A stretch of DNA of 37,514 nucleotides from positions 1 to 37,514 of the forward strand of contig CAIYZX010000150.1 of assembly GCA_903930745.1 (NCBI GenBank), read 5' to 3'. Position 1 is the stretch's first letter, and every line of letters starts with the position of its first letter. This DNA is from an uncultured Chloroflexota bacterium. Lineage in GTDB: Bacteria > Chloroflexota > Limnocylindria > Limnocylindrales > CSP1-4. The notes below the pieces were generated by a model, which had not been told where the DNA came from, made no database searches, and saw only the letters and a list, made by a program, of their open reading frames with translations. The position numbers were made by a program, and so were the translations under genes. Below are positions 1 to 37,514 of the stretch, piece by piece.

Positions 1-1218
1 CGGGTTGCGGGTGTCGGCGGGCGCGGTGCGCCGGGAGGCGGCCGTTGCAGCGGCGGAGGCCGCCGCCTGGACGGGGCTTCCCTGCGAGGCCGTCGCCTGT
101 GCGGCGATCGTGGATGCCGCCGTGGCCGCACCGGCGCCACCCGGGGCGCCCGTGACCGGGGCGCCGTGCCGGTCCACGTCCTGCGCCACGGTGGTACCGG
201 TCGCCGTGTCGGCGGCGACGGGTCCCGGCACGGGCGCATCGGCGAGCGGGCCGGCGTCGGTGGCGGCGTGCCGGGCAGCGGCCTCCGTGACGGCGGCGCG
301 AGCCGTGGCGGCGGCGGTCTCCGGGATGCGGGACGCGTCCGGGCCGTTGACCTTCGTGGCGTCCCTGCCGGTCGTGGCGCCGGACGCGCTGGCCGCGCCG
401 GACGCGCCGGCCGCGCCGGACGCGCTGGCCGCGCCGGAGGTGGTCATGGTGGCGGAGCTGTCCGCCGCCCCGGTCTCGCCGAGCGCCGCGGCAAGTGCCT
501 CACCGGTCGTGCGACGGGTGGAACCACCCGCCCGCGGTGCGGAGGGAGCGGCAGCCGCAGCTCCGGGCGCGGACTCGGGCGCGCTCGTCGCGGTCGCAGC
601 GGCACCACGCGGAGCGCCCGCCGCCTGATCGGCGGCCGTGGAGGCGACCGGGTCCGTGACGATGATGGGAGTGGCGACAGCCGCGGCGGCGAGGGCCGAC
701 GCGACGCTCGGGGACGCGGTGGCCTGGGTCGCGGTGGTGTCGGACTCGTCGGCGGCGTCCCTGGTCTCGCCATCGGCGGCGGTGCCTGTGCCATCGGCCG
801 GGGCGGCGGCCCCGGTGCCGGCGGCGGTCGCCTGCGCATCGGCGGCGTCAGTCTCCCCTGCGGCATCACTGGAGGCATCGGCACCCGTGGTGTCACCTCG
901 CGCCGCCCGCGGGGCCCTGGCGGCCCTGGTTGCCTCGCGACCCGTGCCGGTCCTGGTGCGCCCGAAGGCGTGCTCGTCGTCGCGGCCGTGGTCCGGCTGC
1001 GGGTCCTCGATGGCCTTGGGCTCCGTGTGGTCCTGCTGCCCGCTGCCGGAGGCGGCGTCCGTTGCAGAAGGTGAGCGATCCGCGGTCGCCGCAAGCACGC
1101 GCCCGAAGTCCGAGCCGGCGCCCCTGGGGCCCGAGGCGGGCGCGTCGCCTGCCGGGAATCGCCCGTCGGCCGCGCGCGGCGCGAGGGCGGAGAGAAGGCT
1201 CGCCACGGGAGCGGTCAT
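1..1218 (-). CDS. 3'-truncated (runs off window) Ala/Thr/Gly/Asp-rich low-complexity protein; positional candidate for hook-length control protein FliK
   Basis: ATG at 1218-1216 overlaps the flgB stop (ATGA). Hand translation MTAPVASLLSALAPRAADGRFPAGDAPASGPRGAGSDFGRVLAATADRSPSATDAASGSGQQDHTE... stays open to base 1; it is absent from the ORF track because there is no stop in the window. Third codon positions are mostly G/C. It occupies the slot fliK has in Gram-positive-type fla operons, but the conserved FliK C-domain would lie outside the window, so function is not shown. Confidence 0.55.
   Translation of the reverse strand, partial: MTAPVASLLSALAPRAADGRFPAGDAPASGPRGAGSDFGRVLAATADRSPSATDAASGSGQQDHTEPKAIEDPQPDHGRDDEHAFGRTRTGTGREATRAARAPRAARGDTTGADASSDAAGETDAADAQATAAGTGAAAPADGTGTAADGETRDAADESDTTATQATASPSVASALAAAAVATPIIVTDPVASTAADQAAGAPRGAAATATSAPESAPGAAAAAPSAPRAGGSTRRTTGEALAAALGETGAADSSATMTTSGAASASGAAGASGAASASGATTGRDATKVNGPDASRIPETAAATARAAVTEAAARHAATDAGPLADAPVPGPVAADTATGTTVAQDVDRHGAPVTGAPGGAGAATAASTIAAQATASQGSPVQAAASAAATAASRRTAPADTRNP
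377..438. repeat. 18-bp tandem repeat, about 3.4 copies (gcgccggacgcg[c/t][c/t]ggcc)
   Basis: Units at 377-394, 395-412 and 413-430, plus a partial unit at 431-438. In frame within the minus-strand low-complexity CDS, giving the hexapeptide repeat SGAA(S/G)A. Confidence 0.85.
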
Positions 1219-1673
1219 CGGGCCACCACGTCCTTCAGCATCTGCAGCTTGCCCGTGAGCATCCGGGAGGTCGCCGCGTACTTGAGCTGGGTCTCGGCCA
1301 GCGTGGTCATCTGGGTGTCGACGTCCACACCGTTCGCGTCCAGTCGCATCTGGAGCGCGGCATTCCCGGACGAGGCGGCGTAGATGGACGGCAGCGTGGA
1401 CTCGCCCGGCACGCCCGGCAGGTGCCCGGCAGCAGCCTGGGCCAGCGCCTCCGAGGCCGGCGGCGGAGTCTGTGGCGGGTTCATCGCAAGCTGCGGAGAC
1501 GCGGCGCCGGCCATCTGGGCGGCCAGCTCCTGCTCGAAGCCCACGCTCACGGCCTTGTAGCCTGGCGTGTCCACGTTGGCGATGTTGGCGGCGATGGCCG
1601 CCTCCCGGGCGGACAGGCCGTTGAGCGCGCCGGTGAGCGCGCGGGTGGCGGGGTCCACGAGCCAGTTGCTCAT
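1215..1673 (-). CDS. flgB: flagellar basal-body rod protein FlgB
   Basis: Internal ATG at 1673 of track ORF 1215..1949; the 92 upstream codons are Arg/Pro-rich read-through into the preceding gene. The N-terminus LSAREAAIAANIANVDTPGYK is the FlgB rod motif, and the C-terminal DANGVDVDTQMTTLAETQLKY is a rod-family motif. ATGA overlap with the upstream gene's stop. Confidence 0.9.
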   Translation of the reverse strand: MSNWLVDPATRALTGALNGLSAREAAIAANIANVDTPGYKAVSVGFEQELAAQMAGAASPQLAMNPPQTPPPASEALAQAAAGHLPGVPGESTLPSIYAASSGNAALQMRLDANGVDVDTQMTTLAETQLKYAATSRMLTGKLQMLKDVVAR

Positions 1674-2953
1674 GCTGCGGCCTCCATGTACCCGGCCCAG
1701 GTGTGCAGGACCCGGTTGACGTAGTGGCGGGTGGTGGGCGAGTTCGGGATGCCTCCCCCTGCGGCGGCGACCGCGCCCTTGCCGGCCTGGTAGGCGGCGA
1801 GGGCCACGTCCACGCGGCCGTAGATCTGGAGGTTGCGGGCGAAGTACCTCGCGCCGGCGCGCAGGTTCTGGGCGGGATCGAACGGATCCGTGACGCCCAG
1901 CGCCTTGGCGTTGGCCGGCATCAGCTGGCAGAGGCCGAGCGCGCCGCACCGGCTGACCGCGTCCGCGTGGAACGACGACTCCGTCCTCACCAGCGAGGCA
2001 AGGAGCAGCGGGTCGATCCCGGCGGCCGTCGCGGCGGCCCGGATCTCGGCGGCGTACGGGATGCCGTCCGCGACGGCGTCGAACCGGGCGAGCGCCGCGG
2101 ACGTGGTGGACGAGACCGCGGCCGAGGGCAGGACGGACGTGTCCAGGGAGCCATCTGCGGCACCCGGGAGGCGGCCTGCGGCCAGGACCGGGAGCGGGTC
2201 CACGTCCCGGCCGCCGACGGTGAGCTCCAGGTGGAGATGCGGGCCCGTGGTGTTGCCGGTCATGCCCACGACGCCCAGGCGGTCGCCGGCGGCGACCCGA
2301 TCGCCCGCCCTGACGTCCAGGCCCGCGGCCAGGTGGGCATACAGGGCCGTGGAGCCATCTGCGTGGCGGACCTTGACCACCACGGCGCCGTCCGGGTAGC
2401 GGCCGGCGAACTCGACGACGCCGGACGCCATCGCGCGCACCGGGGAACCCAGCTCCGCGCCGAAGTCCACCCCATCATGGAAGTGGTCGTAGTGGACGCC
2501 GTTCACGGTGGCGGGCGCCGAGTAGACGGACGCCGTGGGGCCGAAGTCCTGGGTCAGGCGGCCGTCCACGGGCGACGTGACGGCGAGCGGGTCAACCGTG
2601 CCGTAGGCCGAGAAGCCGGCGGTGGCGCCGGCCGAGGCCACCGGGGAGGCGCCGGCCGGGGTGGCGCCCGCCATCGCGAACCGGGTTGCGCCAACACGCG
2701 CGGCCGGCCGGAGCGTCTGCACTGGCGTGGTGCCGTCCGCCCATGGGATCGTCCAGGCGCCGTTCACCGGTCCACCGGAGGCGGACGCCAGCGTCGCGTC
2801 GAAGGTGCCCGTCGCCACGGGTCCCGCACCGCGAACGGCGCCTGCAGCCTGCGCAGGCCCCGAACCGGTCGCGACCGGCTCTGGGGCGCCGGTCGTTCCC
2901 GAAGCCGACTGTGGGCGTCCGGCCACGGCCAGGACACGCTCGGGACCGCTCAC
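1670..2953 (-). CDS. bifunctional peptidoglycan hydrolase: M23/LytM endopeptidase domain + SLT-type lytic transglycosylase domain (flagellar rod-penetration enzyme candidate)
   Basis: GTG start at 2953 overlaps the fliJ stop (GTGA). M23 motifs HDGVD (HxxxD, aa 159-163) and HLH (HxH, aa 239-241). SLT motifs LVRTESSFHADAVSRCGALGLCQLMP and AAYQAG (aa about 320-392). The N-terminal ~120 aa is Ala/Gly/Pro-rich with no hydrophobic signal peptide. Confidence 0.85.
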   Translation of the reverse strand: MSGPERVLAVAGRPQSASGTTGAPEPVATGSGPAQAAGAVRGAGPVATGTFDATLASASGGPVNGAWTIPWADGTTPVQTLRPAARVGATRFAMAGATPAGASPVASAGATAGFSAYGTVDPLAVTSPVDGRLTQDFGPTASVYSAPATVNGVHYDHFHDGVDFGAELGSPVRAMASGVVEFAGRYPDGAVVVKVRHADGSTALYAHLAAGLDVRAGDRVAAGDRLGVVGMTGNTTGPHLHLELTVGGRDVDPLPVLAAGRLPGAADGSLDTSVLPSAAVSSTTSAALARFDAVADGIPYAAEIRAAATAAGIDPLLLASLVRTESSFHADAVSRCGALGLCQLMPANAKALGVTDPFDPAQNLRAGARYFARNLQIYGRVDVALAAYQAGKGAVAAAGGGIPNSPTTRHYVNRVLHTWAGYMEAAA

Positions 2954-3408
2954 TTCTCGCCTCCCGAGACCACGCCGCGGGCGTGCCGGACGCCGGCGAG
3001 CTCGGACAGGGTGGCGTCCTCGACCCGCTGGGCCTCGAGGATCTCGGCATGGCGCATGCGGTCGCGGAGTCGCTCCACCACCTCGCGGCGCTTGGTGGCC
3101 TCGGCCAGCGTGGAGCGCGCCTCGAAGAGGTCCGTCGCCTTCAGCTCTGCGGCGTCACGGCCAAGCCTCGTCTCGTGCTCGGCGAACTCCACGCGCCGGA
3201 TCGAGGCGACGATGTCGCCGGCGAACGCCCCGGTCGCCTCCAGCGCGGTGAGGGCGCTGCGGGACTCCTCCTCGCGGGCCTTGAGGCGGGCAACGATCTC
3301 GAGGGCCTTGCGGTGCTCGTCCAGGGCGGTGGCGAGCCGGGCACGCGCCGCATCCTCCGCCATCTCGCGGAGGCGGAGCACGACGGCCAGGCGGAACGCG
3401 CCGGTCAC
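2950..3408 (-). CDS. fliJ: flagellar export chaperone/stalk protein FliJ
   Basis: 152 aa, highly charged Arg/Glu/Ala coiled-coil-like sequence (RLREMAEDAARARLATALDEHRKALE...). Lies immediately downstream of fliI with a GTGA overlap. Size and position are typical of FliJ. Confidence 0.75.
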   Translation of the reverse strand: MTGAFRLAVVLRLREMAEDAARARLATALDEHRKALEIVARLKAREEESRSALTALEATGAFAGDIVASIRRVEFAEHETRLGRDAAELKATDLFEARSTLAEATKRREVVERLRDRMRHAEILEAQRVEDATLSELAGVRHARGVVSGGEK

Positions 3409-4757
3409 CGGGCCACCCCGGCACCGCCGGCCGGCTCAAGCAGCCCGATGGCCTCCATCGCGCCCACCACCGTCCCAACGTCGCCGGTCTCGCCCGCGTC
3501 CTGGCGGAGGAGCTCGTCGATGTCCGGCTTGAGCCGGATGGAGCGGTCGATGGCAACGGACGAGCCGGGTGCGTACGCTCCGACCTCGATCAGGTCCTTG
3601 GCGCCCTCGTACTCGGCGAGGGCCGCGCGCAGGGAGCCCGCGAGGCGGCGGTGGTGGTCCGTGGTGATGGACGGCATGACGCGCGACACCGATGCCAGCA
3701 CGTCGATCGCCGGGTAGTGGTTGCGCTCCGCGAGGGAGCGGGTCAGGACGATGTGCCCGTCGAGGATGGACCGGACGGTGTCCGCCACCGGCTCGTTGAA
3801 GTCGTCGCCTTCCACGAGGACCGTGAAGAAGCCCGTGATGGTCCCCTCGTCGCCCGAGCCCGCACGCTCGAGCAGGCGCGGCAGGTACGAGAAGACGCTC
3901 GGCGGGTAGCCGCGCAGGGCCGGGGGCTCGCCCGCGGCGAGGCCGATCTCGCGCTGGGCCATGGCCAGCCGGGTCACGGAGTCCATGAGGAGCGTGACGT
4001 CCTCGCCGTCGTCGCGGAAGGCCTCGGCGATGGCCATGGCCACCTCGGCCGCCTTGAGGCGCAGGAGGGCCGGCTGGTCGGACGTGGCGACGACCACCAC
4101 GGAGCGCGCGAGGCCCTCGGGGCCCAGCTGCTCGTCGATGAACTCCTGGACCTCGCGGCCACGCTCGCCGATGAGCGCGATCACGTTGGCGTCCGTGGAG
4201 CTGTGGCGGGCGATCATGCCCAGCAGCGTGGACTTGCCCACGCCGGAACCCGCGAAGATGCCCATGCGCTGGCCCATGCCGGTGGTCAGCAGGCCGTCGA
4301 TGGCGCGCACGCCGGTTGACATGGTGCGCGTGATGCGCGCCCGGGCCAGCGGATCCGGCGTGGAGGCGGCCATGACGCGCACGTCCGCGTGGAGCGGGCC
4401 CTTGTCGTCGATCGGGCGGCCGAAGCCGTCCAGCACGCGGCCCAGGACACCGCGGCCCACCGGCACGCGGAACTGCTGCTCGCGGAGGCGGACCGGGGAG
4501 CCCGGCTGCACGCCCGCGATGTCACCGAACGGCACCAGCGTGATGCGCTGGTCGCGGAAGCCCACCACCTCGGCGCTGACCGGGATGTCGCCCTCGAGGT
4601 CCACCCAGCAGATGGAGCCCAGGCGGACGGTGAGCCCGGCGGCCTCGATGGTGTTGCCCACGACACGCGTGACGGAGCCCGTCGCGTGCACGGTGGTCGC
4701 GGACGACACCGCGCGGCGCAGGTGGCCCAGGAGCGGAGGGTGCGGCCGGCCGTTCAT
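3405..4757 (-). CDS. fliI: flagellum-specific ATPase FliI
   Basis: 450 aa. Walker A GSGVGKSTLLGMIAR, Walker B-like VTLLMDSVTRLAMAQREIGLAAGEPP, and F1/T3SS-ATPase family signatures throughout. Confidence 0.95.
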   Translation of the reverse strand: MNGRPHPPLLGHLRRAVSSATTVHATGSVTRVVGNTIEAAGLTVRLGSICWVDLEGDIPVSAEVVGFRDQRITLVPFGDIAGVQPGSPVRLREQQFRVPVGRGVLGRVLDGFGRPIDDKGPLHADVRVMAASTPDPLARARITRTMSTGVRAIDGLLTTGMGQRMGIFAGSGVGKSTLLGMIARHSSTDANVIALIGERGREVQEFIDEQLGPEGLARSVVVVATSDQPALLRLKAAEVAMAIAEAFRDDGEDVTLLMDSVTRLAMAQREIGLAAGEPPALRGYPPSVFSYLPRLLERAGSGDEGTITGFFTVLVEGDDFNEPVADTVRSILDGHIVLTRSLAERNHYPAIDVLASVSRVMPSITTDHHRRLAGSLRAALAEYEGAKDLIEVGAYAPGSSVAIDRSIRLKPDIDELLRQDAGETGDVGTVVGAMEAIGLLEPAGGAGVAR

Positions 4758-5656
4758 GCGAGCTCCTCCGGGCCAAGGTCGAGCCCCAGGCTCGCCAGGG
4801 CCTCGAGGTCGAGCGCCGCCGGGTCGAAGCCGGCGGCGGCCACGAGCTCCGCGAGGGGGTCCGCGGCTGCCTCGGGGTCGGGTGATGGGGCCGCCAGGTG
4901 CGCGGTGGGCGCGAGGCCCGCGGCGCCGGCCGGGCGGAGCGTGGGGACGGCAGCCGCGACCGGCTCCTGCGTGGACGACGCGGCGGCATCCGTGCCGGGC
5001 CCCAGCGCGGCGCCGATGTAGCCCGGGATCGCGGCGTCAAGCGCGGCGGCCACCTCGGCCAGCTGGTCCTCGAACCCGGCCTCCACGAAGCCGTGCTCCG
5101 TGCGGAGGCGGCAGCCGCCCACGGGGAGCGTGGGATCTGCGGAGAAGGCCCACGTGAAGCCGCGATGGCGGGCGCCGTGCCGCGCGGTCCACGCCTGCTC
5201 CACGGCCTGCACGGCGGACGGGTGGAGCTCAACGGTGATGACGGAAGCGCCGGCGGTCTGGCGCATGCCGGCCTCGATGGCCGCCACGAGGACCGCCGGG
5301 TCATGGCGCAGCTCCGCGGCCAGGATCCGGCGCGCCACCAGGACGGCCAGCTCCGCCACGGTCCGGGCCACCATCTCCACGTCGCGCGGGACCGCGGTCT
5401 CCAGCGCACGGGACATGCCCTGCGTTGCGGCGATGATGCCGTTGAACTGCTGCTCGGCCATCGTGCGGCCGTCCGCGTAGCCGCGCTCCATGGCCTGGCG
5501 CTGGGCCTCGTCGATGCGGGCGAGCACCACGGGGTGCGCCATGGGGTCCTCGGGCAGATCCCGCGCCTGCTCCGGGCGTGCCGGAACGCCGACGGGCCCC
5601 TTCCAGGGCTCGCCGGCGCGCCTCGACGCCTTCCCGGAGAGGACGCGCTCAGACAT
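4754..5656 (-). CDS. fliH: flagellar assembly protein FliH
   Basis: 300 aa between fliG and fliI, overlapping both. The central region (EAQRQAMERGYADG...VARTVAELAVLVARRILAAELRHDPAVL...VELHPS) resembles the FliH/T3SS stator family. The C-terminal ~70 aa is Ala/Pro-rich. Confidence 0.75.
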   Translation of the reverse strand: MSERVLSGKASRRAGEPWKGPVGVPARPEQARDLPEDPMAHPVVLARIDEAQRQAMERGYADGRTMAEQQFNGIIAATQGMSRALETAVPRDVEMVARTVAELAVLVARRILAAELRHDPAVLVAAIEAGMRQTAGASVITVELHPSAVQAVEQAWTARHGARHRGFTWAFSADPTLPVGGCRLRTEHGFVEAGFEDQLAEVAAALDAAIPGYIGAALGPGTDAAASSTQEPVAAAVPTLRPAGAAGLAPTAHLAAPSPDPEAAADPLAELVAAAGFDPAALDLEALASLGLDLGPEELA

Positions 5657-6710
5657 ATTCCTCGTCGCCCGTCGGGATCGTGATCTTGTGCTCTTCGTGC
5701 AGCCTTCGGACCACGACGACGATGTCGTCCTGCTCCTTGATGATCGTGGACCTCGGGGTCTTCTTGCCGGTCTCCATCTCCTCGACGAGCTGCTCGCGCA
5801 CGCGGACGGACACGGCGCCCATGAACGCCTCCTTCAGCGCGCGGTCGGCTCCACGCAGCGCCGTCGCAAGGTTGTCCAGCTGGATCTCGCGAGCGATCGT
5901 GGCAATGTCGTTCCGGTCGAGCTTGATGATGTCGTCGAAGACGAACATCTTCTTGCGGACGTCGGCGGCCAGGCCCGGATCCCGCCGTTCGATGTCCTCG
6001 AGGATCGCCTTGGACGCGCTCTGGTCGATGTTGTTCAGGACCTGCGCGAGGGCGTCGTTTCCGCCGACGCGGGCCGTGGCCGCCTGCTCGTTGCGCAGCA
6101 CGCGCACACGGATGCCGTCCTCCAGCTGCGCGATCGCGGCCTCCGGCAGGTCCCGGTCGCCCGTGGCGGCGATGCGCTCCGCCACGTCGTACGACAGGTC
6201 CGGCGGCAGGAGACCCAGCACGTTGGCCGCGTGGCGCGCCTCGAGATGGGCGAGGACGATGGCGATCGTCTGCGGGTGCTCCTGCTGGAGGTGGGCGGCG
6301 ACCTGGTCGTCGGTGACCTTCGTGAGGAACTCGAAGCGCTTGCGCTGCTGCTTCTGGACCACGCGGTCCATGAGCGCGATGCCCCTGTCCTCGCCGAACG
6401 CCTCCACGAAGAGGTCGAAGGCGTAGGACTGGCCTCCCTCCATGTCGCCCATCTCGGAGAACAGGCCGCTGTACGCCTCCTCGAGGATGAAGGCCCTGTG
6501 CTCGGCGGGAACGCTGCGGATCTGGAAGATCTCCGCGGCGATCTTCTCCTGCAGCTCCGTGTCAGATCCCGCGAGCGCCTTCATGATGGATGCCGCCGGA
6601 CCCGTCCCGATGGTGATCATCAGGTAGGCAACCTTGCGGAGCCCCGTCATCGAGGGAATGGGCGCGTGCGCCGGCACCGGCGCGACCTGGGGAGTGGGCA
6701 GTTCGGTCAT
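5649..6710 (-). CDS. fliG: flagellar motor switch protein FliG
   Basis: 353 aa. KVAYLMITIGTGPAASIMKAL N-domain, conserved MFVFDDI motif, and C-terminal torque-helix region (LRGADRALKEAFMGAVSVRVREQLVEEME). Confidence 0.95.
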   Translation of the reverse strand: MTELPTPQVAPVPAHAPIPSMTGLRKVAYLMITIGTGPAASIMKALAGSDTELQEKIAAEIFQIRSVPAEHRAFILEEAYSGLFSEMGDMEGGQSYAFDLFVEAFGEDRGIALMDRVVQKQQRKRFEFLTKVTDDQVAAHLQQEHPQTIAIVLAHLEARHAANVLGLLPPDLSYDVAERIAATGDRDLPEAAIAQLEDGIRVRVLRNEQAATARVGGNDALAQVLNNIDQSASKAILEDIERRDPGLAADVRKKMFVFDDIIKLDRNDIATIAREIQLDNLATALRGADRALKEAFMGAVSVRVREQLVEEMETGKKTPRSTIIKEQDDIVVVVRRLHEEHKITIPTGDEEYV

Positions 6711-6734
6711 CTGGTGGTCTCAGGGCGGCCGCGC

Positions 6735-8378
6735 CTAGCGGCGCCGCCGGTTCTCGTCTTCGTTGAGCCAGGCCCGCGCCATGCGAGCGACGGGCTCCGG
6801 GTTCTGGCCGGCCACGTTCTGGATGTGCTCCAGGGCGCGCTGCTGGGCGGACGGCGGCGCCGGAGCCTCCGGGATCTCGCCGTAGCCGCCGGCGCCAAGG
6901 GCGGCGAAGGACATGTCCCCGGCGCCCAGGGCGGCCATCGGCATGCGCGCGGCGGACAGCTGCATCTCCTCGGCGCGGCGGCCGAGGGCACGCATGTTGC
7001 GCCAGGCGAGGAAGAGCAGCGCGGCAAGGGCGAGGCCGCCGCCCACCTGCGGCAGCACGCCGCCCACGGTCTCCATGATCCCCGCGGACTCGGCCGCAAC
7101 GGCGGTGGCGTCCTTGGCGGGGTCGTAGAAGGCCACCGGCTGGACTTGCAGGCAGTTGGCGTCCGCGACGCAGCCGCCCTTGTCGTCCAGCTGCAGCGAC
7201 GCGATGCCCGCGGTTGCGGCGATGGCGTTCGTGAGGCTGGCGGAGTCAACGCCCTGGGCCTGCAGCGCCGCCTGGTCCAGCAGGACCGCGACGGAGACGC
7301 GCTTCACGGTGCCCGGCATGCTGATGATCTGCTGGACGGTCTGGGTGTTGGCCCAGTTGACCGTGGTGGTGTGCTTCACGTAGGTGTCGGGGCCGATCGA
7401 CGCCGAGGGTGCCGCCGACGCCGAGGGGTCCGGCGACGCCGAGGCGTTGGGGTAGGTGATCCCGGCCACGTTGGAGGCCGTGCCCGCGATGCCGCCCGCG
7501 GCCGCGGCCGCATCCTGGCCCTGCAGCTCGACGCTGTCCTGGGCGGAGGTGGGCGCGCCCTGCTCGATCCTCGTGACCTGTTCGGTGATCTTCTGGAGGT
7601 CCACGTCCGCGCTCACGGCGACCTGGCTGTGGCCCGCACCGAGCGTGGCATTCAGGAGGGCGGTCACCTTGTTCGCGATGTCGCGCTCGATGGTGGCCTT
7701 GATCGTGACGGCATCGCCGGCGGCGGTTGACGGCCCGTGGAGCGTGGTGCCGTTGGCGTCCACCACCGTCACGTTGTCCGGGGAGAGCTTCGCCACGGCA
7801 CCGGAGACCAGCGCCACGATGCCCGTCACCTGGTCGCCGGACGGCTGCCCGCCGCCCGCCATCTTGATCCACACGGACGCGCTGGCGGGCTGGTCGTTGG
7901 AGGCAAGCGTGCCGGTCTTGGCCGGGACGATGGTCACGGATGCGTCGGAGACGCCACGGATGCTCTTGATCTTGCCGGTCAGGTCGCCCTGTAGCGCACG
8001 CTGGTACTTGACCTGCTGGTCGAACTCGGTGGCGCCGAAGCCCTGCTGGTCGAACATCCCGAACCCGGTGCTTGAGCCGTCCGCGGTGTAGCCGGCGTCG
8101 CTGGCGGCGATCTTGGCGCGGGCGGCATCCGCCGCGGCCACCTTGATCGTGGCCCCGCCATCGGCGAGGTCGTACTCGATCCCGGCGCCGTCGAGGGCGG
8201 CCGTGACGGTGGAGGCTGACTGCATGTCCAGGCCGCCGAACGCCACGACCATCTGCGGCTGCCCGGCCCACATCACGAGACCCACGAGCAGCAGCACGGA
8301 GAAGAGGGCACCGAAGACGATGCCGATCCGCTGGCTGATCGTAAGGGTCCGGACGAGGGAGACGAGCTGGTCGATCAT
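6735..8378 (-). CDS. fliF: flagellar MS-ring protein FliF
   Basis: 547 aa. N-terminal TM IGIVFGALFSVLLLVGLVMW, a second TM GGLALAALLFLAWRNM near the C-terminus, and typical FliF periplasmic ring-building motifs in between. Confidence 0.93.
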   Translation of the reverse strand: MIDQLVSLVRTLTISQRIGIVFGALFSVLLLVGLVMWAGQPQMVVAFGGLDMQSASTVTAALDGAGIEYDLADGGATIKVAAADAARAKIAASDAGYTADGSSTGFGMFDQQGFGATEFDQQVKYQRALQGDLTGKIKSIRGVSDASVTIVPAKTGTLASNDQPASASVWIKMAGGGQPSGDQVTGIVALVSGAVAKLSPDNVTVVDANGTTLHGPSTAAGDAVTIKATIERDIANKVTALLNATLGAGHSQVAVSADVDLQKITEQVTRIEQGAPTSAQDSVELQGQDAAAAAGGIAGTASNVAGITYPNASASPDPSASAAPSASIGPDTYVKHTTTVNWANTQTVQQIISMPGTVKRVSVAVLLDQAALQAQGVDSASLTNAIAATAGIASLQLDDKGGCVADANCLQVQPVAFYDPAKDATAVAAESAGIMETVGGVLPQVGGGLALAALLFLAWRNMRALGRRAEEMQLSAARMPMAALGAGDMSFAALGAGGYGEIPEAPAPPSAQQRALEHIQNVAGQNPEPVARMARAWLNEDENRRRR

Positions 8379-8414
8379 GGTGGTTCAGGCCTCTGGGCGA
8401 ACGACGGGGGACCG

Positions 8415-8837
8415 TCAGATCTGCAGGCGCATCAGCTCCTGGTAGGCCTCGAGCAGCTTGTCGCGGACGGCGATGCCGGTCTTGAGACCGATCGACGCCT
8501 GCTGCAGCTCGAGCATCACGGTGTGGAGGTCGGCGGAGCCACCGGAGGCGAAGCTCGCCATCGACGCGTCCGCGGAGTTGAGCTGGGCGTTGAGGTTGCC
8601 CAGAGCGTCACCCAGCGAGTCCAGGAAGGACCCGCCGGCGGGGGAGGGCTCGGTGCCGCCGGAGATGCCGGTGATCCCCGCCGTGCCGTTGACGCCGCCG
8701 ATGGACGAGACGCCGCCCGCCGCCCCGGGGGCCGCAGCGCCGGCTGCACCCGCGACGGAGCCCGCGCCGCCGAGGGCGGCCGAACCCGTCGTCCGGAGCA
8801 GCGAGGAGATCCCGCCGAGCGGATCGATCGCGGCCAT
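8415..8837 (-). CDS. fliE: flagellar hook-basal body complex protein FliE
   Basis: 140 aa. The C-terminal FLDSLGDALGNLNAQLNSADASMASFASGGSADLHTVMLELQQASIGLKTGIAVRDKLLEAYQELMRLQI matches the FliE family. The Gly/Ala-rich N-terminus is longer than usual. Confidence 0.88.
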   Translation of the reverse strand: MAAIDPLGGISSLLRTTGSAALGGAGSVAGAAGAAAPGAAGGVSSIGGVNGTAGITGISGGTEPSPAGGSFLDSLGDALGNLNAQLNSADASMASFASGGSADLHTVMLELQQASIGLKTGIAVRDKLLEAYQELMRLQI

Positions 8838-8839
8838 CG

Positions 8840-9244
8840 TCAGCGCCCGATCTCGATGGCGTCGGTGGCGGACTGCTTCGCCGCCGCCGTGACCGTGGCG
8901 TTCATGGAGTAGGAGCGGGCCGCGCCCATCAGGTCCGCCATGTTCGCGGCCACGTCCACGTCCGGGTAGGAGACGAAGCCCTGCGCGTCGGCATCCGGAT
9001 GCGTCGGGTCGTACACGCGGATCGGGTCCCCGCCCACTGCGGCCACACCCGTGACGGCGACGCCGGGGGTGGCGTCATTGCCCAGGGAGACGGCGGAGAA
9101 GACCGGTGCGACGGCCTGGTACGGGCCACCCTGCGCGGTGCGGGTGGAACGCTGGTTGGCGAGGTTGGACGCCGCCGTGTCCATGCGGAAGCGCTCGGCC
9201 GTCAGGCCTGACGCAGCGATCCGCATCGTGTCGAAGACGCTCAT
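8840..9244 (-). CDS. flgC: flagellar basal-body rod protein FlgC
   Basis: Internal ATG at 9244 of track ORF 8840..9412, preceded by GGGAG 5 nt upstream. MSVFDTMRIAASGLTAERFRMDTAASNLAN, VYDPTHPDADAQGFVSYPDVD and ARSYSMN all match FlgC. Confidence 0.92.
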   Translation of the reverse strand: MSVFDTMRIAASGLTAERFRMDTAASNLANQRSTRTAQGGPYQAVAPVFSAVSLGNDATPGVAVTGVAAVGGDPIRVYDPTHPDADAQGFVSYPDVDVAANMADLMGAARSYSMNATVTAAAKQSATDAIEIGR

Positions 9245-9368
9245 TGAACTCCCAGCCTTCAAGTGTTCCGGCGAACGACCGCATGTTCGGCCGGAGGCCC
9301 GTCCAACAACATCGGGGCATCCCCCCAGAACCCGGCGGTGCCGCCTGCACGGTCGTGGTGAGGGCAGA

Positions 9369-9384
9369 CCCCGAGGCCTCGGGG
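9369..9384. promoter_or_regulatory. perfect 16-bp palindrome ccccgaggcctcgggg in the divergent flgC / kinase intergenic region
   Basis: Read directly; the sequence is self-complementary over all 16 nt. Lies 125 nt upstream of the flgC start. Candidate operator for a dimeric regulator, or a short hairpin. Confidence 0.3.
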
Positions 9385-9450
9385 TGCTCCCCCACGAACG
9401 GCGTAGCACCACGCTGCGAATGGGCCGTCCGGGTTGCCGGATCGGCGGAT

Positions 9451-9456
9451 TACACT
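9451..9456 (+). promoter_or_regulatory. possible -10 box TACACT (TANNNT) for a leaderless kinase transcript
   Basis: The hexamer ends 7 nt before ATG 9464 and there is no Shine-Dalgarno in between. This fits the leaderless-mRNA pattern common in GC-rich Gram-positives. Weak evidence. Confidence 0.25.
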
Positions 9457-9463
9457 CGGACCG

Positions 9464-10726
9464 ATGGAGCGCAGGATGGACGCCGAGGTCGAGCGGATCC
9501 TTGCCGGTGCCCAGCTCTGGGCCCGCCTGGAGCCGGGACCGGGCGCCGGCGCGCAGCCGTCACCCGGCGAGCTGGGGCTCGTGGCCGGCTGGGAGGACGG
9601 TTACGCGGGATGCGTTCCATTCGCCGCAGGCGACGGCGCGGACCAGTGCCGAGCGTGTCCGGTGGCCGTGGTGACCGCGGCGATCACCACCGGGCGGCCC
9701 GCGTTGGACACCTGCCCCAACAACCAGCGGCTGCTCGCATTCCCCGCGCCGGCGGGCTCCCGCTCGTCCGCGGCGGTGCTGCGAATGGAGCCCTCGGGCA
9801 CCGCCGAGGCGCCAGTGGCCGGTGCGGATGTGCTCCGGGCCGCGCACCGCCTCCGCTCCGCGAGCGGGCTGCTCGCCTGGCAGGTGGACCAGCGCCAGCG
9901 GGGCGCAGACCGGCGGAGGACGGCCGCCGCGGCCCTGGCCCAGATGATCGCCACCACGGAGGAGTTCCACCGGCTCTACACCAGCGCCAATCGCGATCGA
10001 GCCTCGTCCGAGCAGGCGGCGACGCGCCTGGACACGCTGGCGCGTGAGACCCTGCGCGAGAGCGAGCAGGCGCGCGTCCACGTGGCGCATGTCCTCCACG
10101 ACACCGCCGCGCAGTCGATGGTGAGCGCCCACCGCTTCATGGAGGCCGCCCGGGCATCGCTCGGCGGCACGCGCCCGGAGAACACGCCACGCCACCTCGA
10201 TGCCGCCCAGGAGCGCCTGCTGACCGCGATCCGCGAGGTCCGGATCGTGCTCAACACCCTGGTCCCGCCAGGCCTCGAGGAGCTGGGCCTCGCGAACGCC
10301 CTCAAGATCCAGGTCCGCGACAACGTGCCGGGCGCCATCGCCACCTCGGTCACGGGCGAGCTTCCGCGGACCGAGGGCTGGCTGGAATCGGAGCTCTTCG
10401 CGCTCACCGTGGAGGCAATCACGAACGCGGTACAGCACGCGGAGTGCTCCAGAATCGCGATCGATCTGCGCGCAGCGCGCGGGCACGGCATCATCACGGT
10501 CACCGACGACGGGATCGGCTTCGATCCCGCGGCGGCCAGGCGACAGACCCAGGAGGGCATCGGCCTGATCGGGATGACCCGGCGTGCGAGCTGGCTCGGC
10601 GGAAGAGTGGACGTCACGAGTCGCGCCGGACAGGGCACCACCATTCGAATCTCCGCACCGCTCGTTGAGCCAGAGGGAGCAGACGAGCCGGACAAGGCAG
10701 CCCCGGGAGGACCACAGGAACCATGA
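9464..10726 (+). CDS. cytoplasmic sensor histidine kinase, HisKA_3/NarL-partner class (DegS-like), with Cys4 N-terminal domain
   Basis: Track ORF starts at TTG 9434; ATG 9464 or ATG 9476 are alternatives in the same frame. H-box HVAHVLHDTAAQS, N-box VEAITNAVQHA, G-boxes DDGIGF and GIGLIGMTRRASWLGG. No TM segment. Confidence 0.88.
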   Translation: MERRMDAEVERILAGAQLWARLEPGPGAGAQPSPGELGLVAGWEDGYAGCVPFAAGDGADQCRACPVAVVTAAITTGRPALDTCPNNQRLLAFPAPAGSRSSAAVLRMEPSGTAEAPVAGADVLRAAHRLRSASGLLAWQVDQRQRGADRRRTAAAALAQMIATTEEFHRLYTSANRDRASSEQAATRLDTLARETLRESEQARVHVAHVLHDTAAQSMVSAHRFMEAARASLGGTRPENTPRHLDAAQERLLTAIREVRIVLNTLVPPGLEELGLANALKIQVRDNVPGAIATSVTGELPRTEGWLESELFALTVEAITNAVQHAECSRIAIDLRAARGHGIITVTDDGIGFDPAAARRQTQEGIGLIGMTRRASWLGGRVDVTSRAGQGTTIRISAPLVEPEGADEPDKAAPGGPQEP

Positions 10727-11400
10727 GCGAAGGACCCAGCCGCGTCCTGCTGATCGACGATCACGAGATGTCCCGCCGTGGCCTTGAGGCCATGCTCTCC
10801 ACCGCGGACTGGGTGGAGGTGGTGGGCGAGGCGGACGGGTGCGAGCCCGGCCTCGCGCAGATCGCACGCCTCCAGCCGGACATCGTCCTCCTGGACATCC
10901 GCATGCCGGGACTGGACGGGCTCTCCTGCCTTGACGAGATCAAGAAGCTGGAGCACCCGGTGGCCGTGGTCATCGTGACGCTCTACAACGACCGCCGGTA
11001 CGTCCTTGAGGCGATCCGCCGCGGTGCCGCGGGCTACGTGCTCAAGGAGGCCTCCACGCAGGAGATCCTGGCCACGATCCAGGCGGTGGCCGATGGCCAG
11101 CTCGCCGTGGAGCCCGGCCTGCTCCGCGAGGCCCTCATGGCCCCGGCGGAGGAGCCGGCCGCCGAGGAGACCGCGCGCGCCCGTGCCGAGTCCTTCGCCC
11201 TCACGCCCCGCGAGCTGGACGTCCTGCGTCTCCTCGCGGACGGCATGACGAACAAGGAGATCGGCGGCCAGCTCTCCATCGCCGAGGACACGGTCAAGAA
11301 GCACGTCCAGAACATCATCTGGAAGCTCCGGGCCGCGGACCGCACGCAGGCCGCCATCGTGGCCTACAGGGCGGGGCTCCTGGATCCCGTCGAGGGATAG
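10723..11400 (+). CDS. NarL/LuxR-family response regulator (REC + HTH_LuxR)
   Basis: VLLIDDH...IVLLDIRMPGLDG...VLKEA receiver. C-terminal LTPRELDVLRLLADGMTNKEIGGQLSIAEDTVKKHVQNI LuxR-type HTH. ATGA overlap with the kinase stop. Confidence 0.93.
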   Translation: MSEGPSRVLLIDDHEMSRRGLEAMLSTADWVEVVGEADGCEPGLAQIARLQPDIVLLDIRMPGLDGLSCLDEIKKLEHPVAVVIVTLYNDRRYVLEAIRRGAAGYVLKEASTQEILATIQAVADGQLAVEPGLLREALMAPAEEPAAEETARARAESFALTPRELDVLRLLADGMTNKEIGGQLSIAEDTVKKHVQNIIWKLRAADRTQAAIVAYRAGLLDPVEG

Positions 11401-11463
11401 CGGCGCCCGTTCCACCCGGGGCCCGCCCGCCGCCCGTGGACACCGGGGGCGACGGCCACGGGC

Positions 11464-11491
11464 TCAAGGTCGCCGCTGGTTCCGCCGACCC
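11464..11491 (+). promoter_or_regulatory. candidate sigma-28 (FliA/WhiG/SigD)-type promoter for flaG: TCAAG-N15-GCCGACCC
   Basis: TCAA at 11464-11467, then 16 nt, then GCCGA at 11484-11488. The -35 pentamer TCAAG and the spacing are identical to the candidate upstream of fliC. The -10 is weaker than consensus GCCGATAA. Confidence 0.35.
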
Positions 11492-11521
11492 CTCCCCTAC
11501 AGGGGGCAGCAGGAACCAACG

Positions 11522-11965
11522 ATGAACGCGACAACGAGCACCACCAGCACAAGCGCGCACGTCGCCGTGCCGGTCTCCACAGGGGGATCGGCGGGGTCGG
11601 CGGCTGCGGCCGCCCCCGTGCTCAGCCTCCCCGGGTCCGGCAGGTTCCTGACCCAGGTCCCGGCCACGGATGGCGGGGCGCAGACACCGCAACCGGCAAC
11701 ACTGCCGGAGACGCAGCGTGCGCCACGCGTCCGGGACGCGGAGCTCACGGTCCCGCTGGACCAGTTCGCCAAGCGGGGCGGCCCGGACGCCTCCGTGAAG
11801 ACGGCGACCGGGGTCGTCTACGTGCACGCGGTCTTCCAGATGGATCCCACCACCAAGGAGATGTCCGTCTCCATCGTGGACGAGGCCGGCCGCCTGGTCC
11901 GCATGATCCCCCCGGACTCCGTGGCGCGGATGATCGCGGCCATGGCCACCTACCGAGGCCGCTGA
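11522..11965 (+). CDS. flaG: FlaG-family flagellar protein
   Basis: 147 aa. C-terminal VVYVHAVFQMDPTTKEMSVSIVDEAGRLVRMIPPDSVARMIAAM matches the FlaG family core (..V.V.D..TGEVIRQIPPE.). AGGAA lies 7 nt upstream of the ATG. Confidence 0.8.
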   Translation: MNATTSTTSTSAHVAVPVSTGGSAGSAAAAAPVLSLPGSGRFLTQVPATDGGAQTPQPATLPETQRAPRVRDAELTVPLDQFAKRGGPDASVKTATGVVYVHAVFQMDPTTKEMSVSIVDEAGRLVRMIPPDSVARMIAAMATYRGR

Positions 11966-12201
11966 CCGCCGGGGCCGGCGACGCCGACCGCCTGTGGCGC
12001 GCGCCCACACACGCGCACGCACGCACGCCAATCAGGGTGAACCCCTAGATCGGCGCCCCCAGGACGGCCCGTTCGCGGCCCCTGCGGACGAAGGTACTCC
12101 CTCGACTAGGCCGTTGGCGTGGCGCGCGCTGTCACCGATACCTACACAGGAGGGAGACGCCCTCTCATACGCAGTACCGCCAACCACCGCCAAGGAGCCG
12201 C

Positions 12202-12834
12202 ATGAACGCCCCGTCCATCGCCCCGGCCGCCGAGCAGGCGCTCGAGCGCACGTTCGAGCGTGCCATGGCCGCCGCGGGCCGGGCGCTGGGCGAGATGAGC
12301 GGCCACGAGATCCACGTCGTCGCCACCGAGGTCGCCTGGACCTCGTCGGCACAGGTGGTGGAGGCCGCGGGCGGCGCGGGAACCATCGTGGTTGGCATCT
12401 ACCTGGGCATCACGGGCTCCCTCACCGGGCACTCCGTCCTGGTCCTCCAGCCGGAGGGTGCACACCGCCTCGCGGGCCTTCTCCTGGAGGGCTTCGCCGA
12501 GATCGCGCGCACCGACGACGCCGAAACCCCCTCGTTTGACGACCTGGAGCTGTCCGCGCTCCAGGAGGTTGGCAACGTCACCGTGGCGGCCTTCCTCAAC
12601 GAGGTTGGCAAGCACCTGGACGAGCCGGTCTCCCCCACCGTGCCGGTGGCGATCACGGACATGGCGGGCGCCATCCTTGACGCGATCCTCGCGGACCTGA
12701 CGATGGAGCACGACGAGGTGCTGGCCGCCCGCACCTCGTTCATCAACGGCGGCGACACCATCGAGGGCGCCGTCCTCGTGCTGCCGCAGGAGGAGAGCCT
12801 CCAGCGTCTGCTCAAGGCCCTGGGCGCCGAATGA
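12202..12834 (+). CDS. cheC: CheY-P phosphatase CheC
   Basis: 210 aa. The second repeat carries the full CheC-family site S-x3-E-x2-N-x22-P (SALQEVGNVTVAAFLNEVGKHLDEPVSPTVP). In the first repeat Asn is replaced (FERAM). Confidence 0.88.
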   Translation: MNAPSIAPAAEQALERTFERAMAAAGRALGEMSGHEIHVVATEVAWTSSAQVVEAAGGAGTIVVGIYLGITGSLTGHSVLVLQPEGAHRLAGLLLEGFAEIARTDDAETPSFDDLELSALQEVGNVTVAAFLNEVGKHLDEPVSPTVPVAITDMAGAILDAILADLTMEHDEVLAARTSFINGGDTIEGAVLVLPQEESLQRLLKALGAE

Positions 12835-13343
12835 TGACCCTCGCCGCCCCCACTGCGCCGGCCGTCGCCGGTGAGGGCCGCGTCCTCGTCGCCGGGATCG
12901 GCGAGATGGTCATCACCCGCGACCCGTCGGACGTCCTCGTGGCGTACGGCCTGGGCTCGTGCGTCGCGCTCGCCGCGTGGGATCCGCAGACGCGGCTCGC
13001 GGCGCTCGCCCACTTCATGCTGCCGAGCGGGCCCCTGACGCACCCACCGGTGAAGTTCGTGGACAGCGGGCTCCCCACGTTCCTGGCGGAGTTCGCGAAG
13101 GCCGGCGGCTCACCCCGTCGAGCCCAGCTCAAGGCAGCAGGCGGCGCCGCGATGCTCGCGGTGGTCGCCACCACCATGGAGATCGGCAAGCGGAACGCGG
13201 ACGCACTGGACAAGGCGCTCGGCCAGCACGGGCTGCGCCTGCACCAGAGCGACCTGGGCGGCAAGGCCGGTCGAACCGTTCAACTGGAGCCGGCCACAGG
13301 CCGACTTCTCATCAAGAGCGTGAGCAGCGTCTCGGTCCTCTAG
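12831..13343 (+). CDS. cheD: chemoreceptor glutamine deamidase CheD
   Basis: 170 aa. GLGSCVALAAWD (catalytic Cys), AHFMLPS, and an overall CheD pattern. ATGA overlap with the cheC stop. Confidence 0.92.
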   Translation: MMTLAAPTAPAVAGEGRVLVAGIGEMVITRDPSDVLVAYGLGSCVALAAWDPQTRLAALAHFMLPSGPLTHPPVKFVDSGLPTFLAEFAKAGGSPRRAQLKAAGGAAMLAVVATTMEIGKRNADALDKALGQHGLRLHQSDLGGKAGRTVQLEPATGRLLIKSVSSVSVL

Positions 13344-13375
13344 GCGCTGGCACGAACAGGAGGCCTGCAACCACC

Positions 13376-13735
13376 ATGGCGAAGATCCTCGTCGTCGACG
13401 ACGCCGCGTTCATGCGGCTTCGGGCGGTGAAGCTGCTCGCCGAAGCCGGGCATACCGTCTACGAGGCGGAGAACGGCCGGATGGCGATTGACGTCTACAA
13501 GGCTGAGAAGCCGGACGCCGTGCTCATGGACATCACGATGCCGGAGATGGACGGCCTTGAGTCGCTCTCCGAGATCCGCAAGATCGACCCGGGCGCGAAG
13601 GTGGCGATGCTGACGGCCATGGGCCAGCAGTCCATCGTCATGGACGCGATCAAGCGCGGTGCGCGAGACTTCGTCGTGAAGCCGTTCGCTCCCGATCGTG
13701 TCCTGGGCGCGGTGGACAAGCTGCTCTCCGCCTGA
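13376..13735 (+). CDS. cheY: chemotaxis response regulator CheY
   Basis: Internal ATG 13376 of track ORF 12959..13735, preceded by ACAGGAGG. MAKILVVDDAAFMR...AVLMDITMPEMDG...MLTAMG...FVVKPF. Single REC domain, 119 aa. Confidence 0.93.
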   Translation: MAKILVVDDAAFMRLRAVKLLAEAGHTVYEAENGRMAIDVYKAEKPDAVLMDITMPEMDGLESLSEIRKIDPGAKVAMLTAMGQQSIVMDAIKRGARDFVVKPFAPDRVLGAVDKLLSA

Positions 13736-13789
13736 TCCCCGCCCCACCCCGGTCGCTCAGAGCACCACCAGCGGGAAGGACCCTGCGCC

Positions 13790-14929
13790 GTGGCACCCAT
13801 CCGCGTCCTCGTCGTTGACGATTCGGCGTTCATGCGCCATGCCGTCGGTCGCCTCATCGGCGAAGCCGGCGATCTTGTCGTGGTCGGCTCCGCCTCCAAC
13901 GGGGTGGAGGGCCTCAAGGCCGCGGCCGAGCTGAAGCCTGACGTCATCACGCTTGACGTTGAGATGCCCGTCCTGGACGGGCCGGGGATGCTGCGGCGGC
14001 TGATGGCCGAGAACCCCACACGGGTGGTGATGCTGTCCAGCCTGACCACCGAAGGTGCGGCGGTCACGCTTGACGCGCTGGATGCCGGCGCCATCGACTT
14101 CGTGGCGAAGCCAGGTGGCTCCCTCTCCATCGACGTGGGCCGCGTGGGCGCGGACCTCGTCGCCAAGATCCGCGCGGCCGCCGCGATGTCGCCTGCCGCG
14201 TTCCTCGCCCACAAGGCACGGGTGACCGCAAGGGCGGCGGCACGGCCGGTGATCAGGCAACCCATCGCCGCGGTCGCACGCCCGGCGCGCATTGGTGGCG
14301 TCTGCTCTCGTCGCCTGGTGGTCATCGCCTCCTCCACCGGCGGCCCGGCAGCGCTCAACGCGGTGGTGCCCAAGCTCCCGGCGCACCTGGGCGCAGGCGT
14401 GCTCCTGGTCCAGCACATGCCGCCGGGCTTCACGGCCCAGCTCGCCGCACGCCTTGATGCGGCCGGCAACATCCCGGTCCACGAGGCCGCGGCCAACGAC
14501 CTCATCGTGGACGACGAGGCCCTCATCGCCCCCGGCGACTTCCACATGATCACGTCCATCTCCGGGCGGATCCAGCTCTCCTCCCTGCCGCCGGTGAACG
14601 CCGTCCGGCCGGCCGCGGACGTCACCCTGCAGGCCGTGGCGCCCATCTGGAAGGACCGCATGCTCTGCGTCGTGCTCACGGGCATGGGGCAGGACGGCAA
14701 GGAGGGGGCTCGGCTCGTCAAGCACCATGGCGGCATGGTGATCGCCCAGGACCGCGACACGTCCACCGTGTGGGGCATGCCGGGGTCCGTGGTTGAGGCT
14801 GGCCTCGCGGACAAGGTGCTGCCGCTGGAGCGGATCGCCGAGGCGATCACGAACTGGTGCACGAGTGGCGCCGGCAGCCCGCGCATGGCGGCAACCGCTC
14901 CCCTGCCCCGGCCGCTCGCCGGACGCTGA
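13790..14929 (+). CDS. cheB: chemotaxis protein-glutamate methylesterase CheB
   Basis: GTG start with GGGAAGGA upstream. REC domain (VLVVDDSAFMR, DVEMPVLDG) plus a methylesterase domain (IASSTGGPAAL, VQHMPPGFT, TGMGQDG). Confidence 0.95.
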   Translation: MAPIRVLVVDDSAFMRHAVGRLIGEAGDLVVVGSASNGVEGLKAAAELKPDVITLDVEMPVLDGPGMLRRLMAENPTRVVMLSSLTTEGAAVTLDALDAGAIDFVAKPGGSLSIDVGRVGADLVAKIRAAAAMSPAAFLAHKARVTARAAARPVIRQPIAAVARPARIGGVCSRRLVVIASSTGGPAALNAVVPKLPAHLGAGVLLVQHMPPGFTAQLAARLDAAGNIPVHEAAANDLIVDDEALIAPGDFHMITSISGRIQLSSLPPVNAVRPAADVTLQAVAPIWKDRMLCVVLTGMGQDGKEGARLVKHHGGMVIAQDRDTSTVWGMPGSVVEAGLADKVLPLERIAEAITNWCTSGAGSPRMAATAPLPRPLAGR

Positions 14930-14944
14930 TCAGGGTCCACCGGC

Positions 14945-14976
14945 CGGGGAGCCGGCCTTGTCCGGCGGGCTCCCCG
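14945..14976. terminator. GC-rich hairpin between convergent cheB and the receiver gene (bidirectional terminator candidate)
   Basis: cggggagccggcc-ttgt-ccggcgggctccccg: 9 bp, one mismatch, then 3 bp of stem. No U-tract, as is common in GC-rich genomes. Confidence 0.5.
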
Positions 14977-14988
14977 TGAGACCCCGCC

Positions 14989-15705
14989 TCAGACGCGCCT
15001 GGTGATCCTCGCGAGCTCCTGCTTCAGGATGTTCGCCTCGGACAGGACCATCTCGAAGGCGGAGTTGCGCTGGTTCTCGTTGAGCGTCTTGTCGCCGGCG
15101 ACGGCCACAGCGTCCACCAGGCGGCCGGCCCCCAGGAGCGCCGCCGGCTCCCGGAACCTCCGCAGCAGCTCCAGGCGCTCCACGAGGTCCTTGCGGTCCT
15201 GGGCATCCCGCATCCGCGCGATCAGCTCGTCGAGGCGGGTCTCGGCCTTCTCCACGAGGAAGCGATACTCGGTCTCGTCCTCCAGGTCCAGGCGTGCGAT
15301 GGCCTCGAACTTGGCCTCGATCACGGGGGTCGCGCGGAGCAGCAGCTCCGTGACCTTCTCCGTCAGGAGCGCGGGCCGTACGGGCTTCACGAGGAAGTTC
15401 CGCACGCCGGCGTCGATCGCCTCCTTGACCTGCTTCTCCTCCGCCTCGCCCGTGGCCACGATGACCGGGATCTGCGCGTAGCGAGGGTTGCTGCGCAGGA
15501 AGCGGAAGAACGGCAGCCCCTTCATCCGCCCGGGCAGATCCGTGTCCATGATGATCAGGGTGGCCGAGGCGTCGTTCTTGAGCCACTCCAGGGCTGCCTC
15601 GGCCGAGCCAACCTCGACGGAGTCCTGGGCCGGCTTGAGACGCAGCAGGGTCTTTGCGTAGAGGTGCCGCGAGACGGGGTCGTCGTCAACGATGAGGACG
15701 GTCAC
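14989..15705 (-). CDS. response regulator: REC domain + ~110-aa helical C-terminal domain (His-less HPt-like)
   Basis: MTVLIVDDDPVSR...TLIIMDTDLPG...VIVATGE...FLVKPV receiver. The C-terminal half is all-helical, contains no His, and includes LELLRRFREPAALLGAGRL. 4-nt overlap with the hybrid kinase stop. Confidence 0.85.
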   Translation of the reverse strand: MTVLIVDDDPVSRHLYAKTLLRLKPAQDSVEVGSAEAALEWLKNDASATLIIMDTDLPGRMKGLPFFRFLRSNPRYAQIPVIVATGEAEEKQVKEAIDAGVRNFLVKPVRPALLTEKVTELLLRATPVIEAKFEAIARLDLEDETEYRFLVEKAETRLDELIARMRDAQDRKDLVERLELLRRFREPAALLGAGRLVDAVAVAGDKTLNENQRNSAFEMVLSEANILKQELARITRRV

Positions 15706-18700
15706 GGCGCAACCTCTCCAAGCGTCTCGGCCGGGCGCGCACCGCCGCTCCCGTGCCGCTCCTTGTCGCCTCCGGGGACCGTCGCGCCGGCGGTGGCGGC
15801 GTCCCCCGGCGTCATCGTCGCATAGGCGCGCCGGTCCTGGTGGACGCTGGCGGGAGTCCAGGCGCGGCGCCCAGAGCGCGAGAGCTCCCGCAGCGCCCCA
15901 ACGGTCTCGGCGAACGATCCGTCCAGGGCGTCGTAGATGGACTCCGCTCCGTCCAGCGTCCCCGCCTTGCCCAGGCTGTCCAATCCCCTGGCGAGGGCGT
16001 ACATCCGCATGGCGCCGATCTGGCCACAGCCGCCCTTGAGCTTGTGGGCGGCCTTCTGCATCGCGTCCACGTCCCCGCTGTCGATGGCGTCCGCGATCCG
16101 TCCGAGGAGGTCCGGCGTCTCGACCGCGAACACGTTCACGATGTCACCGAGCACCGCGAGACCGCCTTCGTCGTCCAGCATGCCGATGCCGCGTAGCTGG
16201 CCCTCGTCAACGAGCGCCGACAGCCTGGCCTCCTGCAGGCCCTCCGTCACGGCCCGTGTCCCGCCGGACTCGACCGGCCAGGACGGCATGGCGGGTCGCG
16301 TGGCTCCGGCGCTCGAACCCGAGCCGGCCCCATCGGCTTCGGCACCTGGAGATGCCGCTGGGGCACCGGGCGCGTGTCGTTCGGCAACGGTCCCGCCACG
16401 GGGCCCGATGATGCGGACCAGGGCCTCGGCGAGCTGCGAGCGACTCACCGGCTTCGCGATGTAGTCGTCCATCCCCGCCTCGAGACAGCGCTCGCGATCA
16501 CCGGTCATGGCGTTCGCGGTCATGGCGAGGATGGGCAGGCGCGGCAGGTGCTCGTCCGCCTCGCGGGCACGGATCCGGCGCGTTGCGTCAAACCCGTCCA
16601 GCTCCGGCATCTGGCAGTCCATCAGCACCACGTCGTACGAGGCCCGGGCCAGCGCCTCGAGTGCCTCCACGCCGTCGCCGGCGATCTCCACGACGCATCC
16701 GAGCCGCTCCAGCAGGAGCGTGGCCAGCCGGGCGTTGACGGCGTTGTCCTCGGCCAGCAGGACGCGGCTGCCGTTGAGGCGGCCGGCGCCGGCGCCCGGG
16801 TCGTCGGCGTGCTCGTGGACGGGTGTCAGCGTGGCGCCCTCCACCGCGAAGAGGCCCTCCAGGATCCCGTGCAGCTCCGCCTGGTGGATGGGCTTGCGCA
16901 GGTAGGTCGCGATGCCGGCGGCCGCGGTGCGCCCGGAGATGGCACGTCTGCCTGGGGCCGCGAGGAGCACCAGGCGTGTGCCGGCGAGGGACGGGTCCTC
17001 CTTGACCAGCCGTGCGAGCGTGAAGCCGTCGGCGATGGGCATGGTCTCGTCCACCAGGCCCACGTCCACGGGCGCACCCGCGGCGATCGCCCCACGAAGG
17101 ACGCTGAGGGCCTCCGGGCTGGTCGCCGCCGTCATGACCGTGAAGCCCCATGACCGGAGCTGGTGGCCGAGGATCTCGCGCTGCGTGGCGTTGTCGTCCA
17201 CCACGAGGGCCCGCCGGCCCGCGAGCCCTGTGCTGGGCATGGCGGGGGCAGGCGCGGTCTCCGCCACATCGAACCGCGATGTGCACCAGAAGGTGCTCCC
17301 GGTGCCCACGGTGCTGTGGACCCCAACCGTTCCGCCCATCATCTCCGCCAGCTGGCGGCAGATCGCGAGCCCGAGCCCGGTGCCGCCGTAGCGGCGCGAC
17401 ATGCTGCCATCCGCCTGCGTGAACGGACGGAAGAGGCGAGGCAGCGTCTCCTGCGGGATCCCGATCCCGGTGTCGCGGACGGCGAACCGCAGCAGGACCG
17501 TGCCGTCATGCCCGTCGTCCTCGAGGGTCACGCGTGCCACCACCTCGCCCGCCTCCGTGAACTTCAGCGCGTTCGACAGGAAGTTGAGGATGACCTGCCG
17601 CAGGCGGGCGGGGTCGCCGCGAAGGCTCGCCGGGATGTCCTCGTCCACGACAGAGACGAGCTCCAGGCCGCGTGCCGCTGCCGGCTCCGCGAAGAGGTCG
17701 ATGGCGCTCTCGACAGTCTCCCGCAGGTCGAAGTCGATCGTCTCGAGGTCCAGCCGCCCGGCCTCGATCTTGGAGAAGTCAAGGATGTCGTTGATGATCG
17801 TGAGGAGGGCATCGCCGGACGTGCGGATCATGGAGATCAGCTCGTTCTGGTCGCCGGTGGGGTTGGTCTCCATCAGGAGGTTCGCCGCGGTGAGCACGCC
17901 GTTCATCGGCGTGCGGATCTCGTGGCTCATCGTGGCGAGGAAGGCGCTCTTGGTCCGGTTCGCGGCCTCCGCGGCGTCGCGGGCGCCACGCAGCTCGTCG
18001 GCCGTCCGCACCCGCGCCGTCACGTCGCGATAGAGCCAGAGATGGCCCAGGAGCTCGCCGTCGTGGCGGATGGGCAGGTAGTCCCGCTCCAGCACGCGAC
18101 CGTCAAGGAGACCCACCTCCTCGCCCGTCACCGGCCGGCCCGTGAGGATGAGCTCGTCCACGCCCTGCGCGAAGCCCTCGGCGTCCAGGAAGCGGCCCCG
18201 GATCGCGTCCACGATCACCGGCATCGGCCAGCCGTCAAGCATCCGCGGCGAGAACGGAAGGCCGAAGGCGCTGCAGAAGGCCTCGTTGGCGAGGACCGCG
18301 TGGTGGTGCTCGTCCTCGACGAGCACCGCGGCCTGCAGGTTCTCCACCAGCGTGGCAAGACGCGACGAGGTGGCCCGCAGGGCATCCTCACGCGCCTGCC
18401 GTTCCGTGATGTCCTCGCCCAGGGAGGTCACCGAGGTGATCCGGCCCTCGGCGTCCCGCTGGAAGGTGCGGTTGAACGAGATGAGGCGGCGCTCGCGGAG
18501 CCGCGTGACGACCTCGATCTCCGCGTGGAGCGGAAGGGTTCCGTCCAGCATGGCGCCACGCAGGCCCGCGTCGTACGCGTCCGCCTCCACCGGGTCGTCG
18601 GGGGCGACGAGCGTGGCACCAACGGTGCGGCCGATCAGCTCCTGCCGGGCACGGCCCGTGAGGGTGAGCAGGCGGTCGTTCACGTAGACGACGAGCCCTG

Positions 18701-20186
18701 CCTCATCCACGGTGAGGGCGGCCAGCTGGATCGTGTCCAGCGTCTCGCGGAAGCGCAGCTGGGTCTCGCCCAGCGCCTCCTCCGCATGCCGGCGGGCGGT
18801 GACATCGCGGGAGTTGGTGACGAGAACGGGCTGGCCGTGCTCGTCCTCGATACGCCGGGTCACGGACTCCAGCCATGCCCATCCCCCGTCGGCCGTGGCA
18901 TAGCGGAGGGCCACGGGAAGGCCGTTGGGGCCGTTCGCCGTGAAGGCCGTGACGAACTCGGAGATCAGTCTCCGGCGGTCGTCGGGATGGACGTGGCGGA
19001 GCGTCCGCGTGTGGAGATAGTGGGACGGCGCGTAGCCCAGCACGCGCTCCACGGACGGGCTCATGTAGACGAGGTCGCCGTGCCGGTCGATGATCGCCGT
19101 GATGTCCGAGGAGTTCTCGGTCAGCATCCGGTGGTATTCCTCGCTCCGGCGCAGGCGGGCCTCCGCCTCCAGGCGCGGCGTGATGTCCGAGATCGACCAG
19201 ACGCGGTGGGTCACCACGTCGTGCTCGTCGCGAACGGCGGTGATGACCAGGCGGGCCCAGAACGTGGACCCGTCGCGCCGCGCGACCTCGACATCGCGCC
19301 CGGGCTCCGTCGAGGCGCCCTCCGGCACGAGACCCGCGAGCGGGTTGGCATGGGTGACGAGAGCGGGGGCGGACCACCCGGTGAGCCTGCTGAAGGTGGG
19401 GCTCACGAAGACGACGGGCTGGCGGCCCGCGACCTCCGTGATGAGGATGCCGTCCGGCGACGACGAAAGCGCGCGGTCGCGGATGCGGACCTGGCGGAGG
19501 CCCTCCTCCCTGGCGCGGGCTCCCTGCCGGACCACGGCGAAGACGGCGGCACCGGACAGGATCGGCAGGACCACGCCGGCGACCAGCAGCAGGATGGCAA
19601 GCTGGCCGGCTCCCATCCGCGAGGCCGCGGCGATCATCTGCACCGCCACGTCGGCGTCCTTGGCCTCGGCTTCCACCCAGTTGCCCATGTCCTGGCGCAG
19701 CATGAGGAGTTCCGAGCGGACCGACTTCGGGATCGCGATCGACTCGTCCAGGGGCAGCTCGAGGAGGATGGTCGCGAACGCCGCCTCGATCTCGTTGATC
19801 CTTGCCACGTGGTCGTCGAGCGTCGCCAGGACCCCCGCTCCACGCTCGTCCACGGACACGTCGCGGATCACGTCGCGGAGGCCCACGGAGTGCGCCGTGA
19901 CCTCCCGCAGCGCAGCGAGCAGGCGCCCTCGAGCGCCCCGCTGGGACTCCAGCATGCCCTGGACCTGGGTGGTGACCTCCGACATCCCGGCATCCAGCTG
20001 CTGGCGCTGGGCGGCGATGTGCTCGTTGACGGAGGCGACATCGGCGGCGTGCTGCACCTGCACCGCCGTGTAGAAGATCGCCCCTTCGATCGTCGTGAAG
20101 AGCAGCAGCAGCACCACGAGCTCGAAGCGGCGTGCGCCGCGGGCACGGCTCCGGAACGCGGCCACGACCCCGCCGAGCAGGCTCAC
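15702..20186 (-). CDS. membrane-bound multi-PAS hybrid sensor histidine kinase (2 TM, ~4 PAS-like modules, HisKA, HATPase_c, REC, REC, HPt)
   Basis: 1494 aa with a GTG start. TM segments at aa ~21-43 and ~196-219 flank a ~150-aa outside domain, followed by PAS-like repeats at aa ~235-725. H-box FLATMSHEIRTPMNGV (H755) and G2 box GGTGLGLAICRQLAEMMGG. REC1 ALVVDDNA...GLVDETMP (D1046); REC2 VLLAEDNAVN...VLMDCQMPELDG...IAKP (D1190). HPt AAHKLKGGCGQIGA (H1381). Confidence 0.93.
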   Translation of the reverse strand: MSLLGGVVAAFRSRARGARRFELVVLLLLFTTIEGAIFYTAVQVQHAADVASVNEHIAAQRQQLDAGMSEVTTQVQGMLESQRGARGRLLAALREVTAHSVGLRDVIRDVSVDERGAGVLATLDDHVARINEIEAAFATILLELPLDESIAIPKSVRSELLMLRQDMGNWVEAEAKDADVAVQMIAAASRMGAGQLAILLLVAGVVLPILSGAAVFAVVRQGARAREEGLRQVRIRDRALSSSPDGILITEVAGRQPVVFVSPTFSRLTGWSAPALVTHANPLAGLVPEGASTEPGRDVEVARRDGSTFWARLVITAVRDEHDVVTHRVWSISDITPRLEAEARLRRSEEYHRMLTENSSDITAIIDRHGDLVYMSPSVERVLGYAPSHYLHTRTLRHVHPDDRRRLISEFVTAFTANGPNGLPVALRYATADGGWAWLESVTRRIEDEHGQPVLVTNSRDVTARRHAEEALGETQLRFRETLDTIQLAALTVDEAGLVVYVNDRLLTLTGRARQELIGRTVGATLVAPDDPVEADAYDAGLRGAMLDGTLPLHAEIEVVTRLRERRLISFNRTFQRDAEGRITSVTSLGEDITERQAREDALRATSSRLATLVENLQAAVLVEDEHHHAVLANEAFCSAFGLPFSPRMLDGWPMPVIVDAIRGRFLDAEGFAQGVDELILTGRPVTGEEVGLLDGRVLERDYLPIRHDGELLGHLWLYRDVTARVRTADELRGARDAAEAANRTKSAFLATMSHEIRTPMNGVLTAANLLMETNPTGDQNELISMIRTSGDALLTIINDILDFSKIEAGRLDLETIDFDLRETVESAIDLFAEPAAARGLELVSVVDEDIPASLRGDPARLRQVILNFLSNALKFTEAGEVVARVTLEDDGHDGTVLLRFAVRDTGIGIPQETLPRLFRPFTQADGSMSRRYGGTGLGLAICRQLAEMMGGTVGVHSTVGTGSTFWCTSRFDVAETAPAPAMPSTGLAGRRALVVDDNATQREILGHQLRSWGFTVMTAATSPEALSVLRGAIAAGAPVDVGLVDETMPIADGFTLARLVKEDPSLAGTRLVLLAAPGRRAISGRTAAAGIATYLRKPIHQAELHGILEGLFAVEGATLTPVHEHADDPGAGAGRLNGSRVLLAEDNAVNARLATLLLERLGCVVEIAGDGVEALEALARASYDVVLMDCQMPELDGFDATRRIRAREADEHLPRLPILAMTANAMTGDRERCLEAGMDDYIAKPVSRSQLAEALVRIIGPRGGTVAERHAPGAPAASPGAEADGAGSGSSAGATRPAMPSWPVESGGTRAVTEGLQEARLSALVDEGQLRGIGMLDDEGGLAVLGDIVNVFAVETPDLLGRIADAIDSGDVDAMQKAAHKLKGGCGQIGAMRMYALARGLDSLGKAGTLDGAESIYDALDGSFAETVGALRELSRSGRRAWTPASVHQDRRAYATMTPGDAATAGATVPGGDKERHGSGGARPAETLGEVAP

Positions 20187-21196
20187 GGGCGGAGGTTCCC
20201 ATCAGCGCGGCTGACCCGCGTGGCCGAGGCCCTCGCAACCCGGTTGCAGCCCGACGCCCGGGCGGCGTCCAGCGCCTCGACCGCGCCCTGCAGCCAGGTC
20301 TCCAGGTCGTCCGGGACATCCGTGGGCAGCTCGGCGACACCGGCGCTCAAGGTCACCGTGTCCGCGACGCTGCTCCGCGGGTGCGGGATCCGCAGCGCCG
20401 CGACGCCGGAACGACAGCGTTCCGCCACCGCCACACCGCCGTCCTCGCCCTGCTCCGGGAGCAGCACCAGCACCTGGTCCGCGGCGAACCGGTAGGCGCT
20501 GTCCGCGTCACGGAGGGCCTCGCGGACGATGCGCCCGAGGCGGCCCAGCAGCTCGTCGCGAGCGATGGGCCCGTGCTCCGCGCCGTAGCGGCGCAGGCCG
20601 TCGATGGACAGCAGCACCGCGGTGGCCCGGTGCCCGTAGCGCCGCACGCGCCCGCGCAGCCTGCGCAGGTCCTCGTCCAGGCGCAGCCGATTGCCAAGGC
20701 GAGTGGCGCCGTCCCGGCGGACCTCCTCGCGCAGCCGCTCGTCCCGCGCGCGCAGCTCCTCCTGCTGGACCGCGGCGCGCCGCTCGAGGAGCATGATCCG
20801 GTCCGCCGCGCGCAGCGCGCGGGCGAGGTCCGGTGCGCACACGGGCACCTGGAGCACCGCGTCAACCGCGGCGCCCACGACGTCGTCGGAGGCACCCATG
20901 CCGCCGCCCGCCGCCAGCGCGATGAACGGCGTGTAGGGCAGCCGTCGGTCGCGCTCAGCGTCCCGCAGCCCGGCCAGGAGCGCATGGGCCGGGGTTCCGG
21001 GCTCCGGCCAGCCGGCGATCACCACGTCGGCGGAATGCGATCCGGCAGCCGACCACGCCTGGCCAGCGTCGCGCACCTCCAGGGCCGTGTGGCCCAGCTC
21101 GCGGACGGCGGCGACCACGGCGTCACGGACGGCGGACGTCTCGCCCACCACCATCACGATGCGGTGTGACCCGTCCGCCCGGGACGCTGGACCCAT
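20183..21196 (-). CDS. pseudo-receiver + degenerate GGDEF domain protein (A-site AADQV, I-site RDAD retained); probable non-catalytic c-di-GMP-binding/adaptor protein
   Basis: Start placed at ATG 21196 (GAGGAA 4 nt upstream) inside track ORF 20183..21385. The REC-like fold lacks the conserved DD (VVGETS), the phospho-Asp (VVIAGWPEPG), Thr (ALAAG) and Lys (LQVPV). The GGDEF fold is recognisable (ATRLGNR...LLSIDGLRRYGAEHG...RDADSAYRFAADQVLVLLPE...TLSAGVA). GTGA overlap with the hybrid kinase start. Confidence 0.82.
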   Translation of the reverse strand: MGPASRADGSHRIVMVVGETSAVRDAVVAAVRELGHTALEVRDAGQAWSAAGSHSADVVIAGWPEPGTPAHALLAGLRDAERDRRLPYTPFIALAAGGGMGASDDVVGAAVDAVLQVPVCAPDLARALRAADRIMLLERRAAVQQEELRARDERLREEVRRDGATRLGNRLRLDEDLRRLRGRVRRYGHRATAVLLSIDGLRRYGAEHGPIARDELLGRLGRIVREALRDADSAYRFAADQVLVLLPEQGEDGGVAVAERCRSGVAALRIPHPRSSVADTVTLSAGVAELPTDVPDDLETWLQGAVEALDAARASGCNRVARASATRVSRADGNLRP

Positions 21197-21450
21197 CAGT
21201 TCCTCGTGCTGTCGCGACGCACGGGCGTGACGGCGGCCCGGCGCCACGCATCGTACGCGTGCGCGATCCTGTGCCCCACCCCACGGATGGGGGGATGGAC
21301 CCCTCTGGGCGGCGGTACATCCGGGGACGGAACGGACAGGGCCTCTAGGGGAGAACCCTGATAGGTGATCCGCGGTGCAGGGCATATACCTCGGACAACG
21401 ACCCGCGTCGTCGCCCGGCCACGACCATGCGCCGCAGAGGTGATCAACAG

Positions 21451-21954
21451 ATGACTGCTCTCGCCACCGCCCCCACGATCGCCGGCTCCAAGGGAGCCAC
21501 TGACGAGTTCCAGCTCGTCGTCTTCGAGCTCGGTGACGAGCGCTACGGTCTCGACATCGACAGCGTGTACGAGATCATCCGCCACCAGCCGGTGACCGCC
21601 GTTCCCCAGGCACCCTCGTTCGTCGAGGGCGTGATCAACCTGCGGGGCCGGATCATCCCGGTCGTGGACCTCCGTCGCCGCTTCGGCATGATGACCGGCA
21701 CGCTGACCAAGGCGTCCCGCATCGTCGTGTGCGAGGCCGCCGGGACCCGCGTGGGCCTGGTCGTGGACGGTGTCTCCGAGGTCCTGATGGTCAACAACGA
21801 GTCCGTGGAGCAGACTCCGGACGTGGCCGCGGGCTACGATGCGAACTACCTGCGCGGCATCGCCAAGCTGGGCGACCGGCTCGTGATCCTGCTTGACCTG
21901 GCCGGCCTGTTCGGCGAGGTTGACGCGGCGGCGATCGCCGCCAGCGCGGGCTGA
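21451..21954 (+). CDS. cheW: chemotaxis coupling protein CheW
   Basis: ATG 21451 is preceded by GAGGTGAT (21437-21444) with a 6-nt spacer; the track ORF starts 8 codons earlier. FQLVVFELGDERYGLDIDSVYEII...INLRGRIIPVVDLRRRFG is the CheW family core. Confidence 0.93.
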   Translation: MTALATAPTIAGSKGATDEFQLVVFELGDERYGLDIDSVYEIIRHQPVTAVPQAPSFVEGVINLRGRIIPVVDLRRRFGMMTGTLTKASRIVVCEAAGTRVGLVVDGVSEVLMVNNESVEQTPDVAAGYDANYLRGIAKLGDRLVILLDLAGLFGEVDAAAIAASAG

Positions 21955-22003
21955 TCTTCGCCCAGCCCCGGGCGGTACCCACCGAGGACATGGAGAGGAG
22001 CCA

Positions 22004-22510
22004 ATGAGCCCTGCGGATGCCGGCGGCGCCGGTACGCGCCAGCCAATGCGCGTCCAGCTCGTCAACTGCTACGTCCGCGCGGCCGCGGACGTGATCCACA
22101 GCGAGGGCAAGGTCGCCGTCAAGCGCGGCGGAGTCACGCTCGCCAAGGACGCCTATACCAGCGAAGAGGTCACGGCCATGGTTGGCGTCAACGGCGCCAT
22201 GGGCGGATCCTTCTTCCTCTCCATGTCCGAGGCAACGGCGCTCAACCTGGTTTCCGCCATGATGGACGAGCGCTGCGACGTCTTCGACGAGCTTGCCCAG
22301 AGCGGCATCGCGGAGATGGCCAACGTCGTCGCCGGCGCCGCGAGCATCGGCCTCTCGGAGCTGGGGTACACGACCAACATCACCCCGCCTCTCCTCCTGT
22401 TGGGCGCCAAGGCCAAGATCTCGGCCGTGGAGATCCAGCGCCTTGTGGTCCCCCTGAGCACGGAGCACGGCAACATCAACGTGCACGTGGCCCTCCGCGA
22501 GAACGGCTGA
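22004..22510 (+). CDS. cheX: CheX-type CheY-P phosphatase (CheC/CheX/FliY family)
   Basis: ATG 22004 preceded by GGAGAGGAG. Single E-x2-N site followed by Pro (GIAEMANVVAGAASIGLSELGYTTNITPP). About 168 aa, typical of CheX. Confidence 0.8.
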   Translation: MSPADAGGAGTRQPMRVQLVNCYVRAAADVIHSEGKVAVKRGGVTLAKDAYTSEEVTAMVGVNGAMGGSFFLSMSEATALNLVSAMMDERCDVFDELAQSGIAEMANVVAGAASIGLSELGYTTNITPPLLLLGAKAKISAVEIQRLVVPLSTEHGNINVHVALRENG

Positions 22511-22527
22511 AAGGCCAGGTCCCCCAC

Positions 22528-24696
22528 ATGCAGCTCACGTTCGACATCGACCCGGCCGACGTCCCGCTGTTCCGCGACGAGGCGCTCGAGAACATCGAGT
22601 CGGTGGAGAGCGGCCTCCTCAAGCTCGAGAAGGGCGGGGTCGACACGGACACCGTCCAGCTGATCTTCAGGGCCGCGCACACCCTCAAGGGCAACGCGGG
22701 CACGATCGGCCACAAGCGGATGCAGGGCCTGACCCACGCGATGGAGGACATCTTCGGCGCGGTCCGCTCCGGGGAGATCACGGAGCTTGGCGACCTCGCC
22801 GATCCGCTGCTCGCCACCATCGATGTCCTCCGCGACCTCCTCGAGGAGGTCGTCGCAGGCGAGGTGCTCGTGGACCCGGCGGCCCTCACGGCGGACCTGC
22901 GGGCGCGTCTCGCCGCCGCCCAGGCCGGCGGAAGCGCGGGCGCTGTTGCGGCACCGGATCCGGGCGCGAGTGGCGCCACGCAGGCCCAGGCCAAGGCCTC
23001 CGACCCCGTCCTGGACCGCCTCGTCCACGAGGCGCCGGAGGGTGCGGGTCCGCGGGCCGTGGTCCGGGTCGCCGTCGACGAGGCCTGTGAGTGGGCCGGC
23101 GTCCGCCTCTACCAGGCGGTCGTGGAGGCCACGGAGTCGGGCGCGCTGCTGGCGTGCGTTCCCTCCCGCGAGGAGATCGAGAGCGGCCTTGCGGACCGCT
23201 TCCTCGCCCTGCTCGTCAAGGGCGACGAGGCGTCGCTGGGCGTGCTCGGCGAGAAGCTCTCCATGATCGACGACCTGGGCATCGAGGAGGTCCTGCCGCT
23301 CGAGCGTGCGCTGGCCAACGCCGCGCCGGACGCCATCGGCAGGGAGCGATCCGGCGAGCGCGCGGTGGTTCCCCCGGACGTTGCGAGCGGCGGTGGCGCG
23401 GAGAAGCGCACCGTTGACCTGGGCGTGGAGGCCCGCGGCATCGCGGGCGAGGAGAAGGAGCGGATCGCGGGCGAGCGGCTCAAGGCCGCCAACCAGACCA
23501 TCCGCATCGACGTGTCACGCCTGGACGACCTGATGAACCTCGTCGGCGAGCTCGTCGCGCACAAGACGCGCCTGCTGCGCCAGGCGAACCTGCTGCACGA
23601 CAAGCTTGGCGACGACCCCATCGCCCGCGAGGCCGAGGAGGGCGCCCAGCAGTTCGGCCGCATCGCCGGCCAGCTGCAGGACCAGGTCACCGGCCTGCGC
23701 ATGCTGCCCATCGAGACCGTCTTCAACCGCTTCCCGCGCGTCGTCCGCGACGTCGCCGCGAAGCTGGGCAAGGAGGTCGCGCTGATCATCGACGGCAAGG
23801 AGACCGAGCTTGACCGGTCCGTGCTCGAGGAGATCGGCGATCCGCTGGGCCACCTGATCCGCAACGCGCTCGATCACGGCATCGAGACCCCCGAGGAGCG
23901 CATCGCCGCCGGCAAGAACGCCGAGGGCCAGCTCCGGCTCAACGCCCGCCATGCGGACGGCATGATCGTCATCACCGTCGAGGACGACGGCCACGGCATG
24001 GACCACAACGTCCTGCGCGCCAAGGCCGTGGAGAAGGGCCTCGTGACCCAGGAGCAGGCCTCGGCAATGTCCGAGCAGGAGGCCCTGGGCATCATCTTCC
24101 TGCCGGGCTTCTCCACCGCGCGCGTGGTCACGGACGTCTCCGGTCGCGGCGTGGGCATGGACGTGGTGCGCACGAACATCGAGCGCATCGGCGGCCGCGT
24201 GGAGATCAAGTCCGTCCTGGGCTCAGGCACGCGGATCACCCTGTCGCTCCCGCTGACGCTCGCCATCATCGGCGCCATGCTCGTCCGGTCCGGCCAGCGC
24301 GTCTGCTGCCTGCCGCTCACCGGCGTCGTGGAGACGCTGCGCGTGGAGGCCCACAGCATCCACACGATCCAGGGTCTGCCGGTCATCACGCTGCGCGACC
24401 GGGTCGTGCCCATCGCCCAGCTGGACGGCGCCCTCGGCGACGTTCCGCGCCCGCTTGAGCCCAACGATCGCGGCTTCGTGAACATGGTCGTCGTCCGCTC
24501 GCGCGAGCAGGAGCTGGCGCTTGCGGTGGACGAGTTCGTTGGCCAGCAGGAGATCGTGCTCAAGTCCATGTCGGCCTTCACGGGCCGCCTGGTGGGCATC
24601 TCCGGCGGCACCATCATGGCCGACGGCACCGTGGGCCTGGTGGTGGACATCGGCGCCGTCCTGGATCGCAGCGCGCGGTCCGGCCGGGCCGCCTGA
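22528..24696 (+). CDS. cheA: chemotaxis histidine kinase CheA
   Basis: 722 aa. P1 HPt FRAAHTLKGNAG, N-box HLIRNALDHGIE, G1 DDGHGMD, G2 SGRGVGMDVV, and a C-terminal CheW-like P5 domain. Confidence 0.96.
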   Translation: MQLTFDIDPADVPLFRDEALENIESVESGLLKLEKGGVDTDTVQLIFRAAHTLKGNAGTIGHKRMQGLTHAMEDIFGAVRSGEITELGDLADPLLATIDVLRDLLEEVVAGEVLVDPAALTADLRARLAAAQAGGSAGAVAAPDPGASGATQAQAKASDPVLDRLVHEAPEGAGPRAVVRVAVDEACEWAGVRLYQAVVEATESGALLACVPSREEIESGLADRFLALLVKGDEASLGVLGEKLSMIDDLGIEEVLPLERALANAAPDAIGRERSGERAVVPPDVASGGGAEKRTVDLGVEARGIAGEEKERIAGERLKAANQTIRIDVSRLDDLMNLVGELVAHKTRLLRQANLLHDKLGDDPIAREAEEGAQQFGRIAGQLQDQVTGLRMLPIETVFNRFPRVVRDVAAKLGKEVALIIDGKETELDRSVLEEIGDPLGHLIRNALDHGIETPEERIAAGKNAEGQLRLNARHADGMIVITVEDDGHGMDHNVLRAKAVEKGLVTQEQASAMSEQEALGIIFLPGFSTARVVTDVSGRGVGMDVVRTNIERIGGRVEIKSVLGSGTRITLSLPLTLAIIGAMLVRSGQRVCCLPLTGVVETLRVEAHSIHTIQGLPVITLRDRVVPIAQLDGALGDVPRPLEPNDRGFVNMVVVRSREQELALAVDEFVGQQEIVLKSMSAFTGRLVGISGGTIMADGTVGLVVDIGAVLDRSARSGRAA

Positions 24697-24698
24697 CG

Positions 24699-26138
24699 AT
24701 GGCCCCGGACGAGGCGCCGCGTCTGCCGTCCAACCGCCCGATCAAGCTGGAGCCGGGACAGGATCCGCCCGCGCCCGGCTCCACGGCGCTGGAGCGGCTC
24801 GCGGCCAAGTACGGCACCGGCGGCCAGGGCGGCCTGCCCGGCGTGTCGTCCGTGTACGGCAAGCCCGGCACGCCGGGCACCTCCGGCGCCACGCCCGCGA
24901 AGCCGGCCACGCCCACACCCGGTGCGCGCCCCGCTCCCCGGCCGGCCCCACGGCCCTCCGCCGCCACGCCCGTCCACCAGCCGACCGGTGGCCGCCCGCT
25001 GCACGTGCCCGGTGACACGGTGGCGGAGCGCGTGGCGTACCGGCTCGCACTCAAGCGCGGGCAGATCGAGCCGGGCGCGCCCGGGAGCTCCGTTCCGCCC
25101 CGGCCCGCGGCGGCAACCTCGTCCGCCGCCCCCGCGAGCGCCCCCAGGACCGCGCCTGCCGCCCCGAGAGCGCCGCTGGCGTCGTCGTCGGCCACCGGCG
25201 CCACCTCCGGCTCCGTGACGTCTTCCCGGCCCGCATTCGCGCTGGAGCGCCCGCGCCTCGACACGCGCCGCCCGGCCCCGGCCGACGGCGCCCCGGCACC
25301 CGCCCCGAAGCGCCCCGTTGCGCCGCTCAACCCGCCCACGCCCGCGGAGATCGAGGCGTCCGTGGACCACGAGATGTACGAGGCCTACGCCGGACTGGTG
25401 AAGAGTCTCCTGGGCTTCGACCTCACCCAGTACAAGCGGCCCCAGGTCTGGCGCCGCTCCATGTCGTTCGCGAAGCAGAAGGGCTGCCGCGACGTCATCG
25501 AGCTGATGGAGCGCTGCCGGACGGACCTGGACCTGCGCACCGCGGTGCGCGACATGATCACGATCAACGTCAGCGAGTTCTTCCGCAACCCGGACGCGTG
25601 GGAGTCCCTGCGCACCGCCGTGCTGCCGGAGCTCCTGCGCATGGGCCGGCCAATCAGGTTCTGGAGCGCCGGCTGCTCGCTGGGCTATGAGCCGTACACC
25701 TTCGCCATGATGGTCAAGGAGGCCGGGGGCGGCGATGCCAAGATCCTGGCCACGGACCTCGACGAGACGATCCTCGCCCAGGCGCGAGCCTCGGTCTACG
25801 CGGACCACCAGATGGTGGGCGTCTCACCCGCCCGGCGCGCGAAGTTCTTTGACGAGCGGGACGCCACCTGGTCCGTGAAGCCGGAGCTGCGCTCGATGAT
25901 CCAGTGGCGGCGCCAGGACCTGCTCCGGGACCCGTTCCCGTCAGACCTTGACCTGATCGCCTGTCGCAACGTCGTGATCTACTTCACGGACGACGCGAAG
26001 GACGGGCTGTACCGCCGGTTCACGCAGGCGCTGCGCGTCGGCGGGACGCTCTTCATCGGCGCCACGGAGGCCATCGGCAGCGCCCGGTCCTTCGGGCTCC
26101 AGATGGTCACGTCCGGCCTCTACCGCCGCGTGGAGTAG
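24699..26138 (+). CDS. cheR: chemotaxis methyltransferase CheR with ~215-aa Pro/Ala-rich N-terminal extension
   Basis: CheR core from aa ~215: INVSEFFRNPDAWE, RFWSAGCSLGYEPY (SAM-binding), ACRNVVIYF. Third positions in the extension, read codon by codon from 24699, are almost all G/C, which supports translation from 24699. That start lies 2 nt after the cheA stop. Confidence 0.85.
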   Translation: MAPDEAPRLPSNRPIKLEPGQDPPAPGSTALERLAAKYGTGGQGGLPGVSSVYGKPGTPGTSGATPAKPATPTPGARPAPRPAPRPSAATPVHQPTGGRPLHVPGDTVAERVAYRLALKRGQIEPGAPGSSVPPRPAAATSSAAPASAPRTAPAAPRAPLASSSATGATSGSVTSSRPAFALERPRLDTRRPAPADGAPAPAPKRPVAPLNPPTPAEIEASVDHEMYEAYAGLVKSLLGFDLTQYKRPQVWRRSMSFAKQKGCRDVIELMERCRTDLDLRTAVRDMITINVSEFFRNPDAWESLRTAVLPELLRMGRPIRFWSAGCSLGYEPYTFAMMVKEAGGGDAKILATDLDETILAQARASVYADHQMVGVSPARRAKFFDERDATWSVKPELRSMIQWRRQDLLRDPFPSDLDLIACRNVVIYFTDDAKDGLYRRFTQALRVGGTLFIGATEAIGSARSFGLQMVTSGLYRRVE

Positions 26139-26215
26139 GCCCACTCCCCTCTCCCCCACCCGGGGCCCAGCGCTCGCCGGGACGGGCGCCTTCACGCGCC
26201 CCCGGGGAATCGAGA

Positions 26216-26271
26216 GGCCCGCCGGGACCGGCGGGCCGCGTGACGTCGGGCGCCGCGGGCCGGAGCCCGCG
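26216..26271. terminator. two GC-rich hairpins between convergent cheR and fliD
   Basis: 26216-26237 ggcccgccgg-ga-ccggcgggcc (inverted repeat of up to 10 bp). 26254-26271 cgcgggc-cgga-gcccgcg (7-bp stem, 4-nt loop). No U-tract. Confidence 0.45.
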
Positions 26272-26277
26272 AATGCG

Positions 26278-28044
26278 TCAGCCGCCGCTGCTGTTGTTGA
26301 TGCTCGTGATGGACTTCTGCGTGGACTGGAGCTGGCTGAGGGTCTGCTCCATGCGGGAGAACCTCGCCTCCAGCGCTGCCGTCTTGGCGTCGATGCGCTC
26401 CTGGAGGGCCGTCTGGCGCGAGGAGAGAAGGCTCAGCTGCGAGGTGATGGAGTCCGCGGACGTGGAGAGCCTGCCGCCCGTCTTGGTCCAGTTGTTCACG
26501 GCCGTGGTGAGGGGCGCCAGCAGGCCGGACGTGCCATTGAGGATGTCCGCCACGGAGGTCGGATCCTGCTCGATGGCGGCGGCGAGCTTGGTCGCGTTGA
26601 GCGACAGGCGGCTGGTGCTGCCCACCGCGGAACCCACGGCACCGGAGGTCACGCCAAGGTCTGCGAGCGAGCGGAACGTGCCCGTCCCGGTGGAGGCCGT
26701 CAGCGTGCGCCGCAGGTTGAGGGTCAGGCTGCGCGCCTCCAGGTCGCCGGCGAGCGCGCCCTTCGTCCCGTTCGCCGGATTGGCAGTGAGGGCGTCCAGC
26801 TTGTCCGCCAGGCTGTTGTAGGCGTTGACCAGCTCCTGCACCGCGGACGTGACGCCGCTGGTGTCCGGCGTCACCGTGATGGTGGAGGTCCCCTGGGCGA
26901 GTGCCGTGATCGTCACGCCGGTCAGCGCGCCGGTGACCTTGTTGCTGTCCGAGTAGTAGGACTGCCCGTCGATCGTGACCTTGGCCTGCTGGCCCACGGC
27001 CTGGGCGTTGGTGGTGCCGGGCGCGAGGTTGAGCGCGGCGGCCAGGGGCCCGGTGTCCGTGATGGACATGTACGCGGCCCCACCGGTCCTGGCCGTCAGC
27101 ACCAGCTTGTCGTTGGTGCGATCCAGGCTTGCCGTGACGCCGGCGGAGGACGCGTTGATCTTCGTGACGATGGACGAGAGCGTGTCCGTGGACGTGTTGT
27201 ACGAGATGGCGGCGCCATTGACGGTGAGCGTGCCGGTGCTGGCCGCCGTGAACGTGGCGGAGAGGCCCGCGCTGTCCAGCGCGGACGAGGTGCTGGTGAC
27301 ACCGAGGGCGCTCCGCCCGGTCATGGGCGTGCTGTTGGTGATCGTGGTGGTGCCGGTGCCGGCCAGACCCAGCACCGCGAGCGCGTTGCTCGTGTCACCG
27401 GAGGCACCGAAGCTGACGGCGTGGGATGCGCCACTGACGGCCACCTGGAGGCGGTTGCCGCTGATGGAGACCGTTGCCGTCGAGGTGGACCCTCCGCCCT
27501 CGTTCGCCTGGATCTGCGTGGTGAGCGCATTGGAGATGGCGGTCAGCGCGGCACCGAGCGTGGTGCTCGACGGCGTGCCGATCGTCGCCGTGACCACCTT
27601 GCCGTCCACCACCATGGAGACCTGGCCGCCGGTCACCGTGCCCGGCAGGGAGAGGCTGGAGAGGGTCTTGGTGAGATCGTCCGAGGTGATCGCCTTGCCC
27701 ATGGCCGCCGTGGAGGTGGCCCGGGTGCTGGTGGCGAGCTGGTCCACGGTGACGGAGTAGCTGCCGGCCAGCGCGGACGTGCCGGCGGATGCCGCGAGCA
27801 CCGTGCTGCTGGAGGACGAGGCGGAACGCTTGGAGCCGCTCAGGTCCTTGGAGAACGCCGTGGCTGCGGTCTCGAGGCGGGACAGGTAGATGCGCAGGTC
27901 CGTGTATGCGCCCTGCGTGCCCAGCAGCGTCTTGCGCTGGGTCTGCAATCGCGTGAGCGGGGCCTGCTCCGCGGAGACGAGCGCAGACAGGAGCTGCTGT
28001 GTGTCCAGCCCCGAGATTGCACCGCTGACGCTGAAAGTGGCCAT
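26278..28044 (-). CDS. fliD: flagellar filament cap protein FliD (HAP2)
   Basis: 588 aa. N-terminal ISGLDTQQLLSALVSAEQAPLTRLQTQR and C-terminal LEARFSRMEQTLSQLQS are FliD N/C family motifs. Ser/Thr/Ala-rich middle. Confidence 0.93.
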   Translation of the reverse strand: MATFSVSGAISGLDTQQLLSALVSAEQAPLTRLQTQRKTLLGTQGAYTDLRIYLSRLETAATAFSKDLSGSKRSASSSSSTVLAASAGTSALAGSYSVTVDQLATSTRATSTAAMGKAITSDDLTKTLSSLSLPGTVTGGQVSMVVDGKVVTATIGTPSSTTLGAALTAISNALTTQIQANEGGGSTSTATVSISGNRLQVAVSGASHAVSFGASGDTSNALAVLGLAGTGTTTITNSTPMTGRSALGVTSTSSALDSAGLSATFTAASTGTLTVNGAAISYNTSTDTLSSIVTKINASSAGVTASLDRTNDKLVLTARTGGAAYMSITDTGPLAAALNLAPGTTNAQAVGQQAKVTIDGQSYYSDSNKVTGALTGVTITALAQGTSTITVTPDTSGVTSAVQELVNAYNSLADKLDALTANPANGTKGALAGDLEARSLTLNLRRTLTASTGTGTFRSLADLGVTSGAVGSAVGSTSRLSLNATKLAAAIEQDPTSVADILNGTSGLLAPLTTAVNNWTKTGGRLSTSADSITSQLSLLSSRQTALQERIDAKTAALEARFSRMEQTLSQLQSTQKSITSINNSSGG

Positions 28045-28132
28045 CGTGGTCGCCTGTCGCTCGCTCTGGTTGCCCGAAGGTCAGTGTTCCGGTCCCGGCC
28101 CTGTCCGTCGCTCGGGATACGCCCCGAAAGAC

Positions 28133-28441
28133 TCAGCCGGAGACGTCCAGGATGTGGGGCCCACGTCCGGGGGTGTCGTACGCCGCGAGGGCCCGGGCTG
28201 ACTCGCGTGCGGCCGGCAGCTGTGCCGAGACGGCCTCGGCGAGACCGGGGTCGCGAGCCAGGAGCTCCGCCAGGCGATCCGCCACCGCGTTGGGCAGCTG
28301 GCTCGTGGTGGCCGGGGCGGCGGCCTCCGCCCTGGGGGCGGGCTCGGCGTCCGTGGTCCGGTCCGGGGCGTTCGCAGCCCTCCGGGTGGTGCGGGGGCCA
28401 GCCGGATGCGCCGCCTGCGGGACCAGGGACGAGATCCTCAC
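28133..28441 (-). CDS. hypothetical 102-aa protein between fliS and fliD
   Basis: GTG 28441 overlaps the fliS stop (GTGA). G/C-rich third positions when read codon by codon. No recognisable family motif (…TSQLPNAVADRLAELLARDPGLAEAVSAQLPAARESARALAAYD…). Confidence 0.6.
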   Translation of the reverse strand: MRISSLVPQAAHPAGPRTTRRAANAPDRTTDAEPAPRAEAAAPATTSQLPNAVADRLAELLARDPGLAEAVSAQLPAARESARALAAYDTPGRGPHILDVSG

Positions 28442-28914
28442 GCCCGGATGGCCCCCACGAGGCTTCCGATGCCCGTGGCGGTCACGGGGACGGCCATCAC
28501 GGGGCGGGGGGGCGGCCCGGGAACGGCGGGCCGCGCCTGCGGCACCTCGTTGGTCTCGATCGCCCGCCAGGCCTCAAGGAGGCCGCGGAGGAGATCGATC
28601 ACCTCGAGCACCGGCCCGGGCTGCTTGCCCACGTTGCCGGCGACGAGACGGCGGAGCATGAAGTCGTAGAGGGCGTCCAGCTGGACGGCGATGTCGCCGC
28701 CCCTGTCCATGTCCAAGGTCTCGCGGAGGGCCGCGACGATGGCCTGGGCACGAATGCTGGCCGTGTGGGCCCCCTCCAGGTCGCGAGCGGCGAGCCGCTG
28801 GATGGACTGGGCGCAGAACCGGATGGCGCCCTCGTACAGCAGGACGACCTGGTGGGCCGGGCTGCTGGTCGTCACCTGCGCTGTGCGGTAGGCGGCGGTG
28901 GGGTCGTACGTCAC
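28438..28914 (-). CDS. fliS: flagellin-specific export chaperone FliS
   Basis: 158 aa with a GTG start. AYRTAQVTTSSPAHQVVLLYEGAIRF...DIAVQLDALYDFMLRRL matches the FliS four-helix family. Pro-rich C-terminal tail. Confidence 0.9.
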   Translation of the reverse strand: MTYDPTAAYRTAQVTTSSPAHQVVLLYEGAIRFCAQSIQRLAARDLEGAHTASIRAQAIVAALRETLDMDRGGDIAVQLDALYDFMLRRLVAGNVGKQPGPVLEVIDLLRGLLEAWRAIETNEVPQARPAVPGPPPRPVMAVPVTATGIGSLVGAIRA

Positions 28915-28956
28915 GGGAGTGGCCTCGGGGGCTGGAGCTGCTCGGTTGGCGGGGTG

Positions 28957-28993
28957 CCGGGCCGGCGGAGCCTGGTGGCTGCCGCCGGCCCGG
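28957..28993 (-). terminator. perfect 12-bp GC stem / 13-nt loop hairpin between fliC and fliS (terminator/attenuator candidate)
   Basis: ccgggccggcgg (28957-28968) pairs with ccgccggcccgg (28982-28993). Lies 16 nt downstream of the fliC stop. No U-tract. Confidence 0.5.
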
Positions 28994-29008
28994 TGCTAGG
29001 CGCTACGA

Positions 29009-29788
29009 CTAGCGGAGGAGGCTCAGGACCGACTGCGGGGCCTGGTTGGCCTGCGCGAGGATCGCCACACCCGCCTGCTGGAGGATCTGGCTCTTCGTGA
29101 AGGTCACCATCTCCGAGGCGACGTCGAGGTCGCGGATGCGGGACTCGGACGCCGCCAGGTTCTCAGCCGCGACCGAGAGGCTGGCAACGGTGTACTCAAG
29201 GCGGTTCTGCGCCGCGCCGAAGGTGCCGCGCAGGGTGCTGATGGCCGTGACCGCGGTGTCGACCGACGCGATGTCGGTGACATAGGCAGCCGATGTGTTG
29301 ACCGCGCCGAACGTGACGGAGAGGGTCTGGCCCTGGTCCGCACCGACCTGGAAGGAGACGCTCGAGGAACCGGTCAGCAGCGTGACACCGTTGAACTTGG
29401 TGTTGCTGGCGATGCTGCTGATGGCGCTCTGGAGCTGCGTCACCTCGGCCGAGATGGAGGCGCGGGTGTCCGTGCTGTTGGTGCCGTTCGCGTACTGGAC
29501 GGCCAGCTCACGGATGCGCTGGAGCATGTTGTGGACCTCGGTCAGAGCGCCTTCAGCGGTCTGGACCATCGAGATCCCGTCCTGCGCGTTGCGGGTGGCC
29601 TGGTTGAGGCCGCGGACCTGGGAGCGGAGCTTCTCGGAGATCGCGAGGCCGGCGGCGTCGTCGGCGGCGCGGTTGATGCGGAGGCCCGAGGAGAGCTTCT
29701 CGACGGACTTGCCGTACGACACGGCGGTGGCGCCGAGGTTGCGCTGCGCGTTCAGGGCCTCGATGTTGGTGTTGATCCGGATGCCCAC
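29009..29788 (-). CDS. fliC: flagellin (short, 259 aa)
   Basis: GTG start with GGAGG 8 nt upstream. [40 protein letters not shown] and C-terminal [25 protein letters not shown]. Short Ser/Thr-rich central region. Confidence 0.96.
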
Positions 29789-29862
29789 GAGATCGGCCTC
29801 CTAGCCAGATCTGTCGTTCGGCGACTTCCTGTCACCGGGCGGGCGCTTGCCTGCCGAGTTGG

Positions 29863-29890
29863 GTATCGGTCCGGGACCCCAAGGTCTTGA
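29863..29890 (-). promoter_or_regulatory. candidate sigma-28-type promoter of fliC: TCAAG-N15-ACCGATAC
   Basis: On the minus strand, TCAA (29890-29887), 16 nt, then aCCGATAc (CCGATA = 29869-29864). Compare consensus TAAA-N15-GCCGATAA. About 75 nt upstream of the fliC GTG. Confidence 0.5.
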
Positions 29891-29947
29891 CCCGTACATT
29901 GGTGTTCCCCCGGAAGGGGTGGGGGGCATCCCCTGCCACCGGGGTGA

Positions 29948-32125
29948 TCACCGACGGCCCGGACGACCCTTCCTGGGCTTCTGGTGGCCCGGCCTGCCAT
30001 GCCGCCGAGCGGCGCCGGGCAGGCCCGGTGCGGACGGGGCGTGCCCATCGGACGGCGTGGCCCCGGGTGCGCGCAGCTGGTCCACCAGGGGCGCGGCATC
30101 GGCATCGTCGAGGGCGGCCCAGCTCACCGGATGCTCGATGCCTGCAACGCGCGCGCCCGCATCGAGGAGACCCGCCCAGAACGCCCAGCCCGGAGCCTGG
30201 GCCTCACGCCATGACTCCGGATCGATCGGCACCACGCCGGCCAGGCTCCGGTGGAACAGCTCTGTCCCGAAGGTCAGGACGCCGTCCGGGTTGGGCGGCC
30301 AGGCGCCAAGGGCGACCCTCGCCTGCGACCCGGCATGGATGATCGCCTGCCCGTAGACGAGCTCCAGGCCGTGCTCGGTGGCGACCTCCAGCAGGGTGGC
30401 CACGTGGTCGGGCTCGAAGGCCACCTCGGGCGAGAGGGGTGCGATCCACGCACCCGTGGCCGCCGTGATCCCGGCCGCGACCAGGCTGGCCGTGGCGGCC
30501 CAGCGGTCCGCCGTCTCGTCTCCGCGGGCGGCTGGGAGCGTGGCCGGGACGACCCGGACACCGGGGGCGCGGGCGATGGCCTCGAAGGCGGCCAGCCGGC
30601 CGGGCTCCGCGACCAGCAGGACCTCCAGCGGCCGGTACGTGCCTGCCAGGGCGGATTCCACGGCCCGTCGGACCAGCGCATCCGGGTCGTCCCACACCGG
30701 GACGATGACGGTGACGAGCGGCGCCTGGGCGTCCTGGGGAGGCCAGCAGGTGGCACCGCCGCCGCGCAGGCCGGCGAGCACGTCCGCGGCCCGCGCCGCC
30801 ACCGTGCGTGCCGCGCGGCGGTGGGCGAGCGACGCGGCAGCCTCCGCGTGGACGGCACCCGCATCCGGCAGGCCACCGAGCCCGTGCACGCGACCGTCGA
30901 CCGCGCGGCCGGCATGCTCCGCCGCCCATCGGTAGGCGTCCGCCCATTCCGGGGCGCGCGCCGCCACGGAGTACTCGGCCAGGACCCGCTCGCGCGCTCG
31001 TCCGGCGATCTCCTCGCGCAGGTCACGCGAGGCCACCAGGCGCTCAAGCGCGGTGTGCCAGTCCTGCGTCGTCTCCGCGAGCAGACCGTCCACGCCGTCG
31101 CGGATCGCGTCGAACGGACCGCCGTCCGGCATGCGGGTGGCAACGGTGGCGGCGCCGGCCATGGAGTACTCCAGCCAGTGGAGCTCGGACTTCGCCTGGT
31201 CGAAGACGTCGCCCACGAGGGGGGCGAGACCGATGTGGGGCCGGGCGGTCGCGAGGCTGCGGGCGAAGGCCGAGGCCCCCTCGACGAACGGTCCCACCTC
31301 GTCCATGATCGCGATCACCGGCTCCGCCGGCCCACCGGCAGGGGCGTTCAGCGCGCCCAGCCACACCCTGCGTGAACCCGGGTGCCGGGCGGCGACCGCG
31401 TCCACGGCCGGCCGGCAGACGTCGTAGTCGCGCATACGGTTGGGCTTGGCGTAGTAGAGCATCCGTGGATCGCCCTCCACGGGCGGCGCCCCGGGCTCCA
31501 CCGTGTACCAGGCGGGCTGGACGGCATTGCGGACCACCCGGATGGCGTCGTTGTAGCCCCTGAACCGGCTCGCGAGGACGGGGGTCGTCACCGTCACGAG
31601 GTCCGCCCGGCGGAGCATCCGCTCCACCACCTCCACCTCGGCGGCAAGGCGGAGAGAGACTCCGTTCCACGCCTGGACGCGCAGCAGATCGTCGTCCGTC
31701 TCATAGACCATGGCCCGGCCGCGCAGCAGCTCCGGGTACTCCTCCAGGGCCTTGAAGAGTGGCCGGACGAGGCGTTCCGGCTGGTTGACCCGGTGGCCCG
31801 TGCCGCGTGCATGCCGGTCAAGGTCCGCCTGGTGCTCGCTGACCAGCGCGCAGTCACGGCACGACCAGCGCGTCACGTAGAAGCGCCGGAAGACCAGGAC
31901 GTCCGCCCAGTCCAGGTCCGAGCGATCCAGCACCGTGTCCGCCCCGGAGATCGCCTCCTCGGCGGACGCGTCCGGACCCGCGGTGGTGCCCAGGCGGTAG
32001 TTGGTCCACGCTCGCAGCTCCACGCCGTGGGCGGCAAGGGCCTCACGGTGCATCCCAAACCGGTAGATGTCGCAGGGGCCGTCGTCCATGGACCCGAAGA
32101 CGAGGACGCGCAGGGTGTCGGTCAT
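29948..32125 (-). CDS. two-domain glycosyltransferase (N-terminal GT-B/GT4-like + C-terminal GT-A/GT2-like) with Cys2His2 insert; candidate flagellin glycosyltransferase
   Basis: 725 aa. GT-B C-lobe pattern SELHWLEYSMAGAATVATRMPDGGPFDAIRDGVDGLLAE...LREEIAGRARERV. GT2-like LVTVIVPVWDDPDALVRRAVESAL...LEVLLV. Basic C-terminal tail. The stop lies 160 nt upstream of the fliC start, same strand. Confidence 0.75.
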   Translation of the reverse strand: MTDTLRVLVFGSMDDGPCDIYRFGMHREALAAHGVELRAWTNYRLGTTAGPDASAEEAISGADTVLDRSDLDWADVLVFRRFYVTRWSCRDCALVSEHQADLDRHARGTGHRVNQPERLVRPLFKALEEYPELLRGRAMVYETDDDLLRVQAWNGVSLRLAAEVEVVERMLRRADLVTVTTPVLASRFRGYNDAIRVVRNAVQPAWYTVEPGAPPVEGDPRMLYYAKPNRMRDYDVCRPAVDAVAARHPGSRRVWLGALNAPAGGPAEPVIAIMDEVGPFVEGASAFARSLATARPHIGLAPLVGDVFDQAKSELHWLEYSMAGAATVATRMPDGGPFDAIRDGVDGLLAETTQDWHTALERLVASRDLREEIAGRARERVLAEYSVAARAPEWADAYRWAAEHAGRAVDGRVHGLGGLPDAGAVHAEAAASLAHRRAARTVAARAADVLAGLRGGGATCWPPQDAQAPLVTVIVPVWDDPDALVRRAVESALAGTYRPLEVLLVAEPGRLAAFEAIARAPGVRVVPATLPAARGDETADRWAATASLVAAGITAATGAWIAPLSPEVAFEPDHVATLLEVATEHGLELVYGQAIIHAGSQARVALGAWPPNPDGVLTFGTELFHRSLAGVVPIDPESWREAQAPGWAFWAGLLDAGARVAGIEHPVSWAALDDADAAPLVDQLRAPGATPSDGHAPSAPGLPGAARRHGRPGHQKPRKGRPGRR

Positions 32126-32129
32126 GGCG

Positions 32130-33515
32130 TCAGGATGGCACCGGTGCCGGGTCCGCCGCGCCGGCGTTCAGCAGGGCGACGTGGCGGAGCACCGGGTGGA
32201 TGACGTACCAGGTCCGCGCAGGCCCGTCCTGGGGCCGGCCCACGATCGCGCGCCCGCCGGCCTCCGCGACCAGCACGTCGCGCAGGAGCGCGGCGCGCAT
32301 CCACGGGTCGAAGGCGTGGTCAAGGGCGACCGGGTCCGCGGGCGGATCGAACTCGCGCTCTGCGACGACCTGGCCCGTGTCGATCCCGGCGTCCAGGAGG
32401 AGCGCCGTGGCCGTGAGCCGGCCCTCCTCCAGCAGCTGGTAGTACATGGGCGTGCTGCCCCGGTGGCCAGGGAGACGGCCCGGGTGCACGTGCAGGTAGC
32501 GCAGACCCTCGACCCGGAAGAAGGACGGGGCGAGGAGAATGCCCGCGGGCGGCGCGATCACGACCGTCGCGGGCGCGACGGCGGCGAGCGCCGCCACCAC
32601 CTCGGGGGCGTCCAGGCGAGGCACGTCCAGCGCGGTCGCCGGGATCCGCCGCCCGCGCAGCGCGTCCGCGAGGGGCGTGATGTTGTCGAAGAGCGGGGTG
32701 GGCACGCGGCCGGCCCCAGGCAGTGCCGCCCCCTCCAGGGCGACGAGGACAACCGAGTCCGGGGCGCAGCCGGCGGCGGACAGCAGGTCCAGGTACGCGC
32801 GGGCGCGCGCCGTGTCCGCGGCCAGCATCACCACCCGGCGGCGTTCGGCGGCTGCGGAGCCGGCGGACGCGGGCGGCGCAGCCCAGGTGGGGCCCACTGG
32901 CGGCCCGGACGGAACGGGCAACGGCCTCGACGCCAGCTGCGCCACCATGCGAAGCTCCGCCTCCAGCGCATCCGCCGCGACGCCGGCGACCTGCCCTCGA
33001 AGCGACCCGGGCGCCGCCGTGGCGAGGTGGGTGACGATGTCCCCGGCCTTGAGCAGCGTGGACAGGAGACCCGCATCGGGCGCATCCGCTCCGAGCGCCG
33101 CCTCCCGGGCCAGGAAGGCTGCCAGCCAGGCGTACGCCTGTGGGGAGGCCTCGTCGTCCGAGGCAGGGCGCAGCTCGGCCGTGTAGGCCGCGCGGAGACG
33201 GCGGGCGACCTCCAGCTTGCGCACCAGGACGTCGCGCCAGGCCTCGGCCGTCGCCCGGGTGACGGTCCCCTCCGCCAGGGCGCGCACGACGGTGCCGGTC
33301 GCCACCGGTCCTTGGCCCGGCGCCGGGAGCGTCGCGGGAGCCCCACCCGGCTCCGTGAGCGCCGGCGCCTCCGCGTCCTCGGCGGCCAGCAGGCGCTCGA
33401 TGGCGCGCGTCCGCGCCGCGCGGTACGCCTCCAGGAAGGCTCGTCCGCCGAACGGCGTGTAGAAGTACCGGCCCTGCACCGGCCGCGGATCCTCCTCCGC
33501 GTAGACGTACCTCAC
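32130..33515 (-). CDS. hypothetical protein with C-terminal formyltransferase-fold domain (Fmt/PurN N-domain-like)
   Basis: 461 aa; GTG start overlaps the upstream stop (GTGA). aa ~226-440: VVIAPPAGILL...YLHVHPGRLPGHRGSTPMYYQLLEEG...ALLLDAGIDTGQVV resembles the formyl_trans_N core (xNxHPSLLPxxRG...DxGxDTG), but with His in place of the catalytic Asn. The N-terminal 220 aa is unassigned. Confidence 0.65.
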   Translation of the reverse strand: MRYVYAEEDPRPVQGRYFYTPFGGRAFLEAYRAARTRAIERLLAAEDAEAPALTEPGGAPATLPAPGQGPVATGTVVRALAEGTVTRATAEAWRDVLVRKLEVARRLRAAYTAELRPASDDEASPQAYAWLAAFLAREAALGADAPDAGLLSTLLKAGDIVTHLATAAPGSLRGQVAGVAADALEAELRMVAQLASRPLPVPSGPPVGPTWAAPPASAGSAAAERRRVVMLAADTARARAYLDLLSAAGCAPDSVVLVALEGAALPGAGRVPTPLFDNITPLADALRGRRIPATALDVPRLDAPEVVAALAAVAPATVVIAPPAGILLAPSFFRVEGLRYLHVHPGRLPGHRGSTPMYYQLLEEGRLTATALLLDAGIDTGQVVAEREFDPPADPVALDHAFDPWMRAALLRDVLVAEAGGRAIVGRPQDGPARTWYVIHPVLRHVALLNAGAADPAPVPS

Positions 33516-34051
33516 GGCGACGGCTCTCGTGGGGTCTGCGCGGACCGGGGGGCCATCAACGCCACCACCCGGTCCACCTGTCGTTCGAGCGCCTCCACGG
33601 CGTGGTCCGCGCCCAGCACGAGATCGGGCGCCGCGGGCCGTGGGAACGGGATGTCAACGCCCACCACGTCCTGGATGCGGCCCGCCCGAGCCCCGGAGTA
33701 CAGCCCCTTCTGGTCGCGTGCCTCCAGGACCTCCCAGGGCACGTCCAGGAAGACCTCCGCGTAACGTCCGAACTCCCTGCGGTTCTGGGCGAGACGCTCG
33801 GGATCGATCGCCAGGACGCAGGCCACGACCTCCACCCCCTGGTCCTCCAGCAGCCGGCAGAGTCCGGCGATCCGGCTGCCGTTCCGCATCCGGTCCGCCA
33901 GGCCGTGCCCAAGATCGTTGCCGAAGACCGTCCGCACGGCGTCGCCGTCCAGCAGCACCACGGTCCTCCCGTCGCGGCGCAGACGATCCACCACCGCGCG
34001 TCCCAGGGTGCTCTTGCCCGATCCCGCCAGGCCCACGATCCAGGTGATCAC
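33512..34051 (-). CDS. P-loop kinase of the adenylylsulfate (APS) kinase family; Cj1415-like candidate
   Basis: GTG 34051 overlaps the upstream stop (GTGA); the rest of track ORF 33512..34939 is out-of-phase read-through. IVGLAGSGKSTLGRAV, VVLLDGDAVR, GNDLGHGLADRMRNGSRIAGLCRLL, LDVPWEVLEARDQKGLY. 179 aa. Confidence 0.8.
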   Translation of the reverse strand: MITWIVGLAGSGKSTLGRAVVDRLRRDGRTVVLLDGDAVRTVFGNDLGHGLADRMRNGSRIAGLCRLLEDQGVEVVACVLAIDPERLAQNRREFGRYAEVFLDVPWEVLEARDQKGLYSGARAGRIQDVVGVDIPFPRPAAPDLVLGADHAVEALERQVDRVVALMAPRSAQTPREPSP

Positions 34052-34845
34052 GCACCGGCCTCCGGTTCCGCCCCACGGGCGGCGGACGGGCGCTCCGCCC
34101 AGCGCTCCTCGGCGACCGGGATGTCCTCCGGCCGGTCGATCTCCACCCAGCCCGCGCGGAACGTGACGGCATGCACCATCCCGCGACCAGCCAGCACGTC
34201 GAGGACGTCCGTCATGTAGAGCGCACGCAGGCTCGGCCGCCGGCCGAGCACCGTTCGACCCGCCGCCGCGTCGTCCCTGGCCTCGGCGAAGACGTCGCGC
34301 AGGGCCTGGACCCCGGCCCCCTCGAATGCCACGAGGCCGATGTACTGGCCCTGGACCTCGTCCATGGATGCCGGGCGACCGCCCAGCGTCTCGATCCGCC
34401 CGTCCGGGAGCAGCCGCATCGTCTCCGTGTCCGCCAGCGGATCCTCCGAGCGGGCCTCCCAGTAGGGGCGCCACGCGAGGTCCACGGCGCACCGGACGGG
34501 TCCGGCGCCGTCCAGCACGGCCCGCAGGATGGACGGGTCGTACGCGATGTCCCCGTAGCTCATCACGAAGCCGGCACCGAACTCCTCGGCCGCGCAGAAG
34601 AGGGTCTGGACCATGTTGGTGGAGGCATAGGCCGGGTTCTCCAGCAGCCGCACATCGAACCCCGCGAGGTGGGCGATGCCGTGGCCGCCCACCACCACGA
34701 CGTCGCGGATCCCGCAGCTCGCGGCCGCCTCCAGCGTCCAGGCGAGGAGTGGCCGCCCGGCAAGCGGGACGAGGGCCTTGGGGCGATCGGCGGTGAGCGC
34801 GCCAAGGCGTGTCCCCTGCCCCGCCGCAAGCACGACCAGGCGCAT
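34048..34845 (-). CDS. sugar/phospho-head-group nucleotidyltransferase (LicC/GlmU-type NTP transferase); Cj1416-like candidate
   Basis: ATG 34845 lies inside track ORF 34048..35400, 2 nt after the upstream stop. MRLVVLAAGQGTRLGALTADRPKALVPLAGRPLLAW, ENPAYASTNMVQTL, SYGDIAY. 265 aa. Confidence 0.82.
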   Translation of the reverse strand: MRLVVLAAGQGTRLGALTADRPKALVPLAGRPLLAWTLEAAASCGIRDVVVVGGHGIAHLAGFDVRLLENPAYASTNMVQTLFCAAEEFGAGFVMSYGDIAYDPSILRAVLDGAGPVRCAVDLAWRPYWEARSEDPLADTETMRLLPDGRIETLGGRPASMDEVQGQYIGLVAFEGAGVQALRDVFAEARDDAAAGRTVLGRRPSLRALYMTDVLDVLAGRGMVHAVTFRAGWVEIDRPEDIPVAEERWAERPSAARGAEPEAGA

Positions 34846-34847
34846 GG

Positions 34848-37514
34848 TCAGGGGACCGCCGGCGCCGGGCGGACACGCCCGTTGCCGCAGTCGAGGTCCA
34901 CGGCCGGAGCGCCCGCGAGCGTCTCGTAGATCGCGGCACCGCAGCCGATGGCGGCCGGCAGGTTGAACTCCGCGGCGCGGATCGCCATGTGGGAGCCCAT
35001 GCCGCCGTATTCCGTGACCAGCCCGGCGATGCGGTGGCTGAAGATCCAGTCGTACCCGGGGTCGGCTGCGCGGATCAGCACGATCGCGCCGTCGAGATCC
35101 GGACGGCCGACGGCCTCGTCCAGGGCCACAGCCGGCGCCACGACGCGGGCGGACGTGACGAAGTTCGGCCTGCCGCGTCCCTGCCGGAACGCAAGGACCT
35201 CGTCCGGGCCGCGGATCAGGTCCGGCAGGCGGATCGCCGACGTGAGGGCCGCCTGCTTGCGCTGCTGGCCCGCCGTCCGCCGGAGCCTGGCCGTGGTCGC
35301 ACCGGTCAGGCTGTCCGTCGCGAAGAGCAGGATCTCGTCGACGTGGAGGAACGAGAGGTCGTCGCGCGTCAGGCCGATGGCGTCGCCAAAGCCCGCACAC
35401 GTCTCCAGGACCAGGTCAAGGTCCTTCATGAACTCGAACTTGGCCTGCTCGCGCGCGGCGATGGCGGCCCGGATGAACGCCAGGAGCCCGGCGGCATCGC
35501 CCGGCAGCCCGGCCTCCGCGAGGAGCCCGCCGATCGCCTCCGCCGCTCCTGCGAAGACACCGGCGGCCATAGCGGCCGTGGCCGCCGGCTCGGGCGCCTC
35601 GCCAACGCGCGCACCCGCGGAGCCGAGGACCCGGTCAAGCGACGCCGCGTAGTTGGGTGCCGTGATCTCGTACGAGTTGGAGCGCAGGTGGCCGAAGCGC
35701 CCGACGAACCGCGCGGTGGACTCCGGGGTTCCGTCCACGGCGGCGATCGCAGAGGCCGTCTCCGCCGCCACCGTGGGGATGGAGCGCAGGACCAGGGCGG
35801 CGTCCGCCTCCGAGATGGCACCCCTGGCAACGAGCGAGCGGAGCAGCGCCATGGCGATGAAGGCCTGCCGGGCGAGGACCGCGAACGGCTCCACCCCGTG
35901 GTGGAGGCATCGCTCAAGGTGATCGCGCAGGGCACGACCCATCGCCGGGGCCCCTGCGGGCGGCAGCGCGAGCGCCGTGGCCCGGCGGGCGGCCAGCCGG
36001 TCAAGGGCGCCGAGCTCCGCGACGACAGACCCGTCCCCGCCTGCCAGGACGCGCGCGGTGATCTCACGCAGGCCGTCCAGGAACCGGCGGATGGCGTCCT
36101 CGTCCAGCCCGGCAGCGCGCATCCGTGCTGCATGATCCGGCCAGTCGAAGGCGAGGCACGTGGGCGTGATCTCGAACTCGATCTTGTCGTGGAGGTGCGG
36201 GTTGGCCGCGATCCGGTCCAGGCAGGCGTCGATCCACGCCGCGGCCGTGCCCTCGTCCAGCGACGAGGGCAGGAACGACGCAAGCGAGGCGCGGACGTCC
36301 ACGTACGGGCGGCCGGCCACCGACAGGATCAGGGGCTCCGGCTCCAGGTCCCGGTAGCCCATCCGGGCACGGGCATGGGCCCAGGCCCGGTCGCCCACCA
36401 GCCGCTGATAGAGGGAGAGGGCCAGCGGACGCGGCGCGGCGCCGATCATCTCGGCGGGGTTCCAGTCCGGCATGTTGCCAAGGAGCGAGCGGCGGCCGGG
36501 CACGCCGGCGCGCGGGCCGGTGCGCTCCGCGACGAACTCGCGCGCGCAGCCGACCAGCAGCAGCAGGTCCTCGTCGGCGACGGACCGCTCCTTCGCGGGC
36601 TGTGCGGCCACCAGCGGGCGGACCTGGAAGAGATAGATGGTCCCATCGGCCGCCAGGCCGAACTCGATGTCCAGCGCGTCGAGGTAGGCCAGCGAGATGA
36701 GCTCGCGGCCCAGGTCCAGCAGCCGGTCCACGTCCGGGTCGCCCTGCGTGCCCGCGACGGACCACGAGGCGTAGACGGTCTCCAGCTCCCCGTCCGCGCC
36801 GGACGTGACCACGTCGGACCTCCCGGACGTGCGGTCCATCGTCAGCACGAAGTACGGGGCGCCGGTTGCGAGGTCGCGGGTGAACAGCACGCCGTTGCCC
36901 GCGAGGTCCGCAACGTGCGGCTGGACCAGGATCTCGTCGAGGGGGTTGGGGTCCCGCCCGTCGATGGCATAGCTGGCCACCACCCGCCCGACGGCGGCGG
37001 CGAAGGCGCCGGCCTGCGAGAGCGGGACGTCCAGCACGGAGTCGAAGTAGCCGGCCGCGGACGTGGTGGCCGCGTCCTCGGATACCGTGCTGCTGCGGAC
37101 AACCACGGACGGCACCGTGGGAAAGGCCGCCCGGACGGCCGCCTCCACCGCCGCCGGGTCTGCCGCCCAGTCCGCGACCGTGCACCGGACCTGGTCCAGG
37201 ACCACGGCCCGCCGCGTGAGGGCGGCGATGCCGGCCAGCGTGCGGGCCTTGCCCCGGAAGATGGTGCCCACGAGGGCGGCCTGGTCGCCCACGGGCGCGG
37301 CGAGGTTGGTGAGGTCGATGCGCGCGATGTCGCCCAGGGATGCCACCAGGGCGTCGAGACCGGCGGACGGATCCGCCGCCACGAGCGAGCCTGCCACCGC
37401 AAGGACGGCGTCGAGCCGGTCCGCGGGGATGACGAGGCTTCCCGCGAAGACCGCGCCGCCGCCGTCCGGGAAGCGGACGCCCGCCCGGATCCCGGTGCCC
37501 GCCAGGAGCCGCTC
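34848..37514 (-). CDS. PEP-synthase/PPDK-type ATP-grasp kinase with swivelling phosphohistidine domain and no PEP/pyruvate TIM-barrel; Cj1418-like candidate (5' end possibly outside window)
   Basis: The track gives GTG 37397 (849 aa), but the frame stays open to 37514 (…ERLLAGTGIRAGVRFPDGGGAVFAGSLVIPADRLDAVLAVAGSL…). PPDK_N signatures FRGKARTLAGI, VVVRSSTVSEDAATTSAAGYFDSVLDV, NMPDWNPAEMIG. C-terminal mobile domain VLIRAADPGYDWIFSHRIAGLVTEYGGMGSHMAIRAAEFNLPAAIGCG. Confidence 0.85.
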   Translation of the reverse strand, partial: ERLLAGTGIRAGVRFPDGGGAVFAGSLVIPADRLDAVLAVAGSLVAADPSAGLDALVASLGDIARIDLTNLAAPVGDQAALVGTIFRGKARTLAGIAALTRRAVVLDQVRCTVADWAADPAAVEAAVRAAFPTVPSVVVRSSTVSEDAATTSAAGYFDSVLDVPLSQAGAFAAAVGRVVASYAIDGRDPNPLDEILVQPHVADLAGNGVLFTRDLATGAPYFVLTMDRTSGRSDVVTSGADGELETVYASWSVAGTQGDPDVDRLLDLGRELISLAYLDALDIEFGLAADGTIYLFQVRPLVAAQPAKERSVADEDLLLLVGCAREFVAERTGPRAGVPGRRSLLGNMPDWNPAEMIGAAPRPLALSLYQRLVGDRAWAHARARMGYRDLEPEPLILSVAGRPYVDVRASLASFLPSSLDEGTAAAWIDACLDRIAANPHLHDKIEFEITPTCLAFDWPDHAARMRAAGLDEDAIRRFLDGLREITARVLAGGDGSVVAELGALDRLAARRATALALPPAGAPAMGRALRDHLERCLHHGVEPFAVLARQAFIAMALLRSLVARGAISEADAALVLRSIPTVAAETASAIAAVDGTPESTARFVGRFGHLRSNSYEITAPNYAASLDRVLGSAGARVGEAPEPAATAAMAAGVFAGAAEAIGGLLAEAGLPGDAAGLLAFIRAAIAAREQAKFEFMKDLDLVLETCAGFGDAIGLTRDDLSFLHVDEILLFATDSLTGATTARLRRTAGQQRKQAALTSAIRLPDLIRGPDEVLAFRQGRGRPNFVTSARVVAPAVALDEAVGRPDLDGAIVLIRAADPGYDWIFSHRIAGLVTEYGGMGSHMAIRAAEFNLPAAIGCGAAIYETLAGAPAVDLDCGNGRVRPAPAVP

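Follow-up and report, generated by a model that had tools for sequence, protein, structure and literature searches.

The chemotaxis genes of the window, the 37,514-nt stretch of uncultured Chloroflexota DNA analysed here, are split by three signalling genes, and the question is whether these serve the surrounding chemotaxis pathway, some unrelated function, or a relay of their own. All three lie on the minus strand, encoding a GGDEF protein (20183..21196, 337 aa), a hybrid kinase (15702..20186, 1494 aa) and a receiver (14989..15705, 238 aa), and at both junctions a GTGA joins start and stop codons, identical 4-nt overlaps being found at every called orthologous locus. On one side the unit is convergent with plus-strand genes for a CheC/X-like protein, CheD, CheY and CheB, on the other it is divergent from those for CheW, CheX, CheA and CheR, and flagellar genes follow farther out on both sides of the che genes. 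The overlaps, the orientation towards cheB and cheW and the residues H755, D1046, D1190, H1381 and D54, each in its expected motif, were all found as the earlier note had described them.

The start of the GGDEF protein was placed at 21196 because a GAGGA Shine-Dalgarno sequence precedes the ATG there, GC3 falls from 0.91 within the gene to 0.65 upstream of it, and the orthologues are 334-342 aa long; a 400-aa reading extending to 21385 was rejected, the additional stretch being non-coding. The 59-nt convergent gap between cheB and the receiver gene holds a 13-bp GC-rich inverted repeat (14945..14976, unstranded), likely a bidirectional transcript end, which has no T-tract and was hence missed by a simple terminator scan. 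At the opposite end, the 230-nt divergent region (21197..21426, unstranded), non-coding by GC3, is the presumed promoter region of both the trio and the cheW operon; a search for a sigma-70 consensus in it found none.

The explanation that we favour, at a probability of about 0.55 for the whole, is that the three genes form one translationally coupled operon for a dedicated PAS-fed phosphorelay, running from the HPt domain of the kinase to the 238-aa receiver. The relay would be an element of the flagellar/chemotaxis supercluster specific to this lineage, would be part of the flagellar regulon and would act largely independently of CheA.

The kinase and its receiver

Pfam matches, hydropathy and orthologue alignment point to a membrane-bound multi-PAS hybrid histidine kinase, built in the order TM1 (residues 24-42), an extracytoplasmic loop of ~155 aa, TM2 (198-216), four PAS domains, HisKA-HATPase, REC1, REC2 and HPt, with Pfam recognising four PAS regions, HisKA, HATPase_c, two Response_reg and Hpt. 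The cytoplasmic PAS domains (residues ~236-735; 17982..19481, minus strand as are all domains below) match PAS, PAS_3, PAS_4, PAS_8 and PAS_9, and their identity to orthologues climbs from 46-57% in PAS1 to 65-87% in PAS4. The HisKA and HATPase_c core (17280..17951) carries H755 (codon 17922-17924), its H-box SHEIRTPMNG being identical across 8 orthologues. REC1 (16842..17210; D1046, codon 17049-17051) is atypical, with Ala/Glu at the Thr/Ser switch residue, REC2 (16419..16763; D1190, codon 16617-16619) is a canonical receiver, and the HPt domain (15915..16142; Pfam Hpt E 3.1e-12) presents H1381 (codon 16044-16046) in HKLKGG. The four kinase phospho-sites are conserved in 7-8 orthologues, and the HPt domain, 37-60% identical among them, keeps its His in 8. 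The full His-Asp-His-Asp relay in cis that had been proposed for these genes is present, all its phospho-sites being conserved among orthologues.

The 238-aa response regulator joins a CheY-like receiver (15352..15699) to a His-less, HPt-like four-helix bundle; Pfam finds Response_reg in it, and no DNA-binding or enzymatic output domain was found. The receiver has D7-D9, D54 (codon 15544-15546), T85, F104 and K107, and its best PDB match, in both sequence and fold, is H. pylori CheY1 (E 1.9e-25, 36% identity, target-normalised TM 0.84). Orthologues retain the Asp pocket, the Thr, the aromatic switch residue and the Lys, and 6 of 24 have Glu for D54, a change that arose independently in both clades into which the relatives fall. 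To judge from their sequence, these D54E receivers cannot be conventional phospho-acceptors, and a model driven by phosphorylation alone is the weaker for it.

The tail (residues 123-238; 14992..15339) had been described as HPt-like, and as a predicted fold the description stands: an AF2 model (pLDDT 92, pTM 0.84) gave HPt domains as the best 14 and most of the top Foldseek matches in the PDB (3myf, TM 0.78), with modest E-values (0.025-0.15) for a helical bundle, a fold that matches easily. The phospho-accepting residue did not follow, as R182 (codon 15160-15162) takes the place of the HPt His and none of the 24+19 sequences has a His in this column, a position overlooked in the earlier note; without it the tail cannot relay phosphate. 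The conserved motif R-[FV]-R-E-P-A-A-L-L-G-A-x-R falls in register with the kinase HPt (HxxKG…LGA) in hhalign (P = 0.01), weak sequence support for HPt ancestry, and Pfam Hpt matches 2 of 16 members of the tail family, the window protein staying below threshold. What is newest in the module is this family of His-less REC–HPt proteins. The REC–tail family as a whole is not bound to motility, one distant member sitting among housekeeping genes.

In the proposed relay, the membrane kinase would sense signals through its variable extracytoplasmic loop and the four PAS domains, autophosphorylate at H755 and pass the phosphoryl group to REC2 (D1190) and on to its own HPt (H1381), from which it would reach D54 of the co-translated receiver as the cognate terminal partner. 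REC1 (D1046) may act as an additional regulatory or input receiver. The output of the 238-aa receiver would be protein contact with the flagellar switch or with Che receiver domains, while the His-less bundle could provide a receiver-docking surface without phosphate transfer, as a decoy or a tether. The module would run alongside the CheA pathway, largely independently of it.

The GGDEF protein and a c-di-GMP input

The 337-aa protein matches Pfam GGDEF (E 4.6e-23), and an alignment of its residues 13-321 takes in most of WspR (3bre/3i5a), so that by this measure it is a full-length WspR-like REC–coiled-coil–GGDEF pseudo-enzyme, degenerate twice. In the GGDEF domain the I-site RDAD (R229-D232) is followed by AADQV (238-242) in place of GG[DE]EF (20471..20512, minus strand, translation verified), which agrees with the non-catalytic partner predicted in the earlier note. 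The second loss, of the receiver Asp to Gly, affects a degenerate receiver domain (20822..21163, minus strand) with G62 at the acceptor position, G-E as the acidic pair and V117 at the Lys position. This N-terminal pseudo-receiver had been overlooked; Pfam Response_reg does not match it in the window protein and does match most orthologues, and the Asp is kept in 12 of 16 clade orthologues (alignment A2), Gly occurring in the window protein and P0043. GG[DE]EF is found in 0 of the 16 clade members, 11 of which have Gln at the fourth motif position, and GGEEF is present in four distant homologues; R229 and D232 are invariant across 20 aligned sequences.

These features invite a tentative alternative in which c-di-GMP is the key input, bound by the degenerate protein at its I-site so as to gate the kinase, the module being a c-di-GMP-to-motility brake. 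The invariant RxxD (20/20 sequences) alongside a catalytic motif lost in 16/16 clade members speaks for it, as do the GTGA coupling of the GGDEF gene to the kinase gene in clade A loci, an HD-GYP-type gene within the che cluster of one clade B relative (L037), and the precedent of effectors with a degenerate GGDEF domain that work through the I-site, such as CmrA, which is linked to motility/chemotaxis behaviour (bioRxiv 10.64898/2026.08.21.746235). Active cyclases, however, also keep RxxD, whose conservation is therefore no proof of a receptor role, and the GGDEF gene is confined to clade A, being absent from all clade B loci (L003, L004, L007, L008, L037, L052), whose kinase and receiver do not otherwise differ; it is hence not a core input. 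Because it occurs in just one of the two clades, the GGDEF protein is an accessory part of the module, and since clade B has only kinase and receiver, c-di-GMP sensing cannot be central; as an input it is plausible and optional. Within the proposed phosphorelay of clade A, to which the window belongs, the protein, with its cyclase site dead and its I-site intact, would most likely be a c-di-GMP-binding accessory of the kinase, and in the window, where the phospho-acceptor is lost, it would not depend on phosphorylation. The gene of a canonical GGEEF relative (L041) is coupled by overlap to that of a kinase (37% identical) sharing the PAS-HK-REC-REC-HPt core, at a locus without motility genes, which suggests that kinase and REC-GGDEF protein are old partners.

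Conservation of the module and possible targets of the proposed relay

Wherever the flanks of an orthologous locus are informative, the kinase and receiver pair lies between cheW and cheB. This covers ~20 loci from both clades, all of them metagenomic and, where named, from Chloroflexota MAGs. The receiver orthogroup was found in just 3 of 185,579 species representatives, all Chloroflexota MAGs, and nowhere else. The trio had been expected to be conserved together with che/fla genes: this holds for the pair at every locus examined and for the GGDEF gene in clade A only. As to copies at unrelated loci in relatives, which would have spoken against a chemotaxis connection, every orthologous locus examined adjoins che/fla genes.

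Kinases of clades A and B are only ~50% identical, and orthologues of the module share about 50–65% identity as against 77–96% for the Che proteins. For the receiver the values are 52-70% in REC and 40-50% in the tail, for CheY 88-96% and for CheB 79-92% among orthologous loci, the kinase HPt and the 238-aa receiver evolving several-fold faster than CheY and CheB. As the genes of kinase and receiver overlap and both proteins diverge together, with CheY and CheB near-fixed, the HPt and the 238-aa receiver are best taken as a cognate pair. In L004/L005/L051 and L035/L044/L045, metagenome contigs from genomes that may hold a second che cluster elsewhere, cheW, cheB and cheC have shrunk to remnants 27-44 codons long, cheA and cheR have disappeared, and kinase and receiver are full length with their sites intact, which supports independence from CheA. 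L004/L005 have lost cheY as well as cheB; in L035/L044/L045 cheY, cheX and cheD are retained beside the intact trio, and cheA, cheW, cheR and cheB are lost.

These losses bear on the phosphotransfer to CheY or CheB that had been envisaged in the earlier note, whereby H1381~P would be a PAS-driven phosphodonor for CheY and/or CheB, bypassing CheA, and the 238-aa receiver a phosphate sink or competitor. That the module has cheB/cheY on one side and cheW/cheA on the other at all loci suits this route, and keeping cheY, cheX (CheY-P phosphatase family) and cheD without cheA, as in L035/L044/L045, is sensible if CheY is still phosphorylated. Kinase and receiver persist, nonetheless, where both cheY and cheB are missing (L004/L005), a surface dedicated to CheY should be conserved rather than vary as the HPt does (37-60% vs 88-96% identity for CheY), and the overlap-coupled receiver is a more economical partner. 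The survival of the pair through che decay and the faster evolution of HPt and receiver argue against CheY/CheB as the main route, which we consider improbable.

A two-component system with a non-motility output (e.g., biofilm or stress), lodged in the che locus by chance, is a still poorer account. Multi-PAS HK-REC-REC-HPt kinases with REC-GGDEF partners do exist in loci without motility genes, the distant REC–tail relative has housekeeping neighbours and the module differs from the Che proteins in evolutionary rate, but a mere hitch-hiker would hardly hold a fixed position in ~20 loci of two clades with such divergent kinases, nor stay beside flagellar genes through independent deletions of che neighbours on both sides, and its receiver is CheY-like, without transcriptional output. 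Least probable is a relay to flagellar gene expression, by phosphate transfer to the adjacent LuxR-type response regulator (10723-11400) or modulation of its HisKA_3 kinase: that pair adjoins flaG and basal-body genes at every locus, and the regulator, at 92-97% identity within the clade, is kept in che-decayed loci, but it already has its own overlapping kinase, and so extreme a conservation is at odds with an HPt that evolves fast.

Comparison with known systems

The module is made of known parts in an undescribed arrangement, within an uncultured Chloroflexota flagellar/chemotaxis cluster. The kinase shares with ArcB, BarA and TorS-type kinases a HisKA-HATPase-REC-HPt core with conserved H, D and H, its best NCBIfam similarities being TorS and BarA, all below the equivalog cut-offs (for TorS, 446 bits against 676), and its pairing with a REC-GGDEF protein, as in L041, recalls the hybrid kinase and REC-GGDEF regulator of Borrelia Hk1–Rrp1. 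Unlike these, it has two receivers, four PAS domains and a variable two-TM sensor loop, its GGDEF partner is encoded upstream and predicted to be catalytically dead, a second partner bears a pseudo-HPt tail, and the module sits inside a flagellar che cluster.

With WspR, of the Pseudomonas Wsp chemosensory system, and PleD, the window GGDEF protein has in common the REC–coiled-coil–GGDEF architecture, the RxxD I-site and a che-type cluster. It would be neither a cyclase nor phosphorylatable, because GG[DE]EF has given way to AADQV (in most relatives to x-G-[DE]-Q), and Gly and Val occupy the places of the acceptor Asp and the conserved Lys. PopA, SgmT and PelD are degenerate-GGDEF effectors of c-di-GMP; like them and CmrA, it appears to be a non-catalytic GGDEF protein with an I-site, with a motility/chemotaxis link as in CmrA, but it has a pseudo-REC and a coiled coil, is coupled to a hybrid kinase, and its c-di-GMP binding is putative.

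For the receiver tail, the nearest parallel is the plant protein AHP6, a His-less pseudo-HPt that inhibits phosphorelay by competition; the window tail likewise has no His, but is bacterial and fused to a receiver domain, and among the papers searched the term pseudo-HPt occurs in plant ones only. The Caulobacter Cle proteins, CheY-like motor regulators, also have a C-terminal extension, in their case a short Arg-rich tail instead of a helical bundle of 115 aa. From CheY itself the receiver is set apart by its NCBIfam CheY score (39.5, cut-off 189) and by Glu at the acceptor Asp in a quarter of its orthologues.

The Che3 cluster of Rhodospirillum centenum, like the window, places a PAS-type hybrid kinase (CheS3) and a single receiver (CheY3) among che genes. 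In that system a receiver domain of CheS3 is phosphorylated by CheA3, and only CheS3~P phosphorylates CheY3, in a cluster with an alternative function, cyst formation, that contains no flagellar genes and whose CheS3 has no HPt (PMC3868531). By analogy, REC1 could take its input from CheA, as CheS3 does from CheA3. The window cluster, in contrast, is flagellar, its kinase has an HPt and its receiver a pseudo-HPt tail, and the module outlives the loss of cheA.

Organization and surroundings of the three genes

The three minus-strand genes between 14989 and 21196 encode a 337-aa GGDEF protein (20183-21196), a 1494-aa hybrid kinase (15702-20186) and a 238-aa receiver (14989-15705), and each shows the codon-position GC pattern of real genes, with GC3 of 0.91-0.95 in a window of 72% GC. 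At both junctions a GTGA overlaps the upstream stop with the GTG start of the next gene, and the reading frames and the two overlaps are present as the earlier note had described them. Its end coordinate for the GGDEF gene, 21196, is likewise borne out: a longer, 400-aa reading (to 21385) was rejected because the extension has a GC3 of 0.65, a non-coding composition, and the SD sequence GAGGA preceding the ATG at 21196 and the lengths of the orthologues (334-342 aa) also argue for the shorter gene. Plus-strand genes for a HisKA_3 kinase, a LuxR-type regulator, FlaG, CheC/X-like, CheD, CheY and CheB converge on the trio, and those for CheW, CheX, CheA and CheR diverge from it, in agreement with the orientation previously proposed (convergent with cheB, divergent from cheW). 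Farther out lie FlgB/C-like rod genes, FliE, FliF, FliG, FliH and FliI on one side, and FliD, FliS, flagellin and glycosylation-type genes on the other. Simple sigma-70 and terminator scans of two intergenic regions returned nothing usable, as expected for a non-model organism of such high GC content.

Some of the neighbouring genes have features of their own. The CheR reading frame (479 aa) carries a Pro/Ala-rich N-terminal extension of ~220 aa (24699-25370) with high GC2, a coding-like GC3 of 0.92 and no Pfam domain, which is common to the orthologous metagenomic locus L001 (484 aa) and absent in relatives of clade B (271 aa), the group of loci with kinase and receiver only. The CheX frame as mechanically called (21893-22510) comprises 205 aa, starts with TTG and overlaps cheW by 62 nt; since CheX of the relatives has 172 aa, the real start probably lies ~33 codons downstream. 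A 152-aa ORF without Pfam match (2950-3408), located between the genes for a fliI-like ATPase and an M23/SLT peptidoglycan hydrolase, is probably a divergent FliJ, as the gene at the corresponding position of locus L004 matches FliJ. Beyond flagellin, the minus strand (29948-37397) encodes a 725-aa double glycosyltransferase, a formyltransferase-like protein, an APS-kinase-domain protein and a PEP-utilising enzyme, which probably constitute a flagellin glycosylation or modification island. The HisKA_3 kinase and the LuxR-type response regulator occupy positions 9434-11400, between the basal-body genes and flaG. At 92-97% identity throughout the clade, the regulator is at least as conserved as CheY, which makes it a candidate for master control of the flagellar regulon.

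The hybrid kinase and the degenerate GGDEF protein

Pfam recognised in the kinase four PAS regions, HisKA (2.2e-19), HATPase_c (7.1e-30), two receivers and Hpt (3.1e-12). H755, within an H-box (SHEIRTPMNG) that is identical in 8 orthologues, the receiver acceptor residues D1046 and D1190, and H1381 (HKLKGG) were verified, and aligning the window kinase with 7 orthologues showed all four sites to be conserved throughout; together with D54 of the 238-aa receiver, they lie exactly at the positions first assigned to them and in the expected motifs. With a HisKA His, HATPase_c, receiver Asp and an HPt His in HxxKG, the protein is predicted from its residues to be a phosphorelay hybrid kinase. REC1 is atypical, its Thr/Ser switch residue being replaced by Ala or Glu; REC2 is canonical. 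None of the NCBIfam equivalog cut-offs for TorS, BarA, ArcB, RcsC and LuxQ was reached, the best match being TorS (446.6 bits vs. a cut-off of 676.5), with BarA at 430 vs. 890 and a sub-threshold likeness to RcsC and LuxQ; the kinase is of the unorthodox hybrid type, generic and with no named equivalog. No LOV motif (NCRFLQ) was seen in the PAS sequences when read by eye.

According to hydropathy, two transmembrane helices (residues 24-42 and 198-216) flank an extracytoplasmic loop of ~155 aa, the most variable part of the kinase (19-39% identity among orthologues). Conservation is highest in PAS4 and the catalytic core (65-91% identity) and lowest in the HPt domain (37-60%) and the linkers. 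In the kinase of the orthologous locus L036 (4832-9448) the loop is much shorter than ~155 aa and the second hydrophobic segment is found at ~99-117 instead of ~198-216, suggesting that the outside sensor is dispensable or replaced in some lineages.

The 337-aa protein matches the GGDEF profiles well above their cut-offs (Pfam PF00990, 82 bits vs. 23.8; TIGR00254, 73.8 bits vs. 37.4), and its residues 13-321 align to residues 20-335 of WspR (3bre) and, more weakly, to PleD. This alignment identifies a REC–coiled-coil–GGDEF protein with the REC–helical linker–GGDEF architecture of the WspR/PleD type, a composition absent from the earlier note. The description of the protein as non-catalytic is well supported by its sequence. 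When 16 orthologues from the clade were aligned with 4 more distant homologues, AADQV stood at the GG[DE]EF position of the window protein, on which ground an active diguanylate cyclase was rejected, and none of the 16 clade orthologues carries the canonical motif (11 of them have Gln at its fourth position). All four distant homologues have GGEEF. The I-site RxxD (RDAD, R229-D232) lies five residues upstream of the degenerate motif, with R229 and D232 invariant in the 20 sequences, and c-di-GMP sensing by the protein is plausible. The receiver acceptor Asp is retained in 12 of the 16 clade orthologues. Gly takes its place in the window protein (G62) and in P0043, a relative at 78% identity; in the former, moreover, the acidic pair reads G-E, the Lys is V117 and no Pfam Response_reg match was obtained, so that it appears to lack the phosphorylatable receiver of WspR and PleD. 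A dead cyclase motif and lost receiver residues make the window protein doubly degenerate.

Across the family the GGDEF gene forms a graded series toward a pseudo-enzyme, from GGEEF with an intact receiver, through a dead cyclase with the receiver Asp kept, to a dead cyclase with a dead receiver. The relative P0078, with canonical GGEEF, is overlap-coupled to a kinase of its own that shares 37% identity with the window kinase over ~1040 residues, comprising the HK-REC-REC-HPt core and part of the PAS region; this kinase has an N-terminal CHASE3 sensor, and the contig carries no motility genes. The coupling of P0078 to a related kinase suggests that kinase and REC-GGDEF are probably old partners recruited to the che locus.

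The 238-aa receiver and its C-terminal tail

The Pfam receiver domain spans residues 3-118 of the 238-aa protein. Sequence and fold alike place it nearest to CheY structures, with H. pylori CheY1 as the best match (E 1.9e-25, 36% identity, in a PDB search with the receiver profile that covered residues 1-120 only). The active-site residues D7-D9, T/S85, Y/F104 and K107 are kept. The protein falls short of the CheY equivalog, scoring 39.5 vs. a cut-off of 189; it also carries an additional domain of 115 aa, and the window has a genuine CheY elsewhere, at ~13370-13735. D54 (window codon 15544-15546) is changed to Glu in 6 of the 24 receiver orthologues (P0013, P0016, P0023, P0027, P0029 and P0030), the substitution having arisen independently in clade B and in clade A, the group with the GGDEF gene. 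The D54E receivers may be locked or phosphorylation-independent forms, and the recurrence of the change suggests that the receiver can at times do without phosphorylation.

The 115-aa tail had no sequence match in the PDB and, in the window protein, none in Pfam; across the family, Pfam Hpt matches 2 of 16 members (best E 1.8e-4). An invariant motif of the tail, R-[FV]-R-E-P-A-A-L-L-G-A-x-R, falls in register with H-K-L-K-G…I-G-A-x-R of the kinase in a weak hhalign alignment (P = 0.01). Since a full-length model returned in Foldseek receiver-domain matches only and was uninformative on the tail, a tail-only AlphaFold (AF2) model was used (pLDDT 92, pTM 0.84); in the PDB, HPt domains made up its best 14 and most of its top matches (TM up to 0.78, E 0.025-0.15), including a Shewanella hybrid-kinase HPt (TM 0.78), fungal Ypd1-type proteins, HptB, plant AHPs and the BarA HPt. 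At the position of the HPt His the window tail has R182 and the 24 orthologues have R, Q, G or P, with no His in them or in 19 wider relatives; a functional HPt was rejected, as no member of the family carries the residue. We read the tail, previously described as HPt-like, as a His-less (pseudo) HPt domain, with the reservation that helical bundles match one another easily: the four-helix-bundle HPt fold is retained as a prediction, but the phospho-accepting His, whose absence had passed without mention, is missing. A possible resemblance of the motif to the MshEN c-di-GMP-binding motif was considered and set aside, the conserved-Gly position being variable.

Relatives of the tail are few, a profile search yielding only 27 among 1.84 billion representatives, nearly all of them REC+tail proteins of 230-250 aa. 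Among the distant ones, P0089 lies among housekeeping genes, and the contigs of P0093 and P0109 are too short for context. The module defines a small receiver family with a His-less HPt-like domain.

Persistence of the module and comparison with known systems

The comparison comprised the window, the orthologous loci L001-L008, L035-L037 and L043-L054, and two contigs with gene calls only. Full-length receiver orthologues come only from metagenomes and MAGs, and an orthologue occurs in 3 of 185,579 species representatives, all labelled Chloroflexota or 'Chloroflexia'. Every locus with informative flanks has the same arrangement, where the kinase overlaps the receiver upstream, the receiver faces cheB downstream and cheW-cheX-cheA-cheR stand on the far side; the dispersal over unrelated loci that the earlier note had named as contrary evidence was seen at none of them. 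It is possible that the module is a hitch-hiker unrelated to motility, a reading to which the P0078 contig would be congenial and this constant position much less so. The kinase tree separates clade A (window, L001, L035, L036), with the GGDEF gene, from clade B (L003, L004, L007, L008, L037), where it is missing, so that the conserved unit is the kinase and receiver pair and not the trio. In L037, cheR and cheA are separated by an insertion (440-1483) of an HD-GYP-type (HD_5/HD) gene and a 136-aa ORF, the former possibly being a further tie between the locus and c-di-GMP where the GGDEF gene is lacking.

The module evolves much faster than its neighbours, identity to the window being 49-65% for the kinase, 48-57% for the 238-aa receiver and 49-57% for the GGDEF protein, vs. 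70-91% for CheA, 83-96% for CheW, 88-96% for CheY, 79-92% for CheB and 92-97% for the LuxR regulator. The che core, in turn, has decayed twice, in separate lineages. L004/L005/L051 have lost cheA, cheR, cheB, cheY and cheC and keep a 29-codon remnant of cheW (4540-5225 and 10979-11461 in L004); in L035/L044/L045, cheA, cheR and cheW are lost, and 27 codons of cheB and 44 of cheC remain (9139-9657 and 16123-17333 in L035). Kinase, receiver, cheX, cheD and flagellar genes are intact in both lineages, as is the GGDEF gene in L035/L044/L045, and the module thus persists without cheA. The pattern looks like a chemotaxis core decaying in flagellated Chloroflexota.

Alongside the directly observed domain architecture, conserved phospho-sites, translational coupling and fixed position in the flagellar/che supercluster, we favour, with a probability of about 0.55, a coupled phosphorelay to the 238-aa receiver to which the GGDEF protein is an accessory in clade A; any specific output is held with lower confidence. 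Phosphate would pass from H755 to D1190, H1381 and finally D54 of the 238-aa receiver, and REC1 could be a regulatory input. HPt and receiver look like a co-evolving cognate pair, in view of the overlap of their genes and of a rapid divergence common to the two that contrasts with the near-invariance of CheY and CheB. Direct transfer from the HPt to CheY or CheB is a possible alternative, which the adjacency of cheB and cheY would suit and the contrast in divergence would not. Being without DNA-binding or enzymatic output, the receiver of the favoured relay should act through protein contacts, for which the flagellar switch or other receiver domains are candidates, and the pseudo-HPt bundle would offer a natural receiver-docking surface unable to carry phosphate. 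It is also possible that flagellar transcription is controlled through the LuxR regulator, a highly conserved neighbour that has the HisKA_3 kinase beside it. The dead WspR-like protein, as a clade A-specific accessory, probably binds c-di-GMP via its I-site and modulates the kinase; a brake centred on c-di-GMP is possible as well, with the invariant I-site in its favour and the composition of clade B against it.

A bolder reading, which we consider unlikely, would make the 238-aa protein the first member of a new class of motility regulators in bacteria, in which a CheY-like receiver is fused to a His-less HPt decoy overriding or replacing CheA chemotaxis. If so, phosphorylation by the PAS kinase, or the locking Glu at 54, would trigger docking of the bundle on CheY, CheB or the kinase's own receivers, or alternatively the receiver would engage the flagellar switch. 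Metabolic/redox signals, with c-di-GMP in clade A, could then override or replace CheA-based chemotaxis, the protein would be a bacterial counterpart of plant AHP6, and the survival of the module beyond the che core genes would be accounted for.

Every part is of a known kind: the kinase is an unorthodox hybrid kinase, the GGDEF protein a degenerate effector built like WspR, and the 238-aa protein joins a CheY-like receiver to an HPt fold. No part reaches a named NCBIfam equivalog, and the defining features that fail are the GG[DE]EF motif and the receiver Asp of the window GGDEF protein and the His of the tail. None of the individual chemistries is new, and what the module does we infer. Literature searches for a pseudo-HPt or REC-HPt regulator in bacteria, and for a hybrid kinase with a degenerate GGDEF protein in a che locus, yielded precedents that were general or partial; they retrieved neither a hybrid kinase, degenerate GGDEF and receiver combined in a flagellar che locus, nor a His-less REC–HPt family from bacteria, nor a case in which such a module outlasts decay of the che core. 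In Chloroflexota, flagella and chemotaxis are rare and unstudied (PMC13212565). Here one clade of the phylum has a second sensory kinase pathway wired into the flagellar locus and retains it despite decay of the CheA pathway, so that the module offers a natural test case for motor control independent of CheA. In the Che3 system of R. centenum, CheY3 is phosphorylated by the embedded kinase CheS3 alone, a receiver domain of which is in turn phosphorylated by CheA3 (PMC3868531), a precedent for the regulatory input that REC1 could be. The likeness of CheS3/CheY3 to the window module is positional, a che-cluster-embedded kinase with a small receiver; unlike that pair, the window-type module persists in some lineages without cheA.

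Follow-up and report, generated by a model that had tools for sequence, protein, structure and literature searches.

A Cj1418/Cj1416/Cj1415-type gene module without its hydrolase in a flagellin glycosylation island of an uncultured Chloroflexota bacterium

The stretch of DNA analyzed here (the window, 37,514 nucleotides from an uncultured Chloroflexota bacterium) ends in three tightly coupled minus-strand genes, which are present where an earlier sequence-only reading had placed them. The first (34848..37514, minus strand) encodes a PEP-utilizing, glutamine-kinase-like enzyme, as judged from Pfam, NCBIfam, homologue names and an invariant histidine. Its reading frame is open at the window end. 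Identical contigs give a full length of 1022 aa, and therefore 134 residues lie outside the window, which covers residues 135-1022. Pfam matches PPDK_N (1.9e-9) and a C-terminal PEP-utilizers swivel domain (4.2e-14) and, as the earlier reading held, detects no PEP/pyruvate TIM-barrel in the kinase. The protein is laid out as an N-terminal domain, an ATP-grasp, a central domain and a C-terminal swivel-His domain; the extra N-terminal domain, degenerate and nucleotidyltransferase-like, was out of sight of that reading. The motif GGMGSHMAIRAAEF is found at 34965-35006, and the codon of the putative catalytic His976, invariant in 13 homologues, at 34989-34991. The kinase scores 713.7 bits against NF004508 (cutoff 501), a model without a name that we take to represent the Cj1418-related family, and homologues at 45-68% identity carry the JGI product name "glutamine kinase". 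Since third-position G+C is high in the kinase (0.93) and in the 461-aa ORF described below (0.88), both were taken as real genes (window G+C, 72-75%); for the other two cassette genes this was based on Pfam E-values.

These two genes are spaced as previously described: the ATG of the second lies 2 nt past the kinase TGA, and the start of the third overlaps the stop of the second through GTGA. The second (34048..34845, minus strand) encodes a 265-aa LicC/COG1213-like nucleotidyltransferase in the Cj1416 position, identified by Pfam (NTP_transf_3, 5.5e-19), by its top PDB match (LicC, 1jyk, 2e-10) and by synteny. It is presumed to be a phospho-X cytidylyltransferase. The third (33512..34051, minus strand) encodes a 179-aa P-loop kinase of APS-kinase fold (Pfam APS_kinase, 1.2e-33) and Cj1415 type, presumably a CDP-X 3'-kinase. 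It passes NF004041 (PRK05541; 150 bits, cutoff 127), and JGI gives the product name "cytidine diphosphoramidate kinase" to homologues at 48-59% identity.

Fold-level Pfam matches (APS_kinase, PPDK_N/PEP-utilizers, NTP_transferase) would also fit roles unrelated to such a pathway, namely sulfate activation, rifampicin phosphorylation, PEP synthesis or LicC-type phosphocholine activation. The best solved relatives point the same way, being entries of Listeria rifampicin phosphotransferase for the kinase His domain and LicC for the transferase. We nevertheless find such roles scarcely credible, because the kinase has no TIM-barrel and, in many phyla, the three families are found together with a Cj1417-like hydrolase. 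Sulfate activation (TIGR00455 apsK, 123 bits vs 138.7) and rifampicin phosphotransferase (RIF_Ptrans_rph, 36.6 vs 999), the alternatives raised by the sequence-only reading, miss the curated model thresholds by a wide margin. So does PEP synthase (PEP_synth, 38.4 vs 739.75), a grouping which that reading had said would tell against its proposal. The genes that were called or scanned over about 47 kb include neither an ATP sulfurylase nor a PAPS reductase.

Next to the cassette are the neighbors previously reported: a formyltransferase-fold protein, a double glycosyltransferase and a flagellin. The first (461 aa; 32130..33515, minus strand) combines a helical N-domain with a C-domain of formyltransferase fold, as assigned from an AF2 model (pLDDT 76) and Foldseek matches to Fmt, ArnA and WbkC (best E 6e-8), and it carries the motifs HVHPGRLPxYRGS and DTG. 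The second (725 aa; 29948..32125, minus strand) is by Pfam a fusion of a GT-B-like part (Glyco_trans_1_2) and a GT-A-like part (Glycos_transf_2 and Glyco_tranf_2_3); tblastn found a homologue of it in locus L005. The flagellin (259 aa; 29009..29788, minus strand) matches Flagellin_N (4.4e-46) and Flagellin_C (7.6e-27). In the 159-nt gap upstream of it, a TCAAG-N16-CCGATA motif (29864..29890, minus strand) was read directly from the sequence, and we take it, by eye, to be sigma-28 consensus-like. FliS (28438-28914; precomputed Pfam on identical contigs), a 102-aa ORF (28133-28441) and FliD (26278-28044; Pfam FliD_N and FliD_C), all on the minus strand, make up the downstream flagellar boundary (26278..28914).

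On longer contigs the cassette lies inside an island of about 18 kb, bounded by FliW/CsrA and by flagellin/FliS/FliD. Aminosugar genes are among its contents. The order is FliW, CsrA, GT2, a 509-aa protein, FdtA, a methyltransferase, a DegT aminotransferase, a hexapeptide acetyltransferase, a TPR-GT61 protein, a TagF-like protein, the kinase, the nucleotidyltransferase, the 3'-kinase, the formyltransferase-fold protein, the GT fusion, flagellin, FliS and FliD. In size and architecture, the TPR-plus-GT protein matches the flagellin glycosyltransferase FlmG (PMC7591256). The claim that the cassette belongs to a flagellin locus was borne out. The arrangement is conserved at locus L085 (69% kinase identity), where the same island lies between two flagellin genes and has a 684-aa GT with Glyco_trans_1_2 at the position of the fusion.

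The family was compared over 81 non-redundant loci from many phyla, a set built on relatives of the kinase. The kinase is accompanied by the nucleotidyltransferase in 70 of the 81 and by the APS-kinase-like gene in 54. In 72 it occurs with a class I (Cj1417-like) amidotransferase, almost always between kinase and transferase. All 64 amidotransferases scanned match NF045546 (gamma-glutamyl-CDP-amidate hydrolase; best E 5e-38), the most frequent and best-scoring family among them. The cassette family is widespread across phyla, mostly in nonulosonic-acid and aminosugar loci, and the literature already mentions an MeOPN-like cluster outside Campylobacter. Profiles, homologue names and synteny, used here in place of alignment to the Campylobacter proteins, support the assignment of the window genes to a Cj1418/Cj1416/Cj1415-type module, and their order agrees with that of the Campylobacter pathway. 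Homologues of the 461-aa protein occur in 29-30 of the 81 loci, usually right after the small kinase, and this protein is linked to the cassette.

The Cj1417-type hydrolase normally turns CDP-glutamine into CDP-amidate. As the sequence-only reading had it, the window has no such gene: a profile of the 64 proteins gave no six-frame match at E≤1 in the window plus 10 kb upstream. That reading had proposed inspecting the sequence beyond 37514 for a hydrolase and methyltransferases; a methyltransferase is there, but the hydrolase is absent from those 10 kb. In the kinase tree the window groups with two closer relatives that also lack the hydrolase, as (L087,(window,L088)), whereas the sisters L085 and L090 have it. 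At locus L089 a 51-aa in-frame remnant is left, with catalytic Cys and His gone. The hydrolase was thus lost at least twice in the clade, once whole and once by internal in-frame deletion, and its absence is a derived, lineage-specific deletion from a hydrolase-bearing ancestor.

The remaining cassette genes are under continued purifying selection. Between hydrolase-less members, dN/dS ranges from 0.16 to 0.24 in the kinase and from 0.25 to 0.37 in the transferase; in the 3'-kinase it is 0.23. Apart from substitutions common to hydrolase-bearing sisters, family-conserved columns are kept without the hydrolase: 90 in the kinase (those conserved in 71 hydrolase-linked kinases), 31 of 31 in the transferase (G9, G11, R13 and K23 among them) and 21 in the 3'-kinase. 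This makes it very unlikely that the module is a decaying remnant of a pathway that died with the hydrolase. An essential canonical step is indeed absent, and L089 shows an inactivating deletion under way. However, every reading frame is intact, with translational coupling between the genes, three hydrolase-less lineages (74-83% kinase identity) keep all the genes, and 6-15 independent metagenome contigs encode the same proteins.

From gene content, family membership, synteny, the derived loss and purifying selection, we infer substrates, products and flagellin as target as follows. The PEP-synthase-like kinase, a long-form (1000-aa) member of its family, would autophosphorylate on His976 and then phosphorylate a small nucleophile, either nitrogen or oxygen, with the amide of L-glutamine as the likeliest candidate. 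The cytidylyltransferase would convert the product into a CDP-linked form, and the APS-kinase-fold enzyme would phosphorylate the 3'-OH of the nucleotide. A 3-acetamido-3,6-dideoxyhexose-type sugar on flagellin would probably receive a phosphate-linked substituent from the activated donor. Flagellin is the presumed carrier by gene neighborhood; its own sigma-28-like promoter counts against it as the target. In Campylobacter the same enzyme set builds a rare phosphorus-nitrogen sugar decoration, with CDP-glutamine as an intermediate only, whereas the window lineage is without the glutamine-trimming step. Because the hydrolase is deleted, the canonical product, CDP-amidate 3'-phosphate, should not be assumed. 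We favor (3'-phospho-)CDP-L-glutamine as the donor, so that phosphoglutamine and not bare phosphoramidate would be moved. We put the probability at about 0.55 that a CDP-activated phospho-donor, possibly CDP-glutamine in this form rather than CDP-amidate, decorates the flagellin glycan. If so, flagellar sugars would carry a new phosphate-linked group, made by a variant of a known pathway.

Possible, if doubtful, is that the canonical route is kept: 3'-phospho-CDP-amidate would still be formed, with the glutamyl group taken off by an unrecognized island protein or by the product of a gene elsewhere, and the flagellin glycan would carry phosphoramidate, perhaps O-methylated by the 406-aa methyltransferase of the island. 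Deglutamylation could fall to another peptidase C26/class I amidotransferase, to the 509-aa protein or to the N-domain of the 461-aa protein. The unchanged conserved positions of the three enzymes are what unchanged substrates would lead one to expect, and the retained 3'-kinase has CDP-amidate as its known substrate. In addition, the methyltransferase is absent from the hydrolase-bearing L085, and a hydrolase could be encoded outside the roughly 47 kb inspected. But with at least two losses, a replacement acting in trans would be required in each lineage, the gene stays in cis, directly after the kinase, in 72/81 loci, and neither island nor window has an amidotransferase-like sequence at profile E≤1.

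For the transfer step of the favored pathway, the likeliest enzyme is the TagF-like protein adjoining the kinase just outside the window, a better candidate than the formyltransferase-fold protein or GT fusion proposed by the sequence-only reading. That reading was thus upheld on families, order and island, and not on transfer enzyme and canonical product. The TagF-like protein exceeds the Pfam gathering score for Glyphos_transf, its only PDB profile matches at E<0.01 are Cps3D (a TagF-like polymerase, 1e-4) and TagF (5e-4), and its GYPRxD and KVHP motifs are invariant. In C. difficile a TagF-like enzyme, FtaD, uses a CDP-amino acid to place a phospho-amino acid on flagellin GlcNAc (bioRxiv 10.64898/2026.02.12.704994). 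The cassette-linked 461-aa protein of about 30 loci is left without a role, which counts against our explanation. To our knowledge, the TagF-type donors described (CDP-glycerol, CDP-ribitol, CDP-N-methylthreonine) have no 3'-phosphate, and the retained 3'-kinase therefore sits awkwardly with a TagF-like transferase.

It is unlikely, in our view, that another small molecule (a hydroxy acid, amino alcohol or other amino acid) is attached as a phosphodiester free of any P-N bond, much as in C. difficile Type A and P. aeruginosa b-type flagellin glycans. Beside flagellin, the island combines a methyltransferase and a cytidylyltransferase with a TagF-like transferase, which mirrors the FtaB/FtaC/FtaD logic of C. 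difficile, but no FtaA-like gene is in the island. Cj1416 was reported to be promiscuous with Mn2+, phosphoglycerate being among its substrates (cited in PMC12275187), and hydrolase loss would be free of cost if glutamine were not the substrate. Yet hydrolase-less kinases keep 90/90 columns of the hydrolase-linked kinases, and at the closest sister loci, L085 and L090, the Cj1417-like gene of this TagF-containing island is intact, so the ancestral substrate of the clade was presumably glutamine-like.

The earlier remark that methyltransferases are absent holds for the cassette region, but the island encodes the 406-aa class I enzyme about 5 kb past the window end, and the window itself contains a CheR chemotaxis methyltransferase at 24699-26138.

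The three cassette genes at the 3' end of the window lie on the minus strand, as do all genes around them, in DNA of 70-77% G+C from an uncultured organism with 72-75% G+C. The reading frame of the kinase (34848..37514) has no stop from 34848 upward to the window end. The 265-aa nucleotidyltransferase (34048..34845; hereafter the transferase) starts 2 nt past the kinase TGA, and the GTG start of the 179-aa small kinase (33512..34051) overlaps the transferase TGA as GTGA. Pfam places PPDK_N and a C-terminal PEP-utilizers swivel domain in the kinase, where it finds no PEP/pyruvate TIM barrel (PEP-utilizers_C); the transferase matches NTP_transf_3 (5.5e-19) and NTP_transferase, and the small kinase APS_kinase (1.2e-33). 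The sequence-only reading had described three tightly packed minus-strand genes of exactly this kind, and its frames, 2-nt gap, GTGA overlap and domain assignments, including the absence of the TIM barrel, were correct. The kinase carries the motif GGMGSHMAIRAAEF at 34965-35006, and His976 in its GGMGSHM is invariant in 13 homologues. The transferase keeps G9, G11, R13 and K23 of the GxGxR...K signature, and the small kinase has a P-loop and a DGD motif. Downstream of the small kinase, Pfam recognizes a 461-aa protein with weak similarity to Formyl_trans_N, a 725-aa GT-B/GT-A fusion, flagellin, FliS and FliD; the remainder of the window carries genes of the flagellum and of chemotaxis (FliI, FliH, FliG, FliF, CheB, a hybrid kinase, CheA and CheR).

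In the C. jejuni O-methyl phosphoramidate (MeOPN) pathway, four enzymes make the donor CDP-phosphoramidate 3'-phosphate from glutamine, ATP and CTP: the glutamine kinase Cj1418, the phosphoglutamine cytidylyltransferase Cj1416, the gamma-glutamyl-CDP-amidate hydrolase Cj1417 and the cytidine diphosphoramidate 3'-kinase Cj1415 (PMC11800397). The kinase of the window scored 713.7 bits against the NCBIfam equivalog NF004508 (PRK05849, 'hypothetical protein'; cutoff 501), aligning to model positions 8-786 of 789. We take NF004508 to be the model of Cj1418. About 1600 kinase homologues were found; among the best 120 most are about 1000 aa long, and several (45-68% identity) are called 'glutamine kinase' by JGI. 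The small kinase scored 150 bits on PRK05541 (NF004041; cutoff 127), and its homologues (48-59% identity) are 'cytidine diphosphoramidate kinase' in JGI naming. The best solved relative of the transferase is LicC, and curated models gave no equivalog match for it and none specific to Cj1416. PDB sequence searches with the cassette proteins returned no Cj protein among their matches. The proposed membership in the Cj1418/1416/1415 families rests on curated profiles, JGI names and conserved neighbourhood rather than on alignment to Campylobacter sequence.

Other members of the same enzyme superfamilies were less suitable candidates. Rifampicin phosphotransferases and PEP synthase/PPDK have the ATP-grasp and swivelling phosphohistidine domains and the three-step phosphotransfer logic in common with the kinase, but the TIM barrel is missing here and the curated models were missed by >700 bits. 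Only the His domain aligned to the rifampicin phosphotransferase model NF041857 (36.6 bits; cutoff 999), and the PEP synthase model TIGR01418 gave 38.4 bits (cutoff 739.75). Across rifampicin phosphotransferase, PEP synthase, PPDK and prodigiosin ligase models, scores were 36-50 bits against cutoffs of 456-1350. The small kinase shares the APS_kinase fold with CysC and presumably also the phosphorylation of a 3'-OH to give a PAPS-like donor. However, it fell below the equivalog cutoff of TIGR00455 apsK (123 versus 138.7 bits), no ATP sulfurylase lies nearby, and it co-occurs with a glutamine-kinase-family enzyme. Both kinases score above the cutoffs of models presumed to represent the pathway families and below those of rifampicin phosphotransferase, PEP synthase and apsK.

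A scan of one genome per species yielded 80 loci from many phyla, none of them Campylobacter, and together with the window locus a non-redundant set of 81. As scored by tblastn and ORF clustering on contigs of which some are incomplete, a transferase homologue was present close to the kinase in 70 of the 81 loci and the small kinase in 54. On the same evidence, 29-30 loci have the 461-aa protein or its C-domain. A class I amidotransferase of ~210 aa was found near the kinase in 72/81 loci, nearly always between kinase and transferase, and unbiased clustering of all ORFs recovered the same core set. All 64 amidotransferases scanned matched NF045546, 'gamma-glutamyl-CDP-amidate hydrolase' (best E 5e-38), which surpassed all other families in frequency and score, with all reported scores below the strict equivalog cutoff. 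In Magnetovibrio blakemorei, the kinase gene is followed by those for the amidotransferase, the transferase, a methyltransferase and the small kinase, after which each half of the 461-aa protein has a gene of its own. Read by family, this is the Campylobacter order 1418-1417-1416-1415. Judged from profiles and gene order, this family context supports the pathway assignment, and the Cj1417-like glutamyl hydrolase beside the kinase in 72 of 81 loci speaks indirectly for a glutamine kinase activity.

The cassette is often accompanied by NeuB, CMP-nonulosonate cytidylyltransferases, DegT aminotransferases, epimerases and methyltransferases, and because of these frequent sugar-pathway neighbours we consider that the family usually resides in surface-glycan loci. 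NeuB was near the cassette in 25 of the 81 loci (L007, L008, L014 and 22 others) and CMP-nonulosonate cytidylyltransferase genes in about 20. Therefore, pseudaminic- or legionaminic-type sugars may be common acceptors. In a MAG labelled Defluviitaleaceae (Firmicutes; L034), flagellin (L034:4031-4471) lies ~6 kb from a short-form kinase, which may represent a second, independent association of cassette and flagellin. The taxon names attached to related MAGs, for example 'Anaerolineaceae' for L005, may not be reliable.

Several metagenome contigs of 72-78 kb with an identical transferase and the same gene order reach past the window end. They give the kinase a full length of 1022 aa, of which the first ~200 residues form a nucleotidyltransferase-like domain (window 37000-37514 and L092:10001-10650, L092 being the 10 kb that continue upstream). 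Its GxGTR and catalytic Lys are degenerate (GRRRL, and QPP replacing RPK). This domain is found in long-form kinases (~1000 aa) and is absent from short-form ones (~780 aa). Further upstream, in the same orientation, come a TagF-like phosphotransferase, a 612-aa protein with TPR and GT61 domains (TPR-GT61), a hexapeptide acetyltransferase and a DegT aminotransferase, and then a 406-aa class I methyltransferase, FdtA, a 509-aa protein without family, a GT2, CsrA and FliW. The cassette is the core of an ~18-kb island with flagellar genes at both ends, its upstream boundary marked by FliW and CsrA (L092:1-240; L085:864-1460). In L085, a second flagellin gene lies ahead of FliW/CsrA. The FliW-CsrA pair may be of use for the taxonomic placement of this high-G+C organism.

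The sequence-only reading had pointed to the DNA beyond 37514 as a place to look for a Cj1417-type hydrolase and methyltransferases. A methyltransferase is there, as the C-terminal class I domain of the 406-aa protein between FdtA and DegT (L092:3842-5062, beyond the window end), and the hydrolase was not found in the 10 kb upstream. In neither the window nor L001 did tblastn with the L012 and L005 hydrolases detect it (E<=1e-3), and a profile of 64 hydrolases gave no match at E<=1 in six-frame translation of the window plus L092 (~47 kb). One tblastn match, g41, was an artefact of an over-extended ORF that included a kinase C-terminus. Fusion to another protein was rejected on protein lengths equal to those of hydrolase-bearing relatives, and relocation within ~47 kb on the tblastn and profile results. 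This locus thus does not encode the complete Cj1415-Cj1418 pathway. By profile and neighbourhood the module would belong to the Cj1418/1416/1415 families but lacks the Cj1417 step, one of the features that define the complete pathway.

Close relatives differ in this respect. In L085 (69% kinase identity) the island recurs, flanked by two flagellin genes and including an intact 209-aa hydrolase, and L090 (68%) also has the hydrolase; L088 (82%) and L087 (74%) lack it, like the window. In L089 (67%), a 51-aa ORF between kinase and transferase (L089:3500-3655) joins hydrolase residues 1-43 to residues 200-209 in frame, with the catalytic Cys and His/Glu gone. This remnant is a gene loss caught in progress. 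The Planctomycetota locus L047 is also without hydrolase. In a neighbor-joining tree of 84 kinases, drawn without bootstrap support, the loci with a TagF-like gene form one clade, and most of them, except the shortest contigs, have TPR-GT61 as well. Within this clade, the sister group of (L087,(window,L088)) is (L085,L090), and L089 pairs with L005, which bears the hydrolase. This placement of the hydrolase-less loci implies at least two independent losses, and the missing hydrolase is, on the comparison of these loci, best described as a derived loss. The methyltransferase is absent at the corresponding position of the hydrolase-bearing sister island L085, and its gain therefore coincides with hydrolase loss.

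The remaining cassette genes are not decaying. Comparison of the window with L088 and L087 gave dN/dS values of 0.16 and 0.24 for the kinase, 0.25 and 0.37 for the transferase, and 0.23 and 0.23 for the small kinase, values that are approximate because of a dS of ~0.75 and strong third-position G+C bias. The hydrolase-less proteins keep all columns conserved among hydrolase-linked relatives (90, 31 and 21, respectively), bar changes common to their hydrolase-bearing sisters. Likewise, no deviation indicating a substrate shift in the hydrolase-less lineages was detected at family-conserved columns, a crude test that takes conserved columns as a stand-in for substrate-binding residues. The main rival explanation is that a hydrolase is encoded elsewhere in the genome, beyond the ~47 kb searched around the cassette, and that canonical phosphoramidate chemistry continues. 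Retention of the 3'-kinase and the lack of change at conserved residues fit this rival equally well.

Beyond homology, synteny, hydrolase loss and continued selection, we infer the chemistry, including all substrates. Read most economically, the pathway runs in four steps: the kinase would still phosphorylate glutamine, the transferase would convert the product to CDP-glutamine, the small kinase would add a 3'-phosphate at the nucleotide 3'-OH, and the resulting donor would serve to modify the flagellin glycan. The FdtA, DegT and hexapeptide genes point to a 3-acetamido-3,6-dideoxyhexose as the probable acceptor sugar, which the TPR-GT protein would attach.

The best candidate for the transfer step appears to be the TagF-like enzyme. 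Its Pfam Glyphos_transf score is 24.5 bits (gathering score 22.1), and in the PDB a profile of six homologues reached E<0.01 only for the TagF-like polymerase Cps3D (1e-4) and for TagF (5e-4). The motifs GYPRxD and KVHP are invariant. In TagF chemistry, an alcohol attacks the beta-phosphorus of a CDP-X donor. Flagellins are modified with phospho-amino acids in C. difficile (Type A, FtaABCD) and P. aeruginosa (b-type, PA1088-PA1091), where the donor is CDP-(N-methyl)threonine and a TagF-like phosphotransferase is used (bioRxiv 10.64898/2026.02.12.704994; PMC11833859). The TagF-like FtaD transfers phospho-N-methylthreonine from CDP-N-methylthreonine to flagellin GlcNAc (bioRxiv 10.64898/2026.02.12.704994). 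It is because of TagF chemistry and the FtaD precedent that we favor the TagF-like enzyme.

The island resembles the Fta and PA1088-PA1091 clusters, by analogy, in its flagellin-adjacent location, a cytidylyltransferase for a putative CDP-linked donor, a TagF-like enzyme and a class I methyltransferase; here the TagF-like CDP-X phosphotransferase is encoded with a cytidylyltransferase beside flagellin, in an island flanked by flagellar genes. In contrast, the phospho-substrate would be supplied by a glutamine-kinase-type enzyme here and by an FtaA-type enzyme there, and the Fta system lacks the APS-kinase-fold 3'-kinase that the window island has. With glutamine as substrate, the group would be joined by a P-N bond (an N-acyl phosphoramidate), not by a P-O diester.

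We hypothesize that the repeated loss of the hydrolase, specifically in the TagF clade, fits a transferase able to take CDP-glutamine directly and to leave a phosphoglutamine substituent. We tentatively propose, with a probability of roughly 0.3, that in this flagellar clade CDP-L-glutamine or its 3'-phosphate has turned from an intermediate into the end-product donor and that the TagF-like enzyme places N-phosphoryl-glutamine, an N-acyl phosphoramidate, on the flagellin sugar. Its free alpha-amino group would then be a possible site of methylation or formylation by the island methyltransferase or the formyltransferase-fold protein. If true, the pathway would be a hybrid of the Campylobacter MeOPN and Clostridioides Type A logics, and its donor would be the first natural transferase donor that is a CDP-amino acid with a P-N linkage. 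If phosphoglutamine is the product, glycans would gain a new substituent, and CDP-amino-acid donors a second class.

Compared with the C. jejuni MeOPN donor pathway, three of the four steps would fall in the same families, in the same gene order, and the kinases are alike in architecture (ATP-grasp, central domain, C-terminal swivel His, no TIM barrel). Related loci have the fourth gene as well, many of them together with a methyltransferase, arranged in the Campylobacter order. In the window, however, the Cj1417-type gene is deleted, and the kinase includes an additional N-terminal domain that is nucleotidyltransferase-like but degenerate. The genomic setting also differs, a capsule locus there and a flagellin glycosylation island here, where a TagF-like candidate transferase and a formyltransferase-fold partner are encoded.

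This partner is the 461-aa protein (window 32130-33515; L012:15662-17028), for which a structure model predicts the formyltransferase fold. It follows the small kinase in ~30 of the 81 loci, across phyla, and in Magnetovibrio blakemorei it is split into genes for 220 and 235 aa. Canonical formyltransferases have NxH at the active site, where the 461-aa protein has HxH; DTG is kept. A homology search with it found only 12 relatives. We considered that it may transfer the phosphoramidate or, as an N-formyltransferase, modify the nitrogen of glutamine or of the amidate.

The 612-aa protein of the island resembles FlmG, the TPR-glycosyltransferase of Caulobacter flagellins (PMC7591256), in its N-terminal TPR and C-terminal GT regions, size and flagellin adjacency. 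This likeness is one of architecture. The GT domain here matches Pfam Glyco_transf_61, and the donor is probably a dTDP-3-acetamido-3,6-dideoxyhexose (FdtA/DegT/hexapeptide genes) rather than pseudaminic acid.

To our knowledge, P-N decorations are very rare in biology, and their donor pathway has been enzymatically characterized only for the C. jejuni capsule. For Campylobacter, a survey of MeOPN biosynthesis genes has been published (PMC3907429), and a MeOPN-like cluster was already noted on archaeal Borg elements. Full-text literature searches returned no report tying phosphoramidate-donor chemistry to flagellin glycans. The pathway identification is in itself ordinary; the interesting parts are the flagellar recruitment, the recurrent hydrolase loss and the TagF link. 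An enzyme set widespread across phyla has been recruited into a flagellin glycosylation island. The deletion of the glutamyl-hydrolase step at least two times, while the rest stayed under selection, is a natural experiment through which one can directly test what the transferase accepts. The TagF-like enzyme is a candidate phosphoramidate or phospho-amino-acid transferase and ties the cassette to the recently solved CDP-threonine pathway by which C. difficile and P. aeruginosa modify their flagellins.

Two further features lie in the flagellin region. Between FliS and FliD is a 102-aa minus-strand ORF (28133-28441) with no Pfam family on record, whose position is conserved as a 73-aa ORF at the same place in L085. 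The flagellin gene probably has a transcript of its own, apart from that of the cassette. Upstream of it, a 159-nt gap contains TCAAG-N16-CCGATA (29864-29890, minus strand), which resembles a sigma-28 (FliA) promoter, and the GTG start of flagellin is preceded by an AGGAGG ribosome-binding site.
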